Shown here piece after piece: positions 1 to 64,000 of a stretch of 64,000 bases of DNA. The notes under the pieces were generated by a model that saw only the letters and a program-made list of their open reading frames with translations, ran no database searches and had not been told where the DNA came from. Where the stretch lies: positions 12 through 64,011 of the IMG/VR virus record IMGVR_UViG_3300044446_000019; one strand, given 5' to 3'. Within the stretch, counting starts at the first letter, position 1; the number at the start of each line of letters is the position of its first letter. A program made the translations under genes and the position numbers. The DNA comes from a virus (taxonomy: Duplodnaviria; Caudoviricetes).

Positions 1-10
1 GATCGGAGAT

Positions 11-70
11 ATCGATGAACCCCTTTAGTTTCCTGCCATTCCATCGATGAACCCCTTTAGTTTCCTGCCA
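11..70 (+). repeat. 28-bp direct repeat ATCGATGAACCCCTTTAGTTTCCTGCCA x2 (11-38, 43-70), iteron-like
   Basis: Seen directly; mirrored at 57184-57243. Confidence 0.9.
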
Positions 71-106
71 CTGGTACACGGGAGGGGGGGGGTGTAAGGT
101 GGGAGG
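71..106 (+). promoter_or_regulatory. Putative early promoter and RBS (GGGAGGGG spacer motif, -10 TAAGGT, RBS GGGAGG)
   Basis: TANNNT box at 95-100 directly upstream of ATG 107; the spacer motif recurs at other promoters. Confidence 0.55.
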
Positions 107-304
107 ATGGAGATTCAAATACCAGGGGATGTACCTCTGGAAGATCACGACCGGTACGTCCAGGCCTTCTGGTTGGGCTACCGGTTCGTCCGGCTGTACC
201 CGGAGACCTTGAGCATGGATGTGGACACCATTCGCATCAAAAGGGACATCTGGCCCGAAGCGTATGACGCTGGAGTGTCAGCGGCGTGGAAGAAGAAGAA
301 GTAA
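107..304 (+). CDS. Hypothetical protein (65 aa)
   Basis: Strong RBS; abuts the next gene. Confidence 0.7.
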   Translation: MEIQIPGDVPLEDHDRYVQAFWLGYRFVRLYPETLSMDVDTIRIKRDIWPEAYDAGVSAAWKKKK

Positions 305-568
305 ATGGACGAGCCCACCCCCGACTTCCGAGCTGCTCGTCTGGCCCGAGGGATGTCTCAGTCTGATCTTGCTGAACTGATCGGTGTCAGTAAGCAGGCC
401 GTCTCACAATATGAGAACAGGATCAACTTTCCATCAGTGTCCACATTGGAATTGATGGGGATTGCCCTCGGTCAGGACTACTTCGAATACGAGGAGAGGT
501 GTTCAAGATCTACGGGAAACAGGCTCCGCACCCTATCCAATATGAGGTCATCCAGATCAACTGGTTGA
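305..568 (+). CDS. XRE-family helix-turn-helix regulator
   Basis: R..RGMSQSDLAELIGVSKQAVSQYEN...PS HTH_3 pattern. Confidence 0.9.
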   Translation: MDEPTPDFRAARLARGMSQSDLAELIGVSKQAVSQYENRINFPSVSTLELMGIALGQDYFEYEERCSRSTGNRLRTLSNMRSSRSTG

Positions 569-777
569 TCTGCCTTGTTCAACGGGTTTCACCGGTAGAC
601 GGCTATCGCGACACCCTGCGCTGGTTCACGAAGCTCAAACGAGCCGAAGCCTGCGCACAAGGTCTCGCCGCTGGAACTTGGACCCAGCGAGGACCCATCA
701 TGGCAGTGTTTACCCAACCCACCCCTCTGGAGGTATCAAATGACACAACCCAGCACATCCCCGCAGTTTCCTATTGA
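499..777 (+). CDS. Hypothetical protein
   Basis: GAGGAG RBS before GTG; fills the gap between neighbours. Confidence 0.5.
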   Translation: MFKIYGKQAPHPIQYEVIQINWLICLVQRVSPVDGYRDTLRWFTKLKRAEACAQGLAAGTWTQRGPIMAVFTQPTPLEVSNDTTQHIPAVSY

Positions 778-1054
778 TCCCGCCGACATCCTGGAAGCAG
801 CAGCCGACCTCCTGGAGACCAAAGGTTGGATCCAGGGCAGGTCGAAAAACGAAAACGGCTACTGCGCTATGGGAGCCATCAGTGAAGCCTCCGGTCACAA
901 CTATCATCGAATTCTTGCCACCCTCCCAGTTATCGAGATGTGGGCAGCGGCCCTGGTTCATTGGAACGACCAGGAGACCCGCACGGCTGATCAAGTCATC
1001 GACCTAATGAAGCACGCCGCCAAGGACCTACGTAACCGGAAGGAACCAGTGTGA
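740..1054 (+). CDS. DUF6197-like protein, paralog 1
   Basis: ADILEAAADLL..GWIQG...C..GAI...WND..RTA..VI..M.HAAKDLRN pattern shared with the next three genes. Confidence 0.8.
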   Translation: MTQPSTSPQFPIDPADILEAAADLLETKGWIQGRSKNENGYCAMGAISEASGHNYHRILATLPVIEMWAAALVHWNDQETRTADQVIDLMKHAAKDLRNRKEPV

Positions 1055-1437
1055 ATGAGCGTCTTACTGACCCCGCCGACATCCTGGAAGCGGCAGCTGA
1101 CCTGCTGGTCAGTGAAGGTTGGTGCCAGGGTGCCTTTTACCGAGACGAGAAAGGTATGGCTCACGGCAATCTCAGTGAGGCGGTTTCATTCTGTGCCATG
1201 GGCGCGATCCGCATGGTCTCCGGTGTGTACAACCTGGACGGGGAAATAGGTTTCGATGAATCCCGTGCAGCACGTGAAGCACGGGCCGTTCTCCATGCTG
1301 GCTTGAACCGGCCTGTTCCTGGCTTGAACCGGCCTGTTCCTGCCTGGAATGACGAGGCCGGTCGCACTGCCGACGAGGTTGTCGATGCCATGAGGCATGC
1401 AGCCAAGGATTTCCGTAACCGAAGGGAAGCAGCGTGA
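1051..1437 (+). CDS. DUF6197-like protein, paralog 2 (internal 21-bp duplication 1300-1341)
   Basis: Same motifs; GLNRPVP occurs twice. Confidence 0.8.
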   Translation: MNERLTDPADILEAAADLLVSEGWCQGAFYRDEKGMAHGNLSEAVSFCAMGAIRMVSGVYNLDGEIGFDESRAAREARAVLHAGLNRPVPGLNRPVPAWNDEAGRTADEVVDAMRHAAKDFRNRREAA

Positions 1438-1814
1438 ACAACTACCCCACCGACCTAGCTGACATCCTCGAAAAAGCTGTCGAAATCTTGGAAACGGATG
1501 GTTGGGTCCAGGACGCCTATCGCACGGATCCGGACCTCGACACCGGGCGCCGGGCGCATTGTGCCGTCGGAGCGATTCGACAGGCGACCGGTTTCTATCG
1601 GTGGATTGATGTTGCCGAGAATGGTGAGGAGCTGCCTTCTCGTTGGGTAGATGACCAACGGGATCGATCGTTGGTTACAGATTCCGCGATCAACGTTATC
1701 GAGGTCGAAGATCTGATCAGCTACAACGATGACGTAGGCACCAAGGCTGAAGATGTCATCAACCTACTCAAGCATGCGGCCAAGGACCTGCGGAACCAAA
1801 AGGAAGTAGCGTGA
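1434..1814 (+). CDS. DUF6197-like protein, paralog 3
   Basis: Same motifs; GTGA translational coupling. Confidence 0.8.
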   Translation: MNNYPTDLADILEKAVEILETDGWVQDAYRTDPDLDTGRRAHCAVGAIRQATGFYRWIDVAENGEELPSRWVDDQRDRSLVTDSAINVIEVEDLISYNDDVGTKAEDVINLLKHAAKDLRNQKEVA

Positions 1815-2176
1815 AGGATGACTTTGCGGGAGCAGCGGACATCCTGGAGGCAGCCGCCGGCCTCCTAGAGGCCGTGGGTCACTGTAAGCATGCCTCCTGC
1901 GAGGTGGATGCCGACGAAAACGTTACTGCTTACTGTGCCCTGGGTTCAGTGAACGTGGCCGCTCTTGAAATCTGCGGACTCGGATTCTGGAACGTTTGGC
2001 TACCTCTCAGGATCGTCTTTGATTCGGTGAAGGTGGAGCTGTGGGGCAATCCGTTGCTAGACGATATGGAGATAGCCGACTGGAACGATGACCCCGAACG
2101 GGAGCCTTCCGACGTCATTGATCTGTTCAAGCAGGTAGCCAAAGATCTACGCAACGTGCAGAAACAACCTGAGTGA
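1811..2176 (+). CDS. DUF6197-like protein, paralog 4
   Basis: Same motifs (WND, KDLRN). Confidence 0.8.
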   Translation: MKDDFAGAADILEAAAGLLEAVGHCKHASCEVDADENVTAYCALGSVNVAALEICGLGFWNVWLPLRIVFDSVKVELWGNPLLDDMEIADWNDDPEREPSDVIDLFKQVAKDLRNVQKQPE

Positions 2177-2193
2177 CCGATTCGATTGATGAG

Positions 2194-2227
2194 ACCCAGG
2201 ATTTCCCCAGGGAGTCCTGGGTTTTTC
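2194..2227 (+). terminator. Intrinsic terminator
   Basis: ACCCAGGA...TCCTGGGT stem followed by a T run. Confidence 0.7.
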
Positions 2228-2342
2228 TCGTCAGACGGGTCGATCATGACTCATACTTGATCAGCAGAGGGGGGGAGGTCTCCCTGGTAGACGCAACCAC
2301 TCTCAAGTACTTGATTGGGAAACTATTGAAAGGTCAAACACC

Positions 2343-2648
2343 ATGAACCCTGACATGCCAACCTGGCAGAAGCTGCTCTGGGAAGAACTCGACACCCAGT
2401 CAGCAGACAAGCAGTTCGTCACTGCCGGCGAATGGATCAACAACATCACCCGGGTCCTACTGCCTGAGCTAGGAATCCGCCGCCGCGAAAACGTCCTCAC
2501 GCTCCTCGCCCAAGACGGGGCCAACATCGCTACCGTCGCTGGTGAACTGGGCATGCGCCGCACCACCATCTCCAGACTGGTGGACGAGGGCCGCAGCTCC
2601 AGGAAGCAGGCCAGTCTTCGGCGACTCGAACCTGAACAAGCGGCTTAG
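2343..2648 (+). CDS. Probable HTH DNA-binding protein
   Basis: IATVAGELGMRRTTISRL HTH-like segment. Confidence 0.65.
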   Translation: MNPDMPTWQKLLWEELDTQSADKQFVTAGEWINNITRVLLPELGIRRRENVLTLLAQDGANIATVAGELGMRRTTISRLVDEGRSSRKQASLRRLEPEQAA

Positions 2649-2658
2649 AAAGAAGGGG

Positions 2659-2688
2659 TTGCCACTACCCCACCCCTCCCTGTAGTCT
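2659..2688 (+). promoter_or_regulatory. Sigma70/HrdB-type promoter for the RAMP/array operon
   Basis: TTGCCA-18 bp-TAGTCT with ACCCCTCCCTG in the spacer. Confidence 0.65.
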
Positions 2689-2773
2689 GGGGTCATTCAG
2701 GCCCAACAGACAGGCTGGACCCGGCAGGTCGACGCCCACAATCCCTGCCGGGTCCAGTGCACGAGGAGACATT

Positions 2774-2941
2774 ATGAAGCGTCCCCGCCTTCGTAGGGCG
2801 GACGAGTACGACGTTGTCTTGGCCCGCCACTGGTACTGCTATCTCCAGCGGGCTGGCGCCACGTCCAATATCAAGCGACGCATCCGTCGCCGTGAACGCC
2901 AGCAGGGGAAGGTAGAAACTCGTGAGAGAACCCTTGACTGA
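2774..2941 (+). CDS. Small basic phage protein (55 aa; not in the ORF track)
   Basis: GAGGAG RBS; translates as MKRPRLRRADEYDVVLARHWYCYLQRAG...IKRRIRRRERQ. Confidence 0.65.
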   Translation: MKRPRLRRADEYDVVLARHWYCYLQRAGATSNIKRRIRRRERQQGKVETRERTLD

Positions 2942-3230
2942 GATCGCCTGGAAGGCGATCTCAGTGACCCAGACCCGTGCCACGCAGCAGGGTCTGGACT
3001 TTTTTGAGGAACTGAACCGGGTTGGGCTTCTGGCCACAGAACCCCGAATTCGAGAGATCCAAGTACTTGCATTAAGGAATATGTTGGATTATCTGGAAAC
3101 TGGGCTATCGGTCACAGACCTCAACAGAACGTACCAACGTGGAAATTCCAACCCTGCGACGCCGGCCGACACGTACAACGCTGTCCTCAGCTGGATCCGT
3201 ACCTACGTCAATGCCATCAGCAACGACTGA
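2922..3230 (+). CDS. Hypothetical protein (102 aa)
   Basis: GTG start after GAAGG; protein-like composition. Confidence 0.65.
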   Translation: MREPLTEIAWKAISVTQTRATQQGLDFFEELNRVGLLATEPRIREIQVLALRNMLDYLETGLSVTDLNRTYQRGNSNPATPADTYNAVLSWIRTYVNAISND

Positions 3231-3256
3231 TCCTTTCTTCTCAGGTCCTTACTGCT

Positions 3257-3415
3257 CGACTTACCGAACCAGGTTCAGCTCTGCTCCACCCGACATGCCA
3301 CCGCAGCTCTAGTCGTATCTGCGCCATCCGGCTCCGACGAGCCAAATCTCCTCGGCACTTCCCTCCTCCGACGAGCCAAATCTTGTCCCCCCGACCCGAC
3401 GTTCCAAATCGGGCC
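3257..3415 (+). repeat. CGAC-(NNNNC)n array 1 (about 5 units); putative guide-RNA array
   Basis: CGAC at 3257, 3291, 3335, 3369, 3397, separated by 5-nt blocks mostly ending in C. Confidence 0.8.
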
Positions 3416-3448
3416 TTGAGCAACCCCAACCATTTCGAAGGAGGATCA

Positions 3449-4003
3449 GTGACCTCTGTTGAGCCCTACCAGCCACCGCCGAACCGAGACTACGCAGCTG
3501 ATATGCGCAAGTATCTCGACGAGGCGCGCACCGGAGGCGACAGCTACAACGCAGTAACCGCTGCCAGAGAAATTGCTCAGAAGCTACTTCAGGACGATCG
3601 GGAGCTGTATTACGGGTGGCTCGAAGCGCACGCAGAGAGCACTATCCGTACTGCCCTCGCTGCTGCTGATGCAGCCACCCGGGCTCACGCCCGCAAGAGT
3701 CCGGCCTCTGTGTTCGCTGCCGCAGCTGTTGCTGCTGAGGCAGGTGACCCACGGCCACTACGGCAGGGATTCCTGCAAGCCGTCTACACGGTAGACGCTG
3801 ACCACAACAGAAAAGCGTTGAAGGACATGAAGGCCGAGGATCTGAACTTCGTGGCCGCGTTCTATGAGGACCGGGCCCGGAGCCATATGTTCGAGGCTGC
3901 CTTCTTCCGGGCTTTGGCCAAAAAGGTGGAAGATGGCCGGGTCGCTGACAAATTCGACAACATGACACTTTCTGAACTACATAACCAAGTCACCGGTAAA
4001 TAG
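3449..4003 (+). CDS. Helical protein flanked by arrays; candidate partner of the RAMP protein
   Basis: AAGGAGG RBS before GTG 3449 (the ORF track starts at 3383, inside the array). Confidence 0.8.
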   Translation: MTSVEPYQPPPNRDYAADMRKYLDEARTGGDSYNAVTAAREIAQKLLQDDRELYYGWLEAHAESTIRTALAAADAATRAHARKSPASVFAAAAVAAEAGDPRPLRQGFLQAVYTVDADHNRKALKDMKAEDLNFVAAFYEDRARSHMFEAAFFRALAKKVEDGRVADKFDNMTLSELHNQVTGK

Positions 4004-4004
4004 T

Positions 4005-4446
4005 CGACATCTCAGGACGGCACACACCTCTACAACCCCGACCCGACAACACATGTCAACCCGGATCCAACCCGACGAGTCATAACCAACCCACGCGCAC
4101 CCGATCCGACGGGTCTACACATCCCAGGTCCTCTCTGTCCTGTACCGACGAGCCTTTTCACTTCCGTCCATCTCCAACGAGTCCATACGCCCCTAATCCG
4201 ACAAGCCGTGTCAACTCCCCACAAGTCTCGACGGGTCTTCCCGAGACTCCACCATTCCGCTCTCGTCCGACCATCCACCACCCGCCAAAGCCACAACCGA
4301 CAAGTCTCCACCCTCCCTTTCCGAGCCGACATCTCAGAACTCACCGCCCCCCGTCATTTCCGACAAGCCGGGTCTCCTACTTGTCGTTTCCTAACAGCTC
4401 CGACAACACACACCTGCCCCCTGCAATCCCACCCTCTCGACCACCC
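4005..4446 (+). repeat. CGAC-(NNNNC)n array 2 (about 13 units); putative guide-RNA array
   Basis: Tags at 4005, 4044, 4073, 4107, 4146, 4175 (CAAC), 4199, 4229, 4268, 4298, 4327, 4361, 4401, 4438; nearly every intervening pentamer ends in C. Confidence 0.9.
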
Positions 4447-4463
4447 CATGAGGAGAAAACAAA

Positions 4464-5204
4464 ATGTCCGATCGCGTATTCAGTAAATGGGACAACGAGT
4501 CCTACCCGTACCGTTTCAGGGGTCGTCTCGAACTAGGAACCCTGGTTGGTGGTGTACCCAGTGACCCGAAGGTCGCCGAGGGATGGCTGCGTTCCAAGCT
4601 ACAAGACACCGACGACCGGATCCGGGAGATGGTTGCTCAGATCATGGTGGAGCGTTCCACCTCCATGGAGGAGGCCACCGAGATCGTCAACAGTCTCAAG
4701 AACCTGAACGGTTTCAAGCACACGCCCGAGGGTGTCCTCTTCATTGAGGGGCGACAGCTCAAGGCGGCCATCAAGGAGGCCGTATCGATTGCGGTCGCGG
4801 CAAAGAAACTGGAGATGACCGGCTGGGGTGCCACTCGTAAATGGCTCACCAACTTCCTCCCCGAGCATGTGTTCATCCTTGAAGAGACGTTGGAGATTAG
4901 CCAGTGGGCCGCGAACGGCAAAGATAAGGGGGGTGACCTGGTCAAGGTCACCAAGCCGTCGGGGATCTTCCAGCAGTTCGTGCACACTCATCGGGGTTCC
5001 AGTATCCAGTACCAGGAATATGTGACGGGTGCGGTGGTCGAGTTCAATCTGATCTCCGACCACCCGTTCACCACCAAGGACTGGGGCATGATCTGGACGA
5101 CCGGCGAGAAGAATGGTCTGGGTGCTTCGCGTTCCCAGGGTTACGGCACCTATGGCGTGACCCTGTGGGAGAACACGGAGCCGGCAGCAAAGAAGGCTAA
5201 GTGA
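4464..5204 (+). CDS. Stand-alone Cas7/RAMP-superfamily protein
   Basis: N-terminal beta strand (RFRGRLEL), EGVLFIEGRQLKAAIKEA (cf. RAMP pxIPGSSLKGAxR) and C-terminal Gly-rich loop GLGASRSQGYG. Confidence 0.8.
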   Translation: MSDRVFSKWDNESYPYRFRGRLELGTLVGGVPSDPKVAEGWLRSKLQDTDDRIREMVAQIMVERSTSMEEATEIVNSLKNLNGFKHTPEGVLFIEGRQLKAAIKEAVSIAVAAKKLEMTGWGATRKWLTNFLPEHVFILEETLEISQWAANGKDKGGDLVKVTKPSGIFQQFVHTHRGSSIQYQEYVTGAVVEFNLISDHPFTTKDWGMIWTTGEKNGLGASRSQGYGTYGVTLWENTEPAAKKAK

Positions 5205-5467
5205 CGACTCGCCCCGGGTCCAAATATGGGCCCGGGGCCCCTTATCGTTCCGAAAGCATCCGTGACCTGGTCACCTATAGCCGGGGCTACATCTTGGCTC
5301 TGGAAGACGTTTTGCAGGACAACACCATGATTTCCGAGACCCAGCCTGGGTATCGGCCACCATGGCAGCTCATTCAGAAGATTGAGAAGACTCTCAGGGA
5401 TGCGAGGCGCACGTTGGAAATCCTGCTCCACGATCAGGAAGCTGGGGGCTACCCTGATGAACCCTAA
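5201..5467 (+). CDS. Hypothetical protein
   Basis: GTGA coupling with the RAMP gene. Confidence 0.65.
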   Translation: MTTRPGSKYGPGAPYRSESIRDLVTYSRGYILALEDVLQDNTMISETQPGYRPPWQLIQKIEKTLRDARRTLEILLHDQEAGGYPDEP

Positions 5468-5750
5468 ACGCTTCTGGTACTACAGCCCCTTGAGCTACCG
5501 CCCACGTTGGTGGAACATGCTCGGAGTTCCTCATCTAGGTGAGGACGAGTACGGTCGCCGGACCCTCGTTGAAGGATCTTTCCTCACTGGCTATCTGGTG
5601 TGGGCGTTCAAGACCTGTCAGTGTGAAGACTGCGTTGACATCAGGTACGAGACCCAACTGGATGAGCAGTACGAGGTACTGAAGGAGAAATATGGCCAGG
5701 AGTTGGCTGATGAGGTTCGTCTGCGAGAGTTGCAGAAACGGCGAGCATGA
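5457..5750 (+). CDS. Hypothetical protein with CxCxxC
   Basis: ORF; ATG 5457 overlaps the upstream gene end. Confidence 0.6.
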   Translation: MNPKRFWYYSPLSYRPRWWNMLGVPHLGEDEYGRRTLVEGSFLTGYLVWAFKTCQCEDCVDIRYETQLDEQYEVLKEKYGQELADEVRLRELQKRRA

Positions 5751-6022
5751 CCCGTGCCGTGGCGGCAGCTGGTGCGATTGCCACCACCGTGCTCCCCGGT
5801 AACCTCCGCTGCGACAACTTCCCCGAGTGTAGATCTGAGCTGTTTGGTCAAGGCAATGTGACCTTGACCGACGACCGGGCCCGCGCTCGGGGTTGGCATA
5901 TCTATCCGTGGTCGGCTAAGTCCACTGAGGCCCGTCATGTGCTGTGCAAGGACTGCGTTGGCCGACGCATGCGACTGGCCCCAGCGCCGGAAACCCTGTC
6001 CGGACAAGAGGAGCTGTTCTGA
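5747..6022 (+). CDS. Small Cys-containing (Zn-binding) protein
   Basis: CD..PEC...ARARGW...LCKDC. Confidence 0.65.
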   Translation: MTRAVAAAGAIATTVLPGNLRCDNFPECRSELFGQGNVTLTDDRARARGWHIYPWSAKSTEARHVLCKDCVGRRMRLAPAPETLSGQEELF

Positions 6023-6147
6023 TGCCGGGGCCACGTTCATGTCGCTGATCATGGGTTTCTTCCTGGTCACCTGTGGTTGACTCCTCTTCGATGTTGTCAC
6101 CTACCCCTCCCTGGGGTAACAATGGGAGGTACCTAGAAGGAGACAAC

Positions 6148-6471
6148 ATGTCACTGAACGATCTGGCCCTCCAGAACCTGCAACAGCCCTTCGGCCAGGA
6201 AGATCTCGCTGAACTGGGTGCCTCGCTGGCGATGGAGGGCTTCACTCGTGAGCAGGCCCGCAACCTGATCAATTTGGCTCAGCACATCGCGATGCAGACC
6301 ACCCTGAACCTGGCCCCGCAGATGCTGGAGCAGGTCCGGGCGATCAATGCGGCGCGGTTGCAGAACATTTACACCCAGATCCGGATGTTGCCCAATATGG
6401 CTGGTTACGTCTCCCGTGACCGGGTTTTGCAGATTGTTCAGGGCATAACCAACACGCCACCCCGAACCTAA
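6148..6471 (+). CDS. Hypothetical protein
   Basis: AAGGAG RBS before ATG 6148; promoter-like sequence at 6094-6123. Confidence 0.65.
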   Translation: MSLNDLALQNLQQPFGQEDLAELGASLAMEGFTREQARNLINLAQHIAMQTTLNLAPQMLEQVRAINAARLQNIYTQIRMLPNMAGYVSRDRVLQIVQGITNTPPRT

Positions 6472-6479
6472 GGAAACCT

Positions 6480-6926
6480 ATGCAGTTCTCTCGAATGAAC
6501 ACCAAGCTTCTGACCGATGGCGATGAGGTGGAGATGCTCTCCATGCTTCGGGCACTTAAGCAGGTAGTCGCCGAAGCCGGCCCTGACTACGTTTACCAGA
6601 GAAAGGTTGTGGATGGCTTCAACGCCAACCAACCTGCCTGTGTCTATGTGTTCCAGGGTGAGCCCGACTGTCTCGCCGGCCGCGTCCTCGCCAGAATGGG
6701 GGTCAGTACCGAGACCCTTGCAATCTGGGAAGGCAAGCGTTGCACCCAGATGAGTCCGGTCATCTCGACACCACCGGGACTGGGGGTGCTGCCAATCCAT
6801 CTGTCCTATCCCACTCTGAACGTCCTGAGTGTGGCTCAGGACGCCCAGGATGCTGGTAAAACCTGGGCCAATGCCCTTGGAACCGCCCGTGAATTTGCCA
6901 GTATCCATTACGGAGTAAAGGTCTAA
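6480..6926 (+). CDS. Conserved actinophage hypothetical protein
   Basis: PDYVY...CVY...PDCLAGRVL...AQDAQDAGKTWA pattern. Confidence 0.7.
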   Translation: MQFSRMNTKLLTDGDEVEMLSMLRALKQVVAEAGPDYVYQRKVVDGFNANQPACVYVFQGEPDCLAGRVLARMGVSTETLAIWEGKRCTQMSPVISTPPGLGVLPIHLSYPTLNVLSVAQDAQDAGKTWANALGTAREFASIHYGVKV

Positions 6927-7129
6927 TGAACAAGAAGCTTGTACTACTCGCCGTCGCGGGTGTGGGTGTTGCGGGGTATGTGTTCCGCAACGAAATCAGG
7001 ACCAAGGTTCAGGAAGCTATGGAAGGTCTCAGTGAGACTGACATCGTCCAGAGTGCCCTGCTAGCCAGGTTGAACGAGAACGGGAACATCAATCTGTTGA
7101 TCGATGACCCTGATCCTGGGGAACGATAG
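6926..7129 (+). CDS. Small membrane-anchored protein
   Basis: N-terminal hydrophobic helix. Confidence 0.6.
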   Translation: MNKKLVLLAVAGVGVAGYVFRNEIRTKVQEAMEGLSETDIVQSALLARLNENGNINLLIDDPDPGER

Positions 7130-7135
7130 TTAGAC

Positions 7136-7193
7136 ACGGAGGTCCAGTGTGTCGGGGAGACACGTCCCCGGGAAGACCACACTGGGCCTCCGT
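7136..7193 (+). other. Long hairpin preceding array 3
   Basis: ACGGAGGTCCAGTGTG ... CACACTGGGCCTCCGT. Confidence 0.7.
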
Positions 7194-7211
7194 CCTTACC
7201 TGGCACAGACT

Positions 7212-7324
7212 CGACTAGACATCTCCGATCCTCCCATTTCCAACGACTCACCTCAGCACGCCGGCTCCACTCACACCGACTACTCGATGCTGCACTTCCC
7301 CAATCCACCCGGCTCCGACTATCC
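7212..7324 (+). repeat. CGAC-(NNNNC)n array 3 (about 3 units)
   Basis: e.g. CGAC tactc gatgc tgcac ttccc caatc caccc ggctc CGAC. Confidence 0.8.
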
Positions 7325-7338
7325 ACAGAGGAGTACCG

Positions 7339-7707
7339 ATGCCACTACCAGATCCGTACGTCAACGAACCCACCGCTGATCTGGATCCGCACACCTTCGG
7401 TCTGTATATGGAGGCCATGGATGCAATCGCCCAGTGGGACAAGGAAGCCAAGCGTCTGAAAGACCTCCTGATCAAGGAGATCGGTGATGCTCACGCTGGC
7501 CTCATCAACGGCCGCAAGGTGATCTACTACCGGCCAGCCGATCGGTGGGCCGAGGCTCGAATGATCAAGGACTACCCGGATCTGACCGGACACTACATCA
7601 AGCCGAAAGTGACCCAGGTATTTGACCTGGACTCGTTCTCTTCCGCGCACCCCGACATCACCGAACAGTACCGGGTACGGAGTTTCCGGAGCGTGGGCGA
7701 TGTCTGA
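7339..7707 (+). CDS. Hypothetical protein (resembles the C-terminal coiled/beta part of YqaJ-type phage proteins)
   Basis: GAGGAG RBS; LKDLLIKEIGDA..GLING...HPDI.EQY...RSF. Confidence 0.6.
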   Translation: MPLPDPYVNEPTADLDPHTFGLYMEAMDAIAQWDKEAKRLKDLLIKEIGDAHAGLINGRKVIYYRPADRWAEARMIKDYPDLTGHYIKPKVTQVFDLDSFSSAHPDITEQYRVRSFRSVGDV

Positions 7708-7990
7708 TCTTGCTGCCCCCAAGGACTGGTTCTACTACCGTCAGCAGGCCATCGGTCTCCAGCAACAACTGGCAGTAGTCGAGAAGAAAATCCAGCTGAT
7801 CTGGGACCAGGCCATCAGGGCTGCCGCCAACAAGAAGCGCGCCGCCTGGTACGTCATCCTCAAGAATGAGACCACGGAGCACGGGTACGAGTTCAGTACC
7901 TTGAAAGGTGAGCGGACCCTACTCCTGGAACAGATCACCGCCGCCGCGACCATGAGCATCATGTTGTATCAGCAGGGAGAGAACGCATGA
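7700..7990 (+). CDS. Hypothetical coiled-coil protein
   Basis: ORF overlapping both neighbours. Confidence 0.6.
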   Translation: MSDLAAPKDWFYYRQQAIGLQQQLAVVEKKIQLIWDQAIRAAANKKRAAWYVILKNETTEHGYEFSTLKGERTLLLEQITAAATMSIMLYQQGENA

Positions 7991-8310
7991 GGACACCTCC
8001 TAAAGAATTCTGGGGTCTCGTGGCCTCGTCGGCTCTCATGATTCTCCTGATGGTTCTGCTGCTGGGATGCGCGCCCGAGGAAGGCAACATCACGGACAAG
8101 AACTACATCCCTGCCTGGACCTCGTACGGCAGCACCTGTGTCAGTTACAACCAGAACGGAACCTGCAACTTTTCGGTGCCACGGACCTATCACCACTCGG
8201 AGGAGTTCTGCTTCGAGCTGGACGGTGGCACTTGGGACCGTTGCGTACCACAGGACATATGGAACAAGTACAAGGTCGGTGACTATTTCCCAGGGGTAGG
8301 TAAGGGTTAG
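7987..8310 (+). CDS. Putative lipoprotein
   Basis: Signal peptide with LLGC lipobox. Confidence 0.65.
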   Translation: MRTPPKEFWGLVASSALMILLMVLLLGCAPEEGNITDKNYIPAWTSYGSTCVSYNQNGTCNFSVPRTYHHSEEFCFELDGGTWDRCVPQDIWNKYKVGDYFPGVGKG

Positions 8311-8329
8311 CCCCCCGTACTCTTGATCT

Positions 8330-8554
8330 ATGACAGGTGGGGATGTTGCATTGGTGATCGGGGCCGCGACCGCGTTGATAACAACGGTCACGGCTTCTTT
8401 CATCGCACTGCGGCGTGAAGTAAGGATTGTCCACAGCATCGTGAACCAGGCCAGCACGGACGCGAGGGCATATAACCTGAAGCTATCCGACACGCTACGT
8501 GAGCACGGGATCGTGGTACCAGTGGACCCTTCCGTGGTGCCGCCAGGGGACTAG
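8330..8554 (+). CDS. Small membrane protein (holin-like topology possible)
   Basis: One N-terminal TM helix followed by EVRIVHSIVN. Confidence 0.5.
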   Translation: MTGGDVALVIGAATALITTVTASFIALRREVRIVHSIVNQASTDARAYNLKLSDTLREHGIVVPVDPSVVPPGD

Positions 8555-8563
8555 CCTCCCGGC

Positions 8564-9052
8564 ATGGACATCACCGTGTACGGCATGCCCGGACCCCAGG
8601 GCAGCAAGAAGTTCGTGGGCAGGAACAGCCAGGGCAAAGGGATCATCTTGGAAAACTCTGAGAAAGTCATCCCGTGGCGCAACGAGGTTAGTGAGGCTGC
8701 AACAAGGGAGCTGGATCGCATTGGGCGGCCAGCTCCCTTCGACGGTCCACTGTCTGTGCTGATGGTGTTTACGTTCCTGCGGCCCAAATCCGTCAAGCCA
8801 TCGAAACGTCTACATCCATCAGTGTATCCAGATTTGTCCAAAATTGTACGGGCCACGGAAGACGCGCTCACGGATGCTGGCGTTTGGCGAGATGATGCCT
8901 TGGTGGTGGACCTGGTGACGAGGAAGAGGTACGCGAACGAGGACGCCTGGGCCCTGGACCGTTCTGGCTGCTTCATCAGAATCGCCTCGGTGGTACCATT
9001 GGAACTACCCCCAGGGAGGGGGTACTTGGAACTGGAGGCTTCACATGAGTAA
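8564..9052 (+). CDS. rusA: RusA-like Holliday junction resolvase
   Basis: PGPQGSK...F..LRPKS...PDLSKIVRATEDALT...WRDDALVV. Confidence 0.9.
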   Translation: MDITVYGMPGPQGSKKFVGRNSQGKGIILENSEKVIPWRNEVSEAATRELDRIGRPAPFDGPLSVLMVFTFLRPKSVKPSKRLHPSVYPDLSKIVRATEDALTDAGVWRDDALVVDLVTRKRYANEDAWALDRSGCFIRIASVVPLELPPGRGYLELEASHE

Positions 9053-9299
9053 TAGAGATGGATACATACCCTGTTGGATAACGTTCTTGGTGGTGTTTGC
9101 GTTGTTCTGCGGCGCCATCACGGCGTTCTTTGTCTTGCCCAATCATGGCGATCACGTCGACTGCCTCCGTCTGCACGAACAGACCGGCCTTGCCACCAAG
9201 TACGCCCGGTCAGGGCCGAGCGGCGAATGTTACGTCCAGGTCGAAGACGGGCGCTGGGTTCCTGAGGACCGGTGGATGAACATGAGGGACGGGTCGTGA
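9045..9299 (+). CDS. Membrane protein
   Basis: TM helix plus a C...C domain. Confidence 0.6.
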   Translation: MSNRDGYIPCWITFLVVFALFCGAITAFFVLPNHGDHVDCLRLHEQTGLATKYARSGPSGECYVQVEDGRWVPEDRWMNMRDGS

Positions 9300-9493
9300 C
9301 CATCAAAAAAGACGTCCTTGTGCCGCTGGAGATTATTCTCCAGCGGCACAAGGATGAAGTGGTCCTGGAAGCTCTCGAATTGGCCGTACTCCTGTGGCCG
9401 GCTGGCGAAGAGGCAGTAACTGTACTGGAACCTGAGGTATGGGTGAGATTGCGCAGGTTCCTGCTAGATATCCCCGAAATCCTAGGAGTTTGA
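9296..9493 (+). CDS. Hypothetical protein
   Basis: GTGA coupling. Confidence 0.55.
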   Translation: MTIKKDVLVPLEIILQRHKDEVVLEALELAVLLWPAGEEAVTVLEPEVWVRLRRFLLDIPEILGV

Positions 9494-9494
9494 A

Positions 9495-9866
9495 GTGCTG
9501 CAAGATGTCGCCCCGGCTGCGTTCTCGGCTGGGATTGTCTTCGGGATCCTTCTCCGCTTCTACGAGGGACGCCCCCTGGTAGCCAAGATCAAGAGTAGAC
9601 AGGTGAAGGAACCGGTCGTTGATCCCGAGGTAGTCGAACTAGAGAAGACCGAAACCTTCCTGGCTGTGATGCACGACGACACCCAGGATGACATCAGATT
9701 GAAGAACTACAAGCCGGTGAAGATCCGCAACCGGGCACCGCTCGCCATCACTGCCAGGCCCTCGAACACGTTGACGCACATGGCCAGCATCCGGTCCTAC
9801 ATGCAGGAACATGGACCTAACGCCCAACACACCAAGGTGATGGCCAAAGAAGTACGCAAGGACTGA
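9495..9866 (+). CDS. Hypothetical membrane-anchored protein
   Basis: AGGAG RBS; N-terminal hydrophobic segment. Confidence 0.55.
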   Translation: MLQDVAPAAFSAGIVFGILLRFYEGRPLVAKIKSRQVKEPVVDPEVVELEKTETFLAVMHDDTQDDIRLKNYKPVKIRNRAPLAITARPSNTLTHMASIRSYMQEHGPNAQHTKVMAKEVRKD

Positions 9867-9868
9867 CG

Positions 9869-10093
9869 ATGAAGAACAAGAATTTCCGCTCGGTGGGTTA
9901 CTGCGAGGTCTGCGACAAGCAGCTCTACGCAGACCGGGCATCCGCGAAGGCGGTGTGTCGGCTGTTCCCAGCTGAGCACAAGACGCCCTACCGGTGCCCG
10001 GACCAGGAGCAGTACTTCCACACCGGCGGACTTTCTAAGGAGGTCATTCGGGGCAACTTCAGCCGAGATGACATCTACGGGAGGGCCTCGTAG
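9869..10093 (+). CDS. Small Zn-finger-like protein
   Basis: CEVCDK...YRCP...FH. Confidence 0.7.
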   Translation: MKNKNFRSVGYCEVCDKQLYADRASAKAVCRLFPAEHKTPYRCPDQEQYFHTGGLSKEVIRGNFSRDDIYGRAS

Positions 10094-10105
10094 GCTAGAG
10101 GTCTA

Positions 10106-10177
<72 letters not shown>

Positions 10178-10192
10178 CTTAACGGAAAGACT

Positions 10193-10426
10193 TTGATGAA
10201 AGCTGTCATCAGTTACAGCGTGGCCAACACAGTTCACGAGCTGAGCGTTGAAGCGCCGTTCGTGAGCACTCAACTGTTCTCCGATGGCCAGGCCATGATC
10301 ATGCTCAGAGACGAGGACTACGGAATGCCCACAGAGGTGATCCAACTCCGAAGTGTCTGGGTCATCAGAAAAACCGGCATCAGCCCAGCCCCTGTAGCTC
10401 AACAGGACAGAGCAGTTCCTTCCTAA
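10193..10426 (+). CDS. Hypothetical protein between the tRNAs (3' end overlaps tRNA-Arg)
   Basis: ORF track. Confidence 0.45.
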   Translation: MMKAVISYSVANTVHELSVEAPFVSTQLFSDGQAMIMLRDEDYGMPTEVIQLRSVWVIRKTGISPAPVAQQDRAVPS

Positions 10427-10460
10427 GGAACAGGTCCGGGTTCAACTCCTGGCAGGGGCT
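10388..10460 (+). tRNA. tRNA-Arg(CCT)
   Basis: GCCCCTG/CAGGGGC acceptor; GTTCC-TTCCTAA-GGAAC anticodon arm; TTCAACT T loop. Confidence 0.85.
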
Positions 10461-10482
10461 CTCCCCAAGGAAGTAGGTAGCC

Positions 10483-11556
10483 ATGACCCGAGAACAGAAG
10501 ATGGCCAGGATTGGTTGGTCATTACTCCTAGCCATCATCCTGGTAATCGGTGCGATCTACTGGACACAGCCAGCATCTGCCTCAGTGGCAACGCAGCTAC
10601 AAACGGCACGGGATAACCTGAGCAACTGTCAGCTCCTAGAACGCAACAGCACCGGGGCTCAACGAACCAGAGCCCAGGTCTGCATCGCGGACCAACAGCG
10701 CATCGTCACGTTGCTCACGTCGACTATTCCACCCACCAACACCGCGTCACCGACGAGCCCTGTCACCTCCACCTCTGCCCCACCGACTACACCTGCCACG
10801 ACTGGTCCCGTTCAAAACAACAACAACTGCGCACCGAGCCCCAGTGCCTGCGGGTTCCCCGATGCTTCCAACACCGGGGTTCCTGCGGGCACTGTGCTGT
10901 CTGCGGCCGGTACCGCCACCATCACTACGCCCAACACGACCATCGTCGGCAAGGATTTGGGCTGTCTGACGGTGGAGGCAGCCAACGTGACTATCCGTAA
11001 CAGCCGCATCGGTGGTCAGTGCTTCTTCGTGGTTCGAGCTAACTCCTCCGGTCTGGTGATCCAGGACTCGGAGATCAGCTGTGAGAACTCCACCGGTACC
11101 GGCATCGGTGGACGGGGGTTTGTAGCCCAGCGGGTCGAGTTCACCGGCTGCGAGAACGGTCTCAGCATGGACGCTGATGCCACCGTGTCGGACTCCTACA
11201 TCCACGCCATGTACATCGCCAACGGTGGCCACACGGACGGCATCCAGATCTACAGCGGCGCCGATAACATCTGGGTTTTACACAACACCATCTTCAACGA
11301 GAACAACGGTGGCACGTCGGCGATCATCGGCGACAACAACAACATGACCAACATCAACATTCAGGGCAACCTGTTGGCCGGCGGCGCTTACACGCTCTAC
11401 TGCCCCACCAGGACCAGTGGTCCTGTCACCAACAACCGGATCAGCAAACTCTTCAAGGCCCAGGGTGGCCAGTACGGTCCCTGGATCCACTGTGAACTGG
11501 CCCAGCCTCGTACTGGAAACGTATGGGACGGCGACGGTTCTCCGTTACCCTTCTAG
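10483..11556 (+). CDS. Secreted right-handed beta-helix (pectin-lyase-like) protein
   Basis: Signal peptide, Thr/Pro linker, GFPDASNTGVP, repeated VTIRNS/IQDSEI/HTDGIQ/HNTI strands. Confidence 0.8.
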   Translation: MTREQKMARIGWSLLLAIILVIGAIYWTQPASASVATQLQTARDNLSNCQLLERNSTGAQRTRAQVCIADQQRIVTLLTSTIPPTNTASPTSPVTSTSAPPTTPATTGPVQNNNNCAPSPSACGFPDASNTGVPAGTVLSAAGTATITTPNTTIVGKDLGCLTVEAANVTIRNSRIGGQCFFVVRANSSGLVIQDSEISCENSTGTGIGGRGFVAQRVEFTGCENGLSMDADATVSDSYIHAMYIANGGHTDGIQIYSGADNIWVLHNTIFNENNGGTSAIIGDNNNMTNINIQGNLLAGGAYTLYCPTRTSGPVTNNRISKLFKAQGGQYGPWIHCELAQPRTGNVWDGDGSPLPF

Positions 11557-11566
11557 TTCGCGTGAA

Positions 11567-11606
11567 ACAGAGGCCGTTATCGGGATACCCGGTGGCGGCC
11601 TCTGTT
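11567..11606. terminator. Bidirectional terminator between convergent operons
   Basis: AACAGAGGCCG...CGGCCTCTGTT. Confidence 0.55.
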
Positions 11607-11888
11607 CGTGTGCGGGGTCAACGTCTCCCAGTCAGGGGTCGGGATCGGGAGGTCAACACCGAGGCCGTGGATGGCGTTCTCCATCAGGTTCATGGCCCGT
11701 TTGTGTGCCCACCACTGATCCCGAGCGGCCACGTTAAATCTGACCTGGAGGACACCGAGACCGTTACCTAGGGTCTGCGGGTCGCTGTACCACCAGTACT
11801 CCTCGCATGCCTGCCGTAATCGACGCAGGATGTAGCCATGGCCCACCTCTATTGGATAGGTGAAGGTGTAGCGGCGATGACAGGTCAC
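11577..11888 (-). CDS. Hypothetical protein
   Basis: ORF at the end of the late operon. Confidence 0.55.
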   Translation of the reverse strand: MTCHRRYTFTYPIEVGHGYILRRLRQACEEYWWYSDPQTLGNGLGVLQVRFNVAARDQWWAHKRAMNLMENAIHGLGVDLPIPTPDWETLTPHTNRGRHRVSR

Positions 11889-11912
11889 TTCTTTAGTAAA
11901 CCAGGCAGTGGA

Positions 11913-12665
11913 TCAGTCCGACAGATGAGTCTTGTCCAGCTCCTCGCGGACAATCACGCGAACGGCATCTAGGTCCACGGGAGCTGGCTCGGGAACTGAC
12001 AGTGCATTCAGTTTGGCGAGGATCTCGTTCATCTTGACGGTCAGTTGGTTGGGCACGACCAAATTTGAGACCGAGACATTGCTAATTCCGGTGGCCTCGG
12101 TAGTCATCCCCAGCACGGATTGCAGGTAGTGCTCGGAGTTGTTGACTTGCGCATGTTCGAGCGGGTCGAGTGGCACTTCGGGTTCCTCTTCTCCTCCTGG
12201 TAGCAGGCTCCACGTACCCAGGCTGGTGTTCTGAAAGTCAGTCCGAACGGAAATATGAATGTGATCAAAGTGGTCACTGTTCGTTTGTGCTACCCAACCA
12301 TGACGAACGTCGTAAATCTTCGCCTGCCAGATCAGATACTTCAACCACGGCATCCGGCCGGCCCGAGCTTCAACGATCCAGTAGTTGAACATCGCCTGGC
12401 ACACCACACCCTTGGAGGGCTGGTTCATGATGTCCGTGGCGAATACGACCGGGTACGGGGAGGGCTTGATCTTGTACCCATCGGCGCTGAAGGGTGTGTG
12501 ATCAAGAGGGGGGTTGGCCTGGTAGTGCGCGTCGTTGGCGAACCAACTGAACGGTCCGGCCCCAGGGAACGCAGCCTTCATCCGCTCGACAATCTCGCGG
12601 ACAGGTCTCGCTGGCGTCAGGGGCTTGCCCTGAGCCAGCCAGGTGTAGTACATGGCGACGGCCAT
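11913..12665 (-). CDS. Probable endolysin (Zn-peptidase-like)
   Basis: H..DH...ATDI...YLIW...HFDHIHIS motifs. Confidence 0.7.
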   Translation of the reverse strand: MAVAMYYTWLAQGKPLTPARPVREIVERMKAAFPGAGPFSWFANDAHYQANPPLDHTPFSADGYKIKPSPYPVVFATDIMNQPSKGVVCQAMFNYWIVEARAGRMPWLKYLIWQAKIYDVRHGWVAQTNSDHFDHIHISVRTDFQNTSLGTWSLLPGGEEEPEVPLDPLEHAQVNNSEHYLQSVLGMTTEATGISNVSVSNLVVPNQLTVKMNEILAKLNALSVPEPAPVDLDAVRVIVREELDKTHLSD

Positions 12666-12679
12666 GAGGGCAGTATGCC

Positions 12680-13273
12680 CTAAGCTGCGTCACCCTGTCC
12701 TGGTTGCCCGGAACTGTTCTGTCCGTGCGCGTGATAGGTCCAGGTCCGCTCGGCCAGGTGAACCATGTTCAGGCCACGCTCGCAGGCCAGCTTGGACACG
12801 CCCGTGATGAACGCCCAGTCCTCATTGGAGAACGGCCCTGGCGCTGAGTCAGGGAATCCGACCTCTTTCGCGATGTCGGTACGTACCAGGTGTCCCATGG
12901 TGGTGTGATGAGGAGTGCACGGATTGAAGGGGAGACCGAAGTGACCGAGGGGATCGTGGCCGTGGAACCAGGGGAACACGAACACAGCGTCTGTCTCGAC
13001 TGCTACTCGCAAGAGCTTTTCGAGGTGTTCGGGGTCCCATTCATCATCGGAATCAAGCCATGCTATCCACTTTGTATCCACGTTGCGCAACAAGGTTTGC
13101 CGTGTCCAGCCGGCTCCCCGGCGGCCACTATCATTAACCACGCTGATCGCTTCTGGTGGATTAGTCTGTGCAATCACGGAAGCCAGTGCTCGTGCGAGCA
13201 GCCCCCCACGAATTCGAGCTGGGTGCGCAGCGATCGCTACCGTGACACCGGGGCGTAGTGGCTGATGGGTCAT
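12680..13273 (-). CDS. Glycosyltransferase family 2
   Basis: RALASV..Q...WIAWLDSDDEW...EDW. Confidence 0.85.
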   Translation of the reverse strand: MTHQPLRPGVTVAIAAHPARIRGGLLARALASVIAQTNPPEAISVVNDSGRRGAGWTRQTLLRNVDTKWIAWLDSDDEWDPEHLEKLLRVAVETDAVFVFPWFHGHDPLGHFGLPFNPCTPHHTTMGHLVRTDIAKEVGFPDSAPGPFSNEDWAFITGVSKLACERGLNMVHLAERTWTYHAHGQNSSGQPGQGDAA

Positions 13274-13298
13274 TGGATCTTCTCCATGAAGACTTCCA

Positions 13299-13463
13299 TC
13301 ACTGTCGCTCCTTCATGAGCTTGTAGCAGTTGTCGCATAGATACACCCCGAACGGGAGCAGGAACTCCATCCGCAAGATGGCAGACTTCCCGCACTTGAG
13401 AACCACCGGTTTACCGGAGACCTTCTCATGGCTGACACTGGCTTCACAGGGATCCGTGCTCAT
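13299..13463 (-). CDS. Small Cys-rich protein (54 aa; not in the ORF track)
   Basis: MSTDPCEA...KCGK...LCDNCYK; fills the gap. Confidence 0.5.
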   Translation of the reverse strand: MSTDPCEASVSHEKVSGKPVVLKCGKSAILRMEFLLPFGVYLCDNCYKLMKERQ

Positions 13464-14115
13464 GAAGATGCCACCAGGTGAACCACGGCAGGTTCATGTT
13501 CCACTTGTACCCCTCATGTAATTGGAACAAAACGGGCAGGGACAGCTGGTCCTGGTGTGACCAGTTGATGCACTCCTGCCACCACTGTTCCCCGATCTCG
13601 ATAGTCTCAGGCGTATGACGTCTAACGTTTGCGCCTGTTGCGATGAGTCCCAGGCCCGCACCGTGGCCTATGGACCGGTAGAAGGCTGCCTGCTTCAAGA
13701 TGGATTCAGCGTCGTAACGCCATGTGAGTGTGGCGGAGAAGTCTGCTTCTGGGTAGATGCACGAGCGGGCTGGGTGGGGCACACAGGACCACTCGTCATC
13801 CTGGAGAGCTTCGAGGCACCGGGAGACGTAGTCATCGACCACTATCTCCATACTCCCATCAATCCACATAGTGACATCAGTGTCTGGGACGGCAAGAGCA
13901 GGGTGACACTTCCAGAACTTGTGAGCCAGCATTGGTGCAGTGATGGAGGGGGCACCCTTGAGGGTGACGATGCCATGATTTACGACCCTGACCTCCCAAC
14001 CGGGAGCATCTCGGGGACGGTCTGAGTACATGATGGCCGGCACCCCTAGGTTGGCGGGTACCGGCTTCACCCAGTCGGAGTTACCGTAGATTGCGGTATA
14101 CAGGGCCAGCTTCAC
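13444..14115 (-). CDS. Glycosyltransferase-like protein (DUF616/TOD1-type)
   Basis: YTAIYG..D...WIDGS...HPARSCIYPEA...DQLSLP. Confidence 0.8.
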   Translation of the reverse strand: MKLALYTAIYGNSDWVKPVPANLGVPAIMYSDRPRDAPGWEVRVVNHGIVTLKGAPSITAPMLAHKFWKCHPALAVPDTDVTMWIDGSMEIVVDDYVSRCLEALQDDEWSCVPHPARSCIYPEADFSATLTWRYDAESILKQAAFYRSIGHGAGLGLIATGANVRRHTPETIEIGEQWWQECINWSHQDQLSLPVLFQLHEGYKWNMNLPWFTWWHLHEHGSL

Positions 14116-14994
14116 TCAAGAACCCGTTGACGTATGTCCGCCGGTGGCCACGTAATGGGAAGTGATCGCCACCTCCTCCGGCTTGTACGAGTCGATCACC
14201 GGATCCAGATAGTGCCAACGGAACGTTGGCTGCCACCCCAGCAGTTCCCAGCCTTCACCTTGAGCGCAGATGTTGGCGCCTGCTTCCTCGCCCAGACGCA
14301 TCGGAAGCATGAGGACACCGGCGTCCTGGTTATTGGTGTAATTCTGGACGTACTCGATCACGTCCATGACGTGTTGCGGGTTACCGGTGCCGGCGTCAAA
14401 CACCTCATCGTCACCGAACCCGGTCGCCTCCACCAGCATCCGTGCCACGTCCTCAGACCGGACCATATCCACGGTCTGTGAACCGTTGCCCCACATGGGA
14501 AGCGGCTTACCCTCCCAGGCAAGGGTGGCCCAGGTCGGCAGGAACTTTTGCGGATGACCGGGGCCGTGTTTCTGGCCAGTACCAAAAGCATTGAAGGCTC
14601 GGACATGCGAAACAGGTACCGAGAAGTTCCGGTTCCAGGCTGTGGCCAATCTCTTCGCACACAGTTTCGTAGCCTGGTACACGTTCGCCCAGTTGCTGTC
14701 CGGCATCGTGATCCCAACGAAGCCGGCACTGTTCTTCTTGCACCATTCCAGGATCCTGATGGTCCCGATCACGTTGGCTTCCACGGCTTCCTCGGGAGTG
14801 TCGAACAGCTCCGCCGTCCCCAACATCCCTGCCATGTGGATCACGCATTCGGCATCCTTCAGATCTTTCAGGTCTCCGAGCACATCGTTTCCGTCAGACC
14901 GGTCAAACCTCCATGCCGTGTGTCCGTTGGCTTCCGCGTACGCAATGGTGGCGGAGCCCAGGAAGCCCCCGCCACCGGTAACTGCAATCCTCAT
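14116..14994 (-). CDS. NAD-dependent epimerase/dehydratase
   Basis: VTGGGGFLGS Rossmann motif; YQATK. Confidence 0.9.
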   Translation of the reverse strand: MRIAVTGGGGFLGSATIAYAEANGHTAWRFDRSDGNDVLGDLKDLKDAECVIHMAGMLGTAELFDTPEEAVEANVIGTIRILEWCKKNSAGFVGITMPDSNWANVYQATKLCAKRLATAWNRNFSVPVSHVRAFNAFGTGQKHGPGHPQKFLPTWATLAWEGKPLPMWGNGSQTVDMVRSEDVARMLVEATGFGDDEVFDAGTGNPQHVMDVIEYVQNYTNNQDAGVLMLPMRLGEEAGANICAQGEGWELLGWQPTFRWHYLDPVIDSYKPEEVAITSHYVATGGHTSTGS

Positions 14995-14997
14995 CCG

Positions 14998-15672
14998 CTA
15001 CTCCTCGTCCACACCGCTCAGGAAATTCTTCAGCTCTTCCAGTGCGAACACTGGATCAACAGCGTAAGCCCTGTTGATCACGTTATCTGGTACCACGTCC
15101 AGCTTGACGTAGTCCTCGGTGATGATGTGCAACAACTCGGGCATCCCGTATCTGGCGGCGCTGAGCTTCTGTTCGCGGCCGAAGCCGTACACCAGCAGCG
15201 TCCCCGTGGGCTGGGTGTTGACTTCCAGCACGGTCAGGTCTGGCCGGAAGCGCATCAGGACGTGCGTCACCTTCCATACGTCACCGGTCCAGTCACCGGG
15301 GCACTGCACCCGGTTGGCCTCTTCCTGGTTGCGTGGAAGGACATCATCGAGCACGACCACGGAATCCTTGCCCGTGTACTTCTCGATGTTCAGGAAGTCC
15401 TGGAGGGCTTGCTCGCAATGGTGCAGACCGTCAATGAAACCAAAGTCGATGGAGAAAATGGGAGGGTACGGGTTAGCGAAGTATTCGTCAGATGACATCG
15501 GGTAAACGAGCCGGTTGCCGCTGGACTGGACGAACGGTTGCGGGTCAACGCCGATGGCTACCTCGGCAGCATGGGCCAGATTCAGGCTGGCTCCATGTTG
15601 GACACCCACCTCCAGGTATACCCGAGGCTTCACTACATTGTGTACGTGAGACAAAAACTCATGCAGGTGCAT
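14998..15672 (-). CDS. Class I SAM-dependent methyltransferase (Methyltransf_24-like)
   Basis: YLEVGV..G.S...FIDGLH...DF...VLDD...WTGDVWK. Confidence 0.85.
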   Translation of the reverse strand: MHLHEFLSHVHNVVKPRVYLEVGVQHGASLNLAHAAEVAIGVDPQPFVQSSGNRLVYPMSSDEYFANPYPPIFSIDFGFIDGLHHCEQALQDFLNIEKYTGKDSVVVLDDVLPRNQEEANRVQCPGDWTGDVWKVTHVLMRFRPDLTVLEVNTQPTGTLLVYGFGREQKLSAARYGMPELLHIITEDYVKLDVVPDNVINRAYAVDPVFALEELKNFLSGVDEE

Positions 15673-15709
15673 ACGATCACCGTGTCGTCTGTAGGGTTAC
15701 CATCTCCTG

Positions 15710-16138
15710 ATGGTAACCGCTGAGGATAGATTCTGGGGAAAAGTCGAGAAAGGTCACCATTGGATATGGCAGGGGAGACCGAACGGTCATGGATACGGAC
15801 GTATCAGTGTCAACGGGAAACTTCGGTACGCTCACGTTTTCTCGTACCAGCTGAACGTGGGTGAGATTCCTCAGGGCCTTCAGATTGACCACCTGTGCCG
15901 GGTCCGTATATGTGTCCGACCTGATCATCTGGAGGCAGTGACGCAGGGGACCAACCTCCTGAGAGGAATCGGGATCGCTGCGATCAACGCCAAGAAGACC
16001 CATTGCCCTCAGGGTCATCCACTGGCATATCCCAACGTCTATATATGGAGAGGATGTCGCCGCTGTATCCGCTGCAACAATGAAGCGCAGGCATGCAGGC
16101 GTCACCAAGGACGTCTCCCCCATTTATCCACAAAGTAG
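15710..16138 (+). CDS. HNH homing endonuclease, antisense insertion
   Basis: RFWGKV...GYG...AH...IDHLCR...CVRPDHLEAVT..N...KTHCPQGH. Confidence 0.9.
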   Translation: MVTAEDRFWGKVEKGHHWIWQGRPNGHGYGRISVNGKLRYAHVFSYQLNVGEIPQGLQIDHLCRVRICVRPDHLEAVTQGTNLLRGIGIAAINAKKTHCPQGHPLAYPNVYIWRGCRRCIRCNNEAQACRRHQGRLPHLSTK

Positions 16139-16767
16139 GCCATGTCTCTGGCGATACATTCCTGGAGTTCGGGAGTCACTTGTCCATTGGGGTACAGGTG
16201 TTCAACGGGGTACCCACCCACCATATTCATGCCGCCAGCCTCACGGGAACGCCAGTCCAGGTCATCGTCACCGGCCCACCATTGGAATCTCTCATCTGCC
16301 CGGAGCCTTTTCTCACCGGCCAGCATGAAAGCGAACCCCTGCATTCGTACTTCCAGCGGTACGGCTACTGGAGTCAGTAGGACCGAGTCACTGACGCCAG
16401 GATGTCCACCGGAACAGGCAGCAGCGCAGTCGAACTTCCGTAGACCTATTGCTACAGCTTCGAACCAGCCCGATGGAACAATGACGTCGTCATTGATGAC
16501 GGCCACGTCCCAGGTTTCTTTCTTCTCTATCTCCGCCAACATGGCCACTGTCTCAAGGCCCTGGTTCCACCAGCAGGAAATGTTGACGGCATCGCAGTAC
16601 GTGTACGCCCAACCTATTTTCCTGCCGGCCAGGTGTTTGTGTACGAAATCTGGGAACACATCTGGAGAGGTTCGGATCAGGTATACGAAATCAACCTGGG
16701 GCACGATCGCATCCAGACACTGTTCCAGGCAGTCACGCCCGTTCGTCGGGATCACGGCGAACTTCAC
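16102..16767 (-). CDS. Glycosyltransferase family 2-like
   Basis: AVIPT...WNQG...INDDV...DERF.WW.GDDDL. Confidence 0.8.
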   Translation of the reverse strand: MKFAVIPTNGRDCLEQCLDAIVPQVDFVYLIRTSPDVFPDFVHKHLAGRKIGWAYTYCDAVNISCWWNQGLETVAMLAEIEKKETWDVAVINDDVIVPSGWFEAVAIGLRKFDCAAACSGGHPGVSDSVLLTPVAVPLEVRMQGFAFMLAGEKRLRADERFQWWAGDDDLDWRSREAGGMNMVGGYPVEHLYPNGQVTPELQECIARDMAYFVDKWGRRPW

Positions 16768-16927
16768 CCGTCACCTCCAGGTTGAACATGTAGTTCAGTG
16801 CGGCGGCTAGACCTGCCCGCCTCCGGTCACCTGGTGCGTCCGGAGGTGTCGACGCCCATGCCTGGTGGAAGACTTCAAGGGTTGTTTCATCGAAGTCTTC
16901 CGGCGAGAACCATATTTTCGTCTCCAT
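16733..16927 (-). CDS. Hypothetical protein
   Basis: Coupled ORF. Confidence 0.5.
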   Translation of the reverse strand: METKIWFSPEDFDETTLEVFHQAWASTPPDAPGDRRRAGLAAALNYMFNLEVTGEVRRDPDERA

Positions 16928-17148
16928 CAGAACGCCGGCAATCCGTAGTGCTTCCGCCCGCAGGTGGAGCAGCGAGCAGACACAGTGGACGTGTCTTCTT
17001 CCAAGCCACCGGCACCGATGCGACCAGTGGGCTGGACCGAGTAGACCCCGGCTCCACAGTCAACACAGACGTCAGCTATCAGAGGGCCGTGGATGGTTTC
17101 CCGGAAGCTGTAGCCATCCTTGAAACGGTGCCAGGCTCCAGCGATCAT
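16927..17148 (-). CDS. Small Zn-ribbon protein
   Basis: CVDCG...CSTCG. Confidence 0.55.
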   Translation of the reverse strand: MIAGAWHRFKDGYSFRETIHGPLIADVCVDCGAGVYSVQPTGRIGAGGLEEDTSTVSARCSTCGRKHYGLPAF

Positions 17149-17154
17149 GTGCGC

Positions 17155-17502
17155 TCACTCATAGGTAGTTACCGTGATCTGCTTCGCGAATGTCTGAGTC
17201 AACGTGATCGTATCGTCGTACTCGCCCCAGAAATCAACGTTGGATTCACCCGCCGCGATCTCGTACATGAACGAGAACAGCTCGGTGGAGTCATCCTGCC
17301 GGATGACTAACTGGTACATGATGGTCCACCGGGTCTTTCCGTCGATCCCATTGTGCTCCACGTGCCAAAGGACCCCATGTTCATCGGACTGGGTCTCACC
17401 CACCCTGGAGAAACTCAGTTCTGTCAGAGTGTCCTTGTCGATGGTGGCCCCTAGGCGCGTTCCATGAGCATTGCCGCTGTCCATGCTTCGTGCCACCTCC
17501 AA
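17155..17502 (-). CDS. Hypothetical protein (start uncertain)
   Basis: RW...YQLVIR...KQITVTTYE, phage-like. Confidence 0.55.
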   Translation of the reverse strand: MEVARSMDSGNAHGTRLGATIDKDTLTELSFSRVGETQSDEHGVLWHVEHNGIDGKTRWTIMYQLVIRQDDSTELFSFMYEIAAGESNVDFWGEYDDTITLTQTFAKQITVTTYE

Positions 17503-18512
17503 GCATTTGCCTGGATTGTCTGATCTGCCATGTATTGCCTCCCCATTTCAGCCTGCTCCTTGCGGAGCACGTCATCAGTGAGCAGGCGCTTGAGCTGGGC
17601 GTACCACTCTTTCGGGGTGGCAGCGAGAAGCCCGCAACCTGACTCACGGTTGAGCTTACGGTACTCCTCCCGTGGTGAAGCAATCCACGGAACACCCACT
17701 GCCATGTGCTCGATCCCCTTGAGCCTGGACTTCGAGGCGTTGAACGCAGTGGGCTCCAAGGGGACCATGGCTACGCTGTACGTCTCCGACAGCGCCTTGT
17801 TCCAGTCGGTCAGGGGCACGGAGCCGGTACACGGTGGCGCCTCCTTGAGCCTGAGGACGTCCTTCACCTTGCTCTCGGGCCCAACGACCCTGAACGGGAA
17901 ACCTTCCTCTATGAGCTGCTGAGCGGCCTTGCCTACCTCTTGTAGGTCCCCTGGGTGGGAGATAGTGGTACCACCCCACCCAAACCCATCCGTATCCACT
18001 GCCGGGTAGCCCAACACAGCGGCCGGGACGTAGTTGTCGATGACAACTCCTCGCCCGTGCTTCGCGTAGACCTTCTGCAACCTGGCCGTGCTGGTGGTGA
18101 CCAAGGTGGCACGCTTGCAGCATTCCATTGCCCATTTCCAGGACAGCGGGGAGCGCTTGTTGCTATGGCGGTACGTCTGGTACGCGATGTTATTCGGATG
18201 GATGCTGGACATGTCATCGTCCATATCGATGATGACAGCTACCTTGTTCTGACGCAGGATCTCGATCATTTGAGCTTGGAGTGGGTGAGCGGGGCGCTGC
18301 ACTACGAGGACATCGGCGTCAGCTGGAACCTGAATCGAGACAACCTTCTGACTGCCGTCCGGGAGGTCCTCTGTCTTACAGGCGATGCCAGACTCTTTGC
18401 TGGGTGGCATGATCGTGATATCCATGCCCTGATCGTGAAGTGCTTGCGCGGGCCAGATGAGGCGGTAGTGCCCGCATCCATGGAGATCAGCCGGTAGCAC
18501 ATACACCTTCAT
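17451..18512 (-). CDS. Glycosyltransferase (GT-B/GT4-like)
   Basis: GCGHYRLIWP...VVQR...DMDDD...PLE..FN.SKS.LKGIE...GVPWIASP. Confidence 0.85.
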   Translation of the reverse strand: MKVYVLPADLHGCGHYRLIWPAQALHDQGMDITIMPPSKESGIACKTEDLPDGSQKVVSIQVPADADVLVVQRPAHPLQAQMIEILRQNKVAVIIDMDDDMSSIHPNNIAYQTYRHSNKRSPLSWKWAMECCKRATLVTTSTARLQKVYAKHGRGVVIDNYVPAAVLGYPAVDTDGFGWGGTTISHPGDLQEVGKAAQQLIEEGFPFRVVGPESKVKDVLRLKEAPPCTGSVPLTDWNKALSETYSVAMVPLEPTAFNASKSRLKGIEHMAVGVPWIASPREEYRKLNRESGCGLLAATPKEWYAQLKRLLTDDVLRKEQAEMGRQYMADQTIQANAWRWHEAWTAAMLMERA

Positions 18513-18520
18513 GTGATCTC

Positions 18521-19111
18521 CTACGTGTCGATAGGAAGTATGGTGGCGTAGTAGGTGGTACCGGAGGTTGCTCCCCAGATAACCAGGTTCCCGTTAATCT
18601 TCAGCTGCATCAATGGACCTACGACACCTACTGCCGGTGACGGATTACAGGCAACGGGATACGTGATAGTCGTCAGGGGTCGATAGCCCACGGGGAGGTT
18701 AGTGACCACGGTGTCATTGGCGGTGGTACCGGATGCCATCTCCCCTACGATCTGAATACAGTTCGGCAGTGCTGACAGTCGGCGATATTGACAGGGGACT
18801 TCTGCGGCAACCGAGTTGTGCCAGCCGTTCTGGAACACGAACGGATGCCAGGGGTCGGGGTCTGCTCCTGGTCCAATGATGAAATTGCCGGCCGGTGGCA
18901 CCTGGATGGCCATGACCCGTAGACCGGAGATCAGAGACATGTTGCTGACGTTGACTGCACCAATAGCCACGCTGTCACCGTCGTAGGTGATGCTCACTCT
19001 GTCAGGTGCCACGGTGGCAGGGCGCATGGTCCACGTGAGACCCAGAGACTTCGCTCGGTCCACAATGGACTGGGCGCCTACGCCAACAAGGGCCGGTGCT
19101 TCGTCAGTCAC
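18521..19111 (-). CDS. Minor tail/spike protein
   Basis: Position; LPVGYRP tail-fibre motif. Confidence 0.7.
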   Translation of the reverse strand: MTDEAPALVGVGAQSIVDRAKSLGLTWTMRPATVAPDRVSITYDGDSVAIGAVNVSNMSLISGLRVMAIQVPPAGNFIIGPGADPDPWHPFVFQNGWHNSVAAEVPCQYRRLSALPNCIQIVGEMASGTTANDTVVTNLPVGYRPLTTITYPVACNPSPAVGVVGPLMQLKINGNLVIWGATSGTTYYATILPIDT

Positions 19112-20183
19112 TGGCGTACGCCTTACGCAGTAGATGATTCATCTGACCTCCCTCGGTCAGCGCCATGGACCATGCCAACTCCAGCCACAGATCTCCCTGC
19201 CATCGGATGACCTGGTAAGAATCGTGGCGTGGATCCGGGGCAGTTGTCAGCGTCACCCGTTCGAAGATCGTCTGTCGGTTCGCCAAGTTTTGTGCCACCA
19301 ATGTGGCCTGTGAGATGGTGGCAATCTGTAGATCCTGTGTCTCTAGGATCTGAAACCCCCGGTTCGCCTCCGAGTGGGGTGCAGTGGGGGGGACTGTGGC
19401 AATACCCACCACCGGCACACTGGAATCAGTGGCCGCGTTAGAAATGACCACGAACGTATTAGGTGCCATCAAGAGGTCATCGGTCTCGACGATGTCTGAT
19501 CGGGTGACCTGATTGCCGGCATCGTAGTCAAACTCCGGAATCCTGGTGGCCGGGTTAAAGGACCTGATGAACCTCAGGACCCCATTGTTATCGAACCAAG
19601 GACTGAAATAGTCACCTGTCGTGGCCAGAGCCTCCAGCATCACGCCGCGACTGGTACCGATAGACCAGGAGTCCACGGACTGTAGCGGTGAAGGCTCCAT
19701 GGAGAAGTCGATCGGCAATCCCTCCAGGACCAGGGCCACCACAATAGGGACCGTGCGCGGAGTTGCGCCCGTCAAACCAGAGACACCGTTCGGGGACTGC
19801 TGGTCAACCAGGAACATCTCGTCATTGAGCGCCATCTGACCGAGCTTGCCGCTAGTGTACTTCTGCCTGGAAGCGTCGGTGAACATGTACTTCCCTAACG
19901 GGTACTGCTGCCCGTTAGGGAACACCATTGTCACCGTGATCCGGTCCGTGATGGAGTTGATGGCAGCGGTGTCTTCCTTGCCCAGGGCCAAAGTCAACTG
20001 ACGCTTGATGGTCCTGGTGGTGTCATGGGTTAGTGCAGCACCGCGCAGTGGATGGATCTCTCCCAGGTTCTCACCCGTCACACCGTTGATGCGGTGGAAC
20101 CTGAACGTGGCCTGACGCTGACCCACCCATGGAGCCAGGTCCAGAAGTGGGTCATAGGGGAGGAGAGTGAGACCAGCCATCAT
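19104..20183 (-). CDS. Minor tail (hub-like) protein
   Basis: Position after the large tail protein; YPLGKY, PDPRHD motifs. Confidence 0.7.
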   Translation of the reverse strand: MMAGLTLLPYDPLLDLAPWVGQRQATFRFHRINGVTGENLGEIHPLRGAALTHDTTRTIKRQLTLALGKEDTAAINSITDRITVTMVFPNGQQYPLGKYMFTDASRQKYTSGKLGQMALNDEMFLVDQQSPNGVSGLTGATPRTVPIVVALVLEGLPIDFSMEPSPLQSVDSWSIGTSRGVMLEALATTGDYFSPWFDNNGVLRFIRSFNPATRIPEFDYDAGNQVTRSDIVETDDLLMAPNTFVVISNAATDSSVPVVGIATVPPTAPHSEANRGFQILETQDLQIATISQATLVAQNLANRQTIFERVTLTTAPDPRHDSYQVIRWQGDLWLELAWSMALTEGGQMNHLLRKAYASD

Positions 20184-23100
20184 GGACTCACGGGGGTAGG
20201 TGTGTCAGTAACCTCGACGATGGTCACCGGGGCCATGTATAAACGACGACTGTTCAGGACAGTGCCACCGGGCACCGACACGTTGGCAAACCATCTGTTG
20301 CCGGCCTCATCTCGCAGGCAAATGAACGGCACGTCCACCCATGCCATGTTGCGTAGAGAAGTGAAGTCTTCCAAGGTTTCCGGGGAGATGGCAGCAGCCT
20401 GGACGAGGAGGTTCCGGCTGAAGTTGGTGCCACCTCGTTCCGATGGCCGGAAGGCAACAACGAAGTCTCGGTCATACATGACCTGGAACACCTGGCCGGC
20501 AGCTTCGGGGAAGTTGAAGTCTTCCGACACCTCCCCATCCCAGCCGAGACAATAGGCCAGGTTGCTACTGCCGTTCTGGATCGAGTTGGTGGTAAAGATC
20601 CATACGTGACTGGTGGCATTGGTAGATGTGGCAGTGACACCGGGGGCCGGGATTGTCGCCGTGATAGTGGACGACCAGGACCCAGCGAACTCATACAGGT
20701 TGACCTTCCGGACCCTGTAGCTGGCCAGGATCCCCACTCTGGCCTCGTAGTCATTGAACGACATCTGGGCCTGATTGGTGGCCTTCATGATCGTTTTCCA
20801 GGTGGCGTCCACTGTATCCATACGCTGGATCTCGGTGTACCCCAGGTCATAGTTACTGACCAACAGATTGTCATAGGAAACGGTGATGGTGGTGGGGGAC
20901 CCGGGACCAGCGATCGACCGGGTACCCACAAGACCAGCGACACCGTTGGCGGTGGTGGCTACCTGGATCAACCAGTCAGCCGGTTCTACATCCCCATCCA
21001 ACCAAGCTTTGCCCTTGAAAGCGGAACCGAAGGCCAGGAGTCGGAGTTTCACCTTAGTGCCGGGGATGTAGCGACCAGCGAAGGTCACTGTTCCCAGGAC
21101 GGTGTGCACCGCAGAAACCACACTGGTGAGAATCAGCTTCACTGAACCATCGATGGCAAAGTTGATCTCCCCGTATAGTTGATCACCACTGCCGTTGTCC
21201 CGTAAGAACAGAGAACCCCAGTGATCAGCGCCAGAGGCAGCTGTGTCCGACGAGATCTCCACGTAACCGTTCACGTCACGAACAGAAAAGGTAGCTGCCC
21301 GGGTGAGTCGGTACACGTTGGTGGTGGACAACAAGATGTTGCCCGTGCTGCCGTTGACCGAATAGTCCGAGGCTGACCCACCCGAGGCGGTCCAGGCCTG
21401 TCCACTGGTAGCAGTACCCCAGCCGCTGGCCACCACCCGAGTGAACAGGTCCGACATCTGGTTGACCTGGTCGAGTGTCCATGCCAACTGGTTGTAGCTC
21501 AGGGCCGTGGGGATGAACTCCGGCGGCAGTCCACAATCGAGCCCGATCCCTGTGAGCGCCTGACTCAGGACCGTGACCCCAAAACCAGACACAGGTGCTG
21601 GGTCGGTACTGAAGATCAACGTGGCGTCGGTAGTTTGATCATCCGTCGTCGCGGTAACCGGTGGAGCGTAGCCAGGAACCCAACCCATGTTGACAGTGGC
21701 GCCAACAGTTGGCTGACCATAGGTGGCACTGGACAACTGTTGAGGCGGCGGCACTAATGTATACAACCCGGCAGGGGTACCCGATAGCGCTGGTGCTATT
21801 GCACCCAACACTTCCCATCTGTTACCGGCGACCTCGGTCGCTGCGCTCCATACCCACTGAGGATTGGTGCCGGCGCCCATGGAAGGTGCAGTTGGGAACC
21901 GGAGAGTGATCTCCTTCCAACCATCAACGATCTCATCCAACCCGTCGAAATCATCAGGTGTGATGGATACATTCTGACCACTGCCGCTGAGGGTAGGCGA
22001 GGACAAGGTCAGGGGGACAGTCGTGTTACCGAACCGGCGAGCGTAGTAACGCACCTGTGGATACGACAGTGCCGATAGACCGGTATCGAAGATCTCCTGT
22101 GTGGCCGTGATTGTTCCGTAGACCTGAGCCCGAGCCTGCCGACCGTACACGTGAACCTCAGGAACCGGGCCACCGGAAGTATGCAAGGTCAACTGGGTCA
22201 AGACATGGGTATCAAGCTTCTCGAAGGTGCTGCCCACGGCAGTCAGATCCATGGGGGACGGGATATCCAGCTGCGTACCAGGGTGATCTGGCAGTGCATA
22301 CAACTCTCGAACCGCGTTGAGATTTGAGAAGTCGGAGGTAGTAACAGTCGTGTTGCCGTTCAGTGCACCCACGTCGGCTGACGACAGGGTCACCGTGTAT
22401 TCACCTACAGCCAGGCTTGGCTGAGCGTTGCTACCAGCAGCGAACTGGGCGACATCCAACAGGGGGATGGTGTTGGCACCCAAGATGGTGTCTTTACCAA
22501 AGGACGAAGAGGAGAACGTGGTACCAAACTGTTCGGCACCATATGCAATGCGTTGCTCCTCGCAGTAGAAGATCTCCAGAGCTACATAGAAGATGTAACA
22601 ACTGGATGATCCGGCAATGGTGCCCGTGTTGACCGAGGTGCCCGTAGTGATGATGGTGTAAATGATAGGAGCGAGGATGTCCAGTCGCAGCAGGTTCAGG
22701 TAATTCCACGGCATCCGGGTAGAACTGGACGTGGGTGTGGTGGGACTGTTCCAGAACTGGTTGATCTCGCCGGTTTTGTTTCGATCAATTTCCAGGTTAT
22801 CGCCGAGTCGACCGAACAAGGCGAACGGAGTTACCGGGATGACGGCAGCGTTCTGGGCCATGTAAACGGCACTGGCCGAGCTGGAACCGGCACCGAAGAT
22901 GTCACTGGTGCCAGACCCACCGATGAGGATGTTTACCCCCAAGATCCTCTTGGCGGTCAGGTTCGGGTACTGGCCAACGGCGAAGTTGATGACGAGACCA
23001 GCATTAGCCAACGAGGTGTTCAGGGAGATACCCGAAGAGGTGCTCTGAGTCAGGAGAGCCTGGACTGCGGTAGCAGCACCGGACACAGTGCCACCGGTCA

Positions 23101-23383
23101 TAGCTACAAGGTTGGCCGGGATAACCTCACGGCGCACTGGTCCACTGAGACCCTCTGTCCCGCGTCGATAGACAGCAGCCAGGTAGGTCTGTCCACGATC
23201 AGTCAACGGCGGCATCTCGTTGACATAGAACCGTGCGTCCTGGAGACGACGACTGGCGGTGACTGTCAACCCATGGCCTAGCTCCACCGCGTTCACACTG
23301 GGAGAGAAGACCGTGTTCTCATCCCGAATCGGCGCCCACTCCTGGCCAAGGATGAACGGGATATGCGGATTGTAGTTGCCCAT
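20180..23383 (-). CDS. Large minor tail protein (1067 aa) with beta-rich/lectin-like domains
   Basis: Directly after the tape measure; DLFTRVVASGWGTATSGQAW and GKAW..G..EP.DW motifs. Confidence 0.75.
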   Translation of the reverse strand: MGNYNPHIPFILGQEWAPIRDENTVFSPSVNAVELGHGLTVTASRRLQDARFYVNEMPPLTDRGQTYLAAVYRRGTEGLSGPVRREVIPANLVAMTGGTVSGAATAVQALLTQSTSSGISLNTSLANAGLVINFAVGQYPNLTAKRILGVNILIGGSGTSDIFGAGSSSASAVYMAQNAAVIPVTPFALFGRLGDNLEIDRNKTGEINQFWNSPTTPTSSSTRMPWNYLNLLRLDILAPIIYTIITTGTSVNTGTIAGSSSCYIFYVALEIFYCEEQRIAYGAEQFGTTFSSSSFGKDTILGANTIPLLDVAQFAAGSNAQPSLAVGEYTVTLSSADVGALNGNTTVTTSDFSNLNAVRELYALPDHPGTQLDIPSPMDLTAVGSTFEKLDTHVLTQLTLHTSGGPVPEVHVYGRQARAQVYGTITATQEIFDTGLSALSYPQVRYYARRFGNTTVPLTLSSPTLSGSGQNVSITPDDFDGLDEIVDGWKEITLRFPTAPSMGAGTNPQWVWSAATEVAGNRWEVLGAIAPALSGTPAGLYTLVPPPQQLSSATYGQPTVGATVNMGWVPGYAPPVTATTDDQTTDATLIFSTDPAPVSGFGVTVLSQALTGIGLDCGLPPEFIPTALSYNQLAWTLDQVNQMSDLFTRVVASGWGTATSGQAWTASGGSASDYSVNGSTGNILLSTTNVYRLTRAATFSVRDVNGYVEISSDTAASGADHWGSLFLRDNGSGDQLYGEINFAIDGSVKLILTSVVSAVHTVLGTVTFAGRYIPGTKVKLRLLAFGSAFKGKAWLDGDVEPADWLIQVATTANGVAGLVGTRSIAGPGSPTTITVSYDNLLVSNYDLGYTEIQRMDTVDATWKTIMKATNQAQMSFNDYEARVGILASYRVRKVNLYEFAGSWSSTITATIPAPGVTATSTNATSHVWIFTTNSIQNGSSNLAYCLGWDGEVSEDFNFPEAAGQVFQVMYDRDFVVAFRPSERGGTNFSRNLLVQAAAISPETLEDFTSLRNMAWVDVPFICLRDEAGNRWFANVSVPGGTVLNSRRLYMAPVTIVEVTDTPTPVSP

Positions 23384-25464
23384 TACAGAGTCCTCACCGC
23401 GAGCCGCGTGTTCCGGGCAGCCAACTGACTGCTGATACCAGCCCCCACGGCTACGCCTGTTGCCGTGGCTTCGTTCTGTGTCGGCAGCGCTCCCCGGAAG
23501 TTCACTTGGAGTGCATTGGCGCCGAAGAGAACATGGGTGGTGTTCTGGTTGATTCCGATACCCCCTAGGCCGGCAGTGAAATCCCCCAACATGGCTTGGA
23601 TATCCTGGGCCCCGGCTGCAATCCCTGCCCCAAACCCCTCCATGACCGCCCTACCCGTTGGCTCCAGGACCTTTTTGTCGGTTTCCTCGGGGCCCTTCCA
23701 GTCCGGCAACATGTTGGTGACCCAATTCAAGGTGGACCTCAGGCCGGGGATGGCGTTCTGGATACCGTTGATCAAGCCGTTGATCAGGTTCTTGCCGGCA
23801 TTCAGAAGCAGGCCACCGAGGTCACCTAGTGCCTGCGTGACCTCATGTGGAATACCGGAGACCTTATCCTTCAGCTTCTGAGTGTTCTCCTGGAAGCCAA
23901 GCCAAAGCTTCAGGAAGAACCCGACGATGTTGTCCCAGATATCTGTCGCTGCGTGCGCGATGCCGTGTCCAATGACGGAGAAGAAGTCACCAAGGAAGGC
24001 GACGATCTTGCCCAGTTCCAGGCCGAACCAGACGATGGCGTCAACGACAGCTGGGATGGCGGTGGACCCGAACCAGTCCACGAAAGCCTGAACGGACGCG
24101 AACAGGAACAGGACAGCTATCGTTACGCTCGCCAGTAGATAGAACGAAGCAATCGCTAACCCGATCGCCTCGTTCATTGCCCGCAGACCTGCCTCCGAGG
24201 CGAGGAAGGCGGTGAGCATCCCGAGCACCGTGGTCAGGTTGGTGATAAGGGCGTCACCACCGGCCTCATTCAGAGTGTCCAGGAACTGGACGATGAACGC
24301 GAACGCAGTAACGAGCAGCGGCCCCAGGAGTTGCAGCGTCGTGAACATCTCATCGAGCCACACTTGGAACTTTTTGGACTCAGAGAGCTTAATGAGGTTC
24401 TCGCCCAATTTGGTCAGGCCAGAGTTCAGGAGACCGCCCAACTTGGACAGCAACGGGATAGCCGCATCACCGAGGCGTACCAGACCCAGTAGGAAGGTCC
24501 CGAAAGCGGGGCCGAACTCACGTAGCCACGCCGTGGTAGCTGGAATGACATTGGCGATGAGGCTATGAAACTCGGGGCCCGAGAACGCGGCCAAGATGTC
24601 GTGCAAGGCACGACCGAGCACGGTGGACAGTTCGCCGATGTTACGTCGCAACAATGGGGCAACGTTGTTGACGATGTCCATGACTGAATTGCCGAAAGCC
24701 TTGAAGAAGTTCTGCTGCGCGACGGCCTGTAGGTCGGAGAACAGGCCCTTCAGTGGTAACAGACTCTTCACAAAGTTCTTAGCGGCCGGCTGGAGGCCAA
24801 CCAGCGCCTCGTTCAGTTCCTTGGCATTCTTCGCCGCGAACGCACCCTGAACGGCTGTCCCGATGCCCTTGAAAGCCAGGAACAGGACGCCTGCCTGGAG
24901 ACCGATGGCAGCAATCAAGGCAGGGATGGTGGTCAGGGTGGCCGCGACCGCATTCAGTGCCTGAAGTAGTGCACCGACCAGGCCGACGATGGCACCAATG
25001 ACTGGGATTAGGGCAATGATCAGCGGGGACCGGCCGGAGATGTTGAACGCGGAACCCAACGCGTCCTGGATAGCTTGAGTGAACTTGGTGAGGAATCCAC
25101 CATCCGAGGTGGCCTTAGTAAAGGCGTCTTCTACCTCGTTGGCGATACCGGCGGCGGCTCGGGAGATGAACCGACCGTCTTTCCCGCGCACGTTGTAGCG
25201 GAACTTCGGGGAGACCGGGATGTCTTCCTTCTCGACCGCGTCACCGATGGCCCTACCAATGGTGGGTCCGTGCCTACCGACCTCTTTCTCGATGCCTTTA
25301 CCGAGATGGTCACCGATGTCGGCACCGATCTTGTCGGCGTCCTTCTCCCCGCTCTTCCCGGCCTCGTCCAGTCCTTTACGGACGTCGGGTTCCACGTCGT
25401 CGGTGCGAGCGTGGACGTTAATCCACGCATCGCCGAGGCTTCCGCCGCCGAGGGGTCCGGTCAC
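23383..25464 (-). CDS. Tape measure protein
   Basis: Ala/Gly/Leu-rich amphipathic protein; GKNLINGLINGI...PDWKGP...G.AVMEGF. Confidence 0.85.
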   Translation of the reverse strand: MTGPLGGGSLGDAWINVHARTDDVEPDVRKGLDEAGKSGEKDADKIGADIGDHLGKGIEKEVGRHGPTIGRAIGDAVEKEDIPVSPKFRYNVRGKDGRFISRAAAGIANEVEDAFTKATSDGGFLTKFTQAIQDALGSAFNISGRSPLIIALIPVIGAIVGLVGALLQALNAVAATLTTIPALIAAIGLQAGVLFLAFKGIGTAVQGAFAAKNAKELNEALVGLQPAAKNFVKSLLPLKGLFSDLQAVAQQNFFKAFGNSVMDIVNNVAPLLRRNIGELSTVLGRALHDILAAFSGPEFHSLIANVIPATTAWLREFGPAFGTFLLGLVRLGDAAIPLLSKLGGLLNSGLTKLGENLIKLSESKKFQVWLDEMFTTLQLLGPLLVTAFAFIVQFLDTLNEAGGDALITNLTTVLGMLTAFLASEAGLRAMNEAIGLAIASFYLLASVTIAVLFLFASVQAFVDWFGSTAIPAVVDAIVWFGLELGKIVAFLGDFFSVIGHGIAHAATDIWDNIVGFFLKLWLGFQENTQKLKDKVSGIPHEVTQALGDLGGLLLNAGKNLINGLINGIQNAIPGLRSTLNWVTNMLPDWKGPEETDKKVLEPTGRAVMEGFGAGIAAGAQDIQAMLGDFTAGLGGIGINQNTTHVLFGANALQVNFRGALPTQNEATATGVAVGAGISSQLAARNTRLAVRTL

Positions 25465-25506
25465 AGCCTCATGGTACGGATCAAAGTGGGCAAGATGGTA
25501 CTACTA

Positions 25507-26160
25507 CTACCCAGCCATGGCCATGAAGGCATCTGCTGACATACCGGCTGTCTCTTCAGGCGCTGGACCCCAGCCCTCGGGTGCCAACTCCAGTTTCATC
25601 AGGAACATGTTGCGTTTCGAGTCGTCAATGTTGCGCACGATCAGTAGAAACAGGGAATCCAGCCATGCGGCCAAAGGCACAACAGCGGCGTCCGCTCTCT
25701 TCACCATGTCGCCACCAAGGGCATCCCAGCTCTGTCGAGCGATGGTAATGAGGCGCAGGGACACCCACCAGGGTCGACCGGAGACCTGACTGATGATCTC
25801 CAGAGCGAGCTCCTGGGAGTCACCCAAATCCAGGATCCCTGAGTGCAGTTGATCTTCGACGAACTGTCGCTCGTCCTCGTCCAGTAGCCCCGGGAACACG
25901 TCATCAGCCTGGAGCTGAGCGTTCATGAGGACATGCAACCAGTCAGCCGCACACATGGCAGGGATGGTCAGCTCCCTGCCAGCAACATCCATCACTATCG
26001 GCCATTGCTTCAGAGACCAGACCGGATCCAGCACCAGGTGCGGCAGAGTGATCTGCCCACCGGATGGCGCCTCAGGGCTACTTGGCGGACTTGCGCGGCG
26101 GCCGACCACGGCGCACCACCGGCTTCTCTGGTTCCTCGCCAAACGCAGACAGGAACCCAA
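25507..26160 (-). CDS. Tail assembly chaperone, second ORF (start uncertain)
   Basis: Immediately before the tape measure; GRPWWV.LRL. Confidence 0.6.
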   Translation of the reverse strand: MGSCLRLARNQRSRWCAVVGRRASPPSSPEAPSGGQITLPHLVLDPVWSLKQWPIVMDVAGRELTIPAMCAADWLHVLMNAQLQADDVFPGLLDEDERQFVEDQLHSGILDLGDSQELALEIISQVSGRPWWVSLRLITIARQSWDALGGDMVKRADAAVVPLAAWLDSLFLLIVRNIDDSKRNMFLMKLELAPEGWGPAPEETAGMSADAFMAMAG

Positions 26161-26419
26161 TGAAGTCAGTCAGGGTCAGGTCCCCGGTGCGCATGAGCAG
26201 GGTGACGTACGCTTTGTCGTCCTCGGAGAGGATCACCGACTCGAAGGCGTCCAGAATCCAGGCACCAGCCTGAAGCTTCACCGCGTTCTCGATACCCTCC
26301 TTCTGGAGCAGGGCTGCGTCCCGGCTCATGAGCAGAAGCTGGGCGTCGGTGAGGCGTTTAATCGAGACATTGCGGCCTTTAACGTCGACGAGACGGATAT
26401 TTGCTTCGGGGTCGGTCAT
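26078..26419 (-). CDS. Tail assembly chaperone
   Basis: Position and size. Confidence 0.6.
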   Translation of the reverse strand: MTDPEANIRLVDVKGRNVSIKRLTDAQLLLMSRDAALLQKEGIENAVKLQAGAWILDAFESVILSEDDKAYVTLLMRTGDLTLTDFIGFLSAFGEEPEKPVVRRGRPPRKSAK

Positions 26420-26423
26420 GTGG

Positions 26424-26873
26424 CTAATCGTAGGTGAATACCCTCATGTTGTGCTTGGGGGCTACGACCAGAAGCGGGATCCGCAGGTACGCCTTACCGG
26501 TCTGACCAGGATGGTTGACCTGTTTGAGGTATACGACGTGACCAACCTTGCGCCAGAAGAACACAAGCCACTTACCCTTACCTTTCGGAATAAGTGGGAT
26601 TTTATGGCGGCGAGCGCCACCCTCTACTGAGGCTGCATAAGGGAACCGGCGGCCGGAGATACCCACTTTCCCCTCTACGATGTGGGGGCCGTAGCGGATC
26701 TGGGTCTCCAGGCCCTTCACTAGGTTGCCTTGGGTATAGGGACCGAAGGAGAGGATGGCGGTGGCGCCTTCCTTGATCTCCCGGACCACCTGAGTTACAA
26801 GTCGTCGACCGGCTTCAATGGACTGGACTTGAATTTGGAATCGATCGACGCGAACGGTGTAACCAGCGGCCAC
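26424..26873 (-). CDS. HK97 gp10-like neck/tail completion protein
   Basis: YAASVEGG.R.H.I...VNHPG...YLR. Confidence 0.7.
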   Translation of the reverse strand: MAAGYTVRVDRFQIQVQSIEAGRRLVTQVVREIKEGATAILSFGPYTQGNLVKGLETQIRYGPHIVEGKVGISGRRFPYAASVEGGARRHKIPLIPKGKGKWLVFFWRKVGHVVYLKQVNHPGQTGKAYLRIPLLVVAPKHNMRVFTYD

Positions 26874-27001
26874 TTGTTCACCACCCTCACGTAGTCGCTG
26901 GCGATCAGGTGTGCCCAGCGTTCATCCAGCACAACACGGATCGTGTCGTGCTCCAGCCAATTCTCGAACGATTTCAGGATAACTAGGTTGGCGACCCACA
27001 T
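26795..27001 (-). CDS. Small hypothetical protein
   Basis: ATG overlaps the upstream stop. Confidence 0.4.
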   Translation of the reverse strand: MWVANLVILKSFENWLEHDTIRVVLDERWAHLIASDYVRVVNKWPLVTPFASIDSKFKSSPLKPVDDL

Positions 27002-27555
27002 CAGCACACGCAGTCGAGGTTGGGGAACTGGACGGTGACAGTCAGGTACCGCTCGGTGCAACCACCGTTGGGGGTGACCTGGGTCTGTCGGTTGATGACC
27101 ACGGACATGCCCAGATATAGGGCCTGGTTGGTGGTTACCCAGTCACGGATACAGCACGCCACCTGACGCAGAGCCTGAGCATCATAGAGGTTTTGGAGCG
27201 CGGCAGCCGTCCAGTCGGCATCAGTGGGCGGCTCGCCTTCGGCGTTACCCACCGGGGCACACCTGATAATTCCTAGCTTGAGATCGGCGGCCCAGAACGC
27301 TGGGGGACAGTTACCTCGGACCTGACGAATGATGTCCTGATCGGGGAACGAGTTGTCCGATACCCAGATGTCGCCCAGTGTCAGGTAGGCCAGACCCTCA
27401 CAGCAGTAGTCGGCGTACTGGCCCATGTCGTAGGCGATCTCGGGCCCGATACGCGGGGCACAGTGCTGTGGTGCCCCGACCATCTCACTGGTGATGCTGC
27501 ACAGGCAGGCCAACGCTGCATCGTACAGCTGACCTAATGGATCAAGGAGGGCCAT
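27001..27555 (-). CDS. Tail terminator-like protein
   Basis: Cys-rich; LGIIRCAP...P.GGC pattern of actinophage neck genes. Confidence 0.6.
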   Translation of the reverse strand: MALLDPLGQLYDAALACLCSITSEMVGAPQHCAPRIGPEIAYDMGQYADYCCEGLAYLTLGDIWVSDNSFPDQDIIRQVRGNCPPAFWAADLKLGIIRCAPVGNAEGEPPTDADWTAAALQNLYDAQALRQVACCIRDWVTTNQALYLGMSVVINRQTQVTPNGGCTERYLTVTVQFPNLDCVC

Positions 27556-28415
27556 TAGAACGTCCAGGTGGTCTCGCGGATCACCGGCAGATCGGGGGAC
27601 GAGATCTGCATATGCGATGGTAGTCGGCCAGGATTAAAACGTTGAATGATCGAATCGACCGTGACCAGGCCAGTTAAACCGTTCTGCAAGAGCTGATCCA
27701 CATCCGCAAGGCTGACCGAAACTCCCTGCCTGGCTATGCTTGTCACCCTCTGCGGGAGTCGACACTCCCCTCCCATGCAGTTCTTGATCCACTCGCAGGC
27801 TAGCTCGCCTGCTGCCCTCTGAAGTACGGCAGGGACAGGGATTCCCCATAGGTAAGTGACCTCCCACGCAGTTTTGTCACTGGGCGCCAGCGCACCAGTG
27901 ACGGGAAAATCGTAGTCGTTGTGGTTGGGCCAGCACCCGTTGTCAGTGTCGAGGTCGGGACCCTGACGGACCAACCATTGCCAGTCATCAACGCGGTAGG
28001 TTGCCGGGTCAACAACAGTGCCGTCACTGAACCGAACCTCGACGATGCCAGACACTGGCGGGGTAAGCCATACCTGACATTGCGCACGGCAGCGGCATCC
28101 CGAACCCATCCCACACCAGCAGTTTCGCCAGACTCCGTCGAGGATGTACGGGAACCATGTTCCTTCAGACCAGTAGTATCCGGAACCCCATCCAAGGTTG
28201 TCCAGGCAGTCCCGGCCACATGGCCGGACGGTTCTAGTACAAGCACCGAACCGGCGGCCGGTAGCCGCCCAAACGGAAAACGCACCGTATTCGGCGGCAG
28301 CTGTCTGGGTGGCAAGGTCAGCCCCCGTCCACGTCTCTGTGCAGCAACCTACGTCGACAGTCCAGTTGCAGGGTAGTCCGGGAGCCGAGTTGGTGAACAC
28401 GTTAATGCTGGGCAA
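27555..28415 (-). CDS. Head-to-tail adaptor
   Basis: LWAATGRRFG-like motif; ELACEW...CRLP.RVTSI.RQGVS...TGL..VD. Confidence 0.8.
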   Translation of the reverse strand: MPSINVFTNSAPGLPCNWTVDVGCCTETWTGADLATQTAAAEYGAFSVWAATGRRFGACTRTVRPCGRDCLDNLGWGSGYYWSEGTWFPYILDGVWRNCWCGMGSGCRCRAQCQVWLTPPVSGIVEVRFSDGTVVDPATYRVDDWQWLVRQGPDLDTDNGCWPNHNDYDFPVTGALAPSDKTAWEVTYLWGIPVPAVLQRAAGELACEWIKNCMGGECRLPQRVTSIARQGVSVSLADVDQLLQNGLTGLVTVDSIIQRFNPGRLPSHMQISSPDLPVIRETTWTF

Positions 28416-28468
28416 CTCGGCTCCCTTCCTGGCTGGTACTGGGGTCCGTCGAACTCAGACTAGCTGGA

Positions 28469-29188
28469 TTAGGCAGGGATCAGGCTGGAGAGGGTAGTGC
28501 AACCACACGCGGACACTGGCGGGGCCAGTCGGGTCAGGAACATCCGATGATGCTGGTTGCTCAGGATCGGAGTCAGTAGCGGGATTGGAGTATTGAGGTT
28601 CGCGGTCGCATCGGACAGGTCCACGTTGTACGGGCCAGTGCCCCACAGCGAGGTGGACCGAGTACGCGCATTGACGACGAAGCTGGCATTACCGTTCTCG
28701 TAGGTGAGATCACCAACGGTGCCCTCGATAACCCACGGGTACAGGACGTAGCCGTATTCCACGCCACCCGTGCACGCTGCACCACCCGTGAGCCCCGACA
28801 ATCGGGTCCAGCCTTCCAGGGCAAAAGACGCGGAGGCCGCAGAACCTTCCTGGGTACTGAAGCCGGTAGCCCGGGGGGCTGGTGCGTTGTCCAGGACCAG
28901 TGGCTCGGAGGTCATGATGTTGACGAGTTCCGGGTCCACGTTGCACAGGGTGACAACCAGGTTGATCCACTTCAGGATTGGTGGGTTGGTCTCCTTGACG
29001 CAGAAGACACCGTCACCGTTCTTGACGAAGAACTCTTCCCGGTCCTCATACTCCTTCGTCATCTCGATAGAGATGATGCCGTCGGACACCACGGTGGAAC
29101 AGCCGGTCACCGGCTGTCCACAGTTCACGTCGACCTTGGTAGCCCGGATCCGTGGAATCTTGAATGGGGTATAGCAAACAGACGTCAT
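28469..29188 (-). CDS. Major tail protein
   Basis: R.TKVD.CG.P...E...KNGDG.FC...CNVDP...WGTGPYNV. Confidence 0.8.
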   Translation of the reverse strand: MTSVCYTPFKIPRIRATKVDVNCGQPVTGCSTVVSDGIISIEMTKEYEDREEFFVKNGDGVFCVKETNPPILKWINLVVTLCNVDPELVNIMTSEPLVLDNAPAPRATGFSTQEGSAASASFALEGWTRLSGLTGGAACTGGVEYGYVLYPWVIEGTVGDLTYENGNASFVVNARTRSTSLWGTGPYNVDLSDATANLNTPIPLLTPILSNQHHRMFLTRLAPPVSACGCTTLSSLIPA

Positions 29189-29400
29189 TTCCTGCTCCGC
29201 TTCTTCGGCTCTATAGGCGGCGAAGACTCGAATCCAAGTTCCTGGTACCGGCGGTACCGGGCATACAAGTAGTCAGGGACCACTAGACCCAAGGAGGGTG
29301 TATCGGTGGTGGTGGCCACGTCGTAGACGGAATCGGCCAGGTCGACGAGAACTCGAACCACGTCCGAGAACTCGTCAACGGTTGGCGTCAAGGTGATCAT
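29185..29400 (-). CDS. Small virion-associated protein
   Basis: Between the capsid and tail genes. Confidence 0.55.
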   Translation of the reverse strand: MITLTPTVDEFSDVVRVLVDLADSVYDVATTTDTPSLGLVVPDYLYARYRRYQELGFESSPPIEPKKRSRK

Positions 29401-30239
29401 GTAGTGGTGCAATCCCGAGTGACGGCGACGGAGAACTTCCCGCACTCGATCCCCATGGCGTAAACCTGCTCAGCCAGGAGAGTCAGTACGTTGGTGGACT
29501 GATTGAAGCCACCTTCGATCGGGTTGACGAAAATCTCTGGGTCCTGCCAAATGATCGGCCGGCCGGTGGCGTACATGTACTCGATCGTGGACGAGACAGC
29601 TTCCCCGTTGGGTCCGGTGCCGTCGTAGCCCTGACCGAAAACAACAGGAGTACCGAGGTAGGTCTGCCATCCGCGCCCACGGGGCACCAGTAGGTGGTTG
29701 TTGGCGAGGAACGGCATCATGTACGGGCGGGCGTGGATCACGCCACCGACGATGTTGTTGTCGGCCAAACCCTGCTCCAATGTGGCTACCGCTACCGTCG
29801 GACACGAGGCAGCGGTCAGGGCAGTGGATCCACGAAGTAGGCCGGTGAGACCTGGTGCACCGGGTGCGGCAGGAGTACCTCCCCAGAACACCTCCTCCAC
29901 GCCCCGCTGGAACCGAAGGTCCGCACGGATCAGTGTCCGTTGCCGGGCCTCCTCGTATGACATGCCGACGATGTTGCAGGTGTAAGAGGTGTAAACCGCG
30001 AACGGGAAACCCGACACCGGAGCAGGTAGTGCCTGAAACGTCTTGGCACCCGACACCGGTGGACAGTTCATGCCCCAGAAGTACACATCCCCGCACGAGT
30101 CAGGGATGTAGGTGACACCGCCACCGACCGCATTGGGACTGGGGAACGGTATCGGTCCAACGGCAGCCTCAAATAGCCCTGCCTGACGGACCGGCGGTGG
30201 CGGGGGCTCCGCGTAATACAGTGCGTTAAATACGGCCAC
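29397..30239 (-). CDS. Second capsid protein (pentamer-type)
   Basis: Follows the MCP; PF.VY...C...VE..FW...T.LGTPVVFG.GY...YATG...N...LAE. Confidence 0.7.
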   Translation of the reverse strand: MAVFNALYYAEPPPPPVRQAGLFEAAVGPIPFPSPNAVGGGVTYIPDSCGDVYFWGMNCPPVSGAKTFQALPAPVSGFPFAVYTSYTCNIVGMSYEEARQRTLIRADLRFQRGVEEVFWGGTPAAPGAPGLTGLLRGSTALTAASCPTVAVATLEQGLADNNIVGGVIHARPYMMPFLANNHLLVPRGRGWQTYLGTPVVFGQGYDGTGPNGEAVSSTIEYMYATGRPIIWQDPEIFVNPIEGGFNQSTNVLTLLAEQVYAMGIECGKFSVAVTRDCTTT

Positions 30240-30299
30240 AGCTACTCCTTCCAGTAGGGCTGAAGCGAAGGGGGCCAGTTCCCTGGCCCCCGTGCCCTA

Positions 30300-32015
30300 C
30301 TAGCAGGTCACCGCTCGCTGAACACCGGTAGAACCGTTGGGGCAGATAGCGATGGTGTAGACCCGCGACAGCGGACACATTCGCACCATCTTCCAGCCGG
30401 TTTCCGTGAACAGGTGGGTCACCTGGTTCGTGGCCAACTTGGTGGAGTCGTAGACCGAGTTCAGGGTGATGACGTCGGAAACTGCCCGCACCCACGTACC
30501 GGCCGGGTAGATCAGGAACTGCAAGGAGATTGGCAGCTCACCGATAGCGGTGGCGGAGCCCGGTGCGGTACCAGACGCGGCCAGCGACGTGGAGAATGAG
30601 TCCTGCCAGTCGTAGACGTACTGGGCCCGGACGCCGCGAGTGGCCATGGCCGAACTGATCGCCGAGTCAGCCAGCGACAACGTGTTGGAGTAGTCGCCAC
30701 CGTTACGACGGATCCAGTCCGCCCGCATCTGGGCGAGGATCCAGAACGGCAGCACAACTTCCAGGGTGGCGGAACGCTGAAGGCGTAGCCGGTACTTGAT
30801 GTCGACGGCCGCCATCTCCAGAGCCGACAGCACCTGAGAAACCACGGAACCATCAGAGGTCCACGGCTGGCCACCCAGGGTGACAGCGGTGGACCCGGCG
30901 ACCACAGCTGCGATCTGCTCACGGTTGACCTGGTGCGCGGACGCAGCCATGGCACCACGGGTGAACGTGGCCGTGAACTCCGGGTAGCCCCGGATGCTCA
31001 GGATGTTGCCAGTGAGGCAGAGGCCCGTGACACCGAGACGATCGTCCACGAAATCGGGGCACGGGATTTCCAGGCACGTCTTGACGGTGCCGGAGGCAAC
31101 CTGGGCCTCAGTGAGGTTGAAGAAGCCGGTGCCGCTACCGAAGATATAGCTGAAGTCGATACCAGTGTTGTGCCGGATGCCGCCACGTCGAGCCTGGACT
31201 TCAGGTGCGTCGTACAGACCATCAGTGGTGATCTGGAGACAGATGTCGTAGTCGGTTTCCGACGGGGCACACCAGCCGGCCGCTGCGACCAGGGAGTCGC
31301 GGGTAGGGTCGATGGCCGCGAGTTCCTTGCGACGCAGTTCCGACGACGCGATCAGGGAACCACCCGGGAGACGCTTCTCGTCCGCTGCGGCCATGATCTT
31401 GGCGTAGTCGTTGTCGTCCATGTTGACGCTGTACTCGTCCGGGTAGTCACGAATCATCTTCGCGACCGGGTAGTGGATCGGACCATTACCCGTCGGACCA
31501 GACATGCCACCGTGACCGGCCGAGCGGGCGATGAATGCCTTCGCTACGTCCAGCATGGAGTCGAACTTGTGACCGGCCTCGTAGTCCGGTACGCCAGCGG
31601 CTGCAACCAGGGTGGCGTAGCCCTGGCGATTGGTGGGGATGACCGTGGTGCCATCACGGTTGATGATGTCGGCAACAGTCACCTTGACCACGTTGCTGTC
31701 GTCAACAACAGCAGTGGCCGTAGCGGATGCGGTGACCGGCTCCGGCTCAACGGTCTCTTCGACCTCAGGCTCAGCGTCAGGCTCGGTGAGTGCGGCGAAC
31801 TGGGTGGCACGATCCTTGCGGCCTTGAATTTCAGCGGCCACATCGTACTTGTAGAACTGCTTGAGCGCAGTCAGCTCTTCGAGCTGCTCATCGGTGACCG
31901 TAGAGGCGTCAACCTCGGAAAGCGCAGAGGTGTACTCAGTCTCCGCCTCGACACGCTTCGCCTCCAGGGCACTGAGCGTGAAGACGGTCAGGTCTTCGGG
32001 GATTTCAAAAAGCAT
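30300..32015 (-). CDS. Major capsid (hexamer-type) protein with N-terminal scaffold region
   Basis: SLVAAAGWCAPSETDYD, RGGI, K.C.EIPCP.F, YPAGTWV motifs. Confidence 0.9.
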   Translation of the reverse strand: MLFEIPEDLTVFTLSALEAKRVEAETEYTSALSEVDASTVTDEQLEELTALKQFYKYDVAAEIQGRKDRATQFAALTEPDAEPEVEETVEPEPVTASATATAVVDDSNVVKVTVADIINRDGTTVIPTNRQGYATLVAAAGVPDYEAGHKFDSMLDVAKAFIARSAGHGGMSGPTGNGPIHYPVAKMIRDYPDEYSVNMDDNDYAKIMAAADEKRLPGGSLIASSELRRKELAAIDPTRDSLVAAAGWCAPSETDYDICLQITTDGLYDAPEVQARRGGIRHNTGIDFSYIFGSGTGFFNLTEAQVASGTVKTCLEIPCPDFVDDRLGVTGLCLTGNILSIRGYPEFTATFTRGAMAASAHQVNREQIAAVVAGSTAVTLGGQPWTSDGSVVSQVLSALEMAAVDIKYRLRLQRSATLEVVLPFWILAQMRADWIRRNGGDYSNTLSLADSAISSAMATRGVRAQYVYDWQDSFSTSLAASGTAPGSATAIGELPISLQFLIYPAGTWVRAVSDVITLNSVYDSTKLATNQVTHLFTETGWKMVRMCPLSRVYTIAICPNGSTGVQRAVTC

Positions 32016-32094
32016 TGTGGGCCTCTCAACGGAAGAGTTTTCTTCCGGTGCAGGCCCACAGCTACAGCCACCGATCTAAGGGGATGGTAACACC

Positions 32095-32247
32095 CTATGC
32101 CCTAGAATAGGTCGTTCCTGCCGGGCCCAGGGTTTGTGCAACCTTGGCGGCATGCTCCCCAGTTACGACCTTTTTCTCCCCGTTTGGGTACTTCACCTCG
32201 AACTGTGGTTCAACCACAGCAACCTTGTCCCCATTGCATCCACACAT
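32095..32247 (-). CDS. Small MCGC-type protein (50 aa; not in the ORF track)
   Basis: MCGCNGDKVAVVEPQFEVKYPNGEKK...; small gene upstream of the MCP. Confidence 0.6.
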   Translation of the reverse strand: MCGCNGDKVAVVEPQFEVKYPNGEKKVVTGEHAAKVAQTLGPAGTTYSRA

Positions 32248-32249
32248 CT

Positions 32250-35200
32250 TTACTTCGCCTCCCTCTTCTTCCTCGCTTCAAGCATCATCCGCTTGAGCCA
32301 CGCCTGAACCTCAGGATCACTTGTAGCCTTTTGCATAATGTCCCACATCGTTGTGGCGGCGTCAGTGCCCTCGTGGAAGTCCCTCTGGTTCAGTTCACGC
32401 TCTGCTGCACCTAGCCGTAGAAGTTCCTGTTCATCACCCGCGAGAAGTCTGCGGATGATGTCTTCCTTCTTTTCGATGAGGGAGGGTTTGCCGGGTTCGA
32501 AGCTACCGGTCCCCACTCTCCGCATGAAGCTTCCCTTCGGCACCTTAATCCGGGCCGTGGGGATGGCAGCAAGTTTCTCGAACGCATCACGAAGAGCCTT
32601 GGGCGCATCGGCAGGGAGGTCTACCTTGCGTCCAAGCGGTGGTGCGTCGATAGCATCGATGGCTCTCTGGATTCGGTCAGCGACACCCTGATCGGCGGCG
32701 GTCTTCTTCATCTCCCTCAAGCGGTCGATGAATTTACTCAGCTCAAGCTTGTCTCGACCCATTTGATCACCCATACGAGCGATCTCGTTGATGAAGGAGT
32801 TCGGTTCCCGGTCATCCATGTACAGATCAGCCCACAGGGCTCCTAGTTCGGAGTCCAGGTGCATCAGACCCTGATCATTGCCACCGTTGGGTAGGTAGAT
32901 GGGTTCGTCAGCGTTGGGACGTTCGCGCTTGATGATGCGACCATCGCCACCGGTTGCTTTGTATTTGAGGGATTCCACCGGCGGCCCGGGAGCAGCAGGC
33001 GAACTGCCGGTGGCAGCAGTCTTCTTTGCAGCAGCCTTCTTTACTGGGGCAGCCTTAGATCGGGCGGCAAGGATGGCGTCAACCCGGGCCGACTTGAGCA
33101 GAGTCGGACGCTCCAGGTTCAGCTCGTCCTCGATATCCTTCAGCTCACCGGGCGACATGTCCATGAGTTCTTCACGGGTCTGTGTACCGCCGGTGGATGG
33201 TGCCGCCGTCTTCGTGACCTTCTTGGCCGCCGCTACCTCGCGCTTGACCTCCGCTTTTGTCTCCGTGCTGGATGCAGCCTTCTTCGCTGGTGTCCCCCGA
33301 AGCTCCGCGATGATGCCTTCGTCTCGGGAAATGTCAGCACGGATTTGGTTACTCTGTGCAGATTCTGTGCCACCGCTGGATCCCGCTGGGATCTTGCGGT
33401 GAGCAAGGCGATCGGTGCGCTCCCTGTTATGCAGTTCAAGCTCCTGGATGGCGCGTGTCTTAGTGACACGACCGCCAGCCACTGCCTTCGTGAAGTCATC
33501 GCCAGTCATGGCAGCGATCTCACGGGGTGTTGCCTTCGCTTCCGTAGTGGGACCAGTCGACTCATTGCGCATCCCACCACGGGTCAGGACAGCCATGTTC
33601 CTGTTCATCTGTTCCTGCGCGGCGGCCGCAGCTGCGGCCTTCTTCGTTACCTTCCTCGCAGGCGGCGCGGACTTGGCGGCACGGGCCAATGTCTCCTTGA
33701 CCGGGGTACGACTGGACTCCACAATCCTTGCCACGGCAGCAGCGTCTCCAGTAAATCCCCTGGAAGAGATGGGTCCCGGTGCCTTCTTCGCTGCCGTACG
33801 CCGGGCCAATTCAGCGGCAACGGTGGCCTTCTGATCGTCACCGAACTGTGGACTCTCGGTGATCTTCTTCAGGTCATCATCAGCGAGCGGAGACAGGTTG
33901 CTCTGAACTGTCTTCGAGACCTTCTTGGCCGGCGGCAGGTCAGCGGCAACGTCAGCCTTGGCGGCAGGGGTAGCCCTGGAACGTTTGGTCTTCTTCAACG
34001 CCTCCGCGAGTGCTTTCCATCGTGCACTCTGGGCGCGGTACATCTGCGTATTGGCTTCAGCATCCGCCAACTCTGCGCGTGCAATGGCGATGTCTTCGGG
34101 GGTGACTGAGTTCTTCAGCCGCCTCTTCGCCCCATCAACAAGAATGGTGTTGGTTGCTGCGGCGTAGCCAGGACTGCCAGCTCCCCCGCTCCAGTTGTCC
34201 AACCACCGTCCGATGGCGGCAGGTGTTGCATTCTTGGGTAGCCCGCTGTCACGGAGAGCTTCAGTGTCACCATCAAGGAGACGTTGAATCCGGTCCAGCA
34301 TGTTCTTGTCATTGCCGACGGAGCCTGGTGCTTCGGCATACGCCTGGTCTGGTACCAGGGTGCGGGCATCGATCTTGGCAGCTGGTGGTTTGGGTGCAGC
34401 CTTCTTCTTCGGCAGTGGCGCTGGTGGTGTGAGGTCGATCGGGTCGCCGGCCTGCTGGCGCCGGATCATTTCCCGGGCAAGCTCAGTCAGTACCTCATCC
34501 TTCGTGGTGGCAGCCTCAGGCAGCTTGATGCCGGCAGCCTTGGCGTCCGCCTTAATCTGAGCGACGCTGATTTTTCCTAGCTCCGGGTCCACTACCCGGA
34601 TGACTTCCTTCTTGGTCACCAGTTCCGGGGAGTCTCCAGTATGGAGCGCTGCGGCTGCACTCTGGATCCACTGTGCTCGTTCCAGTTCCTCAGTGATCCG
34701 CTTACCGAGGAACTCCTTGTTGGCTTGGGTTTGACCTGGTGCTTCTAACCCTGCCCGGTAGGATTTGAGGCTGTCGTCGGAGCGGCTAAGTAGACGCTTC
34801 AGCTCCGCCTTGGCGTCGTCAACCTTGCCCTTACCTAGGAGGTTCTCCACGGTGGCGTAGTCCAGGGCGGCGGGGCCACCGGCAGGACGCTTGATCCCAG
34901 CGTCTGCCATGATCTTGTCGAGATCATGACCGCCCTTCTTGACCCGCTTGTCCTCCAGGGCTACCCGTTCGCTGATATCCAGGAGATGTTTGCGATCCTT
35001 CTCCGACATCTCAGCCAGGACGCCGTCGCGGTACTCCGGTTTGATACGAGCCAGCATCCGGACAGCTACTCGGTCCTCCACGCTGACCTTGGAGGGACCG
35101 CTGGTGGTCTCAACTTCGTCGCGGATCTCCTTGGCCATCTTGACCAGGTCGTGGCCAGTCTGTCCGGGCATCTGTTTGGCCAGCTCATCAAACGGGTCGC

Positions 35201-38200
35201 CCTGTTGGGCCTGCATATCAGCCAGAACTTCGCGGGCACGCTGTTGTAAACGTGCTCGTTCGGCGGTATCAATGCCGGGGATTTTCCTTGGTTCCGGTGC
35301 GGTAGCAGGGGCCTCCGGAGTCCTTTCGAGCAGGTCGATCAAGTCCTGCTTCTTGGCCCGCTGCGGTGGGTTCAGGCCACGGTCAGTGGCCATCTCCCGC
35401 AACTGGCGCACCGTGTTGCCCTTGAGCGGGGAACCGAGGTCTACCTCAGGAGCTGGTCCCTCTGGCGCTACACCGAGACGGCCACGGATGTCGTTGATGA
35501 CGTCCCCGGCGGCCTCCCCCGCAAGGACCCGGTTGGACAGTTCCGGAAGGTTGTCGTCGCGTTCCTTCTTCGTCAGCTCAGTCCGAGCAGCCTTCTTGGC
35601 TGGCGCACTGAGGGCACGGTGGACAACGTTCTGGCCGGCGATCGACTGGAGGGTGATCTCGTTACCGTCTTCATCGGTACCGCTGATCTTGTACCCGGTC
35701 TGCCGACCAACCTGTGCCCGGTCGATCTTGGAAACCGTGAGCGTCTTGGCCCCGGTCTTGCGGGCACTACTGCTCCAGTTGCCCTTAGTGTCCTGCTGAA
35801 CGCGAAGCTTCTCGCCCACCTTGAGCCGAGAGGCAGACACCGTCGGCTTGTTCGGGTCAGACAGCTGATCCTGGTGCGCCTTGAAAGCTGCCTCGATCTC
35901 CGCTTCCCGGGCAGCAGCCTTCGCTGCCTTGGCCAGGACCGGTGGAGTGTCCGGGGCTACTTCGATCGCCTTCAGTGCCTTGACCTCAGGCGTGGCCTTC
36001 TTGCCCAGATTGGCGATGGTCTTCTCAGCCTTGGCCAGCGCGGCATCGTCGGCTGCGGTAGCCGGACCCAGCTTACTCGGGGTCAGCCTCTTGATCGGGG
36101 CGCCGCTGCCCATGCGGTCAAGGGTCTTCTGTGCCTTGGCAATCGTCTCTTCGTCAGTGAGAACCTTAGGCGCGGCAACCTTCTTGGCAGGTGCGGCCAG
36201 CTTCGCAGGCGCAGCCTGCTTCATGTCAGCGGCTACGTCTTCCTTCGCCGCACCACCCTTGCGCTGTAGCTCCGGTGTGGCCTTCCACTTGGCCGCCAGT
36301 TCCTTGGACAGGGCTGCCTTCAGCTTGAGCTTCTTGTCCTCGCCACGGGTCTCCACGCCCCACTTCTCAGCGAGAGCGCGGAGGTCCCCGACCGTGAGTC
36401 CATTAAGGCCGGTGAGAATGTTCTTCTCTGTGCGACCTTCCAGCTTCTTCTGGGCAGCTTCAACGTCCGGTGCAGCCTTGGGGGCACGCTTCTTCAGCGG
36501 TACACGCTTGGCTGGCTTAGACTCGTCGGCTTCGATAACGTCAGCAATCTTGCGCAGGTAGTTGGCTTCGGGGGTGTCATCCTCCTTGGCCTGATCCCGT
36601 AGCCGCTGCACCGCCTTCGGTCGAGTGACCCTGCCATTACGCAACAGGTCAGCGGTTTCGTCTAGCAGGATATTGCCGGCGGTGTCGCCGGAGCGCATGC
36701 TAGCCGGTTCCGCGCCCACCGCATCCGACCACCGGGACCGCTGCTCCGCGTTCAGGCGGTCGTCTTCAATGTCCTTCTCTTGCTGAGTACCCAGACCCTT
36801 GGCACGAGACTCGGGCGTACCGTCGGTCCGTTTCGGAGCCACCTTCGCCAATGGGCCAGGGCGGGCGGCCTCAGTGGCAGTCTTCTTCGCCCCCGGCACC
36901 CTGTCTGTTCCACCGCCGGGACGAGTCAGCGCCTTCTTCGCGGCAGCCGCTGCTTTCTGGTCCAGCTCGTTACGAACGTCAGCCTTGGCCTGACGCTGTT
37001 GCGGCGTACCCAAGGTGAAGTGGGAACGGATAAGGTCCGCGAGTTTCTCCTGCTTACTGATGTCGTCAGCCAGCAAGGAGTCGCCACGGCCCACCTCCGT
37101 CGCCTGGAGCTTCTTGTTGGTAGCAATGTCTGCTTCCAACTCCCGCAACATGTCGGCGGGGTGCTGCTTGCCAGAGGTAATGCCGGTGTAGGCGCTGTTC
37201 CATTCCTTACGACGTGGGCCAGCCGACGGTGCCTCCAGACTGGCAGCCGAGGCCGCGTCCCGGAAGCTGGTGGCAGGTTCCCCGGTGACCACGGAGGTGG
37301 CACCATTGGGGGTCTCCGGCGCCGGTGGGGTCTGGGGAGTTTCTACCGGCGCCGGAGCTGGTACGTTCGGGGCCTCACGAGGTGCCGGCTGCGTGACCGC
37401 CGGAGCCGGTGTCGGTGAGAGGCCCGCCGCCGTTGACTCTGCCGGTTGTACGGCGGCGGGTCCTCTACCGAGTACGGCAGCCCGTCGTTGAGCCCGAACC
37501 TGCTCTGGGGTCATTCCTTCAGGTGGGTTTTCGAGAGCTTCTCCGGGAAGTGCACCGAGAGGTTGACTGCCAGTTTCGCGAGCGGAGGCAGCGTCCTCCA
37601 GTTTCTTGATGTTGCCCTCGCGGTCCTGGGGCATACCGGAACCCTGGTGACCGGACTCAGGTAGCGGGGTCTCACCAGGAGTCTTCGGGGTCGCTACCAC
37701 CGACATGATGTAGCCGCCACGACCGTCAGGCTTGACCTTGGTGATGGTCATTTCCTGGTCGCGGTCCATGAAGATGGCCCGGTCTGTGCCACTCCTGGCC
37801 GGGATGGCGACCCGCGTTCCCTTGGGTGCGGCAATCCTCATCTGGATCATGCCCTGACCACCAGCGGCCGGGGTGCCCAGGTTGGTGGCCAGGTAGCCAC
37901 GGTCGGCGATGACGTCGCCGGTCAGTTCTTCCAGCTCGGGTAGCCGGTCAGCGGTGAGACCGAAGGCGTCCGGCGTGGCAACGTGGTTGATGATCAGGTC
38001 TTCGGGCGTCTCCTCCATGGAGGCGTCCATCATGTCGACGAACTTCTTCGTGGACGGCTCGTCAATCTTGCCGTCACGAAGATCCTGGTTGGCGTTATCG
38101 AAATCGGCCTGCAACCGGGCGAAGCCCTTGCCTCCACCGAAACGACCAGGCTTCTTATGACCCAGGTTGTTGGTGTACTGGGTCGCCTGAGAGTCGCTCT

Positions 38201-38351
38201 GGAAGAAGCGAGGGTGATAGGCGCCAAGCACCTTCTCCACCGCTGCGAGGACAGAAGGGGACATTTTCCACTTGCTACGGAAACGCCCGTGACTGTCGCG
38301 AGGATGGAGCAATTCCTCGCGAGTGCCCCAGCTGTCACCAATTCCGGCCAT
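32250..38351 (-). CDS. Giant (2033 aa) head-associated protein with an N-terminal ADP-ribosyltransferase-like domain
   Basis: HPRDSHGRF, NQDLR, DRGYLAT, I.APKGT, DQE; PAKK-rich body; several helix-extension-helix-like motifs. Confidence 0.7.
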   Translation of the reverse strand: MAGIGDSWGTREELLHPRDSHGRFRSKWKMSPSVLAAVEKVLGAYHPRFFQSDSQATQYTNNLGHKKPGRFGGGKGFARLQADFDNANQDLRDGKIDEPSTKKFVDMMDASMEETPEDLIINHVATPDAFGLTADRLPELEELTGDVIADRGYLATNLGTPAAGGQGMIQMRIAAPKGTRVAIPARSGTDRAIFMDRDQEMTITKVKPDGRGGYIMSVVATPKTPGETPLPESGHQGSGMPQDREGNIKKLEDAASARETGSQPLGALPGEALENPPEGMTPEQVRAQRRAAVLGRGPAAVQPAESTAAGLSPTPAPAVTQPAPREAPNVPAPAPVETPQTPPAPETPNGATSVVTGEPATSFRDAASAASLEAPSAGPRRKEWNSAYTGITSGKQHPADMLRELEADIATNKKLQATEVGRGDSLLADDISKQEKLADLIRSHFTLGTPQQRQAKADVRNELDQKAAAAAKKALTRPGGGTDRVPGAKKTATEAARPGPLAKVAPKRTDGTPESRAKGLGTQQEKDIEDDRLNAEQRSRWSDAVGAEPASMRSGDTAGNILLDETADLLRNGRVTRPKAVQRLRDQAKEDDTPEANYLRKIADVIEADESKPAKRVPLKKRAPKAAPDVEAAQKKLEGRTEKNILTGLNGLTVGDLRALAEKWGVETRGEDKKLKLKAALSKELAAKWKATPELQRKGGAAKEDVAADMKQAAPAKLAAPAKKVAAPKVLTDEETIAKAQKTLDRMGSGAPIKRLTPSKLGPATAADDAALAKAEKTIANLGKKATPEVKALKAIEVAPDTPPVLAKAAKAAAREAEIEAAFKAHQDQLSDPNKPTVSASRLKVGEKLRVQQDTKGNWSSSARKTGAKTLTVSKIDRAQVGRQTGYKISGTDEDGNEITLQSIAGQNVVHRALSAPAKKAARTELTKKERDDNLPELSNRVLAGEAAGDVINDIRGRLGVAPEGPAPEVDLGSPLKGNTVRQLREMATDRGLNPPQRAKKQDLIDLLERTPEAPATAPEPRKIPGIDTAERARLQQRAREVLADMQAQQGDPFDELAKQMPGQTGHDLVKMAKEIRDEVETTSGPSKVSVEDRVAVRMLARIKPEYRDGVLAEMSEKDRKHLLDISERVALEDKRVKKGGHDLDKIMADAGIKRPAGGPAALDYATVENLLGKGKVDDAKAELKRLLSRSDDSLKSYRAGLEAPGQTQANKEFLGKRITEELERAQWIQSAAAALHTGDSPELVTKKEVIRVVDPELGKISVAQIKADAKAAGIKLPEAATTKDEVLTELAREMIRRQQAGDPIDLTPPAPLPKKKAAPKPPAAKIDARTLVPDQAYAEAPGSVGNDKNMLDRIQRLLDGDTEALRDSGLPKNATPAAIGRWLDNWSGGAGSPGYAAATNTILVDGAKRRLKNSVTPEDIAIARAELADAEANTQMYRAQSARWKALAEALKKTKRSRATPAAKADVAADLPPAKKVSKTVQSNLSPLADDDLKKITESPQFGDDQKATVAAELARRTAAKKAPGPISSRGFTGDAAAVARIVESSRTPVKETLARAAKSAPPARKVTKKAAAAAAAQEQMNRNMAVLTRGGMRNESTGPTTEAKATPREIAAMTGDDFTKAVAGGRVTKTRAIQELELHNRERTDRLAHRKIPAGSSGGTESAQSNQIRADISRDEGIIAELRGTPAKKAASSTETKAEVKREVAAAKKVTKTAAPSTGGTQTREELMDMSPGELKDIEDELNLERPTLLKSARVDAILAARSKAAPVKKAAAKKTAATGSSPAAPGPPVESLKYKATGGDGRIIKRERPNADEPIYLPNGGNDQGLMHLDSELGALWADLYMDDREPNSFINEIARMGDQMGRDKLELSKFIDRLREMKKTAADQGVADRIQRAIDAIDAPPLGRKVDLPADAPKALRDAFEKLAAIPTARIKVPKGSFMRRVGTGSFEPGKPSLIEKKEDIIRRLLAGDEQELLRLGAAERELNQRDFHEGTDAATTMWDIMQKATSDPEVQAWLKRMMLEARKKREAK

Positions 38352-38356
38352 GTTGC

Positions 38357-38707
38357 CTATCCAGTCGTCGGAGGTAGGGTCGCTGGTGCAGGTGCTGCTG
38401 CCGGCTGGGGGGGTCCAGCTGGCGCCTCTGCTGAGGGAGCCGGGGCTTGGTCCCCCGCAGTGCTGGCCCCGGCTTCCTCACCACCCGTCTTCTTGACGAT
38501 CGAAAACCGGGAGTTCAGTTGCATAGCCAGAAGCTCTTGCTCCTCGCGCGCTGCGTCGTCCCCACCCTCAGCCACTGGAGCAGCGACCGGGTCTACTGGC
38601 GCCGCTGGAGTCACAGCAGCGTCGGGTGCGGCCGCAGGCGTAGCCCCTGCCCCCGGAACTACTGCTGGTACGGGTGCCACGGCTGGCTGCGGTACCGGGT
38701 TAGTCAT
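38357..38707 (-). CDS. Pro/Ala-rich protein
   Basis: ORF overlapping the protease stop. Confidence 0.55.
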   Translation of the reverse strand: MTNPVPQPAVAPVPAVVPGAGATPAAAPDAAVTPAAPVDPVAAPVAEGGDDAAREEQELLAMQLNSRFSIVKKTGGEEAGASTAGDQAPAPSAEAPAGPPQPAAAPAPATLPPTTG

Positions 38708-41006
38708 CGACGTCCTCCAGCATCTGCTTCAGGCGCTCGGCCCGGTCTTCCTGGGCCTGCATCTCCCTCAGCTTCGCGATGACCCCGTACGCCAGTGCGT
38801 CCATGTCCACAATGGGAGTGTCCGGTTGGATGCCGAAGTTCGGAAGCTCGTAGCCGGTCGGCGCGATGTCGTCTTCCGGGTACACGACCCCGGCTGCGAC
38901 GAGACTGAACTGCTCGTCTCCGTCCATGGCGTACACCGGGAAAGCAGGGACATTAACCGCGAGGGCAGCAGTAAGTTCCAGGTGCCCATCCACGCCTCGC
39001 CAGTCTCCGGAGATCGGCGAACGACGCAGCTTCGCAACCTTGCGTGGAGTGGCGTCAGGAACGACGGCGCCAGCAACCCAGATGCCGTAATCATCTTCAC
39101 CAGCTCGGACGACAGCCACCTCATCACCGGTGTCGTCATAGTGAATCGCCGCAGCGGCGTACCCCAGACGTACGTCAGCGTGGCGCGTGTCCTGGACAAT
39201 CTTTCCCACCTTCACAGTTTCGCCTTCGGCTGTTACTACGGAGCCTAGGTGGAAGGGGGCGTACTCCTTGAACGACTTTGGGGCTAGGACACACGAACGA
39301 TTGGAGACGTCACGGTGGCATTCATTCCACGCAGCAAGGTGGCCATACACCTGGCCAGCTGCGGTAATTGTGAGTGGTGTCTTCTCGGTGAGAACCGGGT
39401 CGGAGAACCAAGCCCGTGGTGGAGCGAGCGGGAAAAGACTTTCGTCCGCCGAGTAAGTCTGATCTGCCGAGTGACTGGCATCAGCATTGACGCCCACGCC
39501 GAACTTCTTCAAGGCTGCCTGAATCTTTCCCTTGATGACTGACAACTGCTCGGGGGTGTACTCCTCGGCGTTCTTTGGAACATTGATGTATGCCCATGCA
39601 GCCTTGGCGTGCTCCATGGTGTCGATCGGGTAGCGCTTCTTGTTGTCCCGGTAGCCAGGGTCGGCGTACTTCACATCCCCATACGGCTCCTGCTTATCTG
39701 CCATGGCAAACTGCTGCCCTTCATTTTCTGGACGATCCCACGGTGCACGGAGACTGCTGTCATTGAACTCGTCCGCCATCACCCGGTAGATGTCGGTGAT
39801 GACGTTACGGATGGCGTTCTTGTCCTGTTCGGACACAGACGGAAGACCGCCATGGGCGCCGGAGATCAGCGCGGCGGCGGCATAGATGGCGTGGAATACC
39901 ATCGTCAGCTCGCCGTTGAGCACGTCACCTATCGGCATCCGGTACGAGGTGGTCTGCGTTTCCGGGAGTCGAGGGTCCCGCCAGAGGAACGCTCGGTGGA
40001 GCTTAGCGACGTCAACACCCTCTGGCGTGGTATTGGCCCAGGCTGCGATCCGCTTGACCGCGTCGTCGTTGTCAAAGGGGATATCACGAGGTGCCAGGGC
40101 GAGTCCCTCCCAGCCGGACGGGTTGATCGCGTAGGCGTCACCTTTCGCACCCAGATCCGCACTGTGCCCGCACCCGCAATCGCCACCACCGTTGATGGAC
40201 TCGGGGTCCCCGATGGTGATGGACATGTCGGGGTCATCGTCATCCCAATCGTCGTGTCCCATGGACCGCAGACGCATGTCGTCGAACGCGGCAGTGGACA
40301 CCAGGGTCGCATCCCCGATGACGTACTGGGAGGTGTACTCCCCGCCGTTGGCCGGGTTGACGGAGGTAATGACCTTGCCACCGGGTCCGACGCTGGCCCC
40401 AGCTACTCCCTGCTCCACCATGTACTGGGCAACCTTGGACTCGGGCACCATATCCGAATCGAGCCAGTCACCCCAGCCCCACAGATACTCGTCTCCCTTG
40501 TGGTCAGGTCCACTCGTCAAACCCATGATTCGGCCGACGGTGACCGCCCCCTCGTGGCCAGGACCGTCCGCCTTCCTCCACTTCAACGGGAGTGGCAATG
40601 TCCGGTGCGAGAACGCTCCCGGCTCGAACACCCTCATCCGACGGGGTTCCGCAGTCGGGACACCAATAGGTGCAAGTGGCCCCATCCATAGACGTGGACC
40701 AAGAGAGGGTTGCCTGTCCAGTAAGCCCGCAGCCGCAGTCAAACTGAACTCGTCGTCGGGCTCGGCGTACACGGAATGCTTGTGCGGTTCGGCGGACCCA
40801 TGTCCGGGGGGACCACCAGTGGCCTTGGTATGAAGGATGTTGCATAGCCCCTCCGGGTTCTTGGGGAAGTACTTGGTCAGTGCCCGGACGCAACGCTTGA
40901 AGTCACCGGGTACGTTCCACCGGATCTTGATAGCTCCCTTGCCTGCCAACCAGTAGCGCTGAAGTGCGGCCGGCATCCCACGAGCCGGGTTGGGGTCCAC
41001 CATCAC
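38700..41006 (-). CDS. Capsid maturation protease-like multidomain protein
   Basis: LPLPL..., H.GAV.VGRI, GHLA.W..CH, GED.YGIWVAG, SGDWR, ALAVN.P.FP; internal PYGDVKYADPG domain. Confidence 0.8.
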   Translation of the reverse strand: MMVDPNPARGMPAALQRYWLAGKGAIKIRWNVPGDFKRCVRALTKYFPKNPEGLCNILHTKATGGPPGHGSAEPHKHSVYAEPDDEFSLTAAAGLLDRQPSLGPRLWMGPLAPIGVPTAEPRRMRVFEPGAFSHRTLPLPLKWRKADGPGHEGAVTVGRIMGLTSGPDHKGDEYLWGWGDWLDSDMVPESKVAQYMVEQGVAGASVGPGGKVITSVNPANGGEYTSQYVIGDATLVSTAAFDDMRLRSMGHDDWDDDDPDMSITIGDPESINGGGDCGCGHSADLGAKGDAYAINPSGWEGLALAPRDIPFDNDDAVKRIAAWANTTPEGVDVAKLHRAFLWRDPRLPETQTTSYRMPIGDVLNGELTMVFHAIYAAAALISGAHGGLPSVSEQDKNAIRNVITDIYRVMADEFNDSSLRAPWDRPENEGQQFAMADKQEPYGDVKYADPGYRDNKKRYPIDTMEHAKAAWAYINVPKNAEEYTPEQLSVIKGKIQAALKKFGVGVNADASHSADQTYSADESLFPLAPPRAWFSDPVLTEKTPLTITAAGQVYGHLAAWNECHRDVSNRSCVLAPKSFKEYAPFHLGSVVTAEGETVKVGKIVQDTRHADVRLGYAAAAIHYDDTGDEVAVVRAGEDDYGIWVAGAVVPDATPRKVAKLRRSPISGDWRGVDGHLELTAALAVNVPAFPVYAMDGDEQFSLVAAGVVYPEDDIAPTGYELPNFGIQPDTPIVDMDALAYGVIAKLREMQAQEDRAERLKQMLEDVDD

Positions 41007-41725
41007 CGGCCTCCTTCGTTAACGATTACTAAGTCGCATCTACAGCCAACCACTTCATCAGCTGGTCCTTGCGGATCTCCGGGAAACAACATCGGATAGC
41101 CGCCAACGTTGAACGGTTGATACAGCGGGAGGGTGACTCCGTCTATCGCAGAATGAGTCGGTCGTACCCGGGAGTCATGTTCGGTACGCCAGCGCTTCTG
41201 CAAGAGACGCCCGGTAACACGTGACTGCTCCAGACCTGCTGCCGTCGTTCCAGCTCCGTAGGCACGGGTGACTTCAGTAATAGCGATGACTCGGGCTCGG
41301 TTGGCCCACCGTTCTGACCCCGTTGTTTCAAGGACTGCATCGACCATCCGCGCAATGTCGTCGGTACTGCCACCGGCGTTGACCCCATCGACGATCTCCC
41401 CAAAGACAAGGTTGTAAACCTCGTCCGGGATGCGGACGAGGAAGTTCTGGGTCTGCGCCAGTTGAGCAACGACGAAAGCGTGACGGGACACTGGTGGCAC
41501 ATCGGTGGCCTCCACCCAGGCGTGCATGGAAATCTGACCCAACACGGTCAGGATGGTGTCGGTGCTCCACTGGTCCTGGGCTTGGAAGACGCCGCTGGGG
41601 TCGGGCATCCCTTTCCAGCCACGGAACGGGGCCATCACCTTGGTCCGGGCAGCGTTAATGAACCGATCCAGCGCTGACTTGACTACACCGAAGACCTTGT
41701 TCTCATCTGCGTCACGATTCGCCAT
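41003..41725 (-). CDS. MuF-like minor head protein
   Basis: RARVIA.TE...K.W...DSRVRPTH...DG...FPGDP...EVVGCRC. Confidence 0.85.
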   Translation of the reverse strand: MANRDADENKVFGVVKSALDRFINAARTKVMAPFRGWKGMPDPSGVFQAQDQWSTDTILTVLGQISMHAWVEATDVPPVSRHAFVVAQLAQTQNFLVRIPDEVYNLVFGEIVDGVNAGGSTDDIARMVDAVLETTGSERWANRARVIAITEVTRAYGAGTTAAGLEQSRVTGRLLQKRWRTEHDSRVRPTHSAIDGVTLPLYQPFNVGGYPMLFPGDPQGPADEVVGCRCDLVIVNEGGR

Positions 41726-43640
41726 GGAGGAAGCCCTGTCGCGACAGCATTTCCCAGAGGAGACCGGCTTCGTGTGGACGCTCAGCTTCCAGCAGCGTGG
41801 AGCAGTAGCGGTGCAGAGTGACGGCCAGCTCGGGGTCCTGGAGTTGTGGCATCTCCAGGAACTCGGCGAGCGCGGGCATCTGGTCCCACGCCCCGGTGAG
41901 TAGCTTGGAAGCACCACCAGCCTGCACTTTGACCTTGGTGTGCAGCGAATAGGCGGGAGTGTCCTGCATTGTCCGATGATGATTACCGACTAGTCGCTTT
42001 CCGGCGACTTCGAGCGCACGCAAAACCGCCATATTCGCGACAGCAAACACGGCTTGCGTTCCGGGGACCACGGAGGCGGAAGCAGTTATCCCAGGTGGCT
42101 GACTGGAGTTTGGTGCAGTTGGTCCACCTGGTGTGGACAGGGCCGACGAGTCTTGCGGCATCGGCGATGGTCCGGTGGGCTGGATTCCGGTAGGTGGAGC
42201 AGGGGGCGGTGGAGGACCCGCCCCCTGCTGACCGGGTACCTGTGGCGTCACGACGGTATTCGGGGGAAGAATTTCGTCGGTGTACCCGGCGATCTTGCGT
42301 ACCGCTGGGATCTGGAACAGCGTCGGGTCGCGTTCCATCAGGGTGCGGGTGAAGTACATCAGGTCTTCCTCGCGACTGGGCTTGTCGCTCAGCTTGAAGT
42401 CACCAGCAAGGATGACCGCTTCGTCCGAGATGATGTGTTTTTCGTTCAGATTCAGGGCGTCCTTCAGTCGCTCCGGGCGTACGGTCAGCGGAGCGGTGTC
42501 GAACCAGAAGACGAACCGGTCCGGGTCTTCCTTGATCGCCTTCAGAGCCGGGGTCAGGTACGCCGTGGTCAGGGCGTCACAAATCCGAGTCATCAGGGGT
42601 TCAATGTGGATCTTTATATTCGCTTCTTCGACGTGCCAGGCGCTCCAGTGGTTTGCATCGCCAGTGCCTGTGAGGATCTCCGGAGCGATATCCATAGCCA
42701 GGGCGAAACGACGGATGGCCTCTGCGCGGAGGTCCAGCGCCTGTTTGCTGAGATCCGAACCGAAGGTGACCATCTCGATCTTGCCGAGGGCATCCATCGG
42801 TACCTCGACGAACATGGGCACGACACCTGCTGCGGTCCCCTCACCCTTCAGCGACCGGGACCCAGCTTTCATCATCGCCTGGGTGAGACCCTCAGCCCCA
42901 GGGACAGTGACGTCGTTACTGTCGTCCGGGAAGGACGCCTCTTTCGGGATGGGAACCATGCCCGCTGAGATCAGCCGAGAATCGATCTGGGCGAAGACGT
43001 ACCGGGTTAGTCGCTCGATCTCCCAGAGCATCGGCATAGCCGCACGGGTAGGCGAGTCCGCCCACAGAGAACGACGCGGATGGGGCGTCCAGACCCGGAT
43101 GACAATGTCCTTGTCCAGGTCCAGTGATTCTTTAGTGCCGTCCGGATACAGCTGCTGAACGTTGCCGTTCCAACGCTTGAGCTCGGAACAACTGACGATG
43201 TACCACTCGTCAGCTTCGTTGTCACGGACCGCGCCCCGGCCCACGATGTAGCAATCACCCGCAACAGTGAGATTGATACCCAACATCCGCAGGGCTTCCG
43301 ACTGTGCCGCTGGGGAACCGAACATGTTCTCTGCAACGGCGGCGACCTTCGGCTTCTTCGTCTCCTGCTGGACGCGACCGTTCTTGTCAACCTCAGCCAC
43401 ATAGATGCGGACCCTGGAGCACGCGGACCCGATCCAGTTCGCCGCGAACCTCAGCTCACCGATGATGTCGTACAGGCGCCAGACTTCCTGCTGCCACGAG
43501 TCATCACCGAAGCGATAGGTCCGCCATCCCTGCCCGTCAATGTTCCTAATCCGGGCGGCGGAGGCAATCAGTGAAGTGAGTTCCGAAGGGTGTTCCGGTT
43601 CCGGTGCGGCAACTGGGGCCTTGGGCCGGCGGATTCCCAT
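41712..43640 (-). CDS. Portal protein
   Basis: WQQE.W..YD.IGELRF, RVW.PHP...ADSP, PEILTG...NHWSAW. Confidence 0.9.
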   Translation of the reverse strand: MGIRRPKAPVAAPEPEHPSELTSLIASAARIRNIDGQGWRTYRFGDDSWQQEVWRLYDIIGELRFAANWIGSACSRVRIYVAEVDKNGRVQQETKKPKVAAVAENMFGSPAAQSEALRMLGINLTVAGDCYIVGRGAVRDNEADEWYIVSCSELKRWNGNVQQLYPDGTKESLDLDKDIVIRVWTPHPRRSLWADSPTRAAMPMLWEIERLTRYVFAQIDSRLISAGMVPIPKEASFPDDSNDVTVPGAEGLTQAMMKAGSRSLKGEGTAAGVVPMFVEVPMDALGKIEMVTFGSDLSKQALDLRAEAIRRFALAMDIAPEILTGTGDANHWSAWHVEEANIKIHIEPLMTRICDALTTAYLTPALKAIKEDPDRFVFWFDTAPLTVRPERLKDALNLNEKHIISDEAVILAGDFKLSDKPSREEDLMYFTRTLMERDPTLFQIPAVRKIAGYTDEILPPNTVVTPQVPGQQGAGPPPPPAPPTGIQPTGPSPMPQDSSALSTPGGPTAPNSSQPPGITASASVVPGTQAVFAVANMAVLRALEVAGKRLVGNHHRTMQDTPAYSLHTKVKVQAGGASKLLTGAWDQMPALAEFLEMPQLQDPELAVTLHRYCSTLLEAERPHEAGLLWEMLSRQGFLHGES

Positions 43641-43642
43641 TG

Positions 43643-43933
43643 CTACTCCCTGTCAGCCATACGAAGGAAAATGGCTGCCGCCATGGACCCGGCAGGGATA
43701 GAGAAAGCCGCGAGGACCCACTGGTTGGGCCAGAAAACGGCCACCGGCAGTAGGACCGAAAACCACATGGACATACACCAGGGTGCGCAGTGGACCAGCT
43801 TAGTGATCAAGGTATCGGTGCCGAAACGGTTGATGATGGCCCTGCGAAACCCGACGGTGAGGTCATCCTCGGCAATGAGCCGAGCGAGCCGGGCTGCGGC
43901 GAAGGCGGCCACGATCAGGGTAAGGACCAGCAC
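43643..43933 (-). CDS. DUF1360-like membrane protein
   Basis: ARL.RLI..D...C.PWCMSMW. Confidence 0.7.
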   Translation of the reverse strand: MLVLTLIVAAFAAARLARLIAEDDLTVGFRRAIINRFGTDTLITKLVHCAPWCMSMWFSVLLPVAVFWPNQWVLAAFSIPAGSMAAAIFLRMADRE

Positions 43934-43992
43934 GTCTACTACTCTAACGGGATCAAGACCACAAGAGGTAGATAGCACACGGCTCTAACATT

Positions 43993-44020
43993 TTGGACAT
44001 TGCCTGGGGAGGGGTAGGGT
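43993..44020 (+). promoter_or_regulatory. Putative + strand promoter for array 4
   Basis: TTGGAC...GGGGAGGGG-TAGGGT ending 13 nt before the first CGAC. Confidence 0.55.
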
Positions 44021-44033
44021 GATGGAGACAATT

Positions 44034-44426
44034 CGACGCGCTTCATGTTCTTACTGTTCTCCTCCGACTCGCCGGATCGCCCCAATATCATCCGACTTCC
44101 CTCGACAGCTCTTTCCATCCCGACCCTCTCGACGAATCTCCACTGCGCCGGTCGGACCCGACGAATCTCCACTTCTCACTCCCGTGTCGACTACCCGTCT
44201 CGTCTCCGACATGCCTAACCAAGTCGCCCCAACCCATCCGACACGTCTATATCTCTCCGGATTCCGGTCTGGTGCTGGCTCGTTCCGAGCTGACATATCG
44301 CGTCCTCTTACTTCCACCTCCGACATGTCAAACCTCCCCGAATCCGTTCCGACTGCCCCTATCCGCCCGGGTCAGGTCTCCCTCGACAAGCCGGGCCATT
44401 CCGACCCGAGTCTCATACGACTTACC
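44034..44426 (+). repeat. CGAC-(NNNNC)n array 4 (about 12 units), between terL and the DUF1360 gene
   Basis: e.g. CGAC gaatc tccac tgcgc cggtc ggacc CGAC; CGAC atgtc aaacc tcccc gaatc cgttc CGAC. Confidence 0.85.
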
Positions 44427-45858
44427 ACTGCGGTTGGAGCTGGGACAGGTCGTAAAACTCCTGGCCCAGGTTCCACTCCTGCGCGGAGGGTTGAGCGATC
44501 TTCATGACGCGACGCTCTCCGCGCATCAGGTGGAGGCAGCCATGAACAAGGGCATCCATCCGGTCGGGAGATTCCCTTGTGGACTCGGGATCGAACATGG
44601 TCATCTCGGTTTCGAGGTCGTCCCACTCACCGACCATGTGTAGCCGGCCCTGTTCGCAGCGCATGGCTACCGGCTCAGCTCTTGTACGTTTGCCATGTTT
44701 CGCGTGCACAGGATACATAGATGGAGAGCTATGTTCAGGGAAAAGACCGAGAGTTATCGACTCTTTGAAGGCATCCTGCAATACTTCCGCGAGATACCTT
44801 TTGCCGAGGTTCTCCTCGTAGACGAGGGTATCGGCGCCCCACTTAGACATTGCTCGCCAGGCTGCCAAAGCTGCTGTGCGACCACTCTGTTCGACACTGG
44901 CGTCCTCAAGCACATAGAGATCGTTGTTCACGGTCCGCGCAACGACCACGATCCCGAACAGGTCGTCCTCACCGGTCAGGTTTGGGTCCACTCCAACAAT
45001 GGTGCTGACGATGTCAGTCGGGATTTCAGTCACGCGACCCTTGACTATGTCCATCCGTTTGAATAGGCCACCGGCCCCCAGTTCCAGTAGCTTCCCGTAC
45101 AGCTCCTGTTGACCCAGATCTGAGTCCGCGTACCGGATCTTCAACTCCCGCAGCACATGCGCGGACAAGTTGGTCGCGTTGTCGAAAGTAGAACCCCCCA
45201 TAATGTGGATGGTCCCGTCATCACGCTTCACCCACTCCTGAAGCAGCTTGATTGGCTTCGGCGTAGTGGTGGCGAAGCAGCGAGGATGGTCGTCCATCAA
45301 GTCAGTACGTAAAGACGGGAGGATCCCCTCATACCAGCTCTCATACGACTTCGGCCATTTACAGATCTCATCTACCCAGGCGCCGGCCGCGTTATAACCT
45401 CGGCCCACGTCCTCATCGTCCGCCCCTTCGGCGTAGATCCGAGACCCGTCTGGGAACAGAACCATCGGCCGTGGGCTCTGCTTATACCGAAAGTCAATGC
45501 CCCGACGTGTGAGTACGCGCAGCAGACCTGCTGGACCCTCCATACAGATCGTTCGAGTGTCAGCCAGGGTCTCACCGATCAGCAACCACTCAGTTGGTTG
45601 CCCGTTACGGTCGAATGGATGTTGCAGAACCTTTTCCACGAGCCACTCTGCCCCTGCTCGGGATTTCCCCCAGCCGCGCCCCGCGAGTGCCAGTGCTACC
45701 AGCCAATTCCCCGGTGGTGGCACCTGCTCCGGGCGGGCTGTCCACCACCACTCCCCGCGATTGATCTCCAGCAGCATGTTCAGGGGTAGCGACCTGATCC
45801 AGCTGTCCCGCTCATGGGCAGGGAGCTTAGCCACCCGTTGTGCCAGAGATAAACCCAT
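44422..45858 (-). CDS. terL: Terminase large subunit
   Basis: AGRGWGKSR Walker A, WVDE Walker B, VGVDP and SPDRMDA nuclease motifs. Confidence 0.95.
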   Translation of the reverse strand: MGLSLAQRVAKLPAHERDSWIRSLPLNMLLEINRGEWWWTARPEQVPPPGNWLVALALAGRGWGKSRAGAEWLVEKVLQHPFDRNGQPTEWLLIGETLADTRTICMEGPAGLLRVLTRRGIDFRYKQSPRPMVLFPDGSRIYAEGADDEDVGRGYNAAGAWVDEICKWPKSYESWYEGILPSLRTDLMDDHPRCFATTTPKPIKLLQEWVKRDDGTIHIMGGSTFDNATNLSAHVLRELKIRYADSDLGQQELYGKLLELGAGGLFKRMDIVKGRVTEIPTDIVSTIVGVDPNLTGEDDLFGIVVVARTVNNDLYVLEDASVEQSGRTAALAAWRAMSKWGADTLVYEENLGKRYLAEVLQDAFKESITLGLFPEHSSPSMYPVHAKHGKRTRAEPVAMRCEQGRLHMVGEWDDLETEMTMFDPESTRESPDRMDALVHGCLHLMRGERRVMKIAQPSAQEWNLGQEFYDLSQLQPQW

Positions 45859-45901
45859 GTGTCCACATTAGGCGCTTTCGCTCACGGTGAATAAGAACCA
45901 G

Positions 45902-45930
45902 TTGCATCCCCAGGGGAGGGGAGCTACGGT
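45902..45930 (+). promoter_or_regulatory. Promoter of the rightward operon
   Basis: TTGCAT-17 bp-TACGGT with GGGGAGGGG in the spacer. Confidence 0.65.
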
Positions 45931-45936
45931 TGCAAC

Positions 45937-46194
45937 ATGAGCAACGATCACCTGGAAGATCACGAACTCATTGCCATGACTCAGCAATACGACCAGACAC
46001 CAGACGGTGAGTACGTCACCCACCTGGCCTACGCTGAGATCAACCGGCAAGGGGCAGCCGGTCGTCAGTGGGCGAAGTGTCCCAACTGCGGCGACCCTTA
46101 CCCACTAGACAGGGAAGGGGCAGGTGACACAGTCTGTAGTACGAAATGCTTCGATGAGTATTTGATCTACGTGACAAATGAATCGGGCTTCTAG
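45937..46194 (+). CDS. Small Zn-finger protein
   Basis: CPNCG...CSTKC. Confidence 0.65.
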   Translation: MSNDHLEDHELIAMTQQYDQTPDGEYVTHLAYAEINRQGAAGRQWAKCPNCGDPYPLDREGAGDTVCSTKCFDEYLIYVTNESGF

Positions 46195-46296
46195 CTTGGC
46201 AAAGCAACACCGACCGGTCAAAAAGGAAATTGACCTTAAACCGGGACGGCCAGATTCGGAGGGGAGTTGTCTGGTTGCCAAAAAACCCCTTCGCCC

Positions 46297-46369
46297 GGAT
46301 CCATAGCTCAGAGGTGAGAGCAGTGGTCTTATATACCACCGGTCGCAGGTTCGAATCCTGCTGGATCTA
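46297..46369 (+). tRNA. tRNA-Ile(TAT)
   Basis: GGATCCA/TGGATCT acceptor; GTGGT-CTTATAT-ACCAC anticodon arm; GCAGG-TTCGAAT-CCTGC T arm. Confidence 0.85.
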
Positions 46370-46459
46370 CGTGGCGGCAGGTCCGATAACTAGCCTAGTG
46401 CCGTTAGCATGACGCATCCAGGATGGAAACTCACCCTGCCGCCACCCGCAACTTCATAT

Positions 46460-46541
46460 GTAGGTACGCCACAGATGGTGAGGTGGGCCTGGCTGTAAAC
46501 CAGGTGCTTCGGCTGAGGGAGTTCGAATCTCTCTACCTGCA
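46460..46541 (+). tRNA. tRNA-Tyr(GTA)
   Basis: CCTGG-CTGTAAA-CCAGG; long variable arm; T arm. Confidence 0.85.
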
Positions 46542-46542
46542 C

Positions 46543-46616
46543 GGACCCGTAGCTCAGCCTGGCAGAGCAGTGGCCTCTTAAGCCGACGGTCGCAGGTTCA
46601 AATCCTGCTGGGTCCA
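46543..46616 (+). tRNA. tRNA-Lys(CTT)
   Basis: GGACCCG/TGGGTCC acceptor; loop CTCTTAA; imperfect anticodon stem. Confidence 0.75.
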
Positions 46617-46724
46617 CGCCCTACGCAAGGTTCGCAAGGGTGTAGCGGGGGCTCGTCTATTGGTGGAGCCCATCAAGCGCAACGACTGGCCCCCGCTACT
46701 TTCAACTTCAATCTGAGGAGCAAC

Positions 46725-47453
46725 ATGACTGAGCTACATCAGATCCTCGCCATCGAGAAGGGCACCAAGGCACGCAGCTACCGTGCTCTGACCGATGCGC
46801 ACCACCTGCTACAGAACCAGACGAAGCTGTCGGGTCTGTCGCGTACCTACCGGCCGAAGGATGACGACGGTGACCGTCTGCCGTCGGAGACCACCCGGCT
46901 GCAGGTCCACGCGAGTGATGTCCTGCAGACGGTTCGGACTGCACTGACTGAGCTGTTCGACGTCGAGCTGACGAAGGACGCGGCGAACCAGGTGGCGATG
47001 GCTGACATTGTGGTCGACGGCATCATCATCGCCAGCAACGTTCCGGTGTCCTATCTCCTGTTCCTGGAGAAGCAGCTCACCGACCTGAACACGTTCGTGG
47101 ACAAGCTTCCGGTGCTGGACCCGGCTGAGTCGTGGGAGTTTGACTCGGGCAGCGATGCCTACGTCACCTCCGTGGAGACGACCCGGACGAAGAAGATCCC
47201 GCGCAACCACGTGAAGGCTGAGGCCACTGACCGCCACCCGGCGCAGGTGGAGCTGTACTTCGAAGATGTGACGGTCGGCTACTGGACCACGATCAAGTTC
47301 TCTGGGGCACTGCCGCAGTCGGACGTGAACGAATTCAAGACCCGGATCGTGAAGCTGTCCAACGCGGTCAAGGAAGCCCGCGAGGAGGCGAACAGCTTCA
47401 GTGTGGAGCGTCGCACCATCGGCCAGGATGTGTTCAACTACCTGTTCGACTAG
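46725..47453 (+). CDS. Conserved coiled-coil protein (DUF7873-like) upstream of tRNA-like RNAs
   Basis: LHQILAIEKG.K...GLSRTYRPKDDDG..LP.E...VPVSYLLFLEKQL.D...HPAQV...ARE.AN. Confidence 0.75.
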   Translation: MTELHQILAIEKGTKARSYRALTDAHHLLQNQTKLSGLSRTYRPKDDDGDRLPSETTRLQVHASDVLQTVRTALTELFDVELTKDAANQVAMADIVVDGIIIASNVPVSYLLFLEKQLTDLNTFVDKLPVLDPAESWEFDSGSDAYVTSVETTRTKKIPRNHVKAEATDRHPAQVELYFEDVTVGYWTTIKFSGALPQSDVNEFKTRIVKLSNAVKEAREEANSFSVERRTIGQDVFNYLFD

Positions 47454-47460
47454 CTACACC

Positions 47461-47529
47461 GGGTCAGGCATGAGCAAGCCCCAGGACACTGTCTACACCC
47501 TGGTCCAGGTTCGATTCCTGGATGACCCA
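47461..47529 (+). ncRNA. tRNA-like element 1
   Basis: GGGTCA/TGACCC-A acceptor and CCAGG-TTCGATT-CCTGG T arm; non-canonical D/anticodon arms. Confidence 0.55.
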
Positions 47530-47538
47530 CTGCCCTTC

Positions 47539-47626
47539 GGGGCTGGCACAAGTTCAACTTCAAACTCAAGCGCAAGATAAATGGACGCCTCGTCCAGTGC
47601 AGGTTCGAAGCCTGCCCCCGGCTCCA
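47539..47626 (+). ncRNA. tRNA-like element 2 with a (CAANNN)5 insert
   Basis: GGGGCTGG/CCGGCTCC-A acceptor; GCAGG-TTCGAAG-CCTGC T arm; caagtt caactt caaact caagcg caagat. Confidence 0.6.
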
Positions 47627-47629
47627 CAT

Positions 47630-47770
47630 GCCGGGGTAGCCCAATCGGTAGAGGCAGCGAGGACCAAATTCAACTTATGCCTCAATCTCAAGCTAAGCCG
47701 TCAGTGCACCGGCTCGACCGGTTCCGATCTGTTCTTCCAGTCGCGGGTTCGATCCCCGCCCCGGCCTCCA
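47630..47770 (+). ncRNA. tRNA-like element 3 with an expanded anticodon region containing hexamer repeats
   Basis: GCCGGGG-TAGCCCAATCGGTAGAGGC 5' half; caaatt caactt atgcct caatct caagct; GCGGG-TTCGATC-CCCGC T arm and CCCGGC 3' stem. Confidence 0.65.
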
Positions 47771-47774
47771 ACGT

Positions 47775-47897
47775 GGCCGGGTAGCTCAGTGGTAGAGCGG
47801 GAAGATTGAAACTCTAAGACGGAACCTTAAACGCCATCGGTGCGCCTAGGTAACACAAACATAAACGGGGCCGGTCGTCGGATATGCGACCGGCCCC
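47775..47897 (+). ncRNA. tRNA-like element 4 (5' half only, ends in a hairpin)
   Basis: GGCCGGGTAGCTCAGTGGTAGAGC, then an A-rich tract and GGGGCCGGTCG...CGACCGGCCCC. Confidence 0.4.
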
Positions 47898-47917
47898 ACC
47901 TAAACTCTGGAGTTGAG

Positions 47918-48208
47918 ATGGAGACGTATGTCCTTGTAGGTGGACGCGAAAGACTCATTGTCCATTCTCGTGACACCTGTGACGGTGGGCGATGTTTGGT
48001 GCACAACCCCAGCAACCATCACATGAGGAAGTGGAGGCAGAACTGGCGCCAGGATCGTGGGATCATGGAACGTCTATGTGAACACGGGACCGGTCACCCC
48101 GACCCTGATGACCGCAAGGTTCGGATGGGTTCGTGGGCTGAAGGAGTTCACGGTTGTGACGGTTGTTGTTTCGTGCCTGATCACGTTGCGCAGACGGTTC
48201 CAGACTGA
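47918..48208 (+). CDS. His/Cys-rich conserved phage protein
   Basis: HNPS.HHM..W...ERLCEHG.GHPDPD...HGCDGCC. Confidence 0.7.
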   Translation: METYVLVGGRERLIVHSRDTCDGGRCLVHNPSNHHMRKWRQNWRQDRGIMERLCEHGTGHPDPDDRKVRMGSWAEGVHGCDGCCFVPDHVAQTVPD

Positions 48209-48230
48209 TTTGTCTGGGTAAAGTTAGGCC

Positions 48231-48569
48231 ATGACAACCACCGAGGTACACGTTCACGTGCACGTAGACGGTGGCGGTGCCGAGAACCTGTCGGTGCACG
48301 TCTACCTACCCACGGACACTGAAGAATTGGAAGGATTGCTCATGGCCACCAAGGAAGAGCTGCTCGCGAGCGTTGCCGATGTCAAGGCACTGGTCGTGGA
48401 GCTTCAGAAGGATGTCACCCGAATCATCACTGATCTAGAGGCTGCACTCGCGGCTCAGGATCTGACTGCCGTTGCTGCTGCGGTCGAGGATCTGAAGTCG
48501 AGTGTCACCACCATCGACGACGCGGTCGAGGCCGCGTCCCCAGAGCCGCCGACCGAGCCCACCCCGTAA
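48231..48569 (+). CDS. Coiled-coil hypothetical protein
   Basis: ORF followed by a terminator. Confidence 0.6.
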   Translation: MTTTEVHVHVHVDGGGAENLSVHVYLPTDTEELEGLLMATKEELLASVADVKALVVELQKDVTRIITDLEAALAAQDLTAVAAAVEDLKSSVTTIDDAVEAASPEPPTEPTP

Positions 48570-48617
48570 CGTTTCTACAGATCCGAGCCGGTTTTCCAGA
48601 TCCCGGTGACGGGTCCG

Positions 48618-48668
48618 CCCCCCGTATCAGGTTGCCTGTCGTCTCCCTGATGCGGGGGGCGTTTTTTT
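48618..48668 (+). terminator. Intrinsic terminator
   Basis: GCCCCCCGTATCAGG...CCTGATGCGGGGGGC followed by a T run. Confidence 0.75.
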
Positions 48669-48729
48669 GTCACACCCCCTCGGTAAGGTGTTCCTGCTAC
48701 CTGGGAGGGGAGGGTTTATGATCTGCTGT

Positions 48730-49152
48730 ATGCCGAGCGTAGAAGATCATGTTGATGCTGGCCGTTCACTGGTTCGGAGCGGCGACCTGGTCAAACTACG
48801 TCACCGCATCGGGCTCACTCGGTCTGCTATGGCGCACATGCTGCATATGTCCCCACTGACGTACAACAAGCTGGAGGACACCGACGAAGCCTCGGAACGG
48901 ATGTGGTCCAGCACCGCTGAGCGCCTTGGCCGCTTCGAGTATCTTGCCGAAATCACGCTCGAAGAACTGAGGTCGGAAGGTGTGAGATTGGATGACTTGT
49001 CGCCTTTACATGTGATAGCCACCCATCACGGCCTGCCACAGGAGTTGATGTTGAAGTGGTACCGCGAGGGGAAGCTTCCTGCGTGGGACCTCGGCATCCT
49101 GGGACTATGGATCCACAAGGATGACGTGCACTACCTTCGGGATGCGGCATGA
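48730..49152 (+). CDS. HTH-containing protein
   Basis: LRHRIGLTRSAMAHMLHMS..TY..LE; TATGAT -10 at 48717-48722. Confidence 0.7.
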   Translation: MPSVEDHVDAGRSLVRSGDLVKLRHRIGLTRSAMAHMLHMSPLTYNKLEDTDEASERMWSSTAERLGRFEYLAEITLEELRSEGVRLDDLSPLHVIATHHGLPQELMLKWYREGKLPAWDLGILGLWIHKDDVHYLRDAA

Positions 49153-49316
49153 CACCCGAGGAAAAGCTGCTGTGGTACGAGCGCCGGTGCAAGGCGCTGG
49201 AGGATCTCTTGGTCAAGTTCCGGGTCGGCGGCTACCCGTCTGAGCGGTTACACAAAGAGCTGGAGCGCACCAGGAGATACATCGACAGCTTTGGCAAATG
49301 GAAGGAGGGTGCATGA
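49149..49316 (+). CDS. Small hypothetical protein (55 aa; not in the ORF track)
   Basis: ATGA coupling at both ends; MTPEEKLLWYERRCKALEDLL. Confidence 0.6.
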   Translation: MTPEEKLLWYERRCKALEDLLVKFRVGGYPSERLHKELERTRRYIDSFGKWKEGA

Positions 49317-50155
49317 AGCAACGCACCTGCCTCGTGTGCCAGCAGCCGCTGCACAACTTCCTGAAAGAGAACACCCATCCGTCCTGCATTCTCTTCGACA
49401 CCGACGACGAAGACCCGTTGGCGAGGAAACTAAAGAAGCAGCTCATCGAGATCATCAAGTGGAAGGAGTTCAACAGTCCCCGCACCCTACAGAAACGCAT
49501 TGGGCCGAGCGAGATCGGGGACCCATGTGACCGTCGTATTGGTTACCGAGTGGCCGAGGTACCGGAGGTCAATACGGGATTTGATCCTTGGGCCGCCATC
49601 GTGGGCACGTCGATCCATGCCTGGCTCGACGAGGCCATCAGTGATTGGGTTGTGGCTCATGGTTCCAAGTCCTGGCTTACCGAGACCCCCGTTACGTTGG
49701 ACAACTTCATCAAGGGCCGAAGTGATCTGTTCAATGTGGACGAGGCGTGCGTCATCGACCACAAGGGAGCTGGGCCCTCGGTAATGCAGAAGGTGGTGAA
49801 AGATGGCCCGGGTCCGGGTTATGTTGTTCAGGTCCATCTCTATGGCTATGGATATGAACAGCTCGACTACGAAGTCAAGAAAGTTGCTCTGGCTTTTTAC
49901 CCCAGGGCCGGGCGCCTCAAGGATATGTACGTCTGGACAGCAGACTACGACAGAGATGTGGCGCTCGCGGCGTTGGATCGACTATCACGTATCGCATCAG
50001 AGGTAATGAATCTTGAGATATTGAAGGAGGGTCATGGACACCGATGGGAACAGATCGACGCAACTCCCAGCGACTACTGCGGGTTCTGCCCTTGGTACCA
50101 GACAGGAAGAGATCCAGAGGTTGGAGCAAATGAGTACGGCTGCCCAGGAAGATGA
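49313..50155 (+). CDS. Cas4/RecB-like PD-(D/E)xK exonuclease
   Basis: IGPSEIG.PC.R, GT.IH, G..DL...IDHK, Y..Q.HLYGYG, C.FCPW...C. Confidence 0.85.
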   Translation: MKQRTCLVCQQPLHNFLKENTHPSCILFDTDDEDPLARKLKKQLIEIIKWKEFNSPRTLQKRIGPSEIGDPCDRRIGYRVAEVPEVNTGFDPWAAIVGTSIHAWLDEAISDWVVAHGSKSWLTETPVTLDNFIKGRSDLFNVDEACVIDHKGAGPSVMQKVVKDGPGPGYVVQVHLYGYGYEQLDYEVKKVALAFYPRAGRLKDMYVWTADYDRDVALAALDRLSRIASEVMNLEILKEGHGHRWEQIDATPSDYCGFCPWYQTGRDPEVGANEYGCPGR

Positions 50156-50309
50156 GCTACTGGAAGAGATCGGACAAAAGATGAAAGATCTGGCCCGATC
50201 CTTCGACATACTGGCCAAGCGCCAGACAATGTTGTTTCAACAGGTTCAGGAACTACGTGAGACAACTGAAAAATGGTTTCAGGAACACGACTCCAAGCAT
50301 CCCGTTTAA
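50130..50309 (+). CDS. Small coiled-coil protein
   Basis: GGAG RBS. Confidence 0.55.
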   Translation: MSTAAQEDELLEEIGQKMKDLARSFDILAKRQTMLFQQVQELRETTEKWFQEHDSKHPV

Positions 50310-50312
50310 GGA

Positions 50313-50972
50313 GTGAGCATGTTTGACAGCGAACCAGCGCGTAGCAACGAAACAGAATCGCTCTACCCAACCCACTGCGTCGGTCACCTGTTGATGGTGT
50401 GGTTCACCGGCTATATCGAGAATTCCCCGACCAGGTTCACGGTGCCGGGGAAGAAGTCCGATGCGGTGGTGGTGGACATCGTCGACCTGGATCAGGCCGG
50501 CGAAGACGGTTATCAGGGCAGGGTGTACCGCCAGACCTGGTGGCGTCCGGGTCGCCTGATCGGGTTCGGCCGCCCACGCATCGGGCGCGCGCAGCCGGTG
50601 ATCGCCCGCATGATCAAGGGGGAGATGGTCATGGGCAACTACCCGTACGAGCTGGAATTAATGGATCATGATTCGGACTGCGTGAGTCGGGGGGCAGCCT
50701 GGTTCCAGGCCAATCCGGGTTTCCGGCCCACGGTGGCCCTCGGACATGGCAGCGATGTCCAGACGGAGCCACCACCGAACCAGGCCCCAGTGCAACGGCA
50801 GATGAGTCAACTGGAGCAGTTGGCCGCGTCCCGGATGCCGGTGACGCCGACTCAGCACACCAACGGTCTGCGGGAGGCTACGGGCCGGCCGCCGGTTACG
50901 CCACCGCCCCCTCCACCTCCACCGCCTCAGCGTCCAGCGGACACTATTGCGGACTCAGAGATTCCGTTCTAG
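50313..50972 (+). CDS. Probable single-stranded DNA-binding protein
   Basis: Beta-rich N-terminus (DAVVVDIVDLD), Pro-rich linker, acidic EIPF tail. Confidence 0.6.
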   Translation: MSMFDSEPARSNETESLYPTHCVGHLLMVWFTGYIENSPTRFTVPGKKSDAVVVDIVDLDQAGEDGYQGRVYRQTWWRPGRLIGFGRPRIGRAQPVIARMIKGEMVMGNYPYELELMDHDSDCVSRGAAWFQANPGFRPTVALGHGSDVQTEPPPNQAPVQRQMSQLEQLAASRMPVTPTQHTNGLREATGRPPVTPPPPPPPPPQRPADTIADSEIPF

Positions 50973-50978
50973 ATCAAC

Positions 50979-51016
50979 AGAAACCCCCGGTCTATGAGAC
51001 CGGGGGTTTCTTATTT
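50979..51016 (+). terminator. Intrinsic terminator
   Basis: AAACCCCCGGTCT...AGACCGGGGGTTT. Confidence 0.75.
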
Positions 51017-51149
51017 GGTCGCGCGTCCTGGCCTACCAGCACCCCGATTGTGGTGGCATGATCAGTGCACCCCGACAGCGACCAACGAGTTGGGGCCCCT
51101 GGAGCTGTTTCCCAACTCCCCCAGGGACCCCATGTGAAAGGACTCGACA

Positions 51150-53708
51150 TTGAGGTTATCAGATGTAGCTAAGATGTGGCAGTCCAATGGGGTGTCGATT
51201 GTCCCAATCGTTGCCAAAAATCAGCCTGCTGTTCGCTGGAAGCAATATCAGGCCAGGATTCCCGACCTCGGAGAGATCAACGACTGGTGGGGTAACGGGC
51301 ACCCATGGGGCATTGCCCTGATCTGCGGTGCCGTCTCCGGTAACCTCGAAATGACCGAAATCGAGGGACGTGCCCTCTCTGCTGCCGGTTTGACCAAGGT
51401 GGCAAATAGTGCAGACACTCTCGGTTGCGGGGAGCTGTGGGACCGACTCAGTACCGGGTTCACGCAGGCGTCGCCCTCAGGCGGATTGCACCTTGTGTAC
51501 CGGATCTCTGATCACGAAGTGCCCGGAAACGAGAAGATTGCTCACGCCGAACCGAGCCTGGACGAGAAGTCCGGCCGGATGGTGCAGCTGGTCCTCGCCG
51601 AGACCCGTGGAGAGGGAGGATATTTCGTCGGGGCCCCGTCGCCAGGTTCGTGTCACCCAAGTGGCGAAGGCTGGTTGTTAGCATCGGGTGTCTACGGCGA
51701 AGTGCCCACGATCACCTGGGATGAACGCCAGCAACTACACGAAGCAATAAGACAAGCACTCGACATCCCCCGCCCGTCCGTGTCTCCTCCGTTCGACGAA
51801 TCCACTCGGGACCAGCTGACCCAAGCCCTATCCGACGTGCCAGATCTGCACAACCCCAGCTCGATCTCTCCTCACTCTGCTACCCTCCACGAAGCAGCCC
51901 TCCAGGCGACCGCCTCCCCAGGTGTTTTGGACCGGAGGGCTGCTTCTATTTCCCCTGGTGACCATTGGTCCGCGTCCACGGACTGGGCTGACATTCTGGA
52001 ACCAGAAGGATGGACCTTACTGCGGGGGCAGCACAACGTCAGCCTCGGTGAACGATTGTGGGTACGTCCAGGCAAGAACGCCCGAGAAGGACACAGCGCC
52101 AGCACTGACTATCAGGGCAAACCGGGACTGTATGTCTGGTCCACGTCGGCTGGCCTGGAGTCGGAGACTCCACTGTCCAAACTATTTGTCCTGGCGCACT
52201 ACCAGTTCCACGGTGACATGAAGCTGGCCGCACAGGACTTGAAACGTCGCGGCTTCGGCACGGTGGCTCAGCCTGATCTGACGCTGGGGGAACTGGATCT
52301 CAACAGCACCAACGAAGAGCCGGCGCCGGATCCACATTTCAGTCACGACGACACCGGTAACGCGATGCGGCTCTGGCACACGGTGGGCAGGGCTCGGTTC
52401 CGCTGGGTGTACGAACAAAAAGAGGTGTATGCCTGGACCGGGAAGGAATGGGCACCGGATTACAAGGGTGCCCTGGACCGTGAGTGGATCAAGCTCACCG
52501 AGAGCATGGAGCGGGAGGGACTTGATCAGGAGAACGCTGCCCTGATCAAGTGGGCACGCCGCAGCCGTAGCCGCGACCGGCACAACGCAGCCTTGTCGAT
52601 GATGCGAGTCATGGAGGGCGCAACCATCAGCGCCTCTGAGATGAACACTGCGCCGGATCACCTGAACTTGTACAACGGTACGTACAACATGAAGACCGGG
52701 GTCCTGGAGCCACATAACCCCGAACACCTGATGACCCGCACCATGGTGGCCAGTTACAACCCCGAGGCCACCTGTCCAAAATTTGAGCAGTTCATGGAGC
52801 AGGTGCTGCCCGATCCTGAAGTCCGCGCCTACGTGCAGCGAGCGGTCGGATACAGCTTGCTCGGAAAAGCGGACCACCGAGCGTTCTTCCTGATCCATGG
52901 TCCCAGTGGTACTGGGAAGTCGCAGTTCCTGTCCACTATGGAGTATGTATTTGGTGGGTATGGTGCCACTGCTGCGGAAGGCACCTTCCGGGTGCACGAA
53001 GGTAGTGGACCCAACAACGACTTACATGGTCTACGGGGCAAGCGGTTCGTGTCCACATCGGAGACGGCGGAGAACGCTACCTTCAACGAGAACCTGCTGA
53101 AGCGTTTGACCGGCACGGATCAGGTAGTTTCCCGCGAGATGTACCAGACCAACGTGACCTGGCGCCCCGAGTGTGCACTGTGGCTGGCCACGAACCACCC
53201 ACCACGATTCAACAGTGACGACGACGCGATCTGGAAGCGGGCCAAACTGGTCCCGTTCGTTACTCGCTTTGGCACGGACGTGCCAGAGATTCCCAACTTC
53301 GCCCGGGACTATCTGTACGCCGAGGCCGATGGCATCTTCAACTGGGTCTTGGCAGGGTTGCACGACTTCCTGGCCAACGGGTTGCAGGAGCCAGAGGGTG
53401 TCCTGGAGGCGGCAAACAAGCACCGCCAGCAGAGCGACACGGTGGCCCGGTTCCTGGATGACCAGATCGCTGACGGCAACCTGCAAGAGGTCCCGGAGGC
53501 CACCATCCGGACGTCGGAGCTGTTCGCCATGTACGAGCAGTGGGGTAAGTCCTCCGGTGAGCGTGGGCTTGGGTCCCGCAGGTTCATCAACCGTCTGGAA
53601 TCCACTGGCCGGGCAACATACACCCGGACCAACGCCCACAGTGTCTGGAAGGGGCTCCATCGATCAGGAGTCCTGGGTGCATACCAGACATCTGTGGATG
53701 AAACCTGA
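51150..53708 (+). CDS. Bifunctional primase/polymerase fused to a D5/P4-type SF3 helicase
   Basis: P.VRWK.YQ, SPSGGLHL, ETRGEGGY; GPSGTGKS Walker A, TNH.P, DDAIW.R. Confidence 0.92.
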   Translation: MRLSDVAKMWQSNGVSIVPIVAKNQPAVRWKQYQARIPDLGEINDWWGNGHPWGIALICGAVSGNLEMTEIEGRALSAAGLTKVANSADTLGCGELWDRLSTGFTQASPSGGLHLVYRISDHEVPGNEKIAHAEPSLDEKSGRMVQLVLAETRGEGGYFVGAPSPGSCHPSGEGWLLASGVYGEVPTITWDERQQLHEAIRQALDIPRPSVSPPFDESTRDQLTQALSDVPDLHNPSSISPHSATLHEAALQATASPGVLDRRAASISPGDHWSASTDWADILEPEGWTLLRGQHNVSLGERLWVRPGKNAREGHSASTDYQGKPGLYVWSTSAGLESETPLSKLFVLAHYQFHGDMKLAAQDLKRRGFGTVAQPDLTLGELDLNSTNEEPAPDPHFSHDDTGNAMRLWHTVGRARFRWVYEQKEVYAWTGKEWAPDYKGALDREWIKLTESMEREGLDQENAALIKWARRSRSRDRHNAALSMMRVMEGATISASEMNTAPDHLNLYNGTYNMKTGVLEPHNPEHLMTRTMVASYNPEATCPKFEQFMEQVLPDPEVRAYVQRAVGYSLLGKADHRAFFLIHGPSGTGKSQFLSTMEYVFGGYGATAAEGTFRVHEGSGPNNDLHGLRGKRFVSTSETAENATFNENLLKRLTGTDQVVSREMYQTNVTWRPECALWLATNHPPRFNSDDDAIWKRAKLVPFVTRFGTDVPEIPNFARDYLYAEADGIFNWVLAGLHDFLANGLQEPEGVLEAANKHRQQSDTVARFLDDQIADGNLQEVPEATIRTSELFAMYEQWGKSSGERGLGSRRFINRLESTGRATYTRTNAHSVWKGLHRSGVLGAYQTSVDET
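51761..51871 (+). repeat. CGAC-(NNNNC)n array 5, embedded in the primase linker
   Basis: CGAC at 51761, 51794, 51833; atccc ccgcc cgtcc gtgtc tcctc / gaatc cactc gggac ... aagcc ctatc / gtgcc agatc tgcac aaccc. Confidence 0.65.
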
Positions 53709-53769
53709 CTTTCTTCATAGTTTGTCGGGGACTTGCGGATGTTGAGTTTCTCGTAGTACCGTTCAGCGC

Positions 53770-53958
53770 ATGGAGCAGTTCCCCGAGATGCTCACCACCC
53801 GCGAGGTCGCTTTCCTGTTCAGGGTCTCGCGCAACACCATCCTCCGGTGGGTGGCACGGGGTTATCTGGAGGCCATCCGTCCCATGGACGGGAAGTACCT
53901 ATATCCATCCGGCCAACGAGCCATCCTTAATCAAAGGAGACTTATGAACAATGTCTAA
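53770..53958 (+). CDS. Excisionase/MerR-like HTH protein
   Basis: LTTREVAFLFRVSRNTILRW...G.L. Confidence 0.85.
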   Translation: MEQFPEMLTTREVAFLFRVSRNTILRWVARGYLEAIRPMDGKYLYPSGQRAILNQRRLMNNV

Positions 53959-54793
53959 GCGAAAGCAAGCTACTGCTACAGAACTCAATATCCACCGAGG
54001 GTCCACCCACGAAGAGGCTGACCGTTTGGGAGAATTGACAAAAGACATCCATGAAAATGGATTGAAAATGCCGATTCTTGTTGACGAGGAAATGAATATC
54101 ATCGACGGAGTCCGTCGGTTCTACGCCTTCTACGTCAATCACTCAATGACAGATCCGATTCAGGTAGTTGTCTGCTCAAGGTTCGAGGACACCTGTTCAT
54201 GGCTGTCTAAAACCGTCAAGCATGGGGTGGCCGCCGTACCGGTCACGGCTCTACGAGCCTGGCAGCTGTTCAACGACACTTATCCACAGCAGAAGGAACG
54301 AGGTACTCGACTCCGTAAGCGCCGTACCGGGCTGAAGCGGAGCGAGATACTCGGCGAGGAAACGCGCTCGCGCACCATGCTGAACGAAGCGTTGGGTTTC
54401 AAGGGAGAATCCTTCCTGGCTACCGCGACGTGGATCTACAAAATGTTTGACACCTACCAAGAGGACCCGATCAAGGTCGAGAAGTTGGCCCGTATCCGAC
54501 GGCAATTGGAGATCGATGAAGTAACGATCTACGAGGCCAAGGGCATGGTCAGCAAGGTCCTCAGAGGTGGCGATCTGAATGGTGACATCGTTGGGCTGAA
54601 TGAGCAGCGCGGCGCTCTAGCCACTCTGTTGTCGCAACTGACCGGCATGACGAAGGGAACAGCTCGCCTCGGTGAACTGGATCCAGGACTCACGCAGATC
54701 GAACTGCAAATGTACATAAAAGGGTTTGAGACCGCACGACGCGATCTCAATATCTTCGTTGCCAGTCTCAAGAAAAGAGTAACCACCCCATGA
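53951..54793 (+). CDS. ParB N-terminal-domain protein
   Basis: L.KDI.ENGL..PILVD....IIDG.RR. Confidence 0.75.
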   Translation: MSKRKQATATELNIHRGSTHEEADRLGELTKDIHENGLKMPILVDEEMNIIDGVRRFYAFYVNHSMTDPIQVVVCSRFEDTCSWLSKTVKHGVAAVPVTALRAWQLFNDTYPQQKERGTRLRKRRTGLKRSEILGEETRSRTMLNEALGFKGESFLATATWIYKMFDTYQEDPIKVEKLARIRRQLEIDEVTIYEAKGMVSKVLRGGDLNGDIVGLNEQRGALATLLSQLTGMTKGTARLGELDPGLTQIELQMYIKGFETARRDLNIFVASLKKRVTTP

Positions 54794-55608
54794 CCTATCC
54801 CAGCTCGAAGTACACCGAAAAGCGTCTCAATGTTGGCGACCTGGAGATTGACCGCAGGGTTCAGCGACAGGGACTCAACATCGCAAAAGTGGACAAGATC
54901 GTCGCGAAGTACAACTCGGACGCGCTGGGCATCATCACCGTGTCACACCGCAAGGATCGCTCCTTCGTGGTCGTGGACGGCCAGCACCGAGTCGAGGCCA
55001 CCCGACGAGTGACCGACAACCAGGGCAACCTGCCTTGCCGGATCTTCGAGGATCTGACCCTCGCGGACGAGGCGCAGATGTTCCTGGATCTGAACTACAC
55101 CACGCTGCCTACGATGATCGACAAGTACAAGGTTCGACTCAACGTGGAGAGCGAGGATGGTGACGCCGCTCGCAGCATCGGTGAACTGGTCGGTGCGTAC
55201 GGCTGGACCGTCAGCCGTACGGCGGCGGATAGCCACATCAACGCGGTGAGCGTGCTGGAGCGCCTGTATGGCCTCAGTCGCAAGATCGAGGCGGACCCGA
55301 ACCTGATCCAGGTCACCATCCTGGTCATCACCCGGGCCTGGGGCATCAACCGCTACGGCGTGCAAGCTCCCATCCTGGAGGGTATCGGGCGGATGTTCGC
55401 TGAGTACGGTTCCCTCTTGGACGTGGATCACCTCATCGAGGTGATGAAGAAGTACCAGGGCGGACCCGGGACCCTGGTTGGGGAGGCGTCCCAGCTGGCC
55501 AACCTACGGCGCTGGAAGAAGTCCATGGCCGTAGCTGACATCCTGGTCAACGAGTACAACAAGGGTCGACGTACCAAGACCCTGACGACCTGGGCCAAGC
55601 GGGCGTAA
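54790..55608 (+). CDS. ParB/Srx-like protein (DUF6551-like)
   Basis: ID..VQR...GIITVS.R...VVDGQHR...EA.MF..LN. Confidence 0.75.
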   Translation: MTYPSSKYTEKRLNVGDLEIDRRVQRQGLNIAKVDKIVAKYNSDALGIITVSHRKDRSFVVVDGQHRVEATRRVTDNQGNLPCRIFEDLTLADEAQMFLDLNYTTLPTMIDKYKVRLNVESEDGDAARSIGELVGAYGWTVSRTAADSHINAVSVLERLYGLSRKIEADPNLIQVTILVITRAWGINRYGVQAPILEGIGRMFAEYGSLLDVDHLIEVMKKYQGGPGTLVGEASQLANLRRWKKSMAVADILVNEYNKGRRTKTLTTWAKRA

Positions 55609-55611
55609 GGC

Positions 55612-55656
55612 AAGAAGAAGCCCCGGTAGCCATCCGCTACCGGGGCTTCTTCGTTT
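55612..55656. terminator. Bidirectional terminator
   Basis: AAGAAGCCCCGGTAGC...GCTACCGGGGCTTCTT. Confidence 0.8.
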
Positions 55657-55699
55657 GCCAGCTCAAGGACCACCCCTGGTTCCTATGCTGGTGCATAGG

Positions 55700-56389
55700 T
55701 TACACGGTGATCGCTGCCACGTCATCATTCAGGGCAACCTTGGCCTCAGCCTCAGCCTTCAATGCCTTCATCACTCCGTAGACGTAGCTCGGAGTGGCGT
55801 CGACCCTGGCCGCGATCGCCGCCGGCTTCAGTTCAGGGAACCTGGCGTACACGTCGGCAATCAGCTGCTTCTTACTGGGCTCCACGTCCTTCACCTTCGT
55901 GATAATGGCGAGATCCGGGTCCCTGGGCTTGTAGGTGGTGACCTTGTCACCTTCCTGGTGGGCCAGGAGCCGGGTTATGAAGAGGTTCAAGTCCAGCACC
56001 GCGACCGAGGCCATCACCATCAGGCCATCGATCGCGAACGGCAGCAACATCGCTGTCGTCGCATCCTTGCTGTACGTGAAGAAGGCCGCCTTCTGATGGA
56101 AGTACGACAGCCAGGCACCGATACAGGTGATCGCGAGCATGGACAACGGCCGAGCCCACCGTACTGGTGAATACCAGGGACCCTCCCGCAGAGGGATCCG
56201 CGATGAAAGCTCGAAGCCTCCCAGGATGATGACGGGTGGCAGGCAGTTAATGACGATAGGCCACAGCGTCTGCTCCGCGTGGAGCCAGTTGGCCCAGATG
56301 CTGGTGAGCGTAGACAGGAAGACAACTCCTCGGCACGCCCAACGGGTGCGCTTGTAAGAATCAATCTTCTTCTGAATCTGGATGTTCAT
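55700..56389 (-). CDS. DUF2637/SpdA-like membrane protein with a C-terminal HTH
   Basis: SIWAN..HA...PPV...SY.H...LPFAIDGLM; multiple TM helices. Confidence 0.75.
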   Translation of the reverse strand: MNIQIQKKIDSYKRTRWACRGVVFLSTLTSIWANWLHAEQTLWPIVINCLPPVIILGGFELSSRIPLREGPWYSPVRWARPLSMLAITCIGAWLSYFHQKAAFFTYSKDATTAMLLPFAIDGLMVMASVAVLDLNLFITRLLAHQEGDKVTTYKPRDPDLAIITKVKDVEPSKKQLIADVYARFPELKPAAIAARVDATPSYVYGVMKALKAEAEAKVALNDDVAAITV

Positions 56390-56444
56390 AACAAAAACTC
56401 CCTATGTATAAGAAAAGAGGTTGCCGGCGAAAACCGGTAACCTC

Positions 56445-56474
56445 ATCCTATACATAGGGAGGGGTAAGGTGCAA
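56445..56474 (-). promoter_or_regulatory. Promoter for the DUF2637 gene
   Basis: Minus strand TTGCAC-18 bp-TAGGAT with ACCCCTCCCT in the spacer. Confidence 0.65.
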
Positions 56475-56496
56475 CTATTCTCGATCAAATTCTATA

Positions 56497-56808
56497 TCAA
56501 TCCACCCGTCCAGGTGGACCATTGCCTCCCAAGTTATAGCGAGGACGGTAGATCTGCTCTCTGAGCTGTCTCTCCATCTCCTCAGGCAGCTCGATGTCCC
56601 TCAGATCTGTCAGGTGGTGCTTGCTCAAGTCCACCAGAAGGAGCTGGCACTCTTCCTCTGAAGTAGCTGACACAGGTGTCAGTATCACGTACCCGGTCGT
56701 ATCCGAGGGCCCGGAGTTGAGCGGGGCAGACGCAACCTGGTTCGCCGACCTTTTCCTGGCTGTACCAGCAGAAGACGTTGAACCGCGTCCCGGGACCAAG
56801 ATCCTCAA
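56497..56808 (-). CDS. Hypothetical protein (frame uncertain; alternative 56582-56818)
   Basis: Overlapping ORFs; short duplication CCTCAAGCAT near 56803-56825. Confidence 0.3.
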   Translation of the reverse strand: MRILVPGRGSTSSAGTARKRSANQVASAPLNSGPSDTTGYVILTPVSATSEEECQLLLVDLSKHHLTDLRDIELPEEMERQLREQIYRPRYNLGGNGPPGRVD

Positions 56809-56814
56809 GCATCC

Positions 56815-57147
56815 TCAAGCATCCTCAGAGATCATTTCCTTTGTGGAGTGATCATCTCCGTTGCCGAGTTTGATCTCCGGGAAGGCCTCCTTCTCCGGCT
56901 GGTGGAACTCGGTGGCCCGCAGCCGCAGAAGTCGCTCTTCCATCGACAAGGGCAACTTCATCCCCTTGCAGAAGGATCGGATTATCCGTTCAGTGGGTCT
57001 CCAGCGGCCGATCTCGATGAGCCCCCAGCAGCCGTTGCTGATACCGGTGAGGTCTGCGACCTCCCGCTGCGTCAGGTCTGCTGTGTGTCGGAGCTGACGC
57101 ATCACCCTGCCCTCGGGGCTGGGTTCGTACTTCGGTCTATATACCAT
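56815..57147 (-). CDS. XRE-family HTH regulator
   Basis: LR..ADLTQREVADLTGIS...IE.GR..P. Confidence 0.85.
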   Translation of the reverse strand: MVYRPKYEPSPEGRVMRQLRHTADLTQREVADLTGISNGCWGLIEIGRWRPTERIIRSFCKGMKLPLSMEERLLRLRATEFHQPEKEAFPEIKLGNGDDHSTKEMISEDA

Positions 57148-57278
57148 CCTCCCACCTTACACCCCCCCCCTCCCGTGTACCAGTGGCAGGAAACTAAAGG
57201 GGTTCATCGATGGAATGGCAGGAAACTAAAGGGGTTCATCGATATCTCCGATCCCCTGACCAGCAGAAACAGGAACCG

Positions 57279-57399
57279 AGTGGCACGAGTGGCAGTTGTG
57301 TAAGTTCGATCTGGAAAAGTGTTTATATAACCGCCTAGTTGATCTAGGTAGCGCGTATATAGAAAGTCTTTCCGGAAACGAACTGCCACTCGTGCCACT
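57279..57399. other. AT-rich imperfect palindrome flanked by 19-bp inverted arms (candidate origin or packaging site)
   Basis: AGTGGCACGAGTGGCAGTT ... AACTGCCACTCGTGCCACT around TATATAACCGCCTAG..CTAGGTAGCGCGTATATA. Confidence 0.55.
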
Positions 57400-57473
57400 G
57401 TCGAGGAAGATTTCATCCGTTACGTCACCAAAATGGACACTGACTTTCCTGGCCTGGTTCGGCGACCGTGGCC

Positions 57474-57800
57474 TCAGACCCCGTCTGAGGCCATCCGAGC
57501 CTCCAGTTCGGCTACCTGCGCCACCGCAGCTTCCCGCTGAGTCAGGATCGGGTCCAGATCAGGCGAATCGGACTTCGTCAGTGGTGCTTCCAGGCGATAC
57601 AGCTTCGCCAACCTGTCCAGCACCCTGATCCCAGCCTCGATGAAGCGCGGATCAGGTTTCGCGAAGCTGCCGTCGACGTGTGGCTGGCACACGGACCAGA
57701 TCTGCTCCAGGCGTTGCACCAGCAGGGCCCGGACCATGGGTGCGCTGCCGGTTACTTCTTCCTCGCCGATGCCGTATTCGGTGGTTTCCAGGTCTCCCAT
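57474..57800 (-). CDS. Terminase small subunit-like protein
   Basis: QRLEQIW...D.R.IE...RVLDRLAKLYRLEAP resembles the actinophage TerS C-terminal motif. Confidence 0.55.
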   Translation of the reverse strand: MGDLETTEYGIGEEEVTGSAPMVRALLVQRLEQIWSVCQPHVDGSFAKPDPRFIEAGIRVLDRLAKLYRLEAPLTKSDSPDLDPILTQREAAVAQVAELEARMASDGV

Positions 57801-58263
57801 ACAGGCAGCATGTGCCTGGCAATGATGCATATCAACATGCAGTCGTAGTGCCACCAGGTATCCTGTATCCGAACACCTGTATCAGGGCTCAAGAGTAAGG
57901 GCAACGTTCTTAACAGATCGAAGAGGAGCACTGCAACAGGTGAGCTTCCGTATCAGGAACCAGTGCTATGCGGGCCCCTTAAACCGGACAAAACCGGTTT
58001 GCCTGTTGCCTGCCCTTACATGACACATATCCCCTGTGTCCGGTTTGGGTGGTGTGCCCTGTATCAGGTTGTGGATCATGGGGGTGAGGGGATGAGTCAT
58101 GATCGTTGATCTTGGTTAGTTGATCAATCGAGCGCTTGCTCTTGATCATGGATAGTGGATCATGGGGGTGATGGATCATGACTCAGGGTGACCTGAGCCC
58201 CAGCTGCCGCCCAGGAGGACTGGCCGCGCGGGTCCCTGCCCCAGCTGGGGAGTAGCAGCGTCG

Positions 58264-58548
58264 TCAGCTGGGGCAGGGGAGGGAGGTTAGGGGAGGGAGG
58301 TTAGGGGATCGAGGGTAGGCGCCACCATCCTCCAGTCCGAGGGCGTACGCACGGTTCACGAGGTCACGGCTGTCTGCCACCTGATCTTCTCTACCGTTCT
58401 GGTACGCCTTATTCAGCGCGGCAGCCACACGGTCAGCTACCTTGCGCGTCAGCCCGGTAATTGTGTCGCTGACGCCGGAGCCCTGGTCGTTGTGCTCGTC
58501 AACAGCATGATACCCATTACGGCCATTGACCAGATATGTACGCTTCAT
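58264..58548 (-). CDS. Hypothetical protein ending inside the IR
   Basis: AAAGGG RBS; divergent from 58678. Confidence 0.6.
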   Translation of the reverse strand: MKRTYLVNGRNGYHAVDEHNDQGSGVSDTITGLTRKVADRVAAALNKAYQNGREDQVADSRDLVNRAYALGLEDGGAYPRSPNLPPLTSLPCPS

Positions 58549-58677
58549 CGGTTATGTCCCTTTCTATGGTCAGAGTGGTCCCCGTATCGTCAACTGTAAC
58601 CCCTACCCCGGAGGGGGGGGGTGTGATATAGTTGGCGCTCCGGCCGGGAATACCGGCCCATGAACATGGGAGACACC

Positions 58678-58926
58678 ATGGACTATCAGATCTATGCCGA
58701 AACGATCGCGGCTCGCACCGGCACTAGCGTGGAAGCGCTACAGACCTACGCAGAGGCGTTGATCGGATTGGAGGTAGTCGGTGACGTCGGGTACGCGCTG
58801 GACACGGCGCTCCTGGTGCTGCGCAACGGCGACAATGACAAGCTCATCGACACCGTGCTCAACATGGAGGCGACTGAGCAGACCCAGCAGGCCAGTCGAC
58901 GTTACCGAGGCCGACACATCGGCTAG
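58678..58926 (+). CDS. Hypothetical protein
   Basis: GGGAG RBS. Confidence 0.6.
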   Translation: MDYQIYAETIAARTGTSVEALQTYAEALIGLEVVGDVGYALDTALLVLRNGDNDKLIDTVLNMEATEQTQQASRRYRGRHIG

Positions 58927-59011
58927 CGATCACCGTGATGGGTCAGGGCAACCTGGCCCATCCGCGCGGTGAGTACCGGGCATCGGCCCGGTATCAAGCT
59001 AGGGAGACAGC

Positions 59012-59161
59012 ATGCGGATTGATCTCACCGGGTACGGCGCCCGGTACCGCGCATTCCTGCTGGCTGCTATAGGTCAGCTATTCAGTTCCTACCTGCTACC
59101 GGGTAGCCCTGCCTACCGCACGATGACTGCGCTACGGCGCAACGTGCCGATGGCATCATGA
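59012..59161 (+). CDS. Small hypothetical protein (49 aa)
   Basis: AGGGAG RBS. Confidence 0.45.
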   Translation: MRIDLTGYGARYRAFLLAAIGQLFSSYLLPGSPAYRTMTALRRNVPMAS

Positions 59162-59264
59162 GAGACCCATGGACCATGGGTGCGATCCTGGCCGTGGTGT
59201 TCCTGGTATCGAGCCTGGTCACGACGGCCGTGATCAGGGAGCTTGAGAAACCCCCCCGCTAGAC

Positions 59265-59294
59265 TTGACACCCCAGCCCTACTGAGCTACTGTT
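59265..59294 (+). promoter_or_regulatory. Sigma70-type promoter
   Basis: TTGACA-18 bp-TACTGT. Confidence 0.65.
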
Positions 59295-59480
59295 TGACGT
59301 GTTCGGCGGGTACCGGCCCGATGCGCGATGCAGAGGTCGGCCCTTCGGAACCTGGCACCACTTTCCCGTGATCAACGGGCATCCTCCATAGTGATCCACA
59401 CATATAGATCTCCCGTAAACATGGCGGGCGACGCGCATTTGGCCACCGCTGTCAAAGCCGCGTCCGACCGTGTGGAGTGT

Positions 59481-59498
59481 TGGTTTCACGTGAAACCA
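59481..59498. promoter_or_regulatory. parS site 1
   Basis: GTTTCACGTGAAAC core of the bacterial parS consensus. Confidence 0.8.
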
Positions 59499-59521
59499 AC
59501 CCTGACCATGGGAGAAAGCAC

Positions 59522-59689
59522 ATGACACAGCCAGTTGCCACCGCGACCACGACTATCTATCAATCGCGGTTCGCTACGGCGCAGCGACGTATCGCTACCG
59601 CTATCGCCCTCGGGCTGGGGCCGGACCGGCATGACGTCCGGCAGGCGGAGCGATATCGGGGACTGCTTGCGCACGTCCCTGCCGCGTGA
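59522..59689 (+). CDS. Small hypothetical protein
   Basis: GGGAG RBS. Confidence 0.5.
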   Translation: MTQPVATATTTIYQSRFATAQRRIATAIALGLGPDRHDVRQAERYRGLLAHVPAA

Positions 59690-59793
59690 TCGTCTGATCG
59701 GTCCGCGCGGTCCCTGCCGGAGCCACGGACTCCGGCAGGGAGCCACGGGCGCCCGTCCACAAGGGACGGACGCGCGACCGAAGGGCAAGAACC

Positions 59794-60195
59794 ATGGATG
59801 AAGCAATGCGTACGGCACTGCTCACCGGTGACCTCGGCACGCTGCTAGAAAGTGCCGAGCCGGATGAGAGCTGGACGATTGACATCACCAACCCCGGGAC
59901 GGGTGCCATGTCCGGCACTCGTAACTACCGGTTCGACAACGCCATATGGGGACTCTTCCACGATGGTGACGACAACACGCGCAAAGTTTCCTTCGTGCGG
60001 TGTCTCGACGCTGCCGACGCTGCCGCGTCGGTCACGCTGGCCATTGAGCAAGCCACGATGGCCTACGGCATCGGCGTCAAGCTGGGGGCATTGCCTCCGG
60101 ACGGTTTGATCATCAGTCACCGTCTCAAGAGTGACTCAGACATGGGCGTCTTTACGGACACCATTATCCCGACAGGGATGGACGGAACCATCTGA
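59794..60195 (+). CDS. Hypothetical protein
   Basis: ORF with AAGGG RBS. Confidence 0.6.
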   Translation: MDEAMRTALLTGDLGTLLESAEPDESWTIDITNPGTGAMSGTRNYRFDNAIWGLFHDGDDNTRKVSFVRCLDAADAAASVTLAIEQATMAYGIGVKLGALPPDGLIISHRLKSDSDMGVFTDTIIPTGMDGTI

Positions 60196-60250
60196 CCTAC
60201 GGGTCGGGCCAGCTGGACTATCAAGCGTCCAGCTGGCCACGAGGGCTACA

Positions 60251-60266
60251 TGTTTCACGTGAAACA
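60251..60266. promoter_or_regulatory. parS site 2
   Basis: Perfect TGTTTCACGTGAAACA. Confidence 0.9.
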
Positions 60267-60289
60267 TGGCCCGTACCAAGGGAGACAAC

Positions 60290-60502
60290 ATGAACGACAC
60301 CACGAACACTGACGCCGTGGCCGTCCACACGCTGAATCTGGCCGTGGATTTCAGCGGTGAGGACATCGGCCCCCAGGATGCGGAATTGCTCGTGTCTGTG
60401 CTGAATGACCTTCTCGCCGGTATCGGCGGCGTAGTCCGCGTGACTCCGGGTACATACGTGGCCGGCAAGACGACCACGGTCAGTAACGTTCGGGTCGCGT
60501 AG
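60290..60502 (+). CDS. Hypothetical protein
   Basis: AAGGGAG RBS. Confidence 0.55.
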   Translation: MNDTTNTDAVAVHTLNLAVDFSGEDIGPQDAELLVSVLNDLLAGIGGVVRVTPGTYVAGKTTTVSNVRVA

Positions 60503-60532
60503 CACCACCACTCCACATGGAGGCATGGGCCA

Positions 60533-60548
60533 TGTTTCACGTGAAACA
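60533..60548. promoter_or_regulatory. parS site 3
   Basis: Perfect 16-mer inside the 28-bp palindrome GGGCCA-...-TGGCCC. Confidence 0.9.
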
Positions 60549-60848
60549 TGGCCCTGTGCCACCCGATGGACGGGTGGGATTGGGGCCAGTGATGGCTAAG
60601 CATGAAGCAGGCGGTAAGGACGCTGGCGGGAAGATCGGCAATCAAAACCCTAATAAGCGGGGGCGTGACGCCGATCCAACTCAGCGAGAGATTGTCCCGC
60701 ATACCGGGCAACCGATTGATGACGGGAAGCACAGCGACACCAACCCGAACCGTAACAAGTAGGTAAGGGTGGTCCGGCTGGCTATCAAGCGCCAGCCGGA
60801 CACGATCCTTTGGCCAGTGTCCAAGGGACAAGATGAAGGGACCGAAGC

Positions 60849-61598
60849 ATGGTCACAAGAGATGCCCTTGTCGAGGTGTTGAGCGCCGATCAGATGGTCA
60901 CGCTCGACGCGCTCACACAGCGGGTGAAAGACTCCGCGCAGCTCATCGCGCGGGAACGACTCACGGACATAGCCGTGCGTACCGCACGCGCGGCTAGCTG
61001 GTGCGACGACTTCAGGGCCTACGCACTGAAGGTCATTGGCCGGCCGGCTGGCCCGAAGGTCAATTGGCGTATTTCTGCCCGCAACCGTACCGAAAGGGAC
61101 ATGCGGGTCGAATTCCGCGACACGGACGGGCTCGACTGCTGGGGCTATGACGTCAATGGCTGGAAAGACGGGATAGGTCCTGACGGGTTCAACGCTGACG
61201 GTTGGAACGTCGACGGCTATAACCGTGAAGGGTTCGATACCGAGGGCCGCAATATGTTCCGATTCAACTCAAAGGGCCGGGATATCGAAGGTTACGACGC
61301 CAACGGCCGTAACCATGATGGACGCGACCGTGAGGGTTGGGATCAACTTGGCTTCCGCGATGGACGCGACCGTGATGGGTTCGACCACAACGGGCGCGAC
61401 ATGGACGGGTATGACCGCGAGGGCGTAGATCTTCACGGTCTTCGTCGTGACGGTACGGACCAATTCGGCCGACCACGGCTAGGGTTCGACCTCTGGGGGC
61501 GGGATGAGAATGGGTATGACCGCTACGGATACAACCGTGATAACGGTCGATACCTTACGCCCGTGCCGTTGGCCGAGCCTGTGTCGGCCGTGAGCTAG
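60849..61598 (+). CDS. Protein with C-terminal G(F/Y/R)DxxG repeats
   Basis: Many 5-residue repeats (DGFNA DGWNV DGYNR EGFDT ...). Confidence 0.8.
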   Translation: MVTRDALVEVLSADQMVTLDALTQRVKDSAQLIARERLTDIAVRTARAASWCDDFRAYALKVIGRPAGPKVNWRISARNRTERDMRVEFRDTDGLDCWGYDVNGWKDGIGPDGFNADGWNVDGYNREGFDTEGRNMFRFNSKGRDIEGYDANGRNHDGRDREGWDQLGFRDGRDRDGFDHNGRDMDGYDREGVDLHGLRRDGTDQFGRPRLGFDLWGRDENGYDRYGYNRDNGRYLTPVPLAEPVSAVS

Positions 61599-61688
61599 GA
61601 AACCCCCATCGGGGGCGGGTCAGGGATTAAACCTCACAGCGGACCCTGGCCCGGCGAACCGTCCACAGTGGACGGGGAAGGGGAACAA

Positions 61689-62153
61689 ATGAACGACATC
61701 ATCAGGGCTGCCGTAGTAGAGGCAGACTTCGCACCGGAGCACGTCGACGCTGTCGCGGCCTATCTGACAGCGGTGCGCAAAGAGGCAACCGACGTGTCCG
61801 TCCAGATGTACGTGGACCGGTCCGTGTCCATTGTGGACCGTTCTAGTTATCTTGGCGCAGTGCTCTCAGCTGCCTTCGGCCAGCCGACCACTACGGGCCG
61901 ACATAACGAACCCATGTTCTTCACCACCGACGGTAGCAGGGTGGTGTATCAAACACTGGACACGGTCAGGTACAACGTGATTGGAACCGACGTCAAGGGG
62001 GTCACGGTAGAAAACCCTGTGTATGACGGTGGTGACCCGATGCCGTTCCGCTTCGTGGAGCTGGCACCGGTGCCAGGGGAATTGACGCAGGATGATCTTG
62101 AAATGTTGTCAGAGTTCGAACCCTCGGACGACGACGACGACGACGACGACTAA
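61689..62153 (+). CDS. Hypothetical protein with a poly-Asp tail
   Basis: AAGGGG RBS; ends in D8. Confidence 0.65.
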   Translation: MNDIIRAAVVEADFAPEHVDAVAAYLTAVRKEATDVSVQMYVDRSVSIVDRSSYLGAVLSAAFGQPTTTGRHNEPMFFTTDGSRVVYQTLDTVRYNVIGTDVKGVTVENPVYDGGDPMPFRFVELAPVPGELTQDDLEMLSEFEPSDDDDDDDD

Positions 62154-62173
62154 CGCTCCTTGTGGGTGGGCCA

Positions 62174-62189
62174 TGTTTCACGTGAAACA
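62174..62189. promoter_or_regulatory. parS site 4
   Basis: Perfect 16-mer inside the same 28-bp palindrome. Confidence 0.9.
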
Positions 62190-62257
62190 TGGCCCGCTCA
62201 CTCGACGCGTCAGCGTGTGAGTACCGTGCAACATCGTTTTGAGAGGTACCCGGACCA

Positions 62258-62488
62258 ATGGTAGTAGAAGCAGTGTTTGTTACTGCGCCGACGCTCATCC
62301 TGGCGCATGTGACCTACCAGGACGCCAACAAGGACAAGCCATCTGATGAGTGGCCTCACCGAATCGCCTACCGCGTGTGCGTATTCCTGGTCCGCCACCA
62401 CGGCCGCTGGCTGTTGTGGACGGTATGTACGCCGTTGGTGCTCGTGCAACGTGCGATAAGGCGACGGAAGGGAGACAACGAGAATTGA
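62258..62488 (+). CDS. Small membrane protein
   Basis: GAGG RBS; hydrophobic segments. Confidence 0.45.
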   Translation: MVVEAVFVTAPTLILAHVTYQDANKDKPSDEWPHRIAYRVCVFLVRHHGRWLLWTVCTPLVLVQRAIRRRKGDNEN

Positions 62489-62628
62489 TCAAATGCTGGT
62501 GCCGCGTCCGGGAGCGCGGTGCCAGCCACATGGGGTAGTGGTCTGTCCGCACTGGTGCGCACCAGTCAACGGGCGTGATGGTTCGATTCCATCCCACCCC
62601 ACGACCGTCCACAGTGGACGGAGATAGG

Positions 62629-62970
62629 ATGTCCGATATGTGTATTATGGAAGTCCACAGTGGACAGCGTCAGTCGACCATGACGCAAGCTATGGCGCAC
62701 AATGCTTCCACGCTCGACCGTGATCTTGACATGCTGATCGAGGTGTTGACGCGCCGTGGCGGCGTGCTCCTGGCGGCGCCCGTCCAGCAGGCACAGGACC
62801 ACATTCACCGAGCCTATGCGGTCCTGCTGGACGCCTACGGTGAGGCCGTAGCGTCCGAGGTCACCGATCCCGAAGGACACGTGCACGACCACGACCATGG
62901 CTCGGAGCGCAGCCTGGTGGACCAGGCCCACCACGACGCCAGCCTGGCGCGACGGTACGAGACACGATGA
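62629..62970 (+). CDS. Hypothetical protein
   Basis: GGAG RBS. Confidence 0.5.
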   Translation: MSDMCIMEVHSGQRQSTMTQAMAHNASTLDRDLDMLIEVLTRRGGVLLAAPVQQAQDHIHRAYAVLLDAYGEAVASEVTDPEGHVHDHDHGSERSLVDQAHHDASLARRYETR

Positions 62971-63200
62971 TTGACCGGCTGATCGAAACGGCGTCACCGA
63001 TCGCGTATCTGGTAGGAATGTTCGCCCTTGCCGTGTGGTGGGGCCGAGTGACCTTCAAACGTTGGGAGAAACGACAGGACGACGACTAGATGAACTGGGC
63101 AGGGTGCCTGGCGTGCACCACGCGAACGTACGAGCGCGTGGGGGGTTCGAATCCCCTCCTGTCCACGTTCCCTCCACTGTGGAGGGAAGTAGGGAGCATC

Positions 63201-63491
63201 ATGGAAAAACAGGATTGGTTTTGGGTCATATTCGGTTTGGTAGCTGCATTATGGGTCATTGCAACCGTGATCGGTACCGGGCTCGCAGACGCACGTCAGC
63301 GCGACCGTGCCGAGGCTCAAGATGAGCGCGACATGGATGCAGCCTGGCATTGTTATGCGCTGACGGGCGAGCCTAGCCCGTCCGAGTTACGCGCTAGTCA
63401 GGTGAATGTCGCAGAGGCACGTGACGAGAAAGAGGTGCAGACCATATTGCGCCGTGAGCTGCGCTCACCCACGCCGCCGGCTGGCACCTAA
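63201..63491 (+). CDS. Membrane protein
   Basis: AGGGAG RBS; N-terminal TM helix. Confidence 0.55.
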   Translation: MEKQDWFWVIFGLVAALWVIATVIGTGLADARQRDRAEAQDERDMDAAWHCYALTGEPSPSELRASQVNVAEARDEKEVQTILRRELRSPTPPAGT

Positions 63492-63762
63492 GCCGACCAC
63501 CGCACCACTGTCCCGTTCTGCCCGCGCTCGTGTGCTCGACAGAGCCGTGATCGCGTGGCGAGTCGGTAAGCCACATCGAGCGTGGGAGATCCTTGCCGAG
63601 GCAGGGATGTCCGACTATTGGGCGCGGTTTCAGCGCACTGCCCTCCAGCACGCCCGGAGGGGTTACACCCGCGCGATGGATCGTTACGTCGCATGACCAC
63701 AACTACCCCGGAGCCAGCAGGCTCCGGGGTAGTTGTGTTGATCCGACGACACAGGAGGCACC

Positions 63763-63960
63763 ATGGCACGTCCACAGTGGACCGCAATACAGGCGTACGA
63801 TCCCGATGAGGGTAGGTGGTATGACCTTGCCGTGCTCCCTTCACAGCGAGCGGCACGCGGTCAGTTGGCTTTCTACCGTCTCACCGGTGGTAGTGGTCGA
63901 CGTCATCGCCTGCTACGGACCGGTCCTACCGCCCTCGATCCCCTAACCTCCCTCCCCTAA
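63763..63960 (+). CDS. Hypothetical protein ending inside the IR
   Basis: AGGAGG RBS. Confidence 0.6.
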   Translation: MARPQWTAIQAYDPDEGRWYDLAVLPSQRAARGQLAFYRLTGGSGRRHRLLRTGPTALDPLTSLP

Positions 63961-64000
63961 CCTCCCTCCCCTGCCCCAGCTGACGACGCTGCTACTCCCC
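63932..64000. repeat. Inverted repeat copy (partial, runs off the window end); exact revcomp of 58247-58315
   Basis: Direct comparison. Confidence 0.97.

What the first reader, a model, noticed from the sequence alone, without database searches (positions are those of the whole stretch)
3257..5204. Phage Cas7/RAMP-like protein with non-CRISPR, 5-nt-periodic arrays: candidate RNA-guided system
SEEN: the two 'intergenic' stretches around 3449-4003 are strictly patterned. A 4-nt tag CGAC is followed by 4-8 five-nt blocks that each end in C, e.g. 4107 CGAC gggtc tacac atccc aggtc ctctc tgtcc tgtac CGAC gagcc ttttc acttc cgtcc atctc. Parsing 4009-4360 by hand gives 61 pentamers all ending in C, plus one 6-nt block and one extra base. 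G is rare at block position 4 (3/61), positions 1-3 vary freely, and the first block after CGAC is biased to RNRYC. Units are about 24-44 nt. The array ends about 20 nt before a 246-aa gene with RAMP hallmarks (LFIEGRQLKAAIKEA; GLGASRSQGYG loop). No cas1/2/5/6 and no conventional CRISPR repeat is present. KNOWN: Cas7-family proteins polymerise along guide RNA with a fixed periodicity and flip out one base per subunit. INFERENCE: each unit is a guide RNA coated by one RAMP subunit per 5 nt; the invariant C is protein-bound and the variable bases encode a gapped target, e.g. to repress rival phage or host genes. As I recall (unverified), phage RAMP systems with GGY-NN pentamer repeats have been reported recently. 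This CGAC/NNNHC grammar differs and may be a new type.
Basis: partly seen in the sequence, partly recalled or inferred. Interest (0 to 1): 0.96.

Follow-up and report, generated by a model that had tools for sequence, protein, structure and literature searches.

The report
Actinophage VIPR system, C-anchored guide arrays
This phage carries a small Cas7-like protein, a helper gene and strictly five-base-phased repeat arrays that together match the VIPR RNA-guided DNA-silencing systems first described in 2026 preprints, so the pattern is real but of a kind already known.

Summary

The same gene and array grammar recur in 76 of 81 related loci, which come from uncultured phages and actinomycete genomes. 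A helical partner gene recurs in 43 of 81. The array content itself is not conserved.

This matches VIPR systems (Vipr RAMP, vap gene, pentamer vrRNAs; bioRxiv 10.64898/2026.04.26.720920). That preprint also lists NNNGG/NNNNG repeats and "staggered" arrays, and this scan has noted the CGAC clade before on other DNA.

In a relative (L057), one 9-pentamer guide read by the published one-base-skip rule matches a conserved motif of rival vipr genes exactly. No target was found for the window's own short guides.

The transcribed strand is unresolved. Gene context favours the sense, C-anchored RNA (about 0.65); the published G-based consensus favours the antisense. No RNA data exist.

Verdict: a real, new member of a known kind, of moderate-to-low interest.

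The parts
3231..3448 (+). Array 1. An anchorless phased tract starts right after the stop codon of the upstream gene. CGAC anchors follow at 3257, 3291, 3335, 3369, 3392 and 3397. The array ends at the ribosome-binding site of the partner gene.
   Evidence: 25 of 29 pentamers end in C; lag-5 z = +4.3.
3449..4003 (+). Conserved all-helical partner gene (184 aa from the GTG at 3449), a candidate vap-type accessory.
   Evidence: tblastn homologues lie upstream of vipr on the same strand in 43 of 81 loci. AF2 model: pLDDT 85.7, all helical. No PDB fold match at E <= 0.001. No Pfam, NCBIfam or PADLOC hit; PHROG 4604 (unknown function) at E 9e-4.
4004..4445 (+). Array 2. It has 14 CGAC anchors (4005 to 4438) plus one degenerate CAAC anchor. 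Units are CGAC + (NNNYC)5-7.
   Evidence: 65 of 74 pentamers end in C over 4005-4437.. No nucleotide similarity to arrays of 81 related loci.
4464..5204 (+). vipr-like gene: a 246-aa stand-alone RAMP (Cas7-like). It has an RRM core, a helical insertion (residues 35-78), a beta-hairpin region and a glycine-rich loop (218-228).
5211..5238 (+). Strong hairpin 7 nt after the vipr stop codon, terminator-like but without a T-run.
   Evidence: -27.5 kcal/mol, z -3.75. flags its 3' half.
7136..7338 (+). A long hairpin (7136-7193) followed by array 3. The array has 4 CGAC units (7212-7338) and ends at the ribosome-binding site of the next + strand gene.
   Evidence: 18 of 19 pentamers end in C.: -43.4 kcal/mol, z -4.6.
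44065..44420 (+). Array 4, with 13 CGAC anchors, C-rich on the + strand. It lies between the terminase large-subunit gene and a portal-operon gene, which are both on the - strand.
   Evidence: 39 of 57 pentamers end in C. A promoter-like TTGGAC-16-TAGGGT sits at 43993-44021 on the + strand (read by eye, unverified).
51761..51906 (+). Three CGAC-pentamer units lying in frame inside the primase-helicase ORF, in the linker between its two domains.
   Evidence: the PHROG primase match spans residues 4-836 of the ORF.

Best explanation
The locus is a VIPR-type system (Viral Interference Programmable Repeat) of an approximately 64-kb siphovirus-like phage of actinomycetes.

The 246-aa RAMP is the Vipr protein. 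The 184-aa helical gene is a clade-specific accessory. The CGAC-punctuated pentamer arrays are arrays of short guide RNAs (vrRNAs).

By analogy with the solved SUSP1 system, one Vipr protomer binds each pentamer. It sequesters three bases (here N-Y-C on the sense strand) and exposes two (positions 1-2 of each block). The exposed dinucleotides pair with double-stranded DNA, skipping every third target base. The filament then blocks transcription of a rival mobile element.

The 4-nt CGAC is a one-base slip of the 5-nt register. It ends one filament and starts the next, so each unit is a guide of 5-8 repeats, or 10-16 specified bases.

What is shown:
- the anatomy of the locus
- the RAMP fold
- family-wide linkage of gene and arrays
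- hypervariable array content
- the skip rule working for one guide of a relative

What is inferred:
- transcription of the arrays
- binding by Vipr
- silencing of a target
- the strand: I put about 0.65 on the sense, C-anchored RNA, co-transcribed with vap and vipr
For: Fold:
- Every Foldseek PDB row listed is a Cas7-family RAMP.

Linkage:
- Periodic arrays were detected in 76 of 81 related loci. The set contains near-duplicate loci.
- The family-wide grammar from 1244 distinct units is CGAC + (NNNYC)n. Position 5 is C in about 90%. Position 4 is C or T in about 75-85%. Positions 1-2 are near-random.
- The partner gene is present in 43 of 81 loci.
- vipr aligns at DNA level in 60 loci, while arrays 1-4 give 0 hits.

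Published match:
- Vipr plus vap plus pentamer vrRNAs in long intergenic regions.
- Alternative NNNGG, YNNNG and NNNNG repeats.
- Staggered arrays.

Skip rule in this clade:
- A 9-pentamer unit of L057, read as positions 1-2 plus one skipped base, matches L058 at 18 of 18.
- The same pattern gives 6 exact IMG/VR matches. All 6 encode L-A-[ED]-R-V-F-V-[DE]-E with the skipped base at codon position 3.
- 4 of the 6 lie in vipr homologues, while L057's own vipr matches only 14 of 18.

Sense strand:
- In 48 loci a C-type array ends within 130 nt of the vipr start, typically 13-60 nt away.
- In 19 loci (near-duplicates among them) a C-type array starts within 130 nt after the stop, in two of them at -3 and -1 nt.
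- Inverted (G-type) arrays sit 91 nt or more from vipr, or behind a strong terminator (L041, L042).
- There were 0 minus-strand promoter-like sites in the vipr 5' 120 nt of those 48 loci.
Against: - No RNA evidence of any kind exists for this locus or clade.
- The profile of this family does not detect the SUSP1 Vipr by sequence (hhalign probability 0.2%; 0 matches in the SUSP1 genome).
- The repeat does not fit the canonical GGY/NN on either strand.
- No target was found for the window's 21 units. Across 522 units and 13 skip rules there was no enrichment over shuffled guides in 0.96 Mb.
- The window's only 8-pentamer guide gave 25 IMG/VR matches. That is about the chance number by my arithmetic. 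They fall into a few recurring sequences, and all 25 show a stop codon in at least one of the two reading frames printed.
- Two other long L057 guides gave 0 exact matches.

Against the sense strand specifically:
- All published, sequenced vrRNAs are G-anchored, and in SUSP1 they lie on the vipr strand.
- The antisense reading G-R-N/NN maps neatly onto G1-G2-Y3/N4N5.
- Array 4 is antisense to its flanking late genes.
- A long untranslated C-rich, G-poor RNA looks like a Rho loading site. This last point rests on my own knowledge, not on a call.
Confidence: 0.8

Rival explanations
1. It is the same VIPR system, but the guides are transcribed from the strand opposite to vipr. That gives G-anchored vrRNAs of the form (G-R-N-N-N)n ending in GTCG. 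These would be the published NNNGG/NNNNG 'staggered' type.
For: - The reverse complement of NNNYC is GRNNN. This keeps the order of the published G1-G2-Y3-N4-N5: the best-conserved base falls at G1 and a purine at G2.
- The decoded guide uses exactly the two positions that would be N4 and N5.
- The preprint lists NNNGG and NNNNG repeats and arrays overlapping by 1 nt. A 4-nt GTCG followed by G reproduces that overlap.
- Array 4 would then be co-directional with the late operon.
Against: - It needs antisense promoters inside or abutting vipr in 48 loci, and none was seen.
- Arrays fill the stop-to-RBS gaps between co-directional genes (window 4003 to 4464; L067, L066).
- In L041 and L042 a strong + strand terminator separates vipr from a G-type array, with no room for a promoter.
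- The two G-contacting loop residues of SUSP1 Vipr (D177, W178) have no identical counterpart in the loop GLGASRSQGYG in either gapless alignment I tried by eye. This is inference only.
Confidence: 0.27
2. The arrays are cis-acting elements that merely travel with the gene, not guides. They could be Rho-loading or antitermination tracts, iterons, or protein-binding DNA.
For: - C-rich, G-poor composition.
- Arrays are scattered at five places in the genome, one of them inside an ORF.
- No targets were found for the window's units.
Against: - A strict 5-nt register with two hypervariable positions per block, and no conservation of content between relatives, is not expected of binding sites or rut tracts.
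- One guide of a relative spells a conserved coding motif of rival genes by the published rule.
- The arrays are linked to a RAMP-fold protein in 76 of 81 loci.
Confidence: 0.04
3. It is a degenerate or miniature CRISPR-Cas module, or an RNA anti-CRISPR decoy that mimics type III crRNAs.
For: The closest solved folds are Csm3 and type VII Cas7.
Against: - There is no repeat-spacer array.
- No other cas gene was found in the ORFs scanned.
- The period is 5 nt, not the 6 nt of Cas7 filaments.
- The units share only CGAC.
Confidence: 0.02

Closest known systems
Type II VIPR of Escherichia phage SUSP1 (Vipr 196 aa, vap1, four vrRNAs). bioRxiv 10.64898/2026.04.26.720920 and .720927.
   Same: - A stand-alone small RAMP with G-loop, thumb and helical bundle.
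- A two-gene module flanked by non-coding arrays.
- A 5-nt repeat with two variable bases.
- The one-base-skip rule, with the skipped base at the codon wobble position (shown here for a relative's guide).
- A phage-borne system whose targets include other VIPR systems.
   Different: - No detectable sequence similarity.
- The repeat is NN-NYC (sense) or GRN-NN (antisense), not GGY-NN.
- Guides have 5-8 repeats rather than 9-16.
- There is no leader and no 40-nt pseudoknot tail; units abut and are separated only by CGAC.
- In SUSP1 the G-anchored RNA is on the vipr strand, whereas here the vipr strand is C-anchored in most loci.
- The partner gene is unrelated to anything I could name.
VIPR variants named in the same preprint: NNNGG, YNNNG and NNNNG repeats and 'staggered' arrays (Methods text and fig. 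S17/S18 legends only; figures and supplements not seen).
   Same: - Read on the antisense strand, the high-GC relatives are GGNNN and the window is GRNNN.
[quoted passage not shown]
   Different: I could not see which clade, type or strand those figures show, so identity with this clade is an inference.
Non-canonical VIPR-like arrays found by a genomic language model (GAC/NN, CAC/NN, WGT/NN, TGH/NN). bioRxiv 10.64898/2026.10.21.760802.
   Same: - C-ended fixed trinucleotides followed by NN, next to a Vipr-like fold.
- The low-GC relatives L060-L064 read NN-NAC.
   Different: [quoted passage not shown] The figure was not seen.
Class 1 CRISPR Cas7 backbone (Csm3 of type III-A; type VII Cas7).
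   Same: Best structural matches; a filament-forming RAMP that grips guide RNA periodically.
   Different: - 6-nt rather than 5-nt period.
- Needs repeat-spacer arrays, Cas6 or Cas5 and other subunits.
- Pairs contiguously, apart from one flipped base.

Membership tests
VIPR (Vipr + vrRNA) | Non-CRISPR context: no CRISPR array and no other cas genes; a minimal locus of vipr plus one accessory gene. | tested here: met
   No interspaced repeats in 64 kb. 22 window ORFs were scanned with one or more libraries and gave no cas family. The partner gene is conserved in 43 of 81 loci. Not every ORF of the window was scanned.
VIPR (Vipr + vrRNA) | Flanking non-coding tandem pentamer repeats with constrained and hypervariable positions. 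| tested here: met
   Array content is not conserved between relatives.
VIPR (Vipr + vrRNA) | Canonical repeat YNNGG (GGY/NN). | tested here: not met
   The sense strand reads NN-N-Y-C and the antisense G-R-N-NN. The preprint itself admits NNNGG, YNNNG and NNNNG for some types, which the antisense reading fits. This fails only the canonical form.
VIPR (Vipr + vrRNA) | One-base-skip recognition of DNA by the NN dinucleotides. | tested here: inconclusive
   Met for one guide of relative L057: 18 of 18 in L058, and 6 of 6 IMG/VR matches in one peptide motif and codon phase. It could not be shown for the window's own 10-16-nt guides.
VIPR (Vipr + vrRNA) | vrRNAs are expressed and co-purify with Vipr. 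| not testable with these tools
   No RNA run was listed for the stretch.
VIPR (Vipr + vrRNA) | Sequence membership in the PSI-BLAST family seeded with X1U2U4 (2,664 proteins). | tested here: inconclusive
The profile against SUSP1 Vipr gave no significant match. The preprint itself says RAMPs share little sequence similarity. NCBI-sourced members of this family exist and could be among the 2,664. The supplementary tables are closed.
Class 1 CRISPR-Cas (type III, IV or VII) | A repeat-spacer CRISPR array, further cas genes and a 6-nt Cas7 register. | tested here: not met
   the period is 5 nt, the shared element is only 4 nt, and no cas neighbours were found.

The most novel reading that the evidence does not exclude
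In this large actinophage clade the Vipr protein has rewritten its grip on the guide, from G-G-Y to N-Y-C. The guides are read from the sense strand as part of the vap-vipr mRNA. They are delimited not by tails, promoters or ribozymes but by a one- or two-base slip of the pentamer register at CGAC. This yields unusually short guides of 10-16 nt. Guide units can also seed elsewhere in the genome, including antisense within the late operon and in frame inside the primase gene.
Probability: 0.5. Interest if true: 0.55.

Novelty: new member of a known kind. Interest (0 to 1): 0.35.

Why it matters
VIPR is a months-old class known mainly from two proteobacterial systems. This locus belongs to a large clade: 1320 relatives at E <= 0.001 in one search, and 443 representatives at 50% identity in another. 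The clade lives in phages and prophages of actinomycetes.

If the guides are C-anchored and defined by register slips, two things follow. The protein-RNA grip of this guide class is evolvable, and very compact multi-guide arrays are possible. Both matter for engineering.

The vipr-against-vipr guide in a relative supports the published idea of VIPR as a weapon between phages. For this window itself nothing beyond membership is shown.

Tried and rejected
- Coding explanation of the arrays: rejected. A 5-nt period is incompatible with codons. The ORFs that cross arrays (for example 4208-4486 and 44019-44507) have no family hits.
- Sequence libraries for the RAMP gene: Pfam, PHROGs and NCBIfam gave nothing significant. 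PADLOC gave Cas6 at E 0.006.
- PDB sequence search with the family profile: only two chance-level rows.
- Megablast of 3000-5400 against GenBank phages: no match. tblastn: one hit, Microcystis phage Mae-JY09, 34% identity.
- Hammerhead or other Rfam families, sought to orient the arrays: only tRNAs were found in the window and in 20 of the 81 loci. The other loci were not scanned.
- RNA evidence: no RNA holder was listed for 3231-5204.
- Target search:
  - 522 distinct units (5 or more clean pentamers; units shorter or out of phase were dropped) were tested against 13 position-and-skip rules on 0.96 Mb (window plus 81 loci, both strands, array regions masked).
  - There was no excess over order-shuffled guides for any rule.
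  - The single strong hit is reported above.
  - Perfect hits of 5-pentamer window units, two of them in L040's vipr, are at chance level. The one I phased skips codon position 2, not the wobble.
- IMG/VR scan with the window's 8-pentamer guide: 25 matches. They fall into a few recurring sequences (two account for most), many in low-GC contigs. All 25 show a stop codon in at least one of the two reading frames printed. I judged them chance.
- Two further L057 guides: 0 matches.
- Fold of the partner gene: no PDB match with E <= 0.001, so its function was left open.
- The GGGAGGGGTAGGGT motif upstream of array 4 occurs 6 times on both strands (0.8 expected). It often sits just before GTG or ATG codons, so I do not count it as a promoter.
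- VIPR type (I-VII) could not be assigned. The main text gives no taxa or type details and the supplements are closed.
Full report
**1. Observation**

The two stretches flanking ORF 3449-4003 are non-coding and strongly strand-asymmetric. C is 39% in 3231-3448 and 43% in 4004-4463, and G is 19% and 15%, against 30% each for the whole window.

C autocorrelation peaks at lags 5, 10 and 15. The z-scores against 500 dinucleotide shuffles are +3.0, +3.4 and +3.3 for 4004-4463, and +4.3, +3.9 and +3.0 for 3231-3448.

A mechanical parse from each CGAC gives 61 pentamers in 4005-4360. Of these, 57 end in C, and G is at position 4 in 3. The fraction ending in C is 0.93, against 0.44 +/- 0.09 in shuffles. 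The four exceptions follow a degenerate CAAC anchor. Distances between anchors are mostly 4 mod 5.

**2. The protein**

ORF 4464-5204 has no significant Pfam, PHROG or NCBIfam family. It has 1320 unnamed relatives at E <= 0.001 in the clustered protein collection, and 443 representatives at E <= 0.001 in the 50%-identity library.

The RAMP reading is supported.

**3. Relatives**

Two scans gave 68 IMG/VR loci and 13 loci in actinomycete and Chloroflexota genomes or MAGs. The named organisms include Nocardiopsis, Streptomyces, Actinomadura and Streptacidiphilus.

A detector for runs of five or more same-base hits at 5-nt spacing finds arrays in 76 of the 81 loci. It finds none in L019, L022, L054, L065 and L068. 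Some loci are near-duplicates: L027/28, L030/31, L051/52, L060-64 and L033/81. Short detections in very GC-rich loci may be false.

From 1244 distinct CGAC-to-CGAC units the grammar is CGAC + (N N N Y C)n. Position 5 is C in about 90%. Position 4 is C or T. Position 3 leans to C or G. Positions 1-2 are near-random. Unit lengths are 3 or 4 mod 5 in 765 of 1244 units. Arrays reach about 1.9 kb, as in L004, L020 and L046.

A homologue of ORF 3449-4003 lies upstream of vipr on the same strand in 43 of 81 loci. Its model is all-helical and matches no solved fold.

At DNA level vipr aligns in 60 loci, but arrays 1-4 of the window align nowhere. The grammar is conserved and the content is not.

**4. 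What is known**

[quoted passage not shown] I read the abstract, Results, Discussion, two parts of the Methods and the supplementary-figure legends. It describes:
- VIPR systems: a stand-alone RAMP (Vipr), an accessory vap gene and vrRNAs of 9-16 YNNGG repeats.
- A one-base-skip pairing rule.
- Targets in rival phages, including other VIPR systems.
- Seven types.
- Alternative NNNGG, YNNNG and NNNNG repeats.
- 'Staggered' arrays in which vrRNAs overlap by 1 nt.

The companion structural preprint (.720927; abstract and two Results sections) shows one protomer per repeat. G1, G2 and Y3 are sequestered, and N4 and N5 pair with the target.

A third preprint (10.64898/2026.10.21.760802; passages and one Methods section) reports 21 clusters with non-canonical cores such as GAC/NN and CAC/NN next to Vipr-like folds.

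A fourth (10.64898/2026.10.15.759431; listing and three passages) added nothing for this question.

Supplementary tables and figures were not available. I therefore cannot say which type this clade is, or whether it is depicted.

I located the SUSP1 system in KT454805 at 27.5-29.5 kb. Its YNNGG tracts lie on the same strand as the 196-aa vipr. The residue numbers quoted in the structural preprint fit that protein. The profile of the present family does not detect it, as expected for RAMPs.

**5. Does the rule work in this clade?**

A blind test of 13 combinations of pairing positions and skip lengths, on 0.96 Mb of local sequence, showed no overall enrichment. The local database is small and most guides are short.

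There was one outlier. A 9-pentamer unit of L057, read as positions 1-2 plus one skipped base, matches L058 at 18 of 18. By my arithmetic with uniform base composition, the chance expectation is about 1e-5 per guide, and below 1e-2 after allowing for about 40 long guides and 8 two-position rules.

The site lies in L058's vipr, on the antisense strand. All skipped bases fall on codon position 3 of L-A-E-R-V-F-V-E-E.

Scanning IMG/VR with the same pattern gave 6 exact matches. All six encode L-A-[ED]-R-V-F-V-[DE]-E in that phase. Four are inside tblastn-detectable vipr homologues. L057's own vipr matches only 14 of 18. Position 3 of the guide pentamers agrees with the skipped base in 4 of 9 cases, so it does not pair.

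The published rule thus extends to this clade, with a 2 + 3 split of each pentamer.

Results against: two other long L057 guides gave no exact match, and nothing convincing was found for the window's own units.

**6. Which strand is the guide?**

For the sense, C-anchored RNA:
- C-type arrays abut vipr. 48 loci have an array ending within 130 nt upstream, mostly 13-60 nt away.
- 19 loci (near-duplicates among them) have a C-type array starting within 130 nt downstream, in two of them at -3 and -1 nt.
- C-type arrays fill the space between the co-directional partner gene and vipr. In the window the stop is at 4003, the first anchor at 4005, the last anchor at 4438 and the ATG at 4464.
- Inverted arrays (L041, L042, L044, L047, L048 and others) are 91 nt or more away, or separated from vipr by a strong terminator with no room for a promoter.
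- No minus-strand promoter-like site occurs in the first 120 nt of vipr in those 48 loci.
- A strong hairpin closes the unit after vipr.

For the antisense, G-anchored RNA:
- Every sequenced vrRNA so far is G-anchored.
- GRN/NN maps in order onto G1 G2 Y3 / N4 N5.
- The published NNNGG and NNNNG repeats and the 1-nt overlap fit the reverse complement.
- Array 4 of the window (44065-44420) would then be co-directional with the terminase-portal operon.
- A long untranslated C-rich RNA should attract Rho (my own knowledge).

I put 0.65 on sense. Only RNA data can settle it.

**7. Other arrays in the window**

The detector finds exactly five regions in 64 kb:
- the two arrays of the finding
- a four-unit array at 7212-7338, behind a -43 kcal/mol hairpin
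- a 13-anchor array at 44065-44420
- three units in frame in the primase-helicase linker at 51761-51906

**8. Verdict**

This scan has already noted the CGAC, C-anchored clade on other DNA. I treated those unchecked AI notes as leads only.

This is a new member of a known, very recent kind. Interest is moderate to low. The open point of real interest is the strand and the base specificity of the grip.

Noticed in passing
window 7136-7338: A third, four-unit CGAC-pentamer array 2 kb downstream of vipr. It is preceded by a long hairpin (-43.4 kcal/mol, z -4.6) and ends at the ribosome-binding site of the next gene.
   Followed up: partly
window 43979-44421: A 13-anchor array, C-rich on the + strand, sits between the terminase and portal-operon genes, which are on the - strand. 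There is an 85-nt spacer on its C-orientation 5' side and none on the other side.
   Followed up: partly
window 51761-51906: Three CGAC-pentamer units lie in frame inside the primase-helicase ORF, in the linker between the primase and helicase domains. They could be dual-coding, or array units inserted into a tolerant linker.
   Followed up: partly
window 11-70 and 57184-57243: A 28-nt sequence occurs twice in tandem (32-nt spacing) at the left end. Its exact reverse complement occurs twice at 57.2 kb, which points to a long inverted repeat in the genome.
   Followed up: no
window 80, 2667, 6098, 44007, 56457, 57161: A motif resembling GGGAGGGGTAGGGT occurs 6 times on both strands (0.8 expected, none of 100 shuffles reach 6). 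It often sits just upstream of GTG or ATG. It could be a strong ribosome-binding site or a regulatory site.
   Followed up: partly
window 740-2176: Four consecutive ~105-128-aa genes look like paralogues by eye. The one I scanned (1051-1437) is DUF6197. They sit just upstream of the VIPR module, behind a Cro/C1-type HTH gene (305-568).
   Followed up: no
window 61185-61528: Five degenerate copies of a 47-nt coding repeat (Gly/Asp-rich) inside ORF 60849-61598.
   Followed up: no
L057 3811-3855, aimed at L058 3357-3383: A guide of one phage spells codon positions 1-2 of the conserved LAERVFVEE motif of other phages' vipr genes. Its own vipr differs at 4 of 18 guide positions. This looks like VIPR-against-VIPR conflict with self-avoidance.
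   Followed up: yes
L058 4113-4225: Directly after the array there is a near-consensus promoter (TTGACC-17-TACTAT) followed by a hairpin with a T-run. This may be a separate small RNA gene.
   Followed up: no
L041 1415-1450 and 3905-3925: A CAGTATAG-containing promoter-like motif occurs upstream of the partner-vipr pair and again after the downstream array.
   Followed up: no

What the first reader, a model, noticed from the sequence alone, without database searches (positions are those of the whole stretch)
43993..44426. Orphan array 39 kb from the RAMP gene, antisense within the late operon, with its own promoter
SEEN: about 12 CGAC-(NNNNC)n units fill the gap between terL and the DUF1360 gene. 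They have the same + strand polarity as the other arrays although all flanking genes are on the - strand. A promoter-like element with the phage GGGAGGGG motif and TAGGGT lies just upstream. CGACAAGCCGGG is shared with array 2 (4361 vs 44384). INFERENCE: the C-rich strand is the functional RNA, arrays act in trans and can be dispersed, and read-through would be antisense to terL.
Basis: partly seen in the sequence, partly recalled or inferred. Interest (0 to 1): 0.75.

Follow-up and report, generated by a model that had tools for sequence, protein, structure and literature searches.

The report
Orphan guide-RNA array of phage VIPR-like system
The C-rich stretch between the terminase and DUF1360 genes is a real, separately promoted array of five-base-periodic repeat units that belongs to this phage's small RAMP (Cas7-like) protein system, a kind of phage RNA-guide system first described in a 2026 preprint, here in a form that reads C where the described ones read G.

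Summary
The terL–DUF1360 gap holds 15 CGAC (34 per kb against 6 per kb in the window). Each is followed by pentamers ending in C, with C at +8, +13, +18 and +23. Three more arrays lie at 3231-3448, 4004-4463 and 7200-7338, all on the + strand.

The '39 kb away' gene (4464-5204) has a predicted Cas7/Csm3-like RAMP fold, with no sequence-family hit. Same-strand arrays flank its homologues in 20 of 24 viral loci, 9 of 9 actinobacterial loci and Microcystis phage Mae-JY09. A helical partner gene (3449-4003) accompanies it in 18 of 25 loci.

This architecture matches VIPR systems (bioRxiv 10.64898/2026.04.26.720920): a small RAMP, an accessory gene and pentanucleotide-repeat guide RNAs. The 5k-1 unit spacing fits that paper's 'staggered arrays'.

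In relatives the terL-side array body cannot be aligned, while its flanks are 78-87% identical and a -35/-10-like element at its 5' edge is kept.

Expression, the RNA strand and the targets are not shown. The described VIPR repeats end in G, so the G-rich strand is a live rival. I rate this a new variant of a newly known kind.

The parts
43993..44020 (+). promoter-like element: -35 TTGGAC (43993-43998), 16-nt spacer holding GGGGAGGGG, -10 TAGGGT (44015-44020)
   Evidence: The same place holds a TANNNT hexamer with a -35-like hexamer 16-19 nt upstream in L001, L003-L006 (TAGGGT), L017 (TACGAT), L020 (TAGGGT) and L022 (TTGCCC-N17-TATTAT). An E. coli-type consensus scan does not call it.
44034..44421 (+). 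array 3: about 10-11 units of CGAC followed by pentamers NNNYC; start-to-start spacings include 29 (x3) and 34
   Evidence: blastn homology to relatives stops at 44030 and resumes at 44417.
44019..44507 (+). 162-aa open frame across array 3, judged not coding
   Evidence: Its translations in close relatives are not alike, and L005's frame breaks at 54 aa. 27 of 75 frames across other arrays of 250 nt or more are also stop-free.
44422..45858 (-). terminase large subunit gene
   Evidence: Pfam Terminase_6N E 1.2e-21 and Terminase_6C E 3e-9. PHROG 2.
43643..43978 (-). DUF1360 gene; its start may be the GTG at 43933 (inference from conservation)
   Evidence: Pfam DUF1360 E 1.2e-4, PHROG 781.
4464..5204 (+). 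246-aa RAMP-fold (Cas7/Csm3-like) protein, Vipr-like
   Evidence: Model pLDDT 74.6. Foldseek best hit 8z4j_J E 2.3e-5, and 33 hits at E <= 0.001, every listed one a CRISPR effector complex. VIA-align Z 10.4 to Csm3 9g9a_D. No Pfam or NCBIfam family.
3449..4003 (+). 184-aa helical partner gene (vap-like) between arrays 1 and 2
   Evidence: Homologues lie upstream of the RAMP gene in 18 of 25 loci. hhalign to the Mae-JY09 neighbour gives probability 96.1%, E 3.3e-9. No fold match.
3231..3448 (+). array 1
4004..4463 (+). array 2, directly upstream of the RAMP gene; 12 strict units

Best explanation
Array 3 is an orphan array of guide-type repeat RNAs belonging to the phage's VIPR-like system. That system comprises a small RAMP protein (4464-5204), a helical accessory protein (3449-4003) and arrays of CGAC-punctuated pentanucleotide repeats.

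Proposed working:
- A sigma-A-type promoter (TTGGAC-N16-TAGGGT) fires rightwards near 44027.
- The roughly 400-nt C-rich, unstructured transcript is made of units of k pentamers that overlap by one base (spacing 5k-1).
- The RAMP protein, made from the early + strand operon, binds these units in trans, one subunit per pentamer. It holds the conserved Y-C (and the CGAC punctuation) and exposes the fast-changing first three bases.
- By analogy with published VIPR, the particles recognise DNA of competing phages or prophages and silence it.
- The transcript converges on terL.

Shown here: the grammar, its specificity, its linkage to the RAMP and partner genes over wide evolutionary distance, the fast turnover of the variable positions and of whole units, and the retention of a promoter-like element.

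Inferred only: transcription, the strand, protein binding, processing and targeting.
For: Grammar: 225 CGAC-anchored units from 17 arrays in 6 related genomes have C at +8/+13/+18/+23 in 85/82/79/75%. Spacings peak at 29, 34 and 39, with secondary peaks at 33 and 38.

Specificity: 24 of 35 CGAC in arrays are perfect, against 11 of 360 and 1 of 343 elsewhere. In six whole genomes there are 20 strict clusters on the RAMP gene's strand and 1 on the other.

RAMP fold.

Linkage: same-strand arrays lie within 4 kb of the homologue in 20 of 24 IMG/VR loci and on the opposite strand in 0 of 24. The figures are 9 of 9 and 0 of 9 in Actinomycetota genome loci. Mae-JY09 (34% identity) has the same grammar just downstream of the gene, with C at 81-94%. 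The partner gene is found in 18 of 25 loci and in Mae-JY09.

Turnover: homology to relatives breaks exactly at 44030 and 44417 while the flanks are 78-87% identical. Among close relatives, mismatches are 17-26% at pentamer positions 1-3, against 6% in CGAC and 7% at the fifth C.

Promoter: a TANNNT hexamer with a -35-like partner is kept at the array's 5' edge in diverged lineages although its letters differ. Stricter promoter-like sites occur at 4 of 54 array 5' ends on the C-rich strand, at 1 of 54 array 3' ends on the other strand and in 14 of 1120 random windows.

No structure beyond shuffles: z +0.91.

Known precedent: VIPR, as read in the Results, Discussion and part of the Methods. The phiSUSP1 locus shows GGYNN tracts co-directional with its RAMP gene, with a TTGACA-N17-TATACT promoter before the upstream tract.
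Against: No RNA evidence of any kind. All pentamer consensuses named in the preprint's text end in G (YNNGG, NNNGG, YNNNG, NNNNG). The window's - strand reads NNNGR, which fits those better than the + strand's NNNYC does. The promoter is not called by an E. coli-type consensus scan (0 sites). Its G-rich core occurs at 10 places in the genome and could be a ribosome-binding site or another signal. The RAMP assignment rests on a predicted model of middling confidence (pLDDT 74.6). Profile comparison with phiSUSP1's putative Vipr finds nothing (probability 0.3%). No targets were found for 185 units under 12 reading rules in 0.84 Mb of related phage DNA. Array 3 is less regular than array 2.
Confidence: 0.6

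Rival explanations
1. Same system, other strand. The functional RNA is the G-rich - strand, reading (GRNNN)n-GTCG. At the terL site it is made simply by read-through of the late operon from terL towards DUF1360 and then processed. The conserved block at 43993-44030 would then be something else: a tail, a signal for DUF1360, or a ribosome-binding site.
For: All repeat consensuses named in the VIPR preprint end in G, and the GGY bases are needed for function. The - strand of these arrays reads G (about 80%) followed by R (about 80%) and then NNN (complement). At terL this strand is the sense strand of both flanking genes, so no promoter is needed.
Against: Nearly all other arrays would then be antisense to their neighbours. 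These comprise 20 of 24 and 9 of 9 RAMP loci plus arrays 1, 2 and 4 here. Only about 25-60 nt separate the last unit from the RAMP start codon, which leaves no room for an outward promoter. In phiSUSP1 the guide tracts are co-directional with the RAMP gene. Promoter-like sites are found at 4 of 54 array 5' ends on the C strand, against 1 of 54 on the other strand at 3' ends. The block at 43993-44030 is absent from arrays 1, 2 and 4.
Confidence: 0.2
2. A DNA-level element: repeated binding sites (iterons, a packaging or partition site next to terL) for a phage protein acting on double- or single-stranded DNA, with no RNA involved.
For: It lies next to terL. All arrays share one genomic polarity whatever their neighbours' direction. 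The anchor is short and conserved.
Against: A strict 5-nt register with unit lengths stepping by 5 and strong C/G strand skew is not what duplex-binding sites at helical spacing look like. The main site of the arrays is beside the RAMP gene, not beside terL. 20 of 32 terL loci have no such array. A RAMP fold is an RNA-binding fold in its solved relatives.
Confidence: 0.07
3. A leftover or passive C-rich spacer: a decaying copy of the RAMP-side array, or a Rho-loading (rut-like) stretch that only stops stray antisense transcription.
For: Array 3 is less regular than array 2 and has a degenerate patch at about 44250-44320. C-rich, G-poor, unstructured RNA is what Rho prefers (general knowledge).
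Against: The site keeps 5-10 strict units in each of the relatives that have it, up to about 1 kb in G003, although the sequence itself turns over. That points to maintenance of the grammar rather than decay. Composition alone does not explain the register or the CGAC punctuation.
Confidence: 0.08
4. It encodes a protein: ORF 44019-44507 (+), 162 aa, with GGGGAGGGG as its ribosome-binding site 4 nt before the GTG.
For: A strong Shine-Dalgarno-like run sits at a good distance from GTG/ATG. The frame from the conserved GTG stays open across the array in the window, L001, L003, L004 and L006.
Against: The products are low-complexity and unalike even between close relatives, and L005's frame stops at 54 aa. 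The periodicity is 5, not 3. The grammar allows stops only in the first three pentamer positions, so open frames are common: 27 of 75 frames in other arrays of 250 nt or more. Array 2 is not open. The ORF has no Pfam family.
Confidence: 0.03

Closest known systems
VIPR (Viral Interference Programmable Repeat) systems, bioRxiv 10.64898/2026.04.26.720920 (Results, Discussion and parts of Methods and legends read; supplements closed)
   Same: Phage-borne. A single small RAMP-fold protein outside any CRISPR locus. A two-gene operon with an accessory gene. Long flanking intergenic regions filled with pentanucleotide tandem repeats, in which some positions are fixed and others hypervariable. Arrays with their own promoters. 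Guide arrays found in elements that lack the protein gene (satellites). 'Staggered' arrays in which neighbouring guides overlap by 1 nt, which fits the 5k-1 spacing seen here.
   Different: On the RAMP gene's sense strand the fixed bases are Y-C rather than GGY, and three positions vary rather than two. Units are short (5-8 pentamers, against 9-16). They are bounded only by CGAC, with no roughly 40-nt structured tail. Arrays reach 1-1.8 kb in some relatives. One array sits 39 kb from the protein gene, antisense among late genes. No sequence similarity to phiSUSP1's protein was detected. Hosts appear to be Actinomycetota, which the preprint's main text does not mention.
Cas7 backbones of class 1 CRISPR effectors (Csm3/Cmr4, type VII Cas7, type IV Csf2)
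   Same: Predicted fold (Z up to 10.4). A glycine-rich loop near the C terminus that is invariant in the family (G218, G220, G226, G228). The idea of one subunit per fixed step along an RNA, with RNA lengths stepping by that unit.
   Different: The step is 5 nt, not 6. There are no 25-40-nt direct repeats, and no cas or adaptation genes among the neighbours tested. Guides are genome-encoded and constrained at every fifth base. No sequence-profile match.
RNA anti-CRISPRs (Racr; PMC10651486, abstract seen in the search listing only)
   Same: Phage-encoded non-coding repeat RNAs that engage Cas7-type proteins.
   Different: Racrs mimic the host's CRISPR repeats. Here the same CGAC/pentamer grammar travels with the phage's own RAMP gene across phages of 52-72% G+C and into a Microcystis phage. 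That argues for a self-contained pair rather than host mimicry.
Type III toxin-antitoxin loci such as ToxIN (recalled, not looked up)
   Same: A repeat array directly upstream of, and co-directional with, the gene of the protein that binds it.
   Different: ToxI repeats are near-identical 36-nt units. Here units differ in sequence and length, and the protein has a RAMP fold.

Membership tests
VIPR | small stand-alone RAMP-fold protein (RRM core, G-loop, thumb) outside a CRISPR locus | tested here: met
   Predicted fold matches Csm3/Cas7. Invariant glycine-rich stretch at 218-228. No cas family among 30 neighbouring and other ORFs scanned in Pfam. The thumb was not inspected separately.
VIPR | sequence relatedness to an experimentally studied Vipr (phiSUSP1) | tested here: inconclusive
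   hhalign of family profile A1 against the 195-aa phiSUSP1 gene product: probability 0.3%. The preprint itself says RAMPs share little sequence similarity. Which phiSUSP1 gene is vipr is my inference from its position.
VIPR | accessory (vap) gene in a two-gene operon | tested here: met
   A conserved 170-200-aa helical gene lies upstream of the RAMP gene in 18 of 25 loci and in Mae-JY09. No similarity to phiSUSP1's neighbour. Its function is unknown.
VIPR | flanking intergenic arrays of pentanucleotide tandem repeats | tested here: met
   Period 5. Found in 20 of 24 and 9 of 9 loci.
VIPR | repeat consensus GGY/NN or a named variant (NNNGG, YNNNG, NNNNG) on the vipr-sense strand | tested here: not met
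   The sense strand reads NNNYC. A G-type reading appears only on the antisense strand. Fig. S17 and data S4 of the preprint could not be seen.
VIPR | fixed scaffold positions with hypervariable specificity positions | tested here: met
   Mismatch rates are 17-26% at positions 1-3, against 6-7% at CGAC and the fifth C. These come from three non-independent pairs of close relatives. Array bodies are unalignable between relatives.
VIPR | conserved structured 3' tail after each repeat tract | tested here: not met
   Units abut with only CGAC between them. Folding energy is no better than shuffles. The preprint's 'staggered arrays' may lack such tails (legend S18).
VIPR | guide RNAs expressed and bound by the protein | not testable with these tools
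   No RNA run holds the stretch.
VIPR | natural targets in competing phages found by a gapped reading rule | tested here: inconclusive
   19 and 185 units were tested under 16 and 12 rules against 0.78-0.84 Mb of related phage DNA. None beat the shuffled guides. The units carry little information and the database is small.
CRISPR array with class 1 effector | direct repeats of about 25-40 nt separated by unique spacers | tested here: not met
   Tandem Repeats Finder and the repeat finder report nothing at the arrays. Only a 4-5-nt anchor recurs.
CRISPR array with class 1 effector | 6-nt register of Cas7 along the guide | tested here: not met
   The register is 5 nt and unit lengths step by 5.
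Pfam RAMPs (PF03787) / NCBIfam Cas7 families | profile match at the curated threshold | tested here: not met
   0 of 39 family members reach any RAMP model. The best are Csm4 in 2 of 39 at E 0.068, plus single members to Cas6 and Csx10.

The most novel reading that the evidence does not exclude
This actinophage clade runs a mirror-image VIPR code. The guide is the C-rich strand, the protein grips Y-C instead of GGY, and three bases per pentamer carry specificity. Guides are packed as 1-nt-overlapping units punctuated by CGAC. The phage also keeps a second, separately promoted guide array 39 kb away whose transcription collides with terL. That would couple guide production to, or damp, the start of late packaging-gene expression.
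Probability: 0.4. Interest if true: 0.75.

Novelty: new variant of a known kind. Interest (0 to 1): 0.6.

Why it matters
VIPR was described in 2026 from proteobacterial phages as a possible ancestor of CRISPR effectors and as a very small programmable DNA binder. A clade that keeps the five-base register but swaps the fixed bases (Y-C for GGY) and reads three bases per repeat would show that the scaffold code is itself evolvable. That would widen the design space for such tools. The terL-side array gives a natural case of a guide array acting in trans, far from its protein gene. It has its own promoter and points against late genes, so both trans action and regulatory side-effects can be tested directly. 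If the preprint's unseen supplementary types already cover this clade, or if the G-rich strand is the RNA, the finding reduces to a new member of that kind.

Tried and rejected
- DNA similarity of 43600-46000 to 50,697 phage records: no match.
- Rfam: only tRNAs.
- E. coli-type promoter and terminator scan of 43500-44900: 0 promoters, and 1 terminator-like site unrelated to the array.
- Sequencing runs: 7 soil-metagenome DNA holders, no RNA holder listed.
- Self-targeting: array units against the window's own masked genome gave best hits of 11-13 nt, no better than shuffled units.
- Target search with gapped rules: no enrichment.
- Complex prediction of the RAMP protein with the partner protein: no verdict, score 0.00 against a mark of 0.32.
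- Partner protein fold: no Foldseek match at E <= 0.001, and best VIA Z 4.8 on a 39-43-residue helical piece.
- Pfam on its 18 homologues: nothing shared.
- A 100-nt Fourier scan for period 5 failed because the phase slips by one base at every unit. It was replaced by the anchored test.
- One literature search was swamped by the everyday word 'ramp-like'.
- HRAMP/ARAMP are archaeal, array-less systems and do not fit.
- No paper mentions Mae-JY09. Searches for 'Cas7' with 'actinobacteriophage' and for 'Cas7-like' with 'phage' found nothing on this system.
- Supplementary files of the preprint were not available.
- I did not scan public collections with gapped guide patterns, because that would have meant typing altered sequence.

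Full report
**What the window is.** The window is all but the first 11 bases of a 64,011-bp single-contig virus record. The record's best DNA holder is a soil metagenome run. Genes run rightwards to about 11.5 kb, leftwards from about 45.9 kb to 11.9 kb (structural and late genes, starting with terL), and rightwards again from 45.9 kb. Pfam finds terminase, a weak portal match, DUF1360, three DUF6197 paralogues, RusA and a primase-polymerase/D5 helicase. TerL's nearest named relatives are Microbacterium, Gordonia and Arthrobacter phages, at 32-37% identity.

**The observation.**
- The 443-nt gap between terL (44422-45858, -) and the DUF1360 ORF (43643-43978, -) is 38% C and 21% G on the + strand.
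- It holds 15 CGAC, which is 34 per kb against 6.2 per kb window-wide, and only 3 GTCG.
- Each CGAC is followed by pentamers whose fifth base is C. In array 3, C takes 75% of those positions (n=65) and 18-52% of the other four offsets.
- Window-wide, 24 of 35 CGAC inside arrays have C at all of +8, +13, +18 and +23. The figures elsewhere are 11 of 360 on the + strand and 1 of 343 on the - strand.
- The same grammar fills 3231-3448 and 4004-4463.
- All four arrays are on the + strand.
- The promoter-like TTGGAC-N16-TAGGGT with its GGGGAGGGG core sits at 43993-44020.
- The 12-base match between 4361 and 44384 is there.
- Tandem Repeats Finder, the generic repeat finder and Rfam see nothing at these sites, because only four or five bases recur.

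**The grammar across relatives.**
- TerL found 32 related IMG/VR loci at 60-97% identity. Five near-complete contigs were fetched whole.
- Pooling 225 CGAC-anchored units from 17 arrays in the six genomes gives C at +8, +13, +18 and +23 in 85, 82, 79 and 75%. A pyrimidine precedes each of these C positions.
- CGAC-to-CGAC spacings peak at 29 (19 cases), 34 (22) and 39 (14), with 33 (14) and 38 (12) beside them. That is 5k-1.
- By a strict rule (three or more perfect units within 150 nt), the six genomes hold 20 arrays on the + strand and one 3-unit cluster on the other strand.

**The protein.** ORF 4464-5204, directly after array 2, has no Pfam, PHROG or NCBIfam family. It belongs to a family of at least 1,320 unnamed proteins.
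- An AlphaFold model built from a 39-sequence alignment has pLDDT 74.6 and pTM 0.72.
- Foldseek against the PDB gives 33 hits at E <= 0.001. Every listed one is a CRISPR effector-complex entry: type VII, and type III Csm and Cmr. The best is 8z4j_J at 2.3e-5.
- An independent all-against-representatives search puts Csm3 first: 9g9a_D at Z 10.4, rmsd 3.7 over 157 residues, and 6ae2_B at Z 9.8. The first 34 rows are all CRISPR RAMP or Cas7-type chains.
- The family has an invariant glycine-rich stretch at residues 218-228.

**Linkage of protein and arrays.**
- All 5 fetched relatives have the gene, and each has an array ending just before it.
- Of 24 IMG/VR loci found with the family profile (26-74% identity, 52-70% G+C), 20 have strict arrays on the gene's strand within 4 kb. 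None has one on the other strand. One array holds 35 perfect units over 1.8 kb.
- The four loci without a strict array are one with a weaker array, one with the gene at a contig edge, one at 49% identity and one at 26% identity.
- Nine of 9 loci in bacterial genome records have same-strand arrays. All nine records are Actinomycetota: Nocardiopsis, Streptomyces, Streptacidiphilus, Pedococcus, Nanopelagicales and others. One of them is the same contig as an IMG/VR locus.
- The only named phage with a homologue is Microcystis phage Mae-JY09, at 34% identity, E 4e-25. It carries the same grammar in the unannotated 517 bases after the gene, with C at 81-94% of the periodic positions and spacing mostly 33.
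- A second gene travels with it. The 184-aa helical ORF 3449-4003 between arrays 1 and 2 has homologues upstream of the RAMP gene in 18 of 25 loci.
- The same partner is present in Mae-JY09: hhalign probability 96.1%, E 3.3e-9 over 72 columns.
- The partner's model (pLDDT 85.7) matches no solved fold.

**The terL-side array in relatives.**
- Twelve of 32 terL loci carry a strict array just downstream of terL, always antisense to it. Twenty have none there. Several of the twelve are near-duplicates of one another.
- G005 has the RAMP gene and a 1-kb array beside it but nothing at terL.
- blastn of the window against L001, L003, L005 and L006 aligns at 78-87% up to 44021-44031 and again from 44410-44419. 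The array body does not align, apart from one 38-nt patch in L001 (alignment).
- Among three close relatives that still align in part, whole units come and go. Mismatches run at 17, 21 and 26% at pentamer positions 1-3, 13% at position 4, 7% at the fifth C and 6% in CGAC. These come from three non-independent pairs.

**The promoter.**
- The block just left of the array is conserved in close relatives.
- In more distant relatives its letters differ, but a TANNNT hexamer with a -35-like hexamer 16-19 nt upstream stays within 4-17 nt of the first unit.
- Examples are TACGAT in L017, TAGGGT in L020 and TTGCCC-N17-TATTAT in L022.
- An E. coli-type consensus scan does not call the window's site. TAGGGT fits only the looser TANNNT form, which I recall as usual in Actinomycetota.
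- With a stricter definition, promoter-like sites occur at 4 of 54 array 5' ends on the C-rich strand. They occur at 1 of 54 array 3' ends on the other strand and in 14 of 1120 random windows.
- Most arrays have none, which suits co-transcription with the upstream genes.
- The GGGAGGGG core occurs at 10 places in the genome and may also act as a ribosome-binding site.

**Not coding, not structured.** A 162-aa frame (44019-44507) runs through array 3 from a GTG that follows the G-rich run.
- The corresponding frames in L001, L003, L004 and L006 are open, but their products are unalike. L005's frame stops at 54 aa.
- The grammar itself suppresses stops: 27 of 75 frames across other arrays of 250 nt or more are stop-free.
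- The + strand RNA folds no better than shuffles, with z +0.91 for array 3 and -0.66 for array 2.

**What is known.** A literature search found bioRxiv 10.64898/2026.04.26.720920. I read its Results, Discussion, the first two of four parts of Methods and the supplementary figure legends S10-S22. It describes VIPR systems as follows:
- They are mostly phage-borne.
- They comprise a minimal RAMP protein (Vipr), an accessory gene (vap) and guide RNAs made of 9-16 YNNGG pentamers with a 3' tail.
- The GGY is held fixed, and the NN read double-stranded DNA with a one-base skip.
- Natural targets are competing phages and satellites.
- There are seven types, with variant consensuses NNNGG, YNNNG and NNNNG.
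- Array forms include 'staggered' arrays in which neighbouring guides overlap by one base.

That overlap predicts exactly the 5k-1 spacing seen here. I fetched phiSUSP1 and found GGYNN tracts in the two gaps flanking a 195-aa and a 146-aa gene. The tracts are co-directional with those genes, and a TTGACA-N17-TATACT promoter precedes the upstream tract. Profile comparison of the present families with those two proteins finds nothing. The preprint would expect this for RAMPs.

**Same and different.** The architecture is that of VIPR. The differences are:
- On the RAMP gene's sense strand the fixed bases are Y-C, not GGY.
- Three positions vary rather than two.
- Units are short and bounded only by CGAC.
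- One array lies 39 kb away among opposite-strand late genes.

The - strand reads NNNGR, which resembles the preprint's NNNGG and NNNNG. The strand is therefore the open question.
- For the C-rich strand: the co-orientation of nearly all arrays with their flanking genes, the lack of room for outward promoters, the phiSUSP1 precedent and the promoter evidence.
- For the G-rich strand: the base preference of the described systems.

I put this at about 3 to 1 for the C-rich strand.

**Targets.** No unit matches the phage's own genome beyond chance. Guides read under 12-16 rules found no excess of good matches in 0.78-0.84 Mb of related phage DNA. The units carry only 10-24 informative bases, so this says little.

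**Verdict.** It remains unproven on expression and strand. The system belongs with, or very near, a kind published in 2026. As far as the readable text goes, the C-type sense-strand grammar, the CGAC punctuation and the remote antisense array are new variations.

Noticed in passing
window 1-110 vs 57144-57253; 58247-58315 vs 63932-64000: Both ends of the contig are perfect inverted copies (110 nt and 69 nt, 100%) of internal sequence about 6-7 kb from the right end. This could be an assembly fold-back or a real invertible or terminal structure.
   Followed up: no
window 80, 9014, 44007, 45914, 48703, 56457 (+); 57174, 27774, 6111, 2680 (-): GGGAGGGG occurs at 10 sites, often as CA-GGGAGGGG-TARGGTG. 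At 44007, 56457 and 6111(-) a GTG follows 4-5 nt later. It could be a phage promoter core, a strong ribosome-binding site, or both.
   Followed up: partly
window 51761 and 51833; also 10784, 27760, 30706, 33709, 38897: Isolated perfect CGAC+4C units lie outside the arrays, two of them 72 nt apart inside the primase-helicase gene. They may be chance or solitary units.
   Followed up: no
G004 (IMG/VR contig of L020) 50537-50614: This is the only strict 3-unit cluster on the strand opposite to the RAMP gene among the six whole genomes.
   Followed up: no
L056 (Mae-JY09) 5115-5143: A perfect G+C-rich hairpin (GGAACTTCCCCC...GGGGGAAGTTC) lies about 30 nt after the last array unit, near the end of the record. 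It is a possible transcript end.
   Followed up: no
window 1051-2176: Three tandem DUF6197 paralogues with a 69-nt repeat family.
   Followed up: no
window 12680-18512 (-): A cluster of glycosyltransferases, an NAD-dependent epimerase/dehydratase and a methyltransferase sits within the leftward gene block. This is a phage-borne sugar-modification module.
   Followed up: no
window 7136-7195: A long hairpin lies immediately before array 4. It has no T run, and its role is unknown.
   Followed up: no
L060 2137-3944; L077 3172-6885: Some relatives carry very large arrays: 35 perfect units over 1.8 kb in one, and three arrays of 22, 9 and 15 units around the RAMP gene in another.
   Followed up: partly
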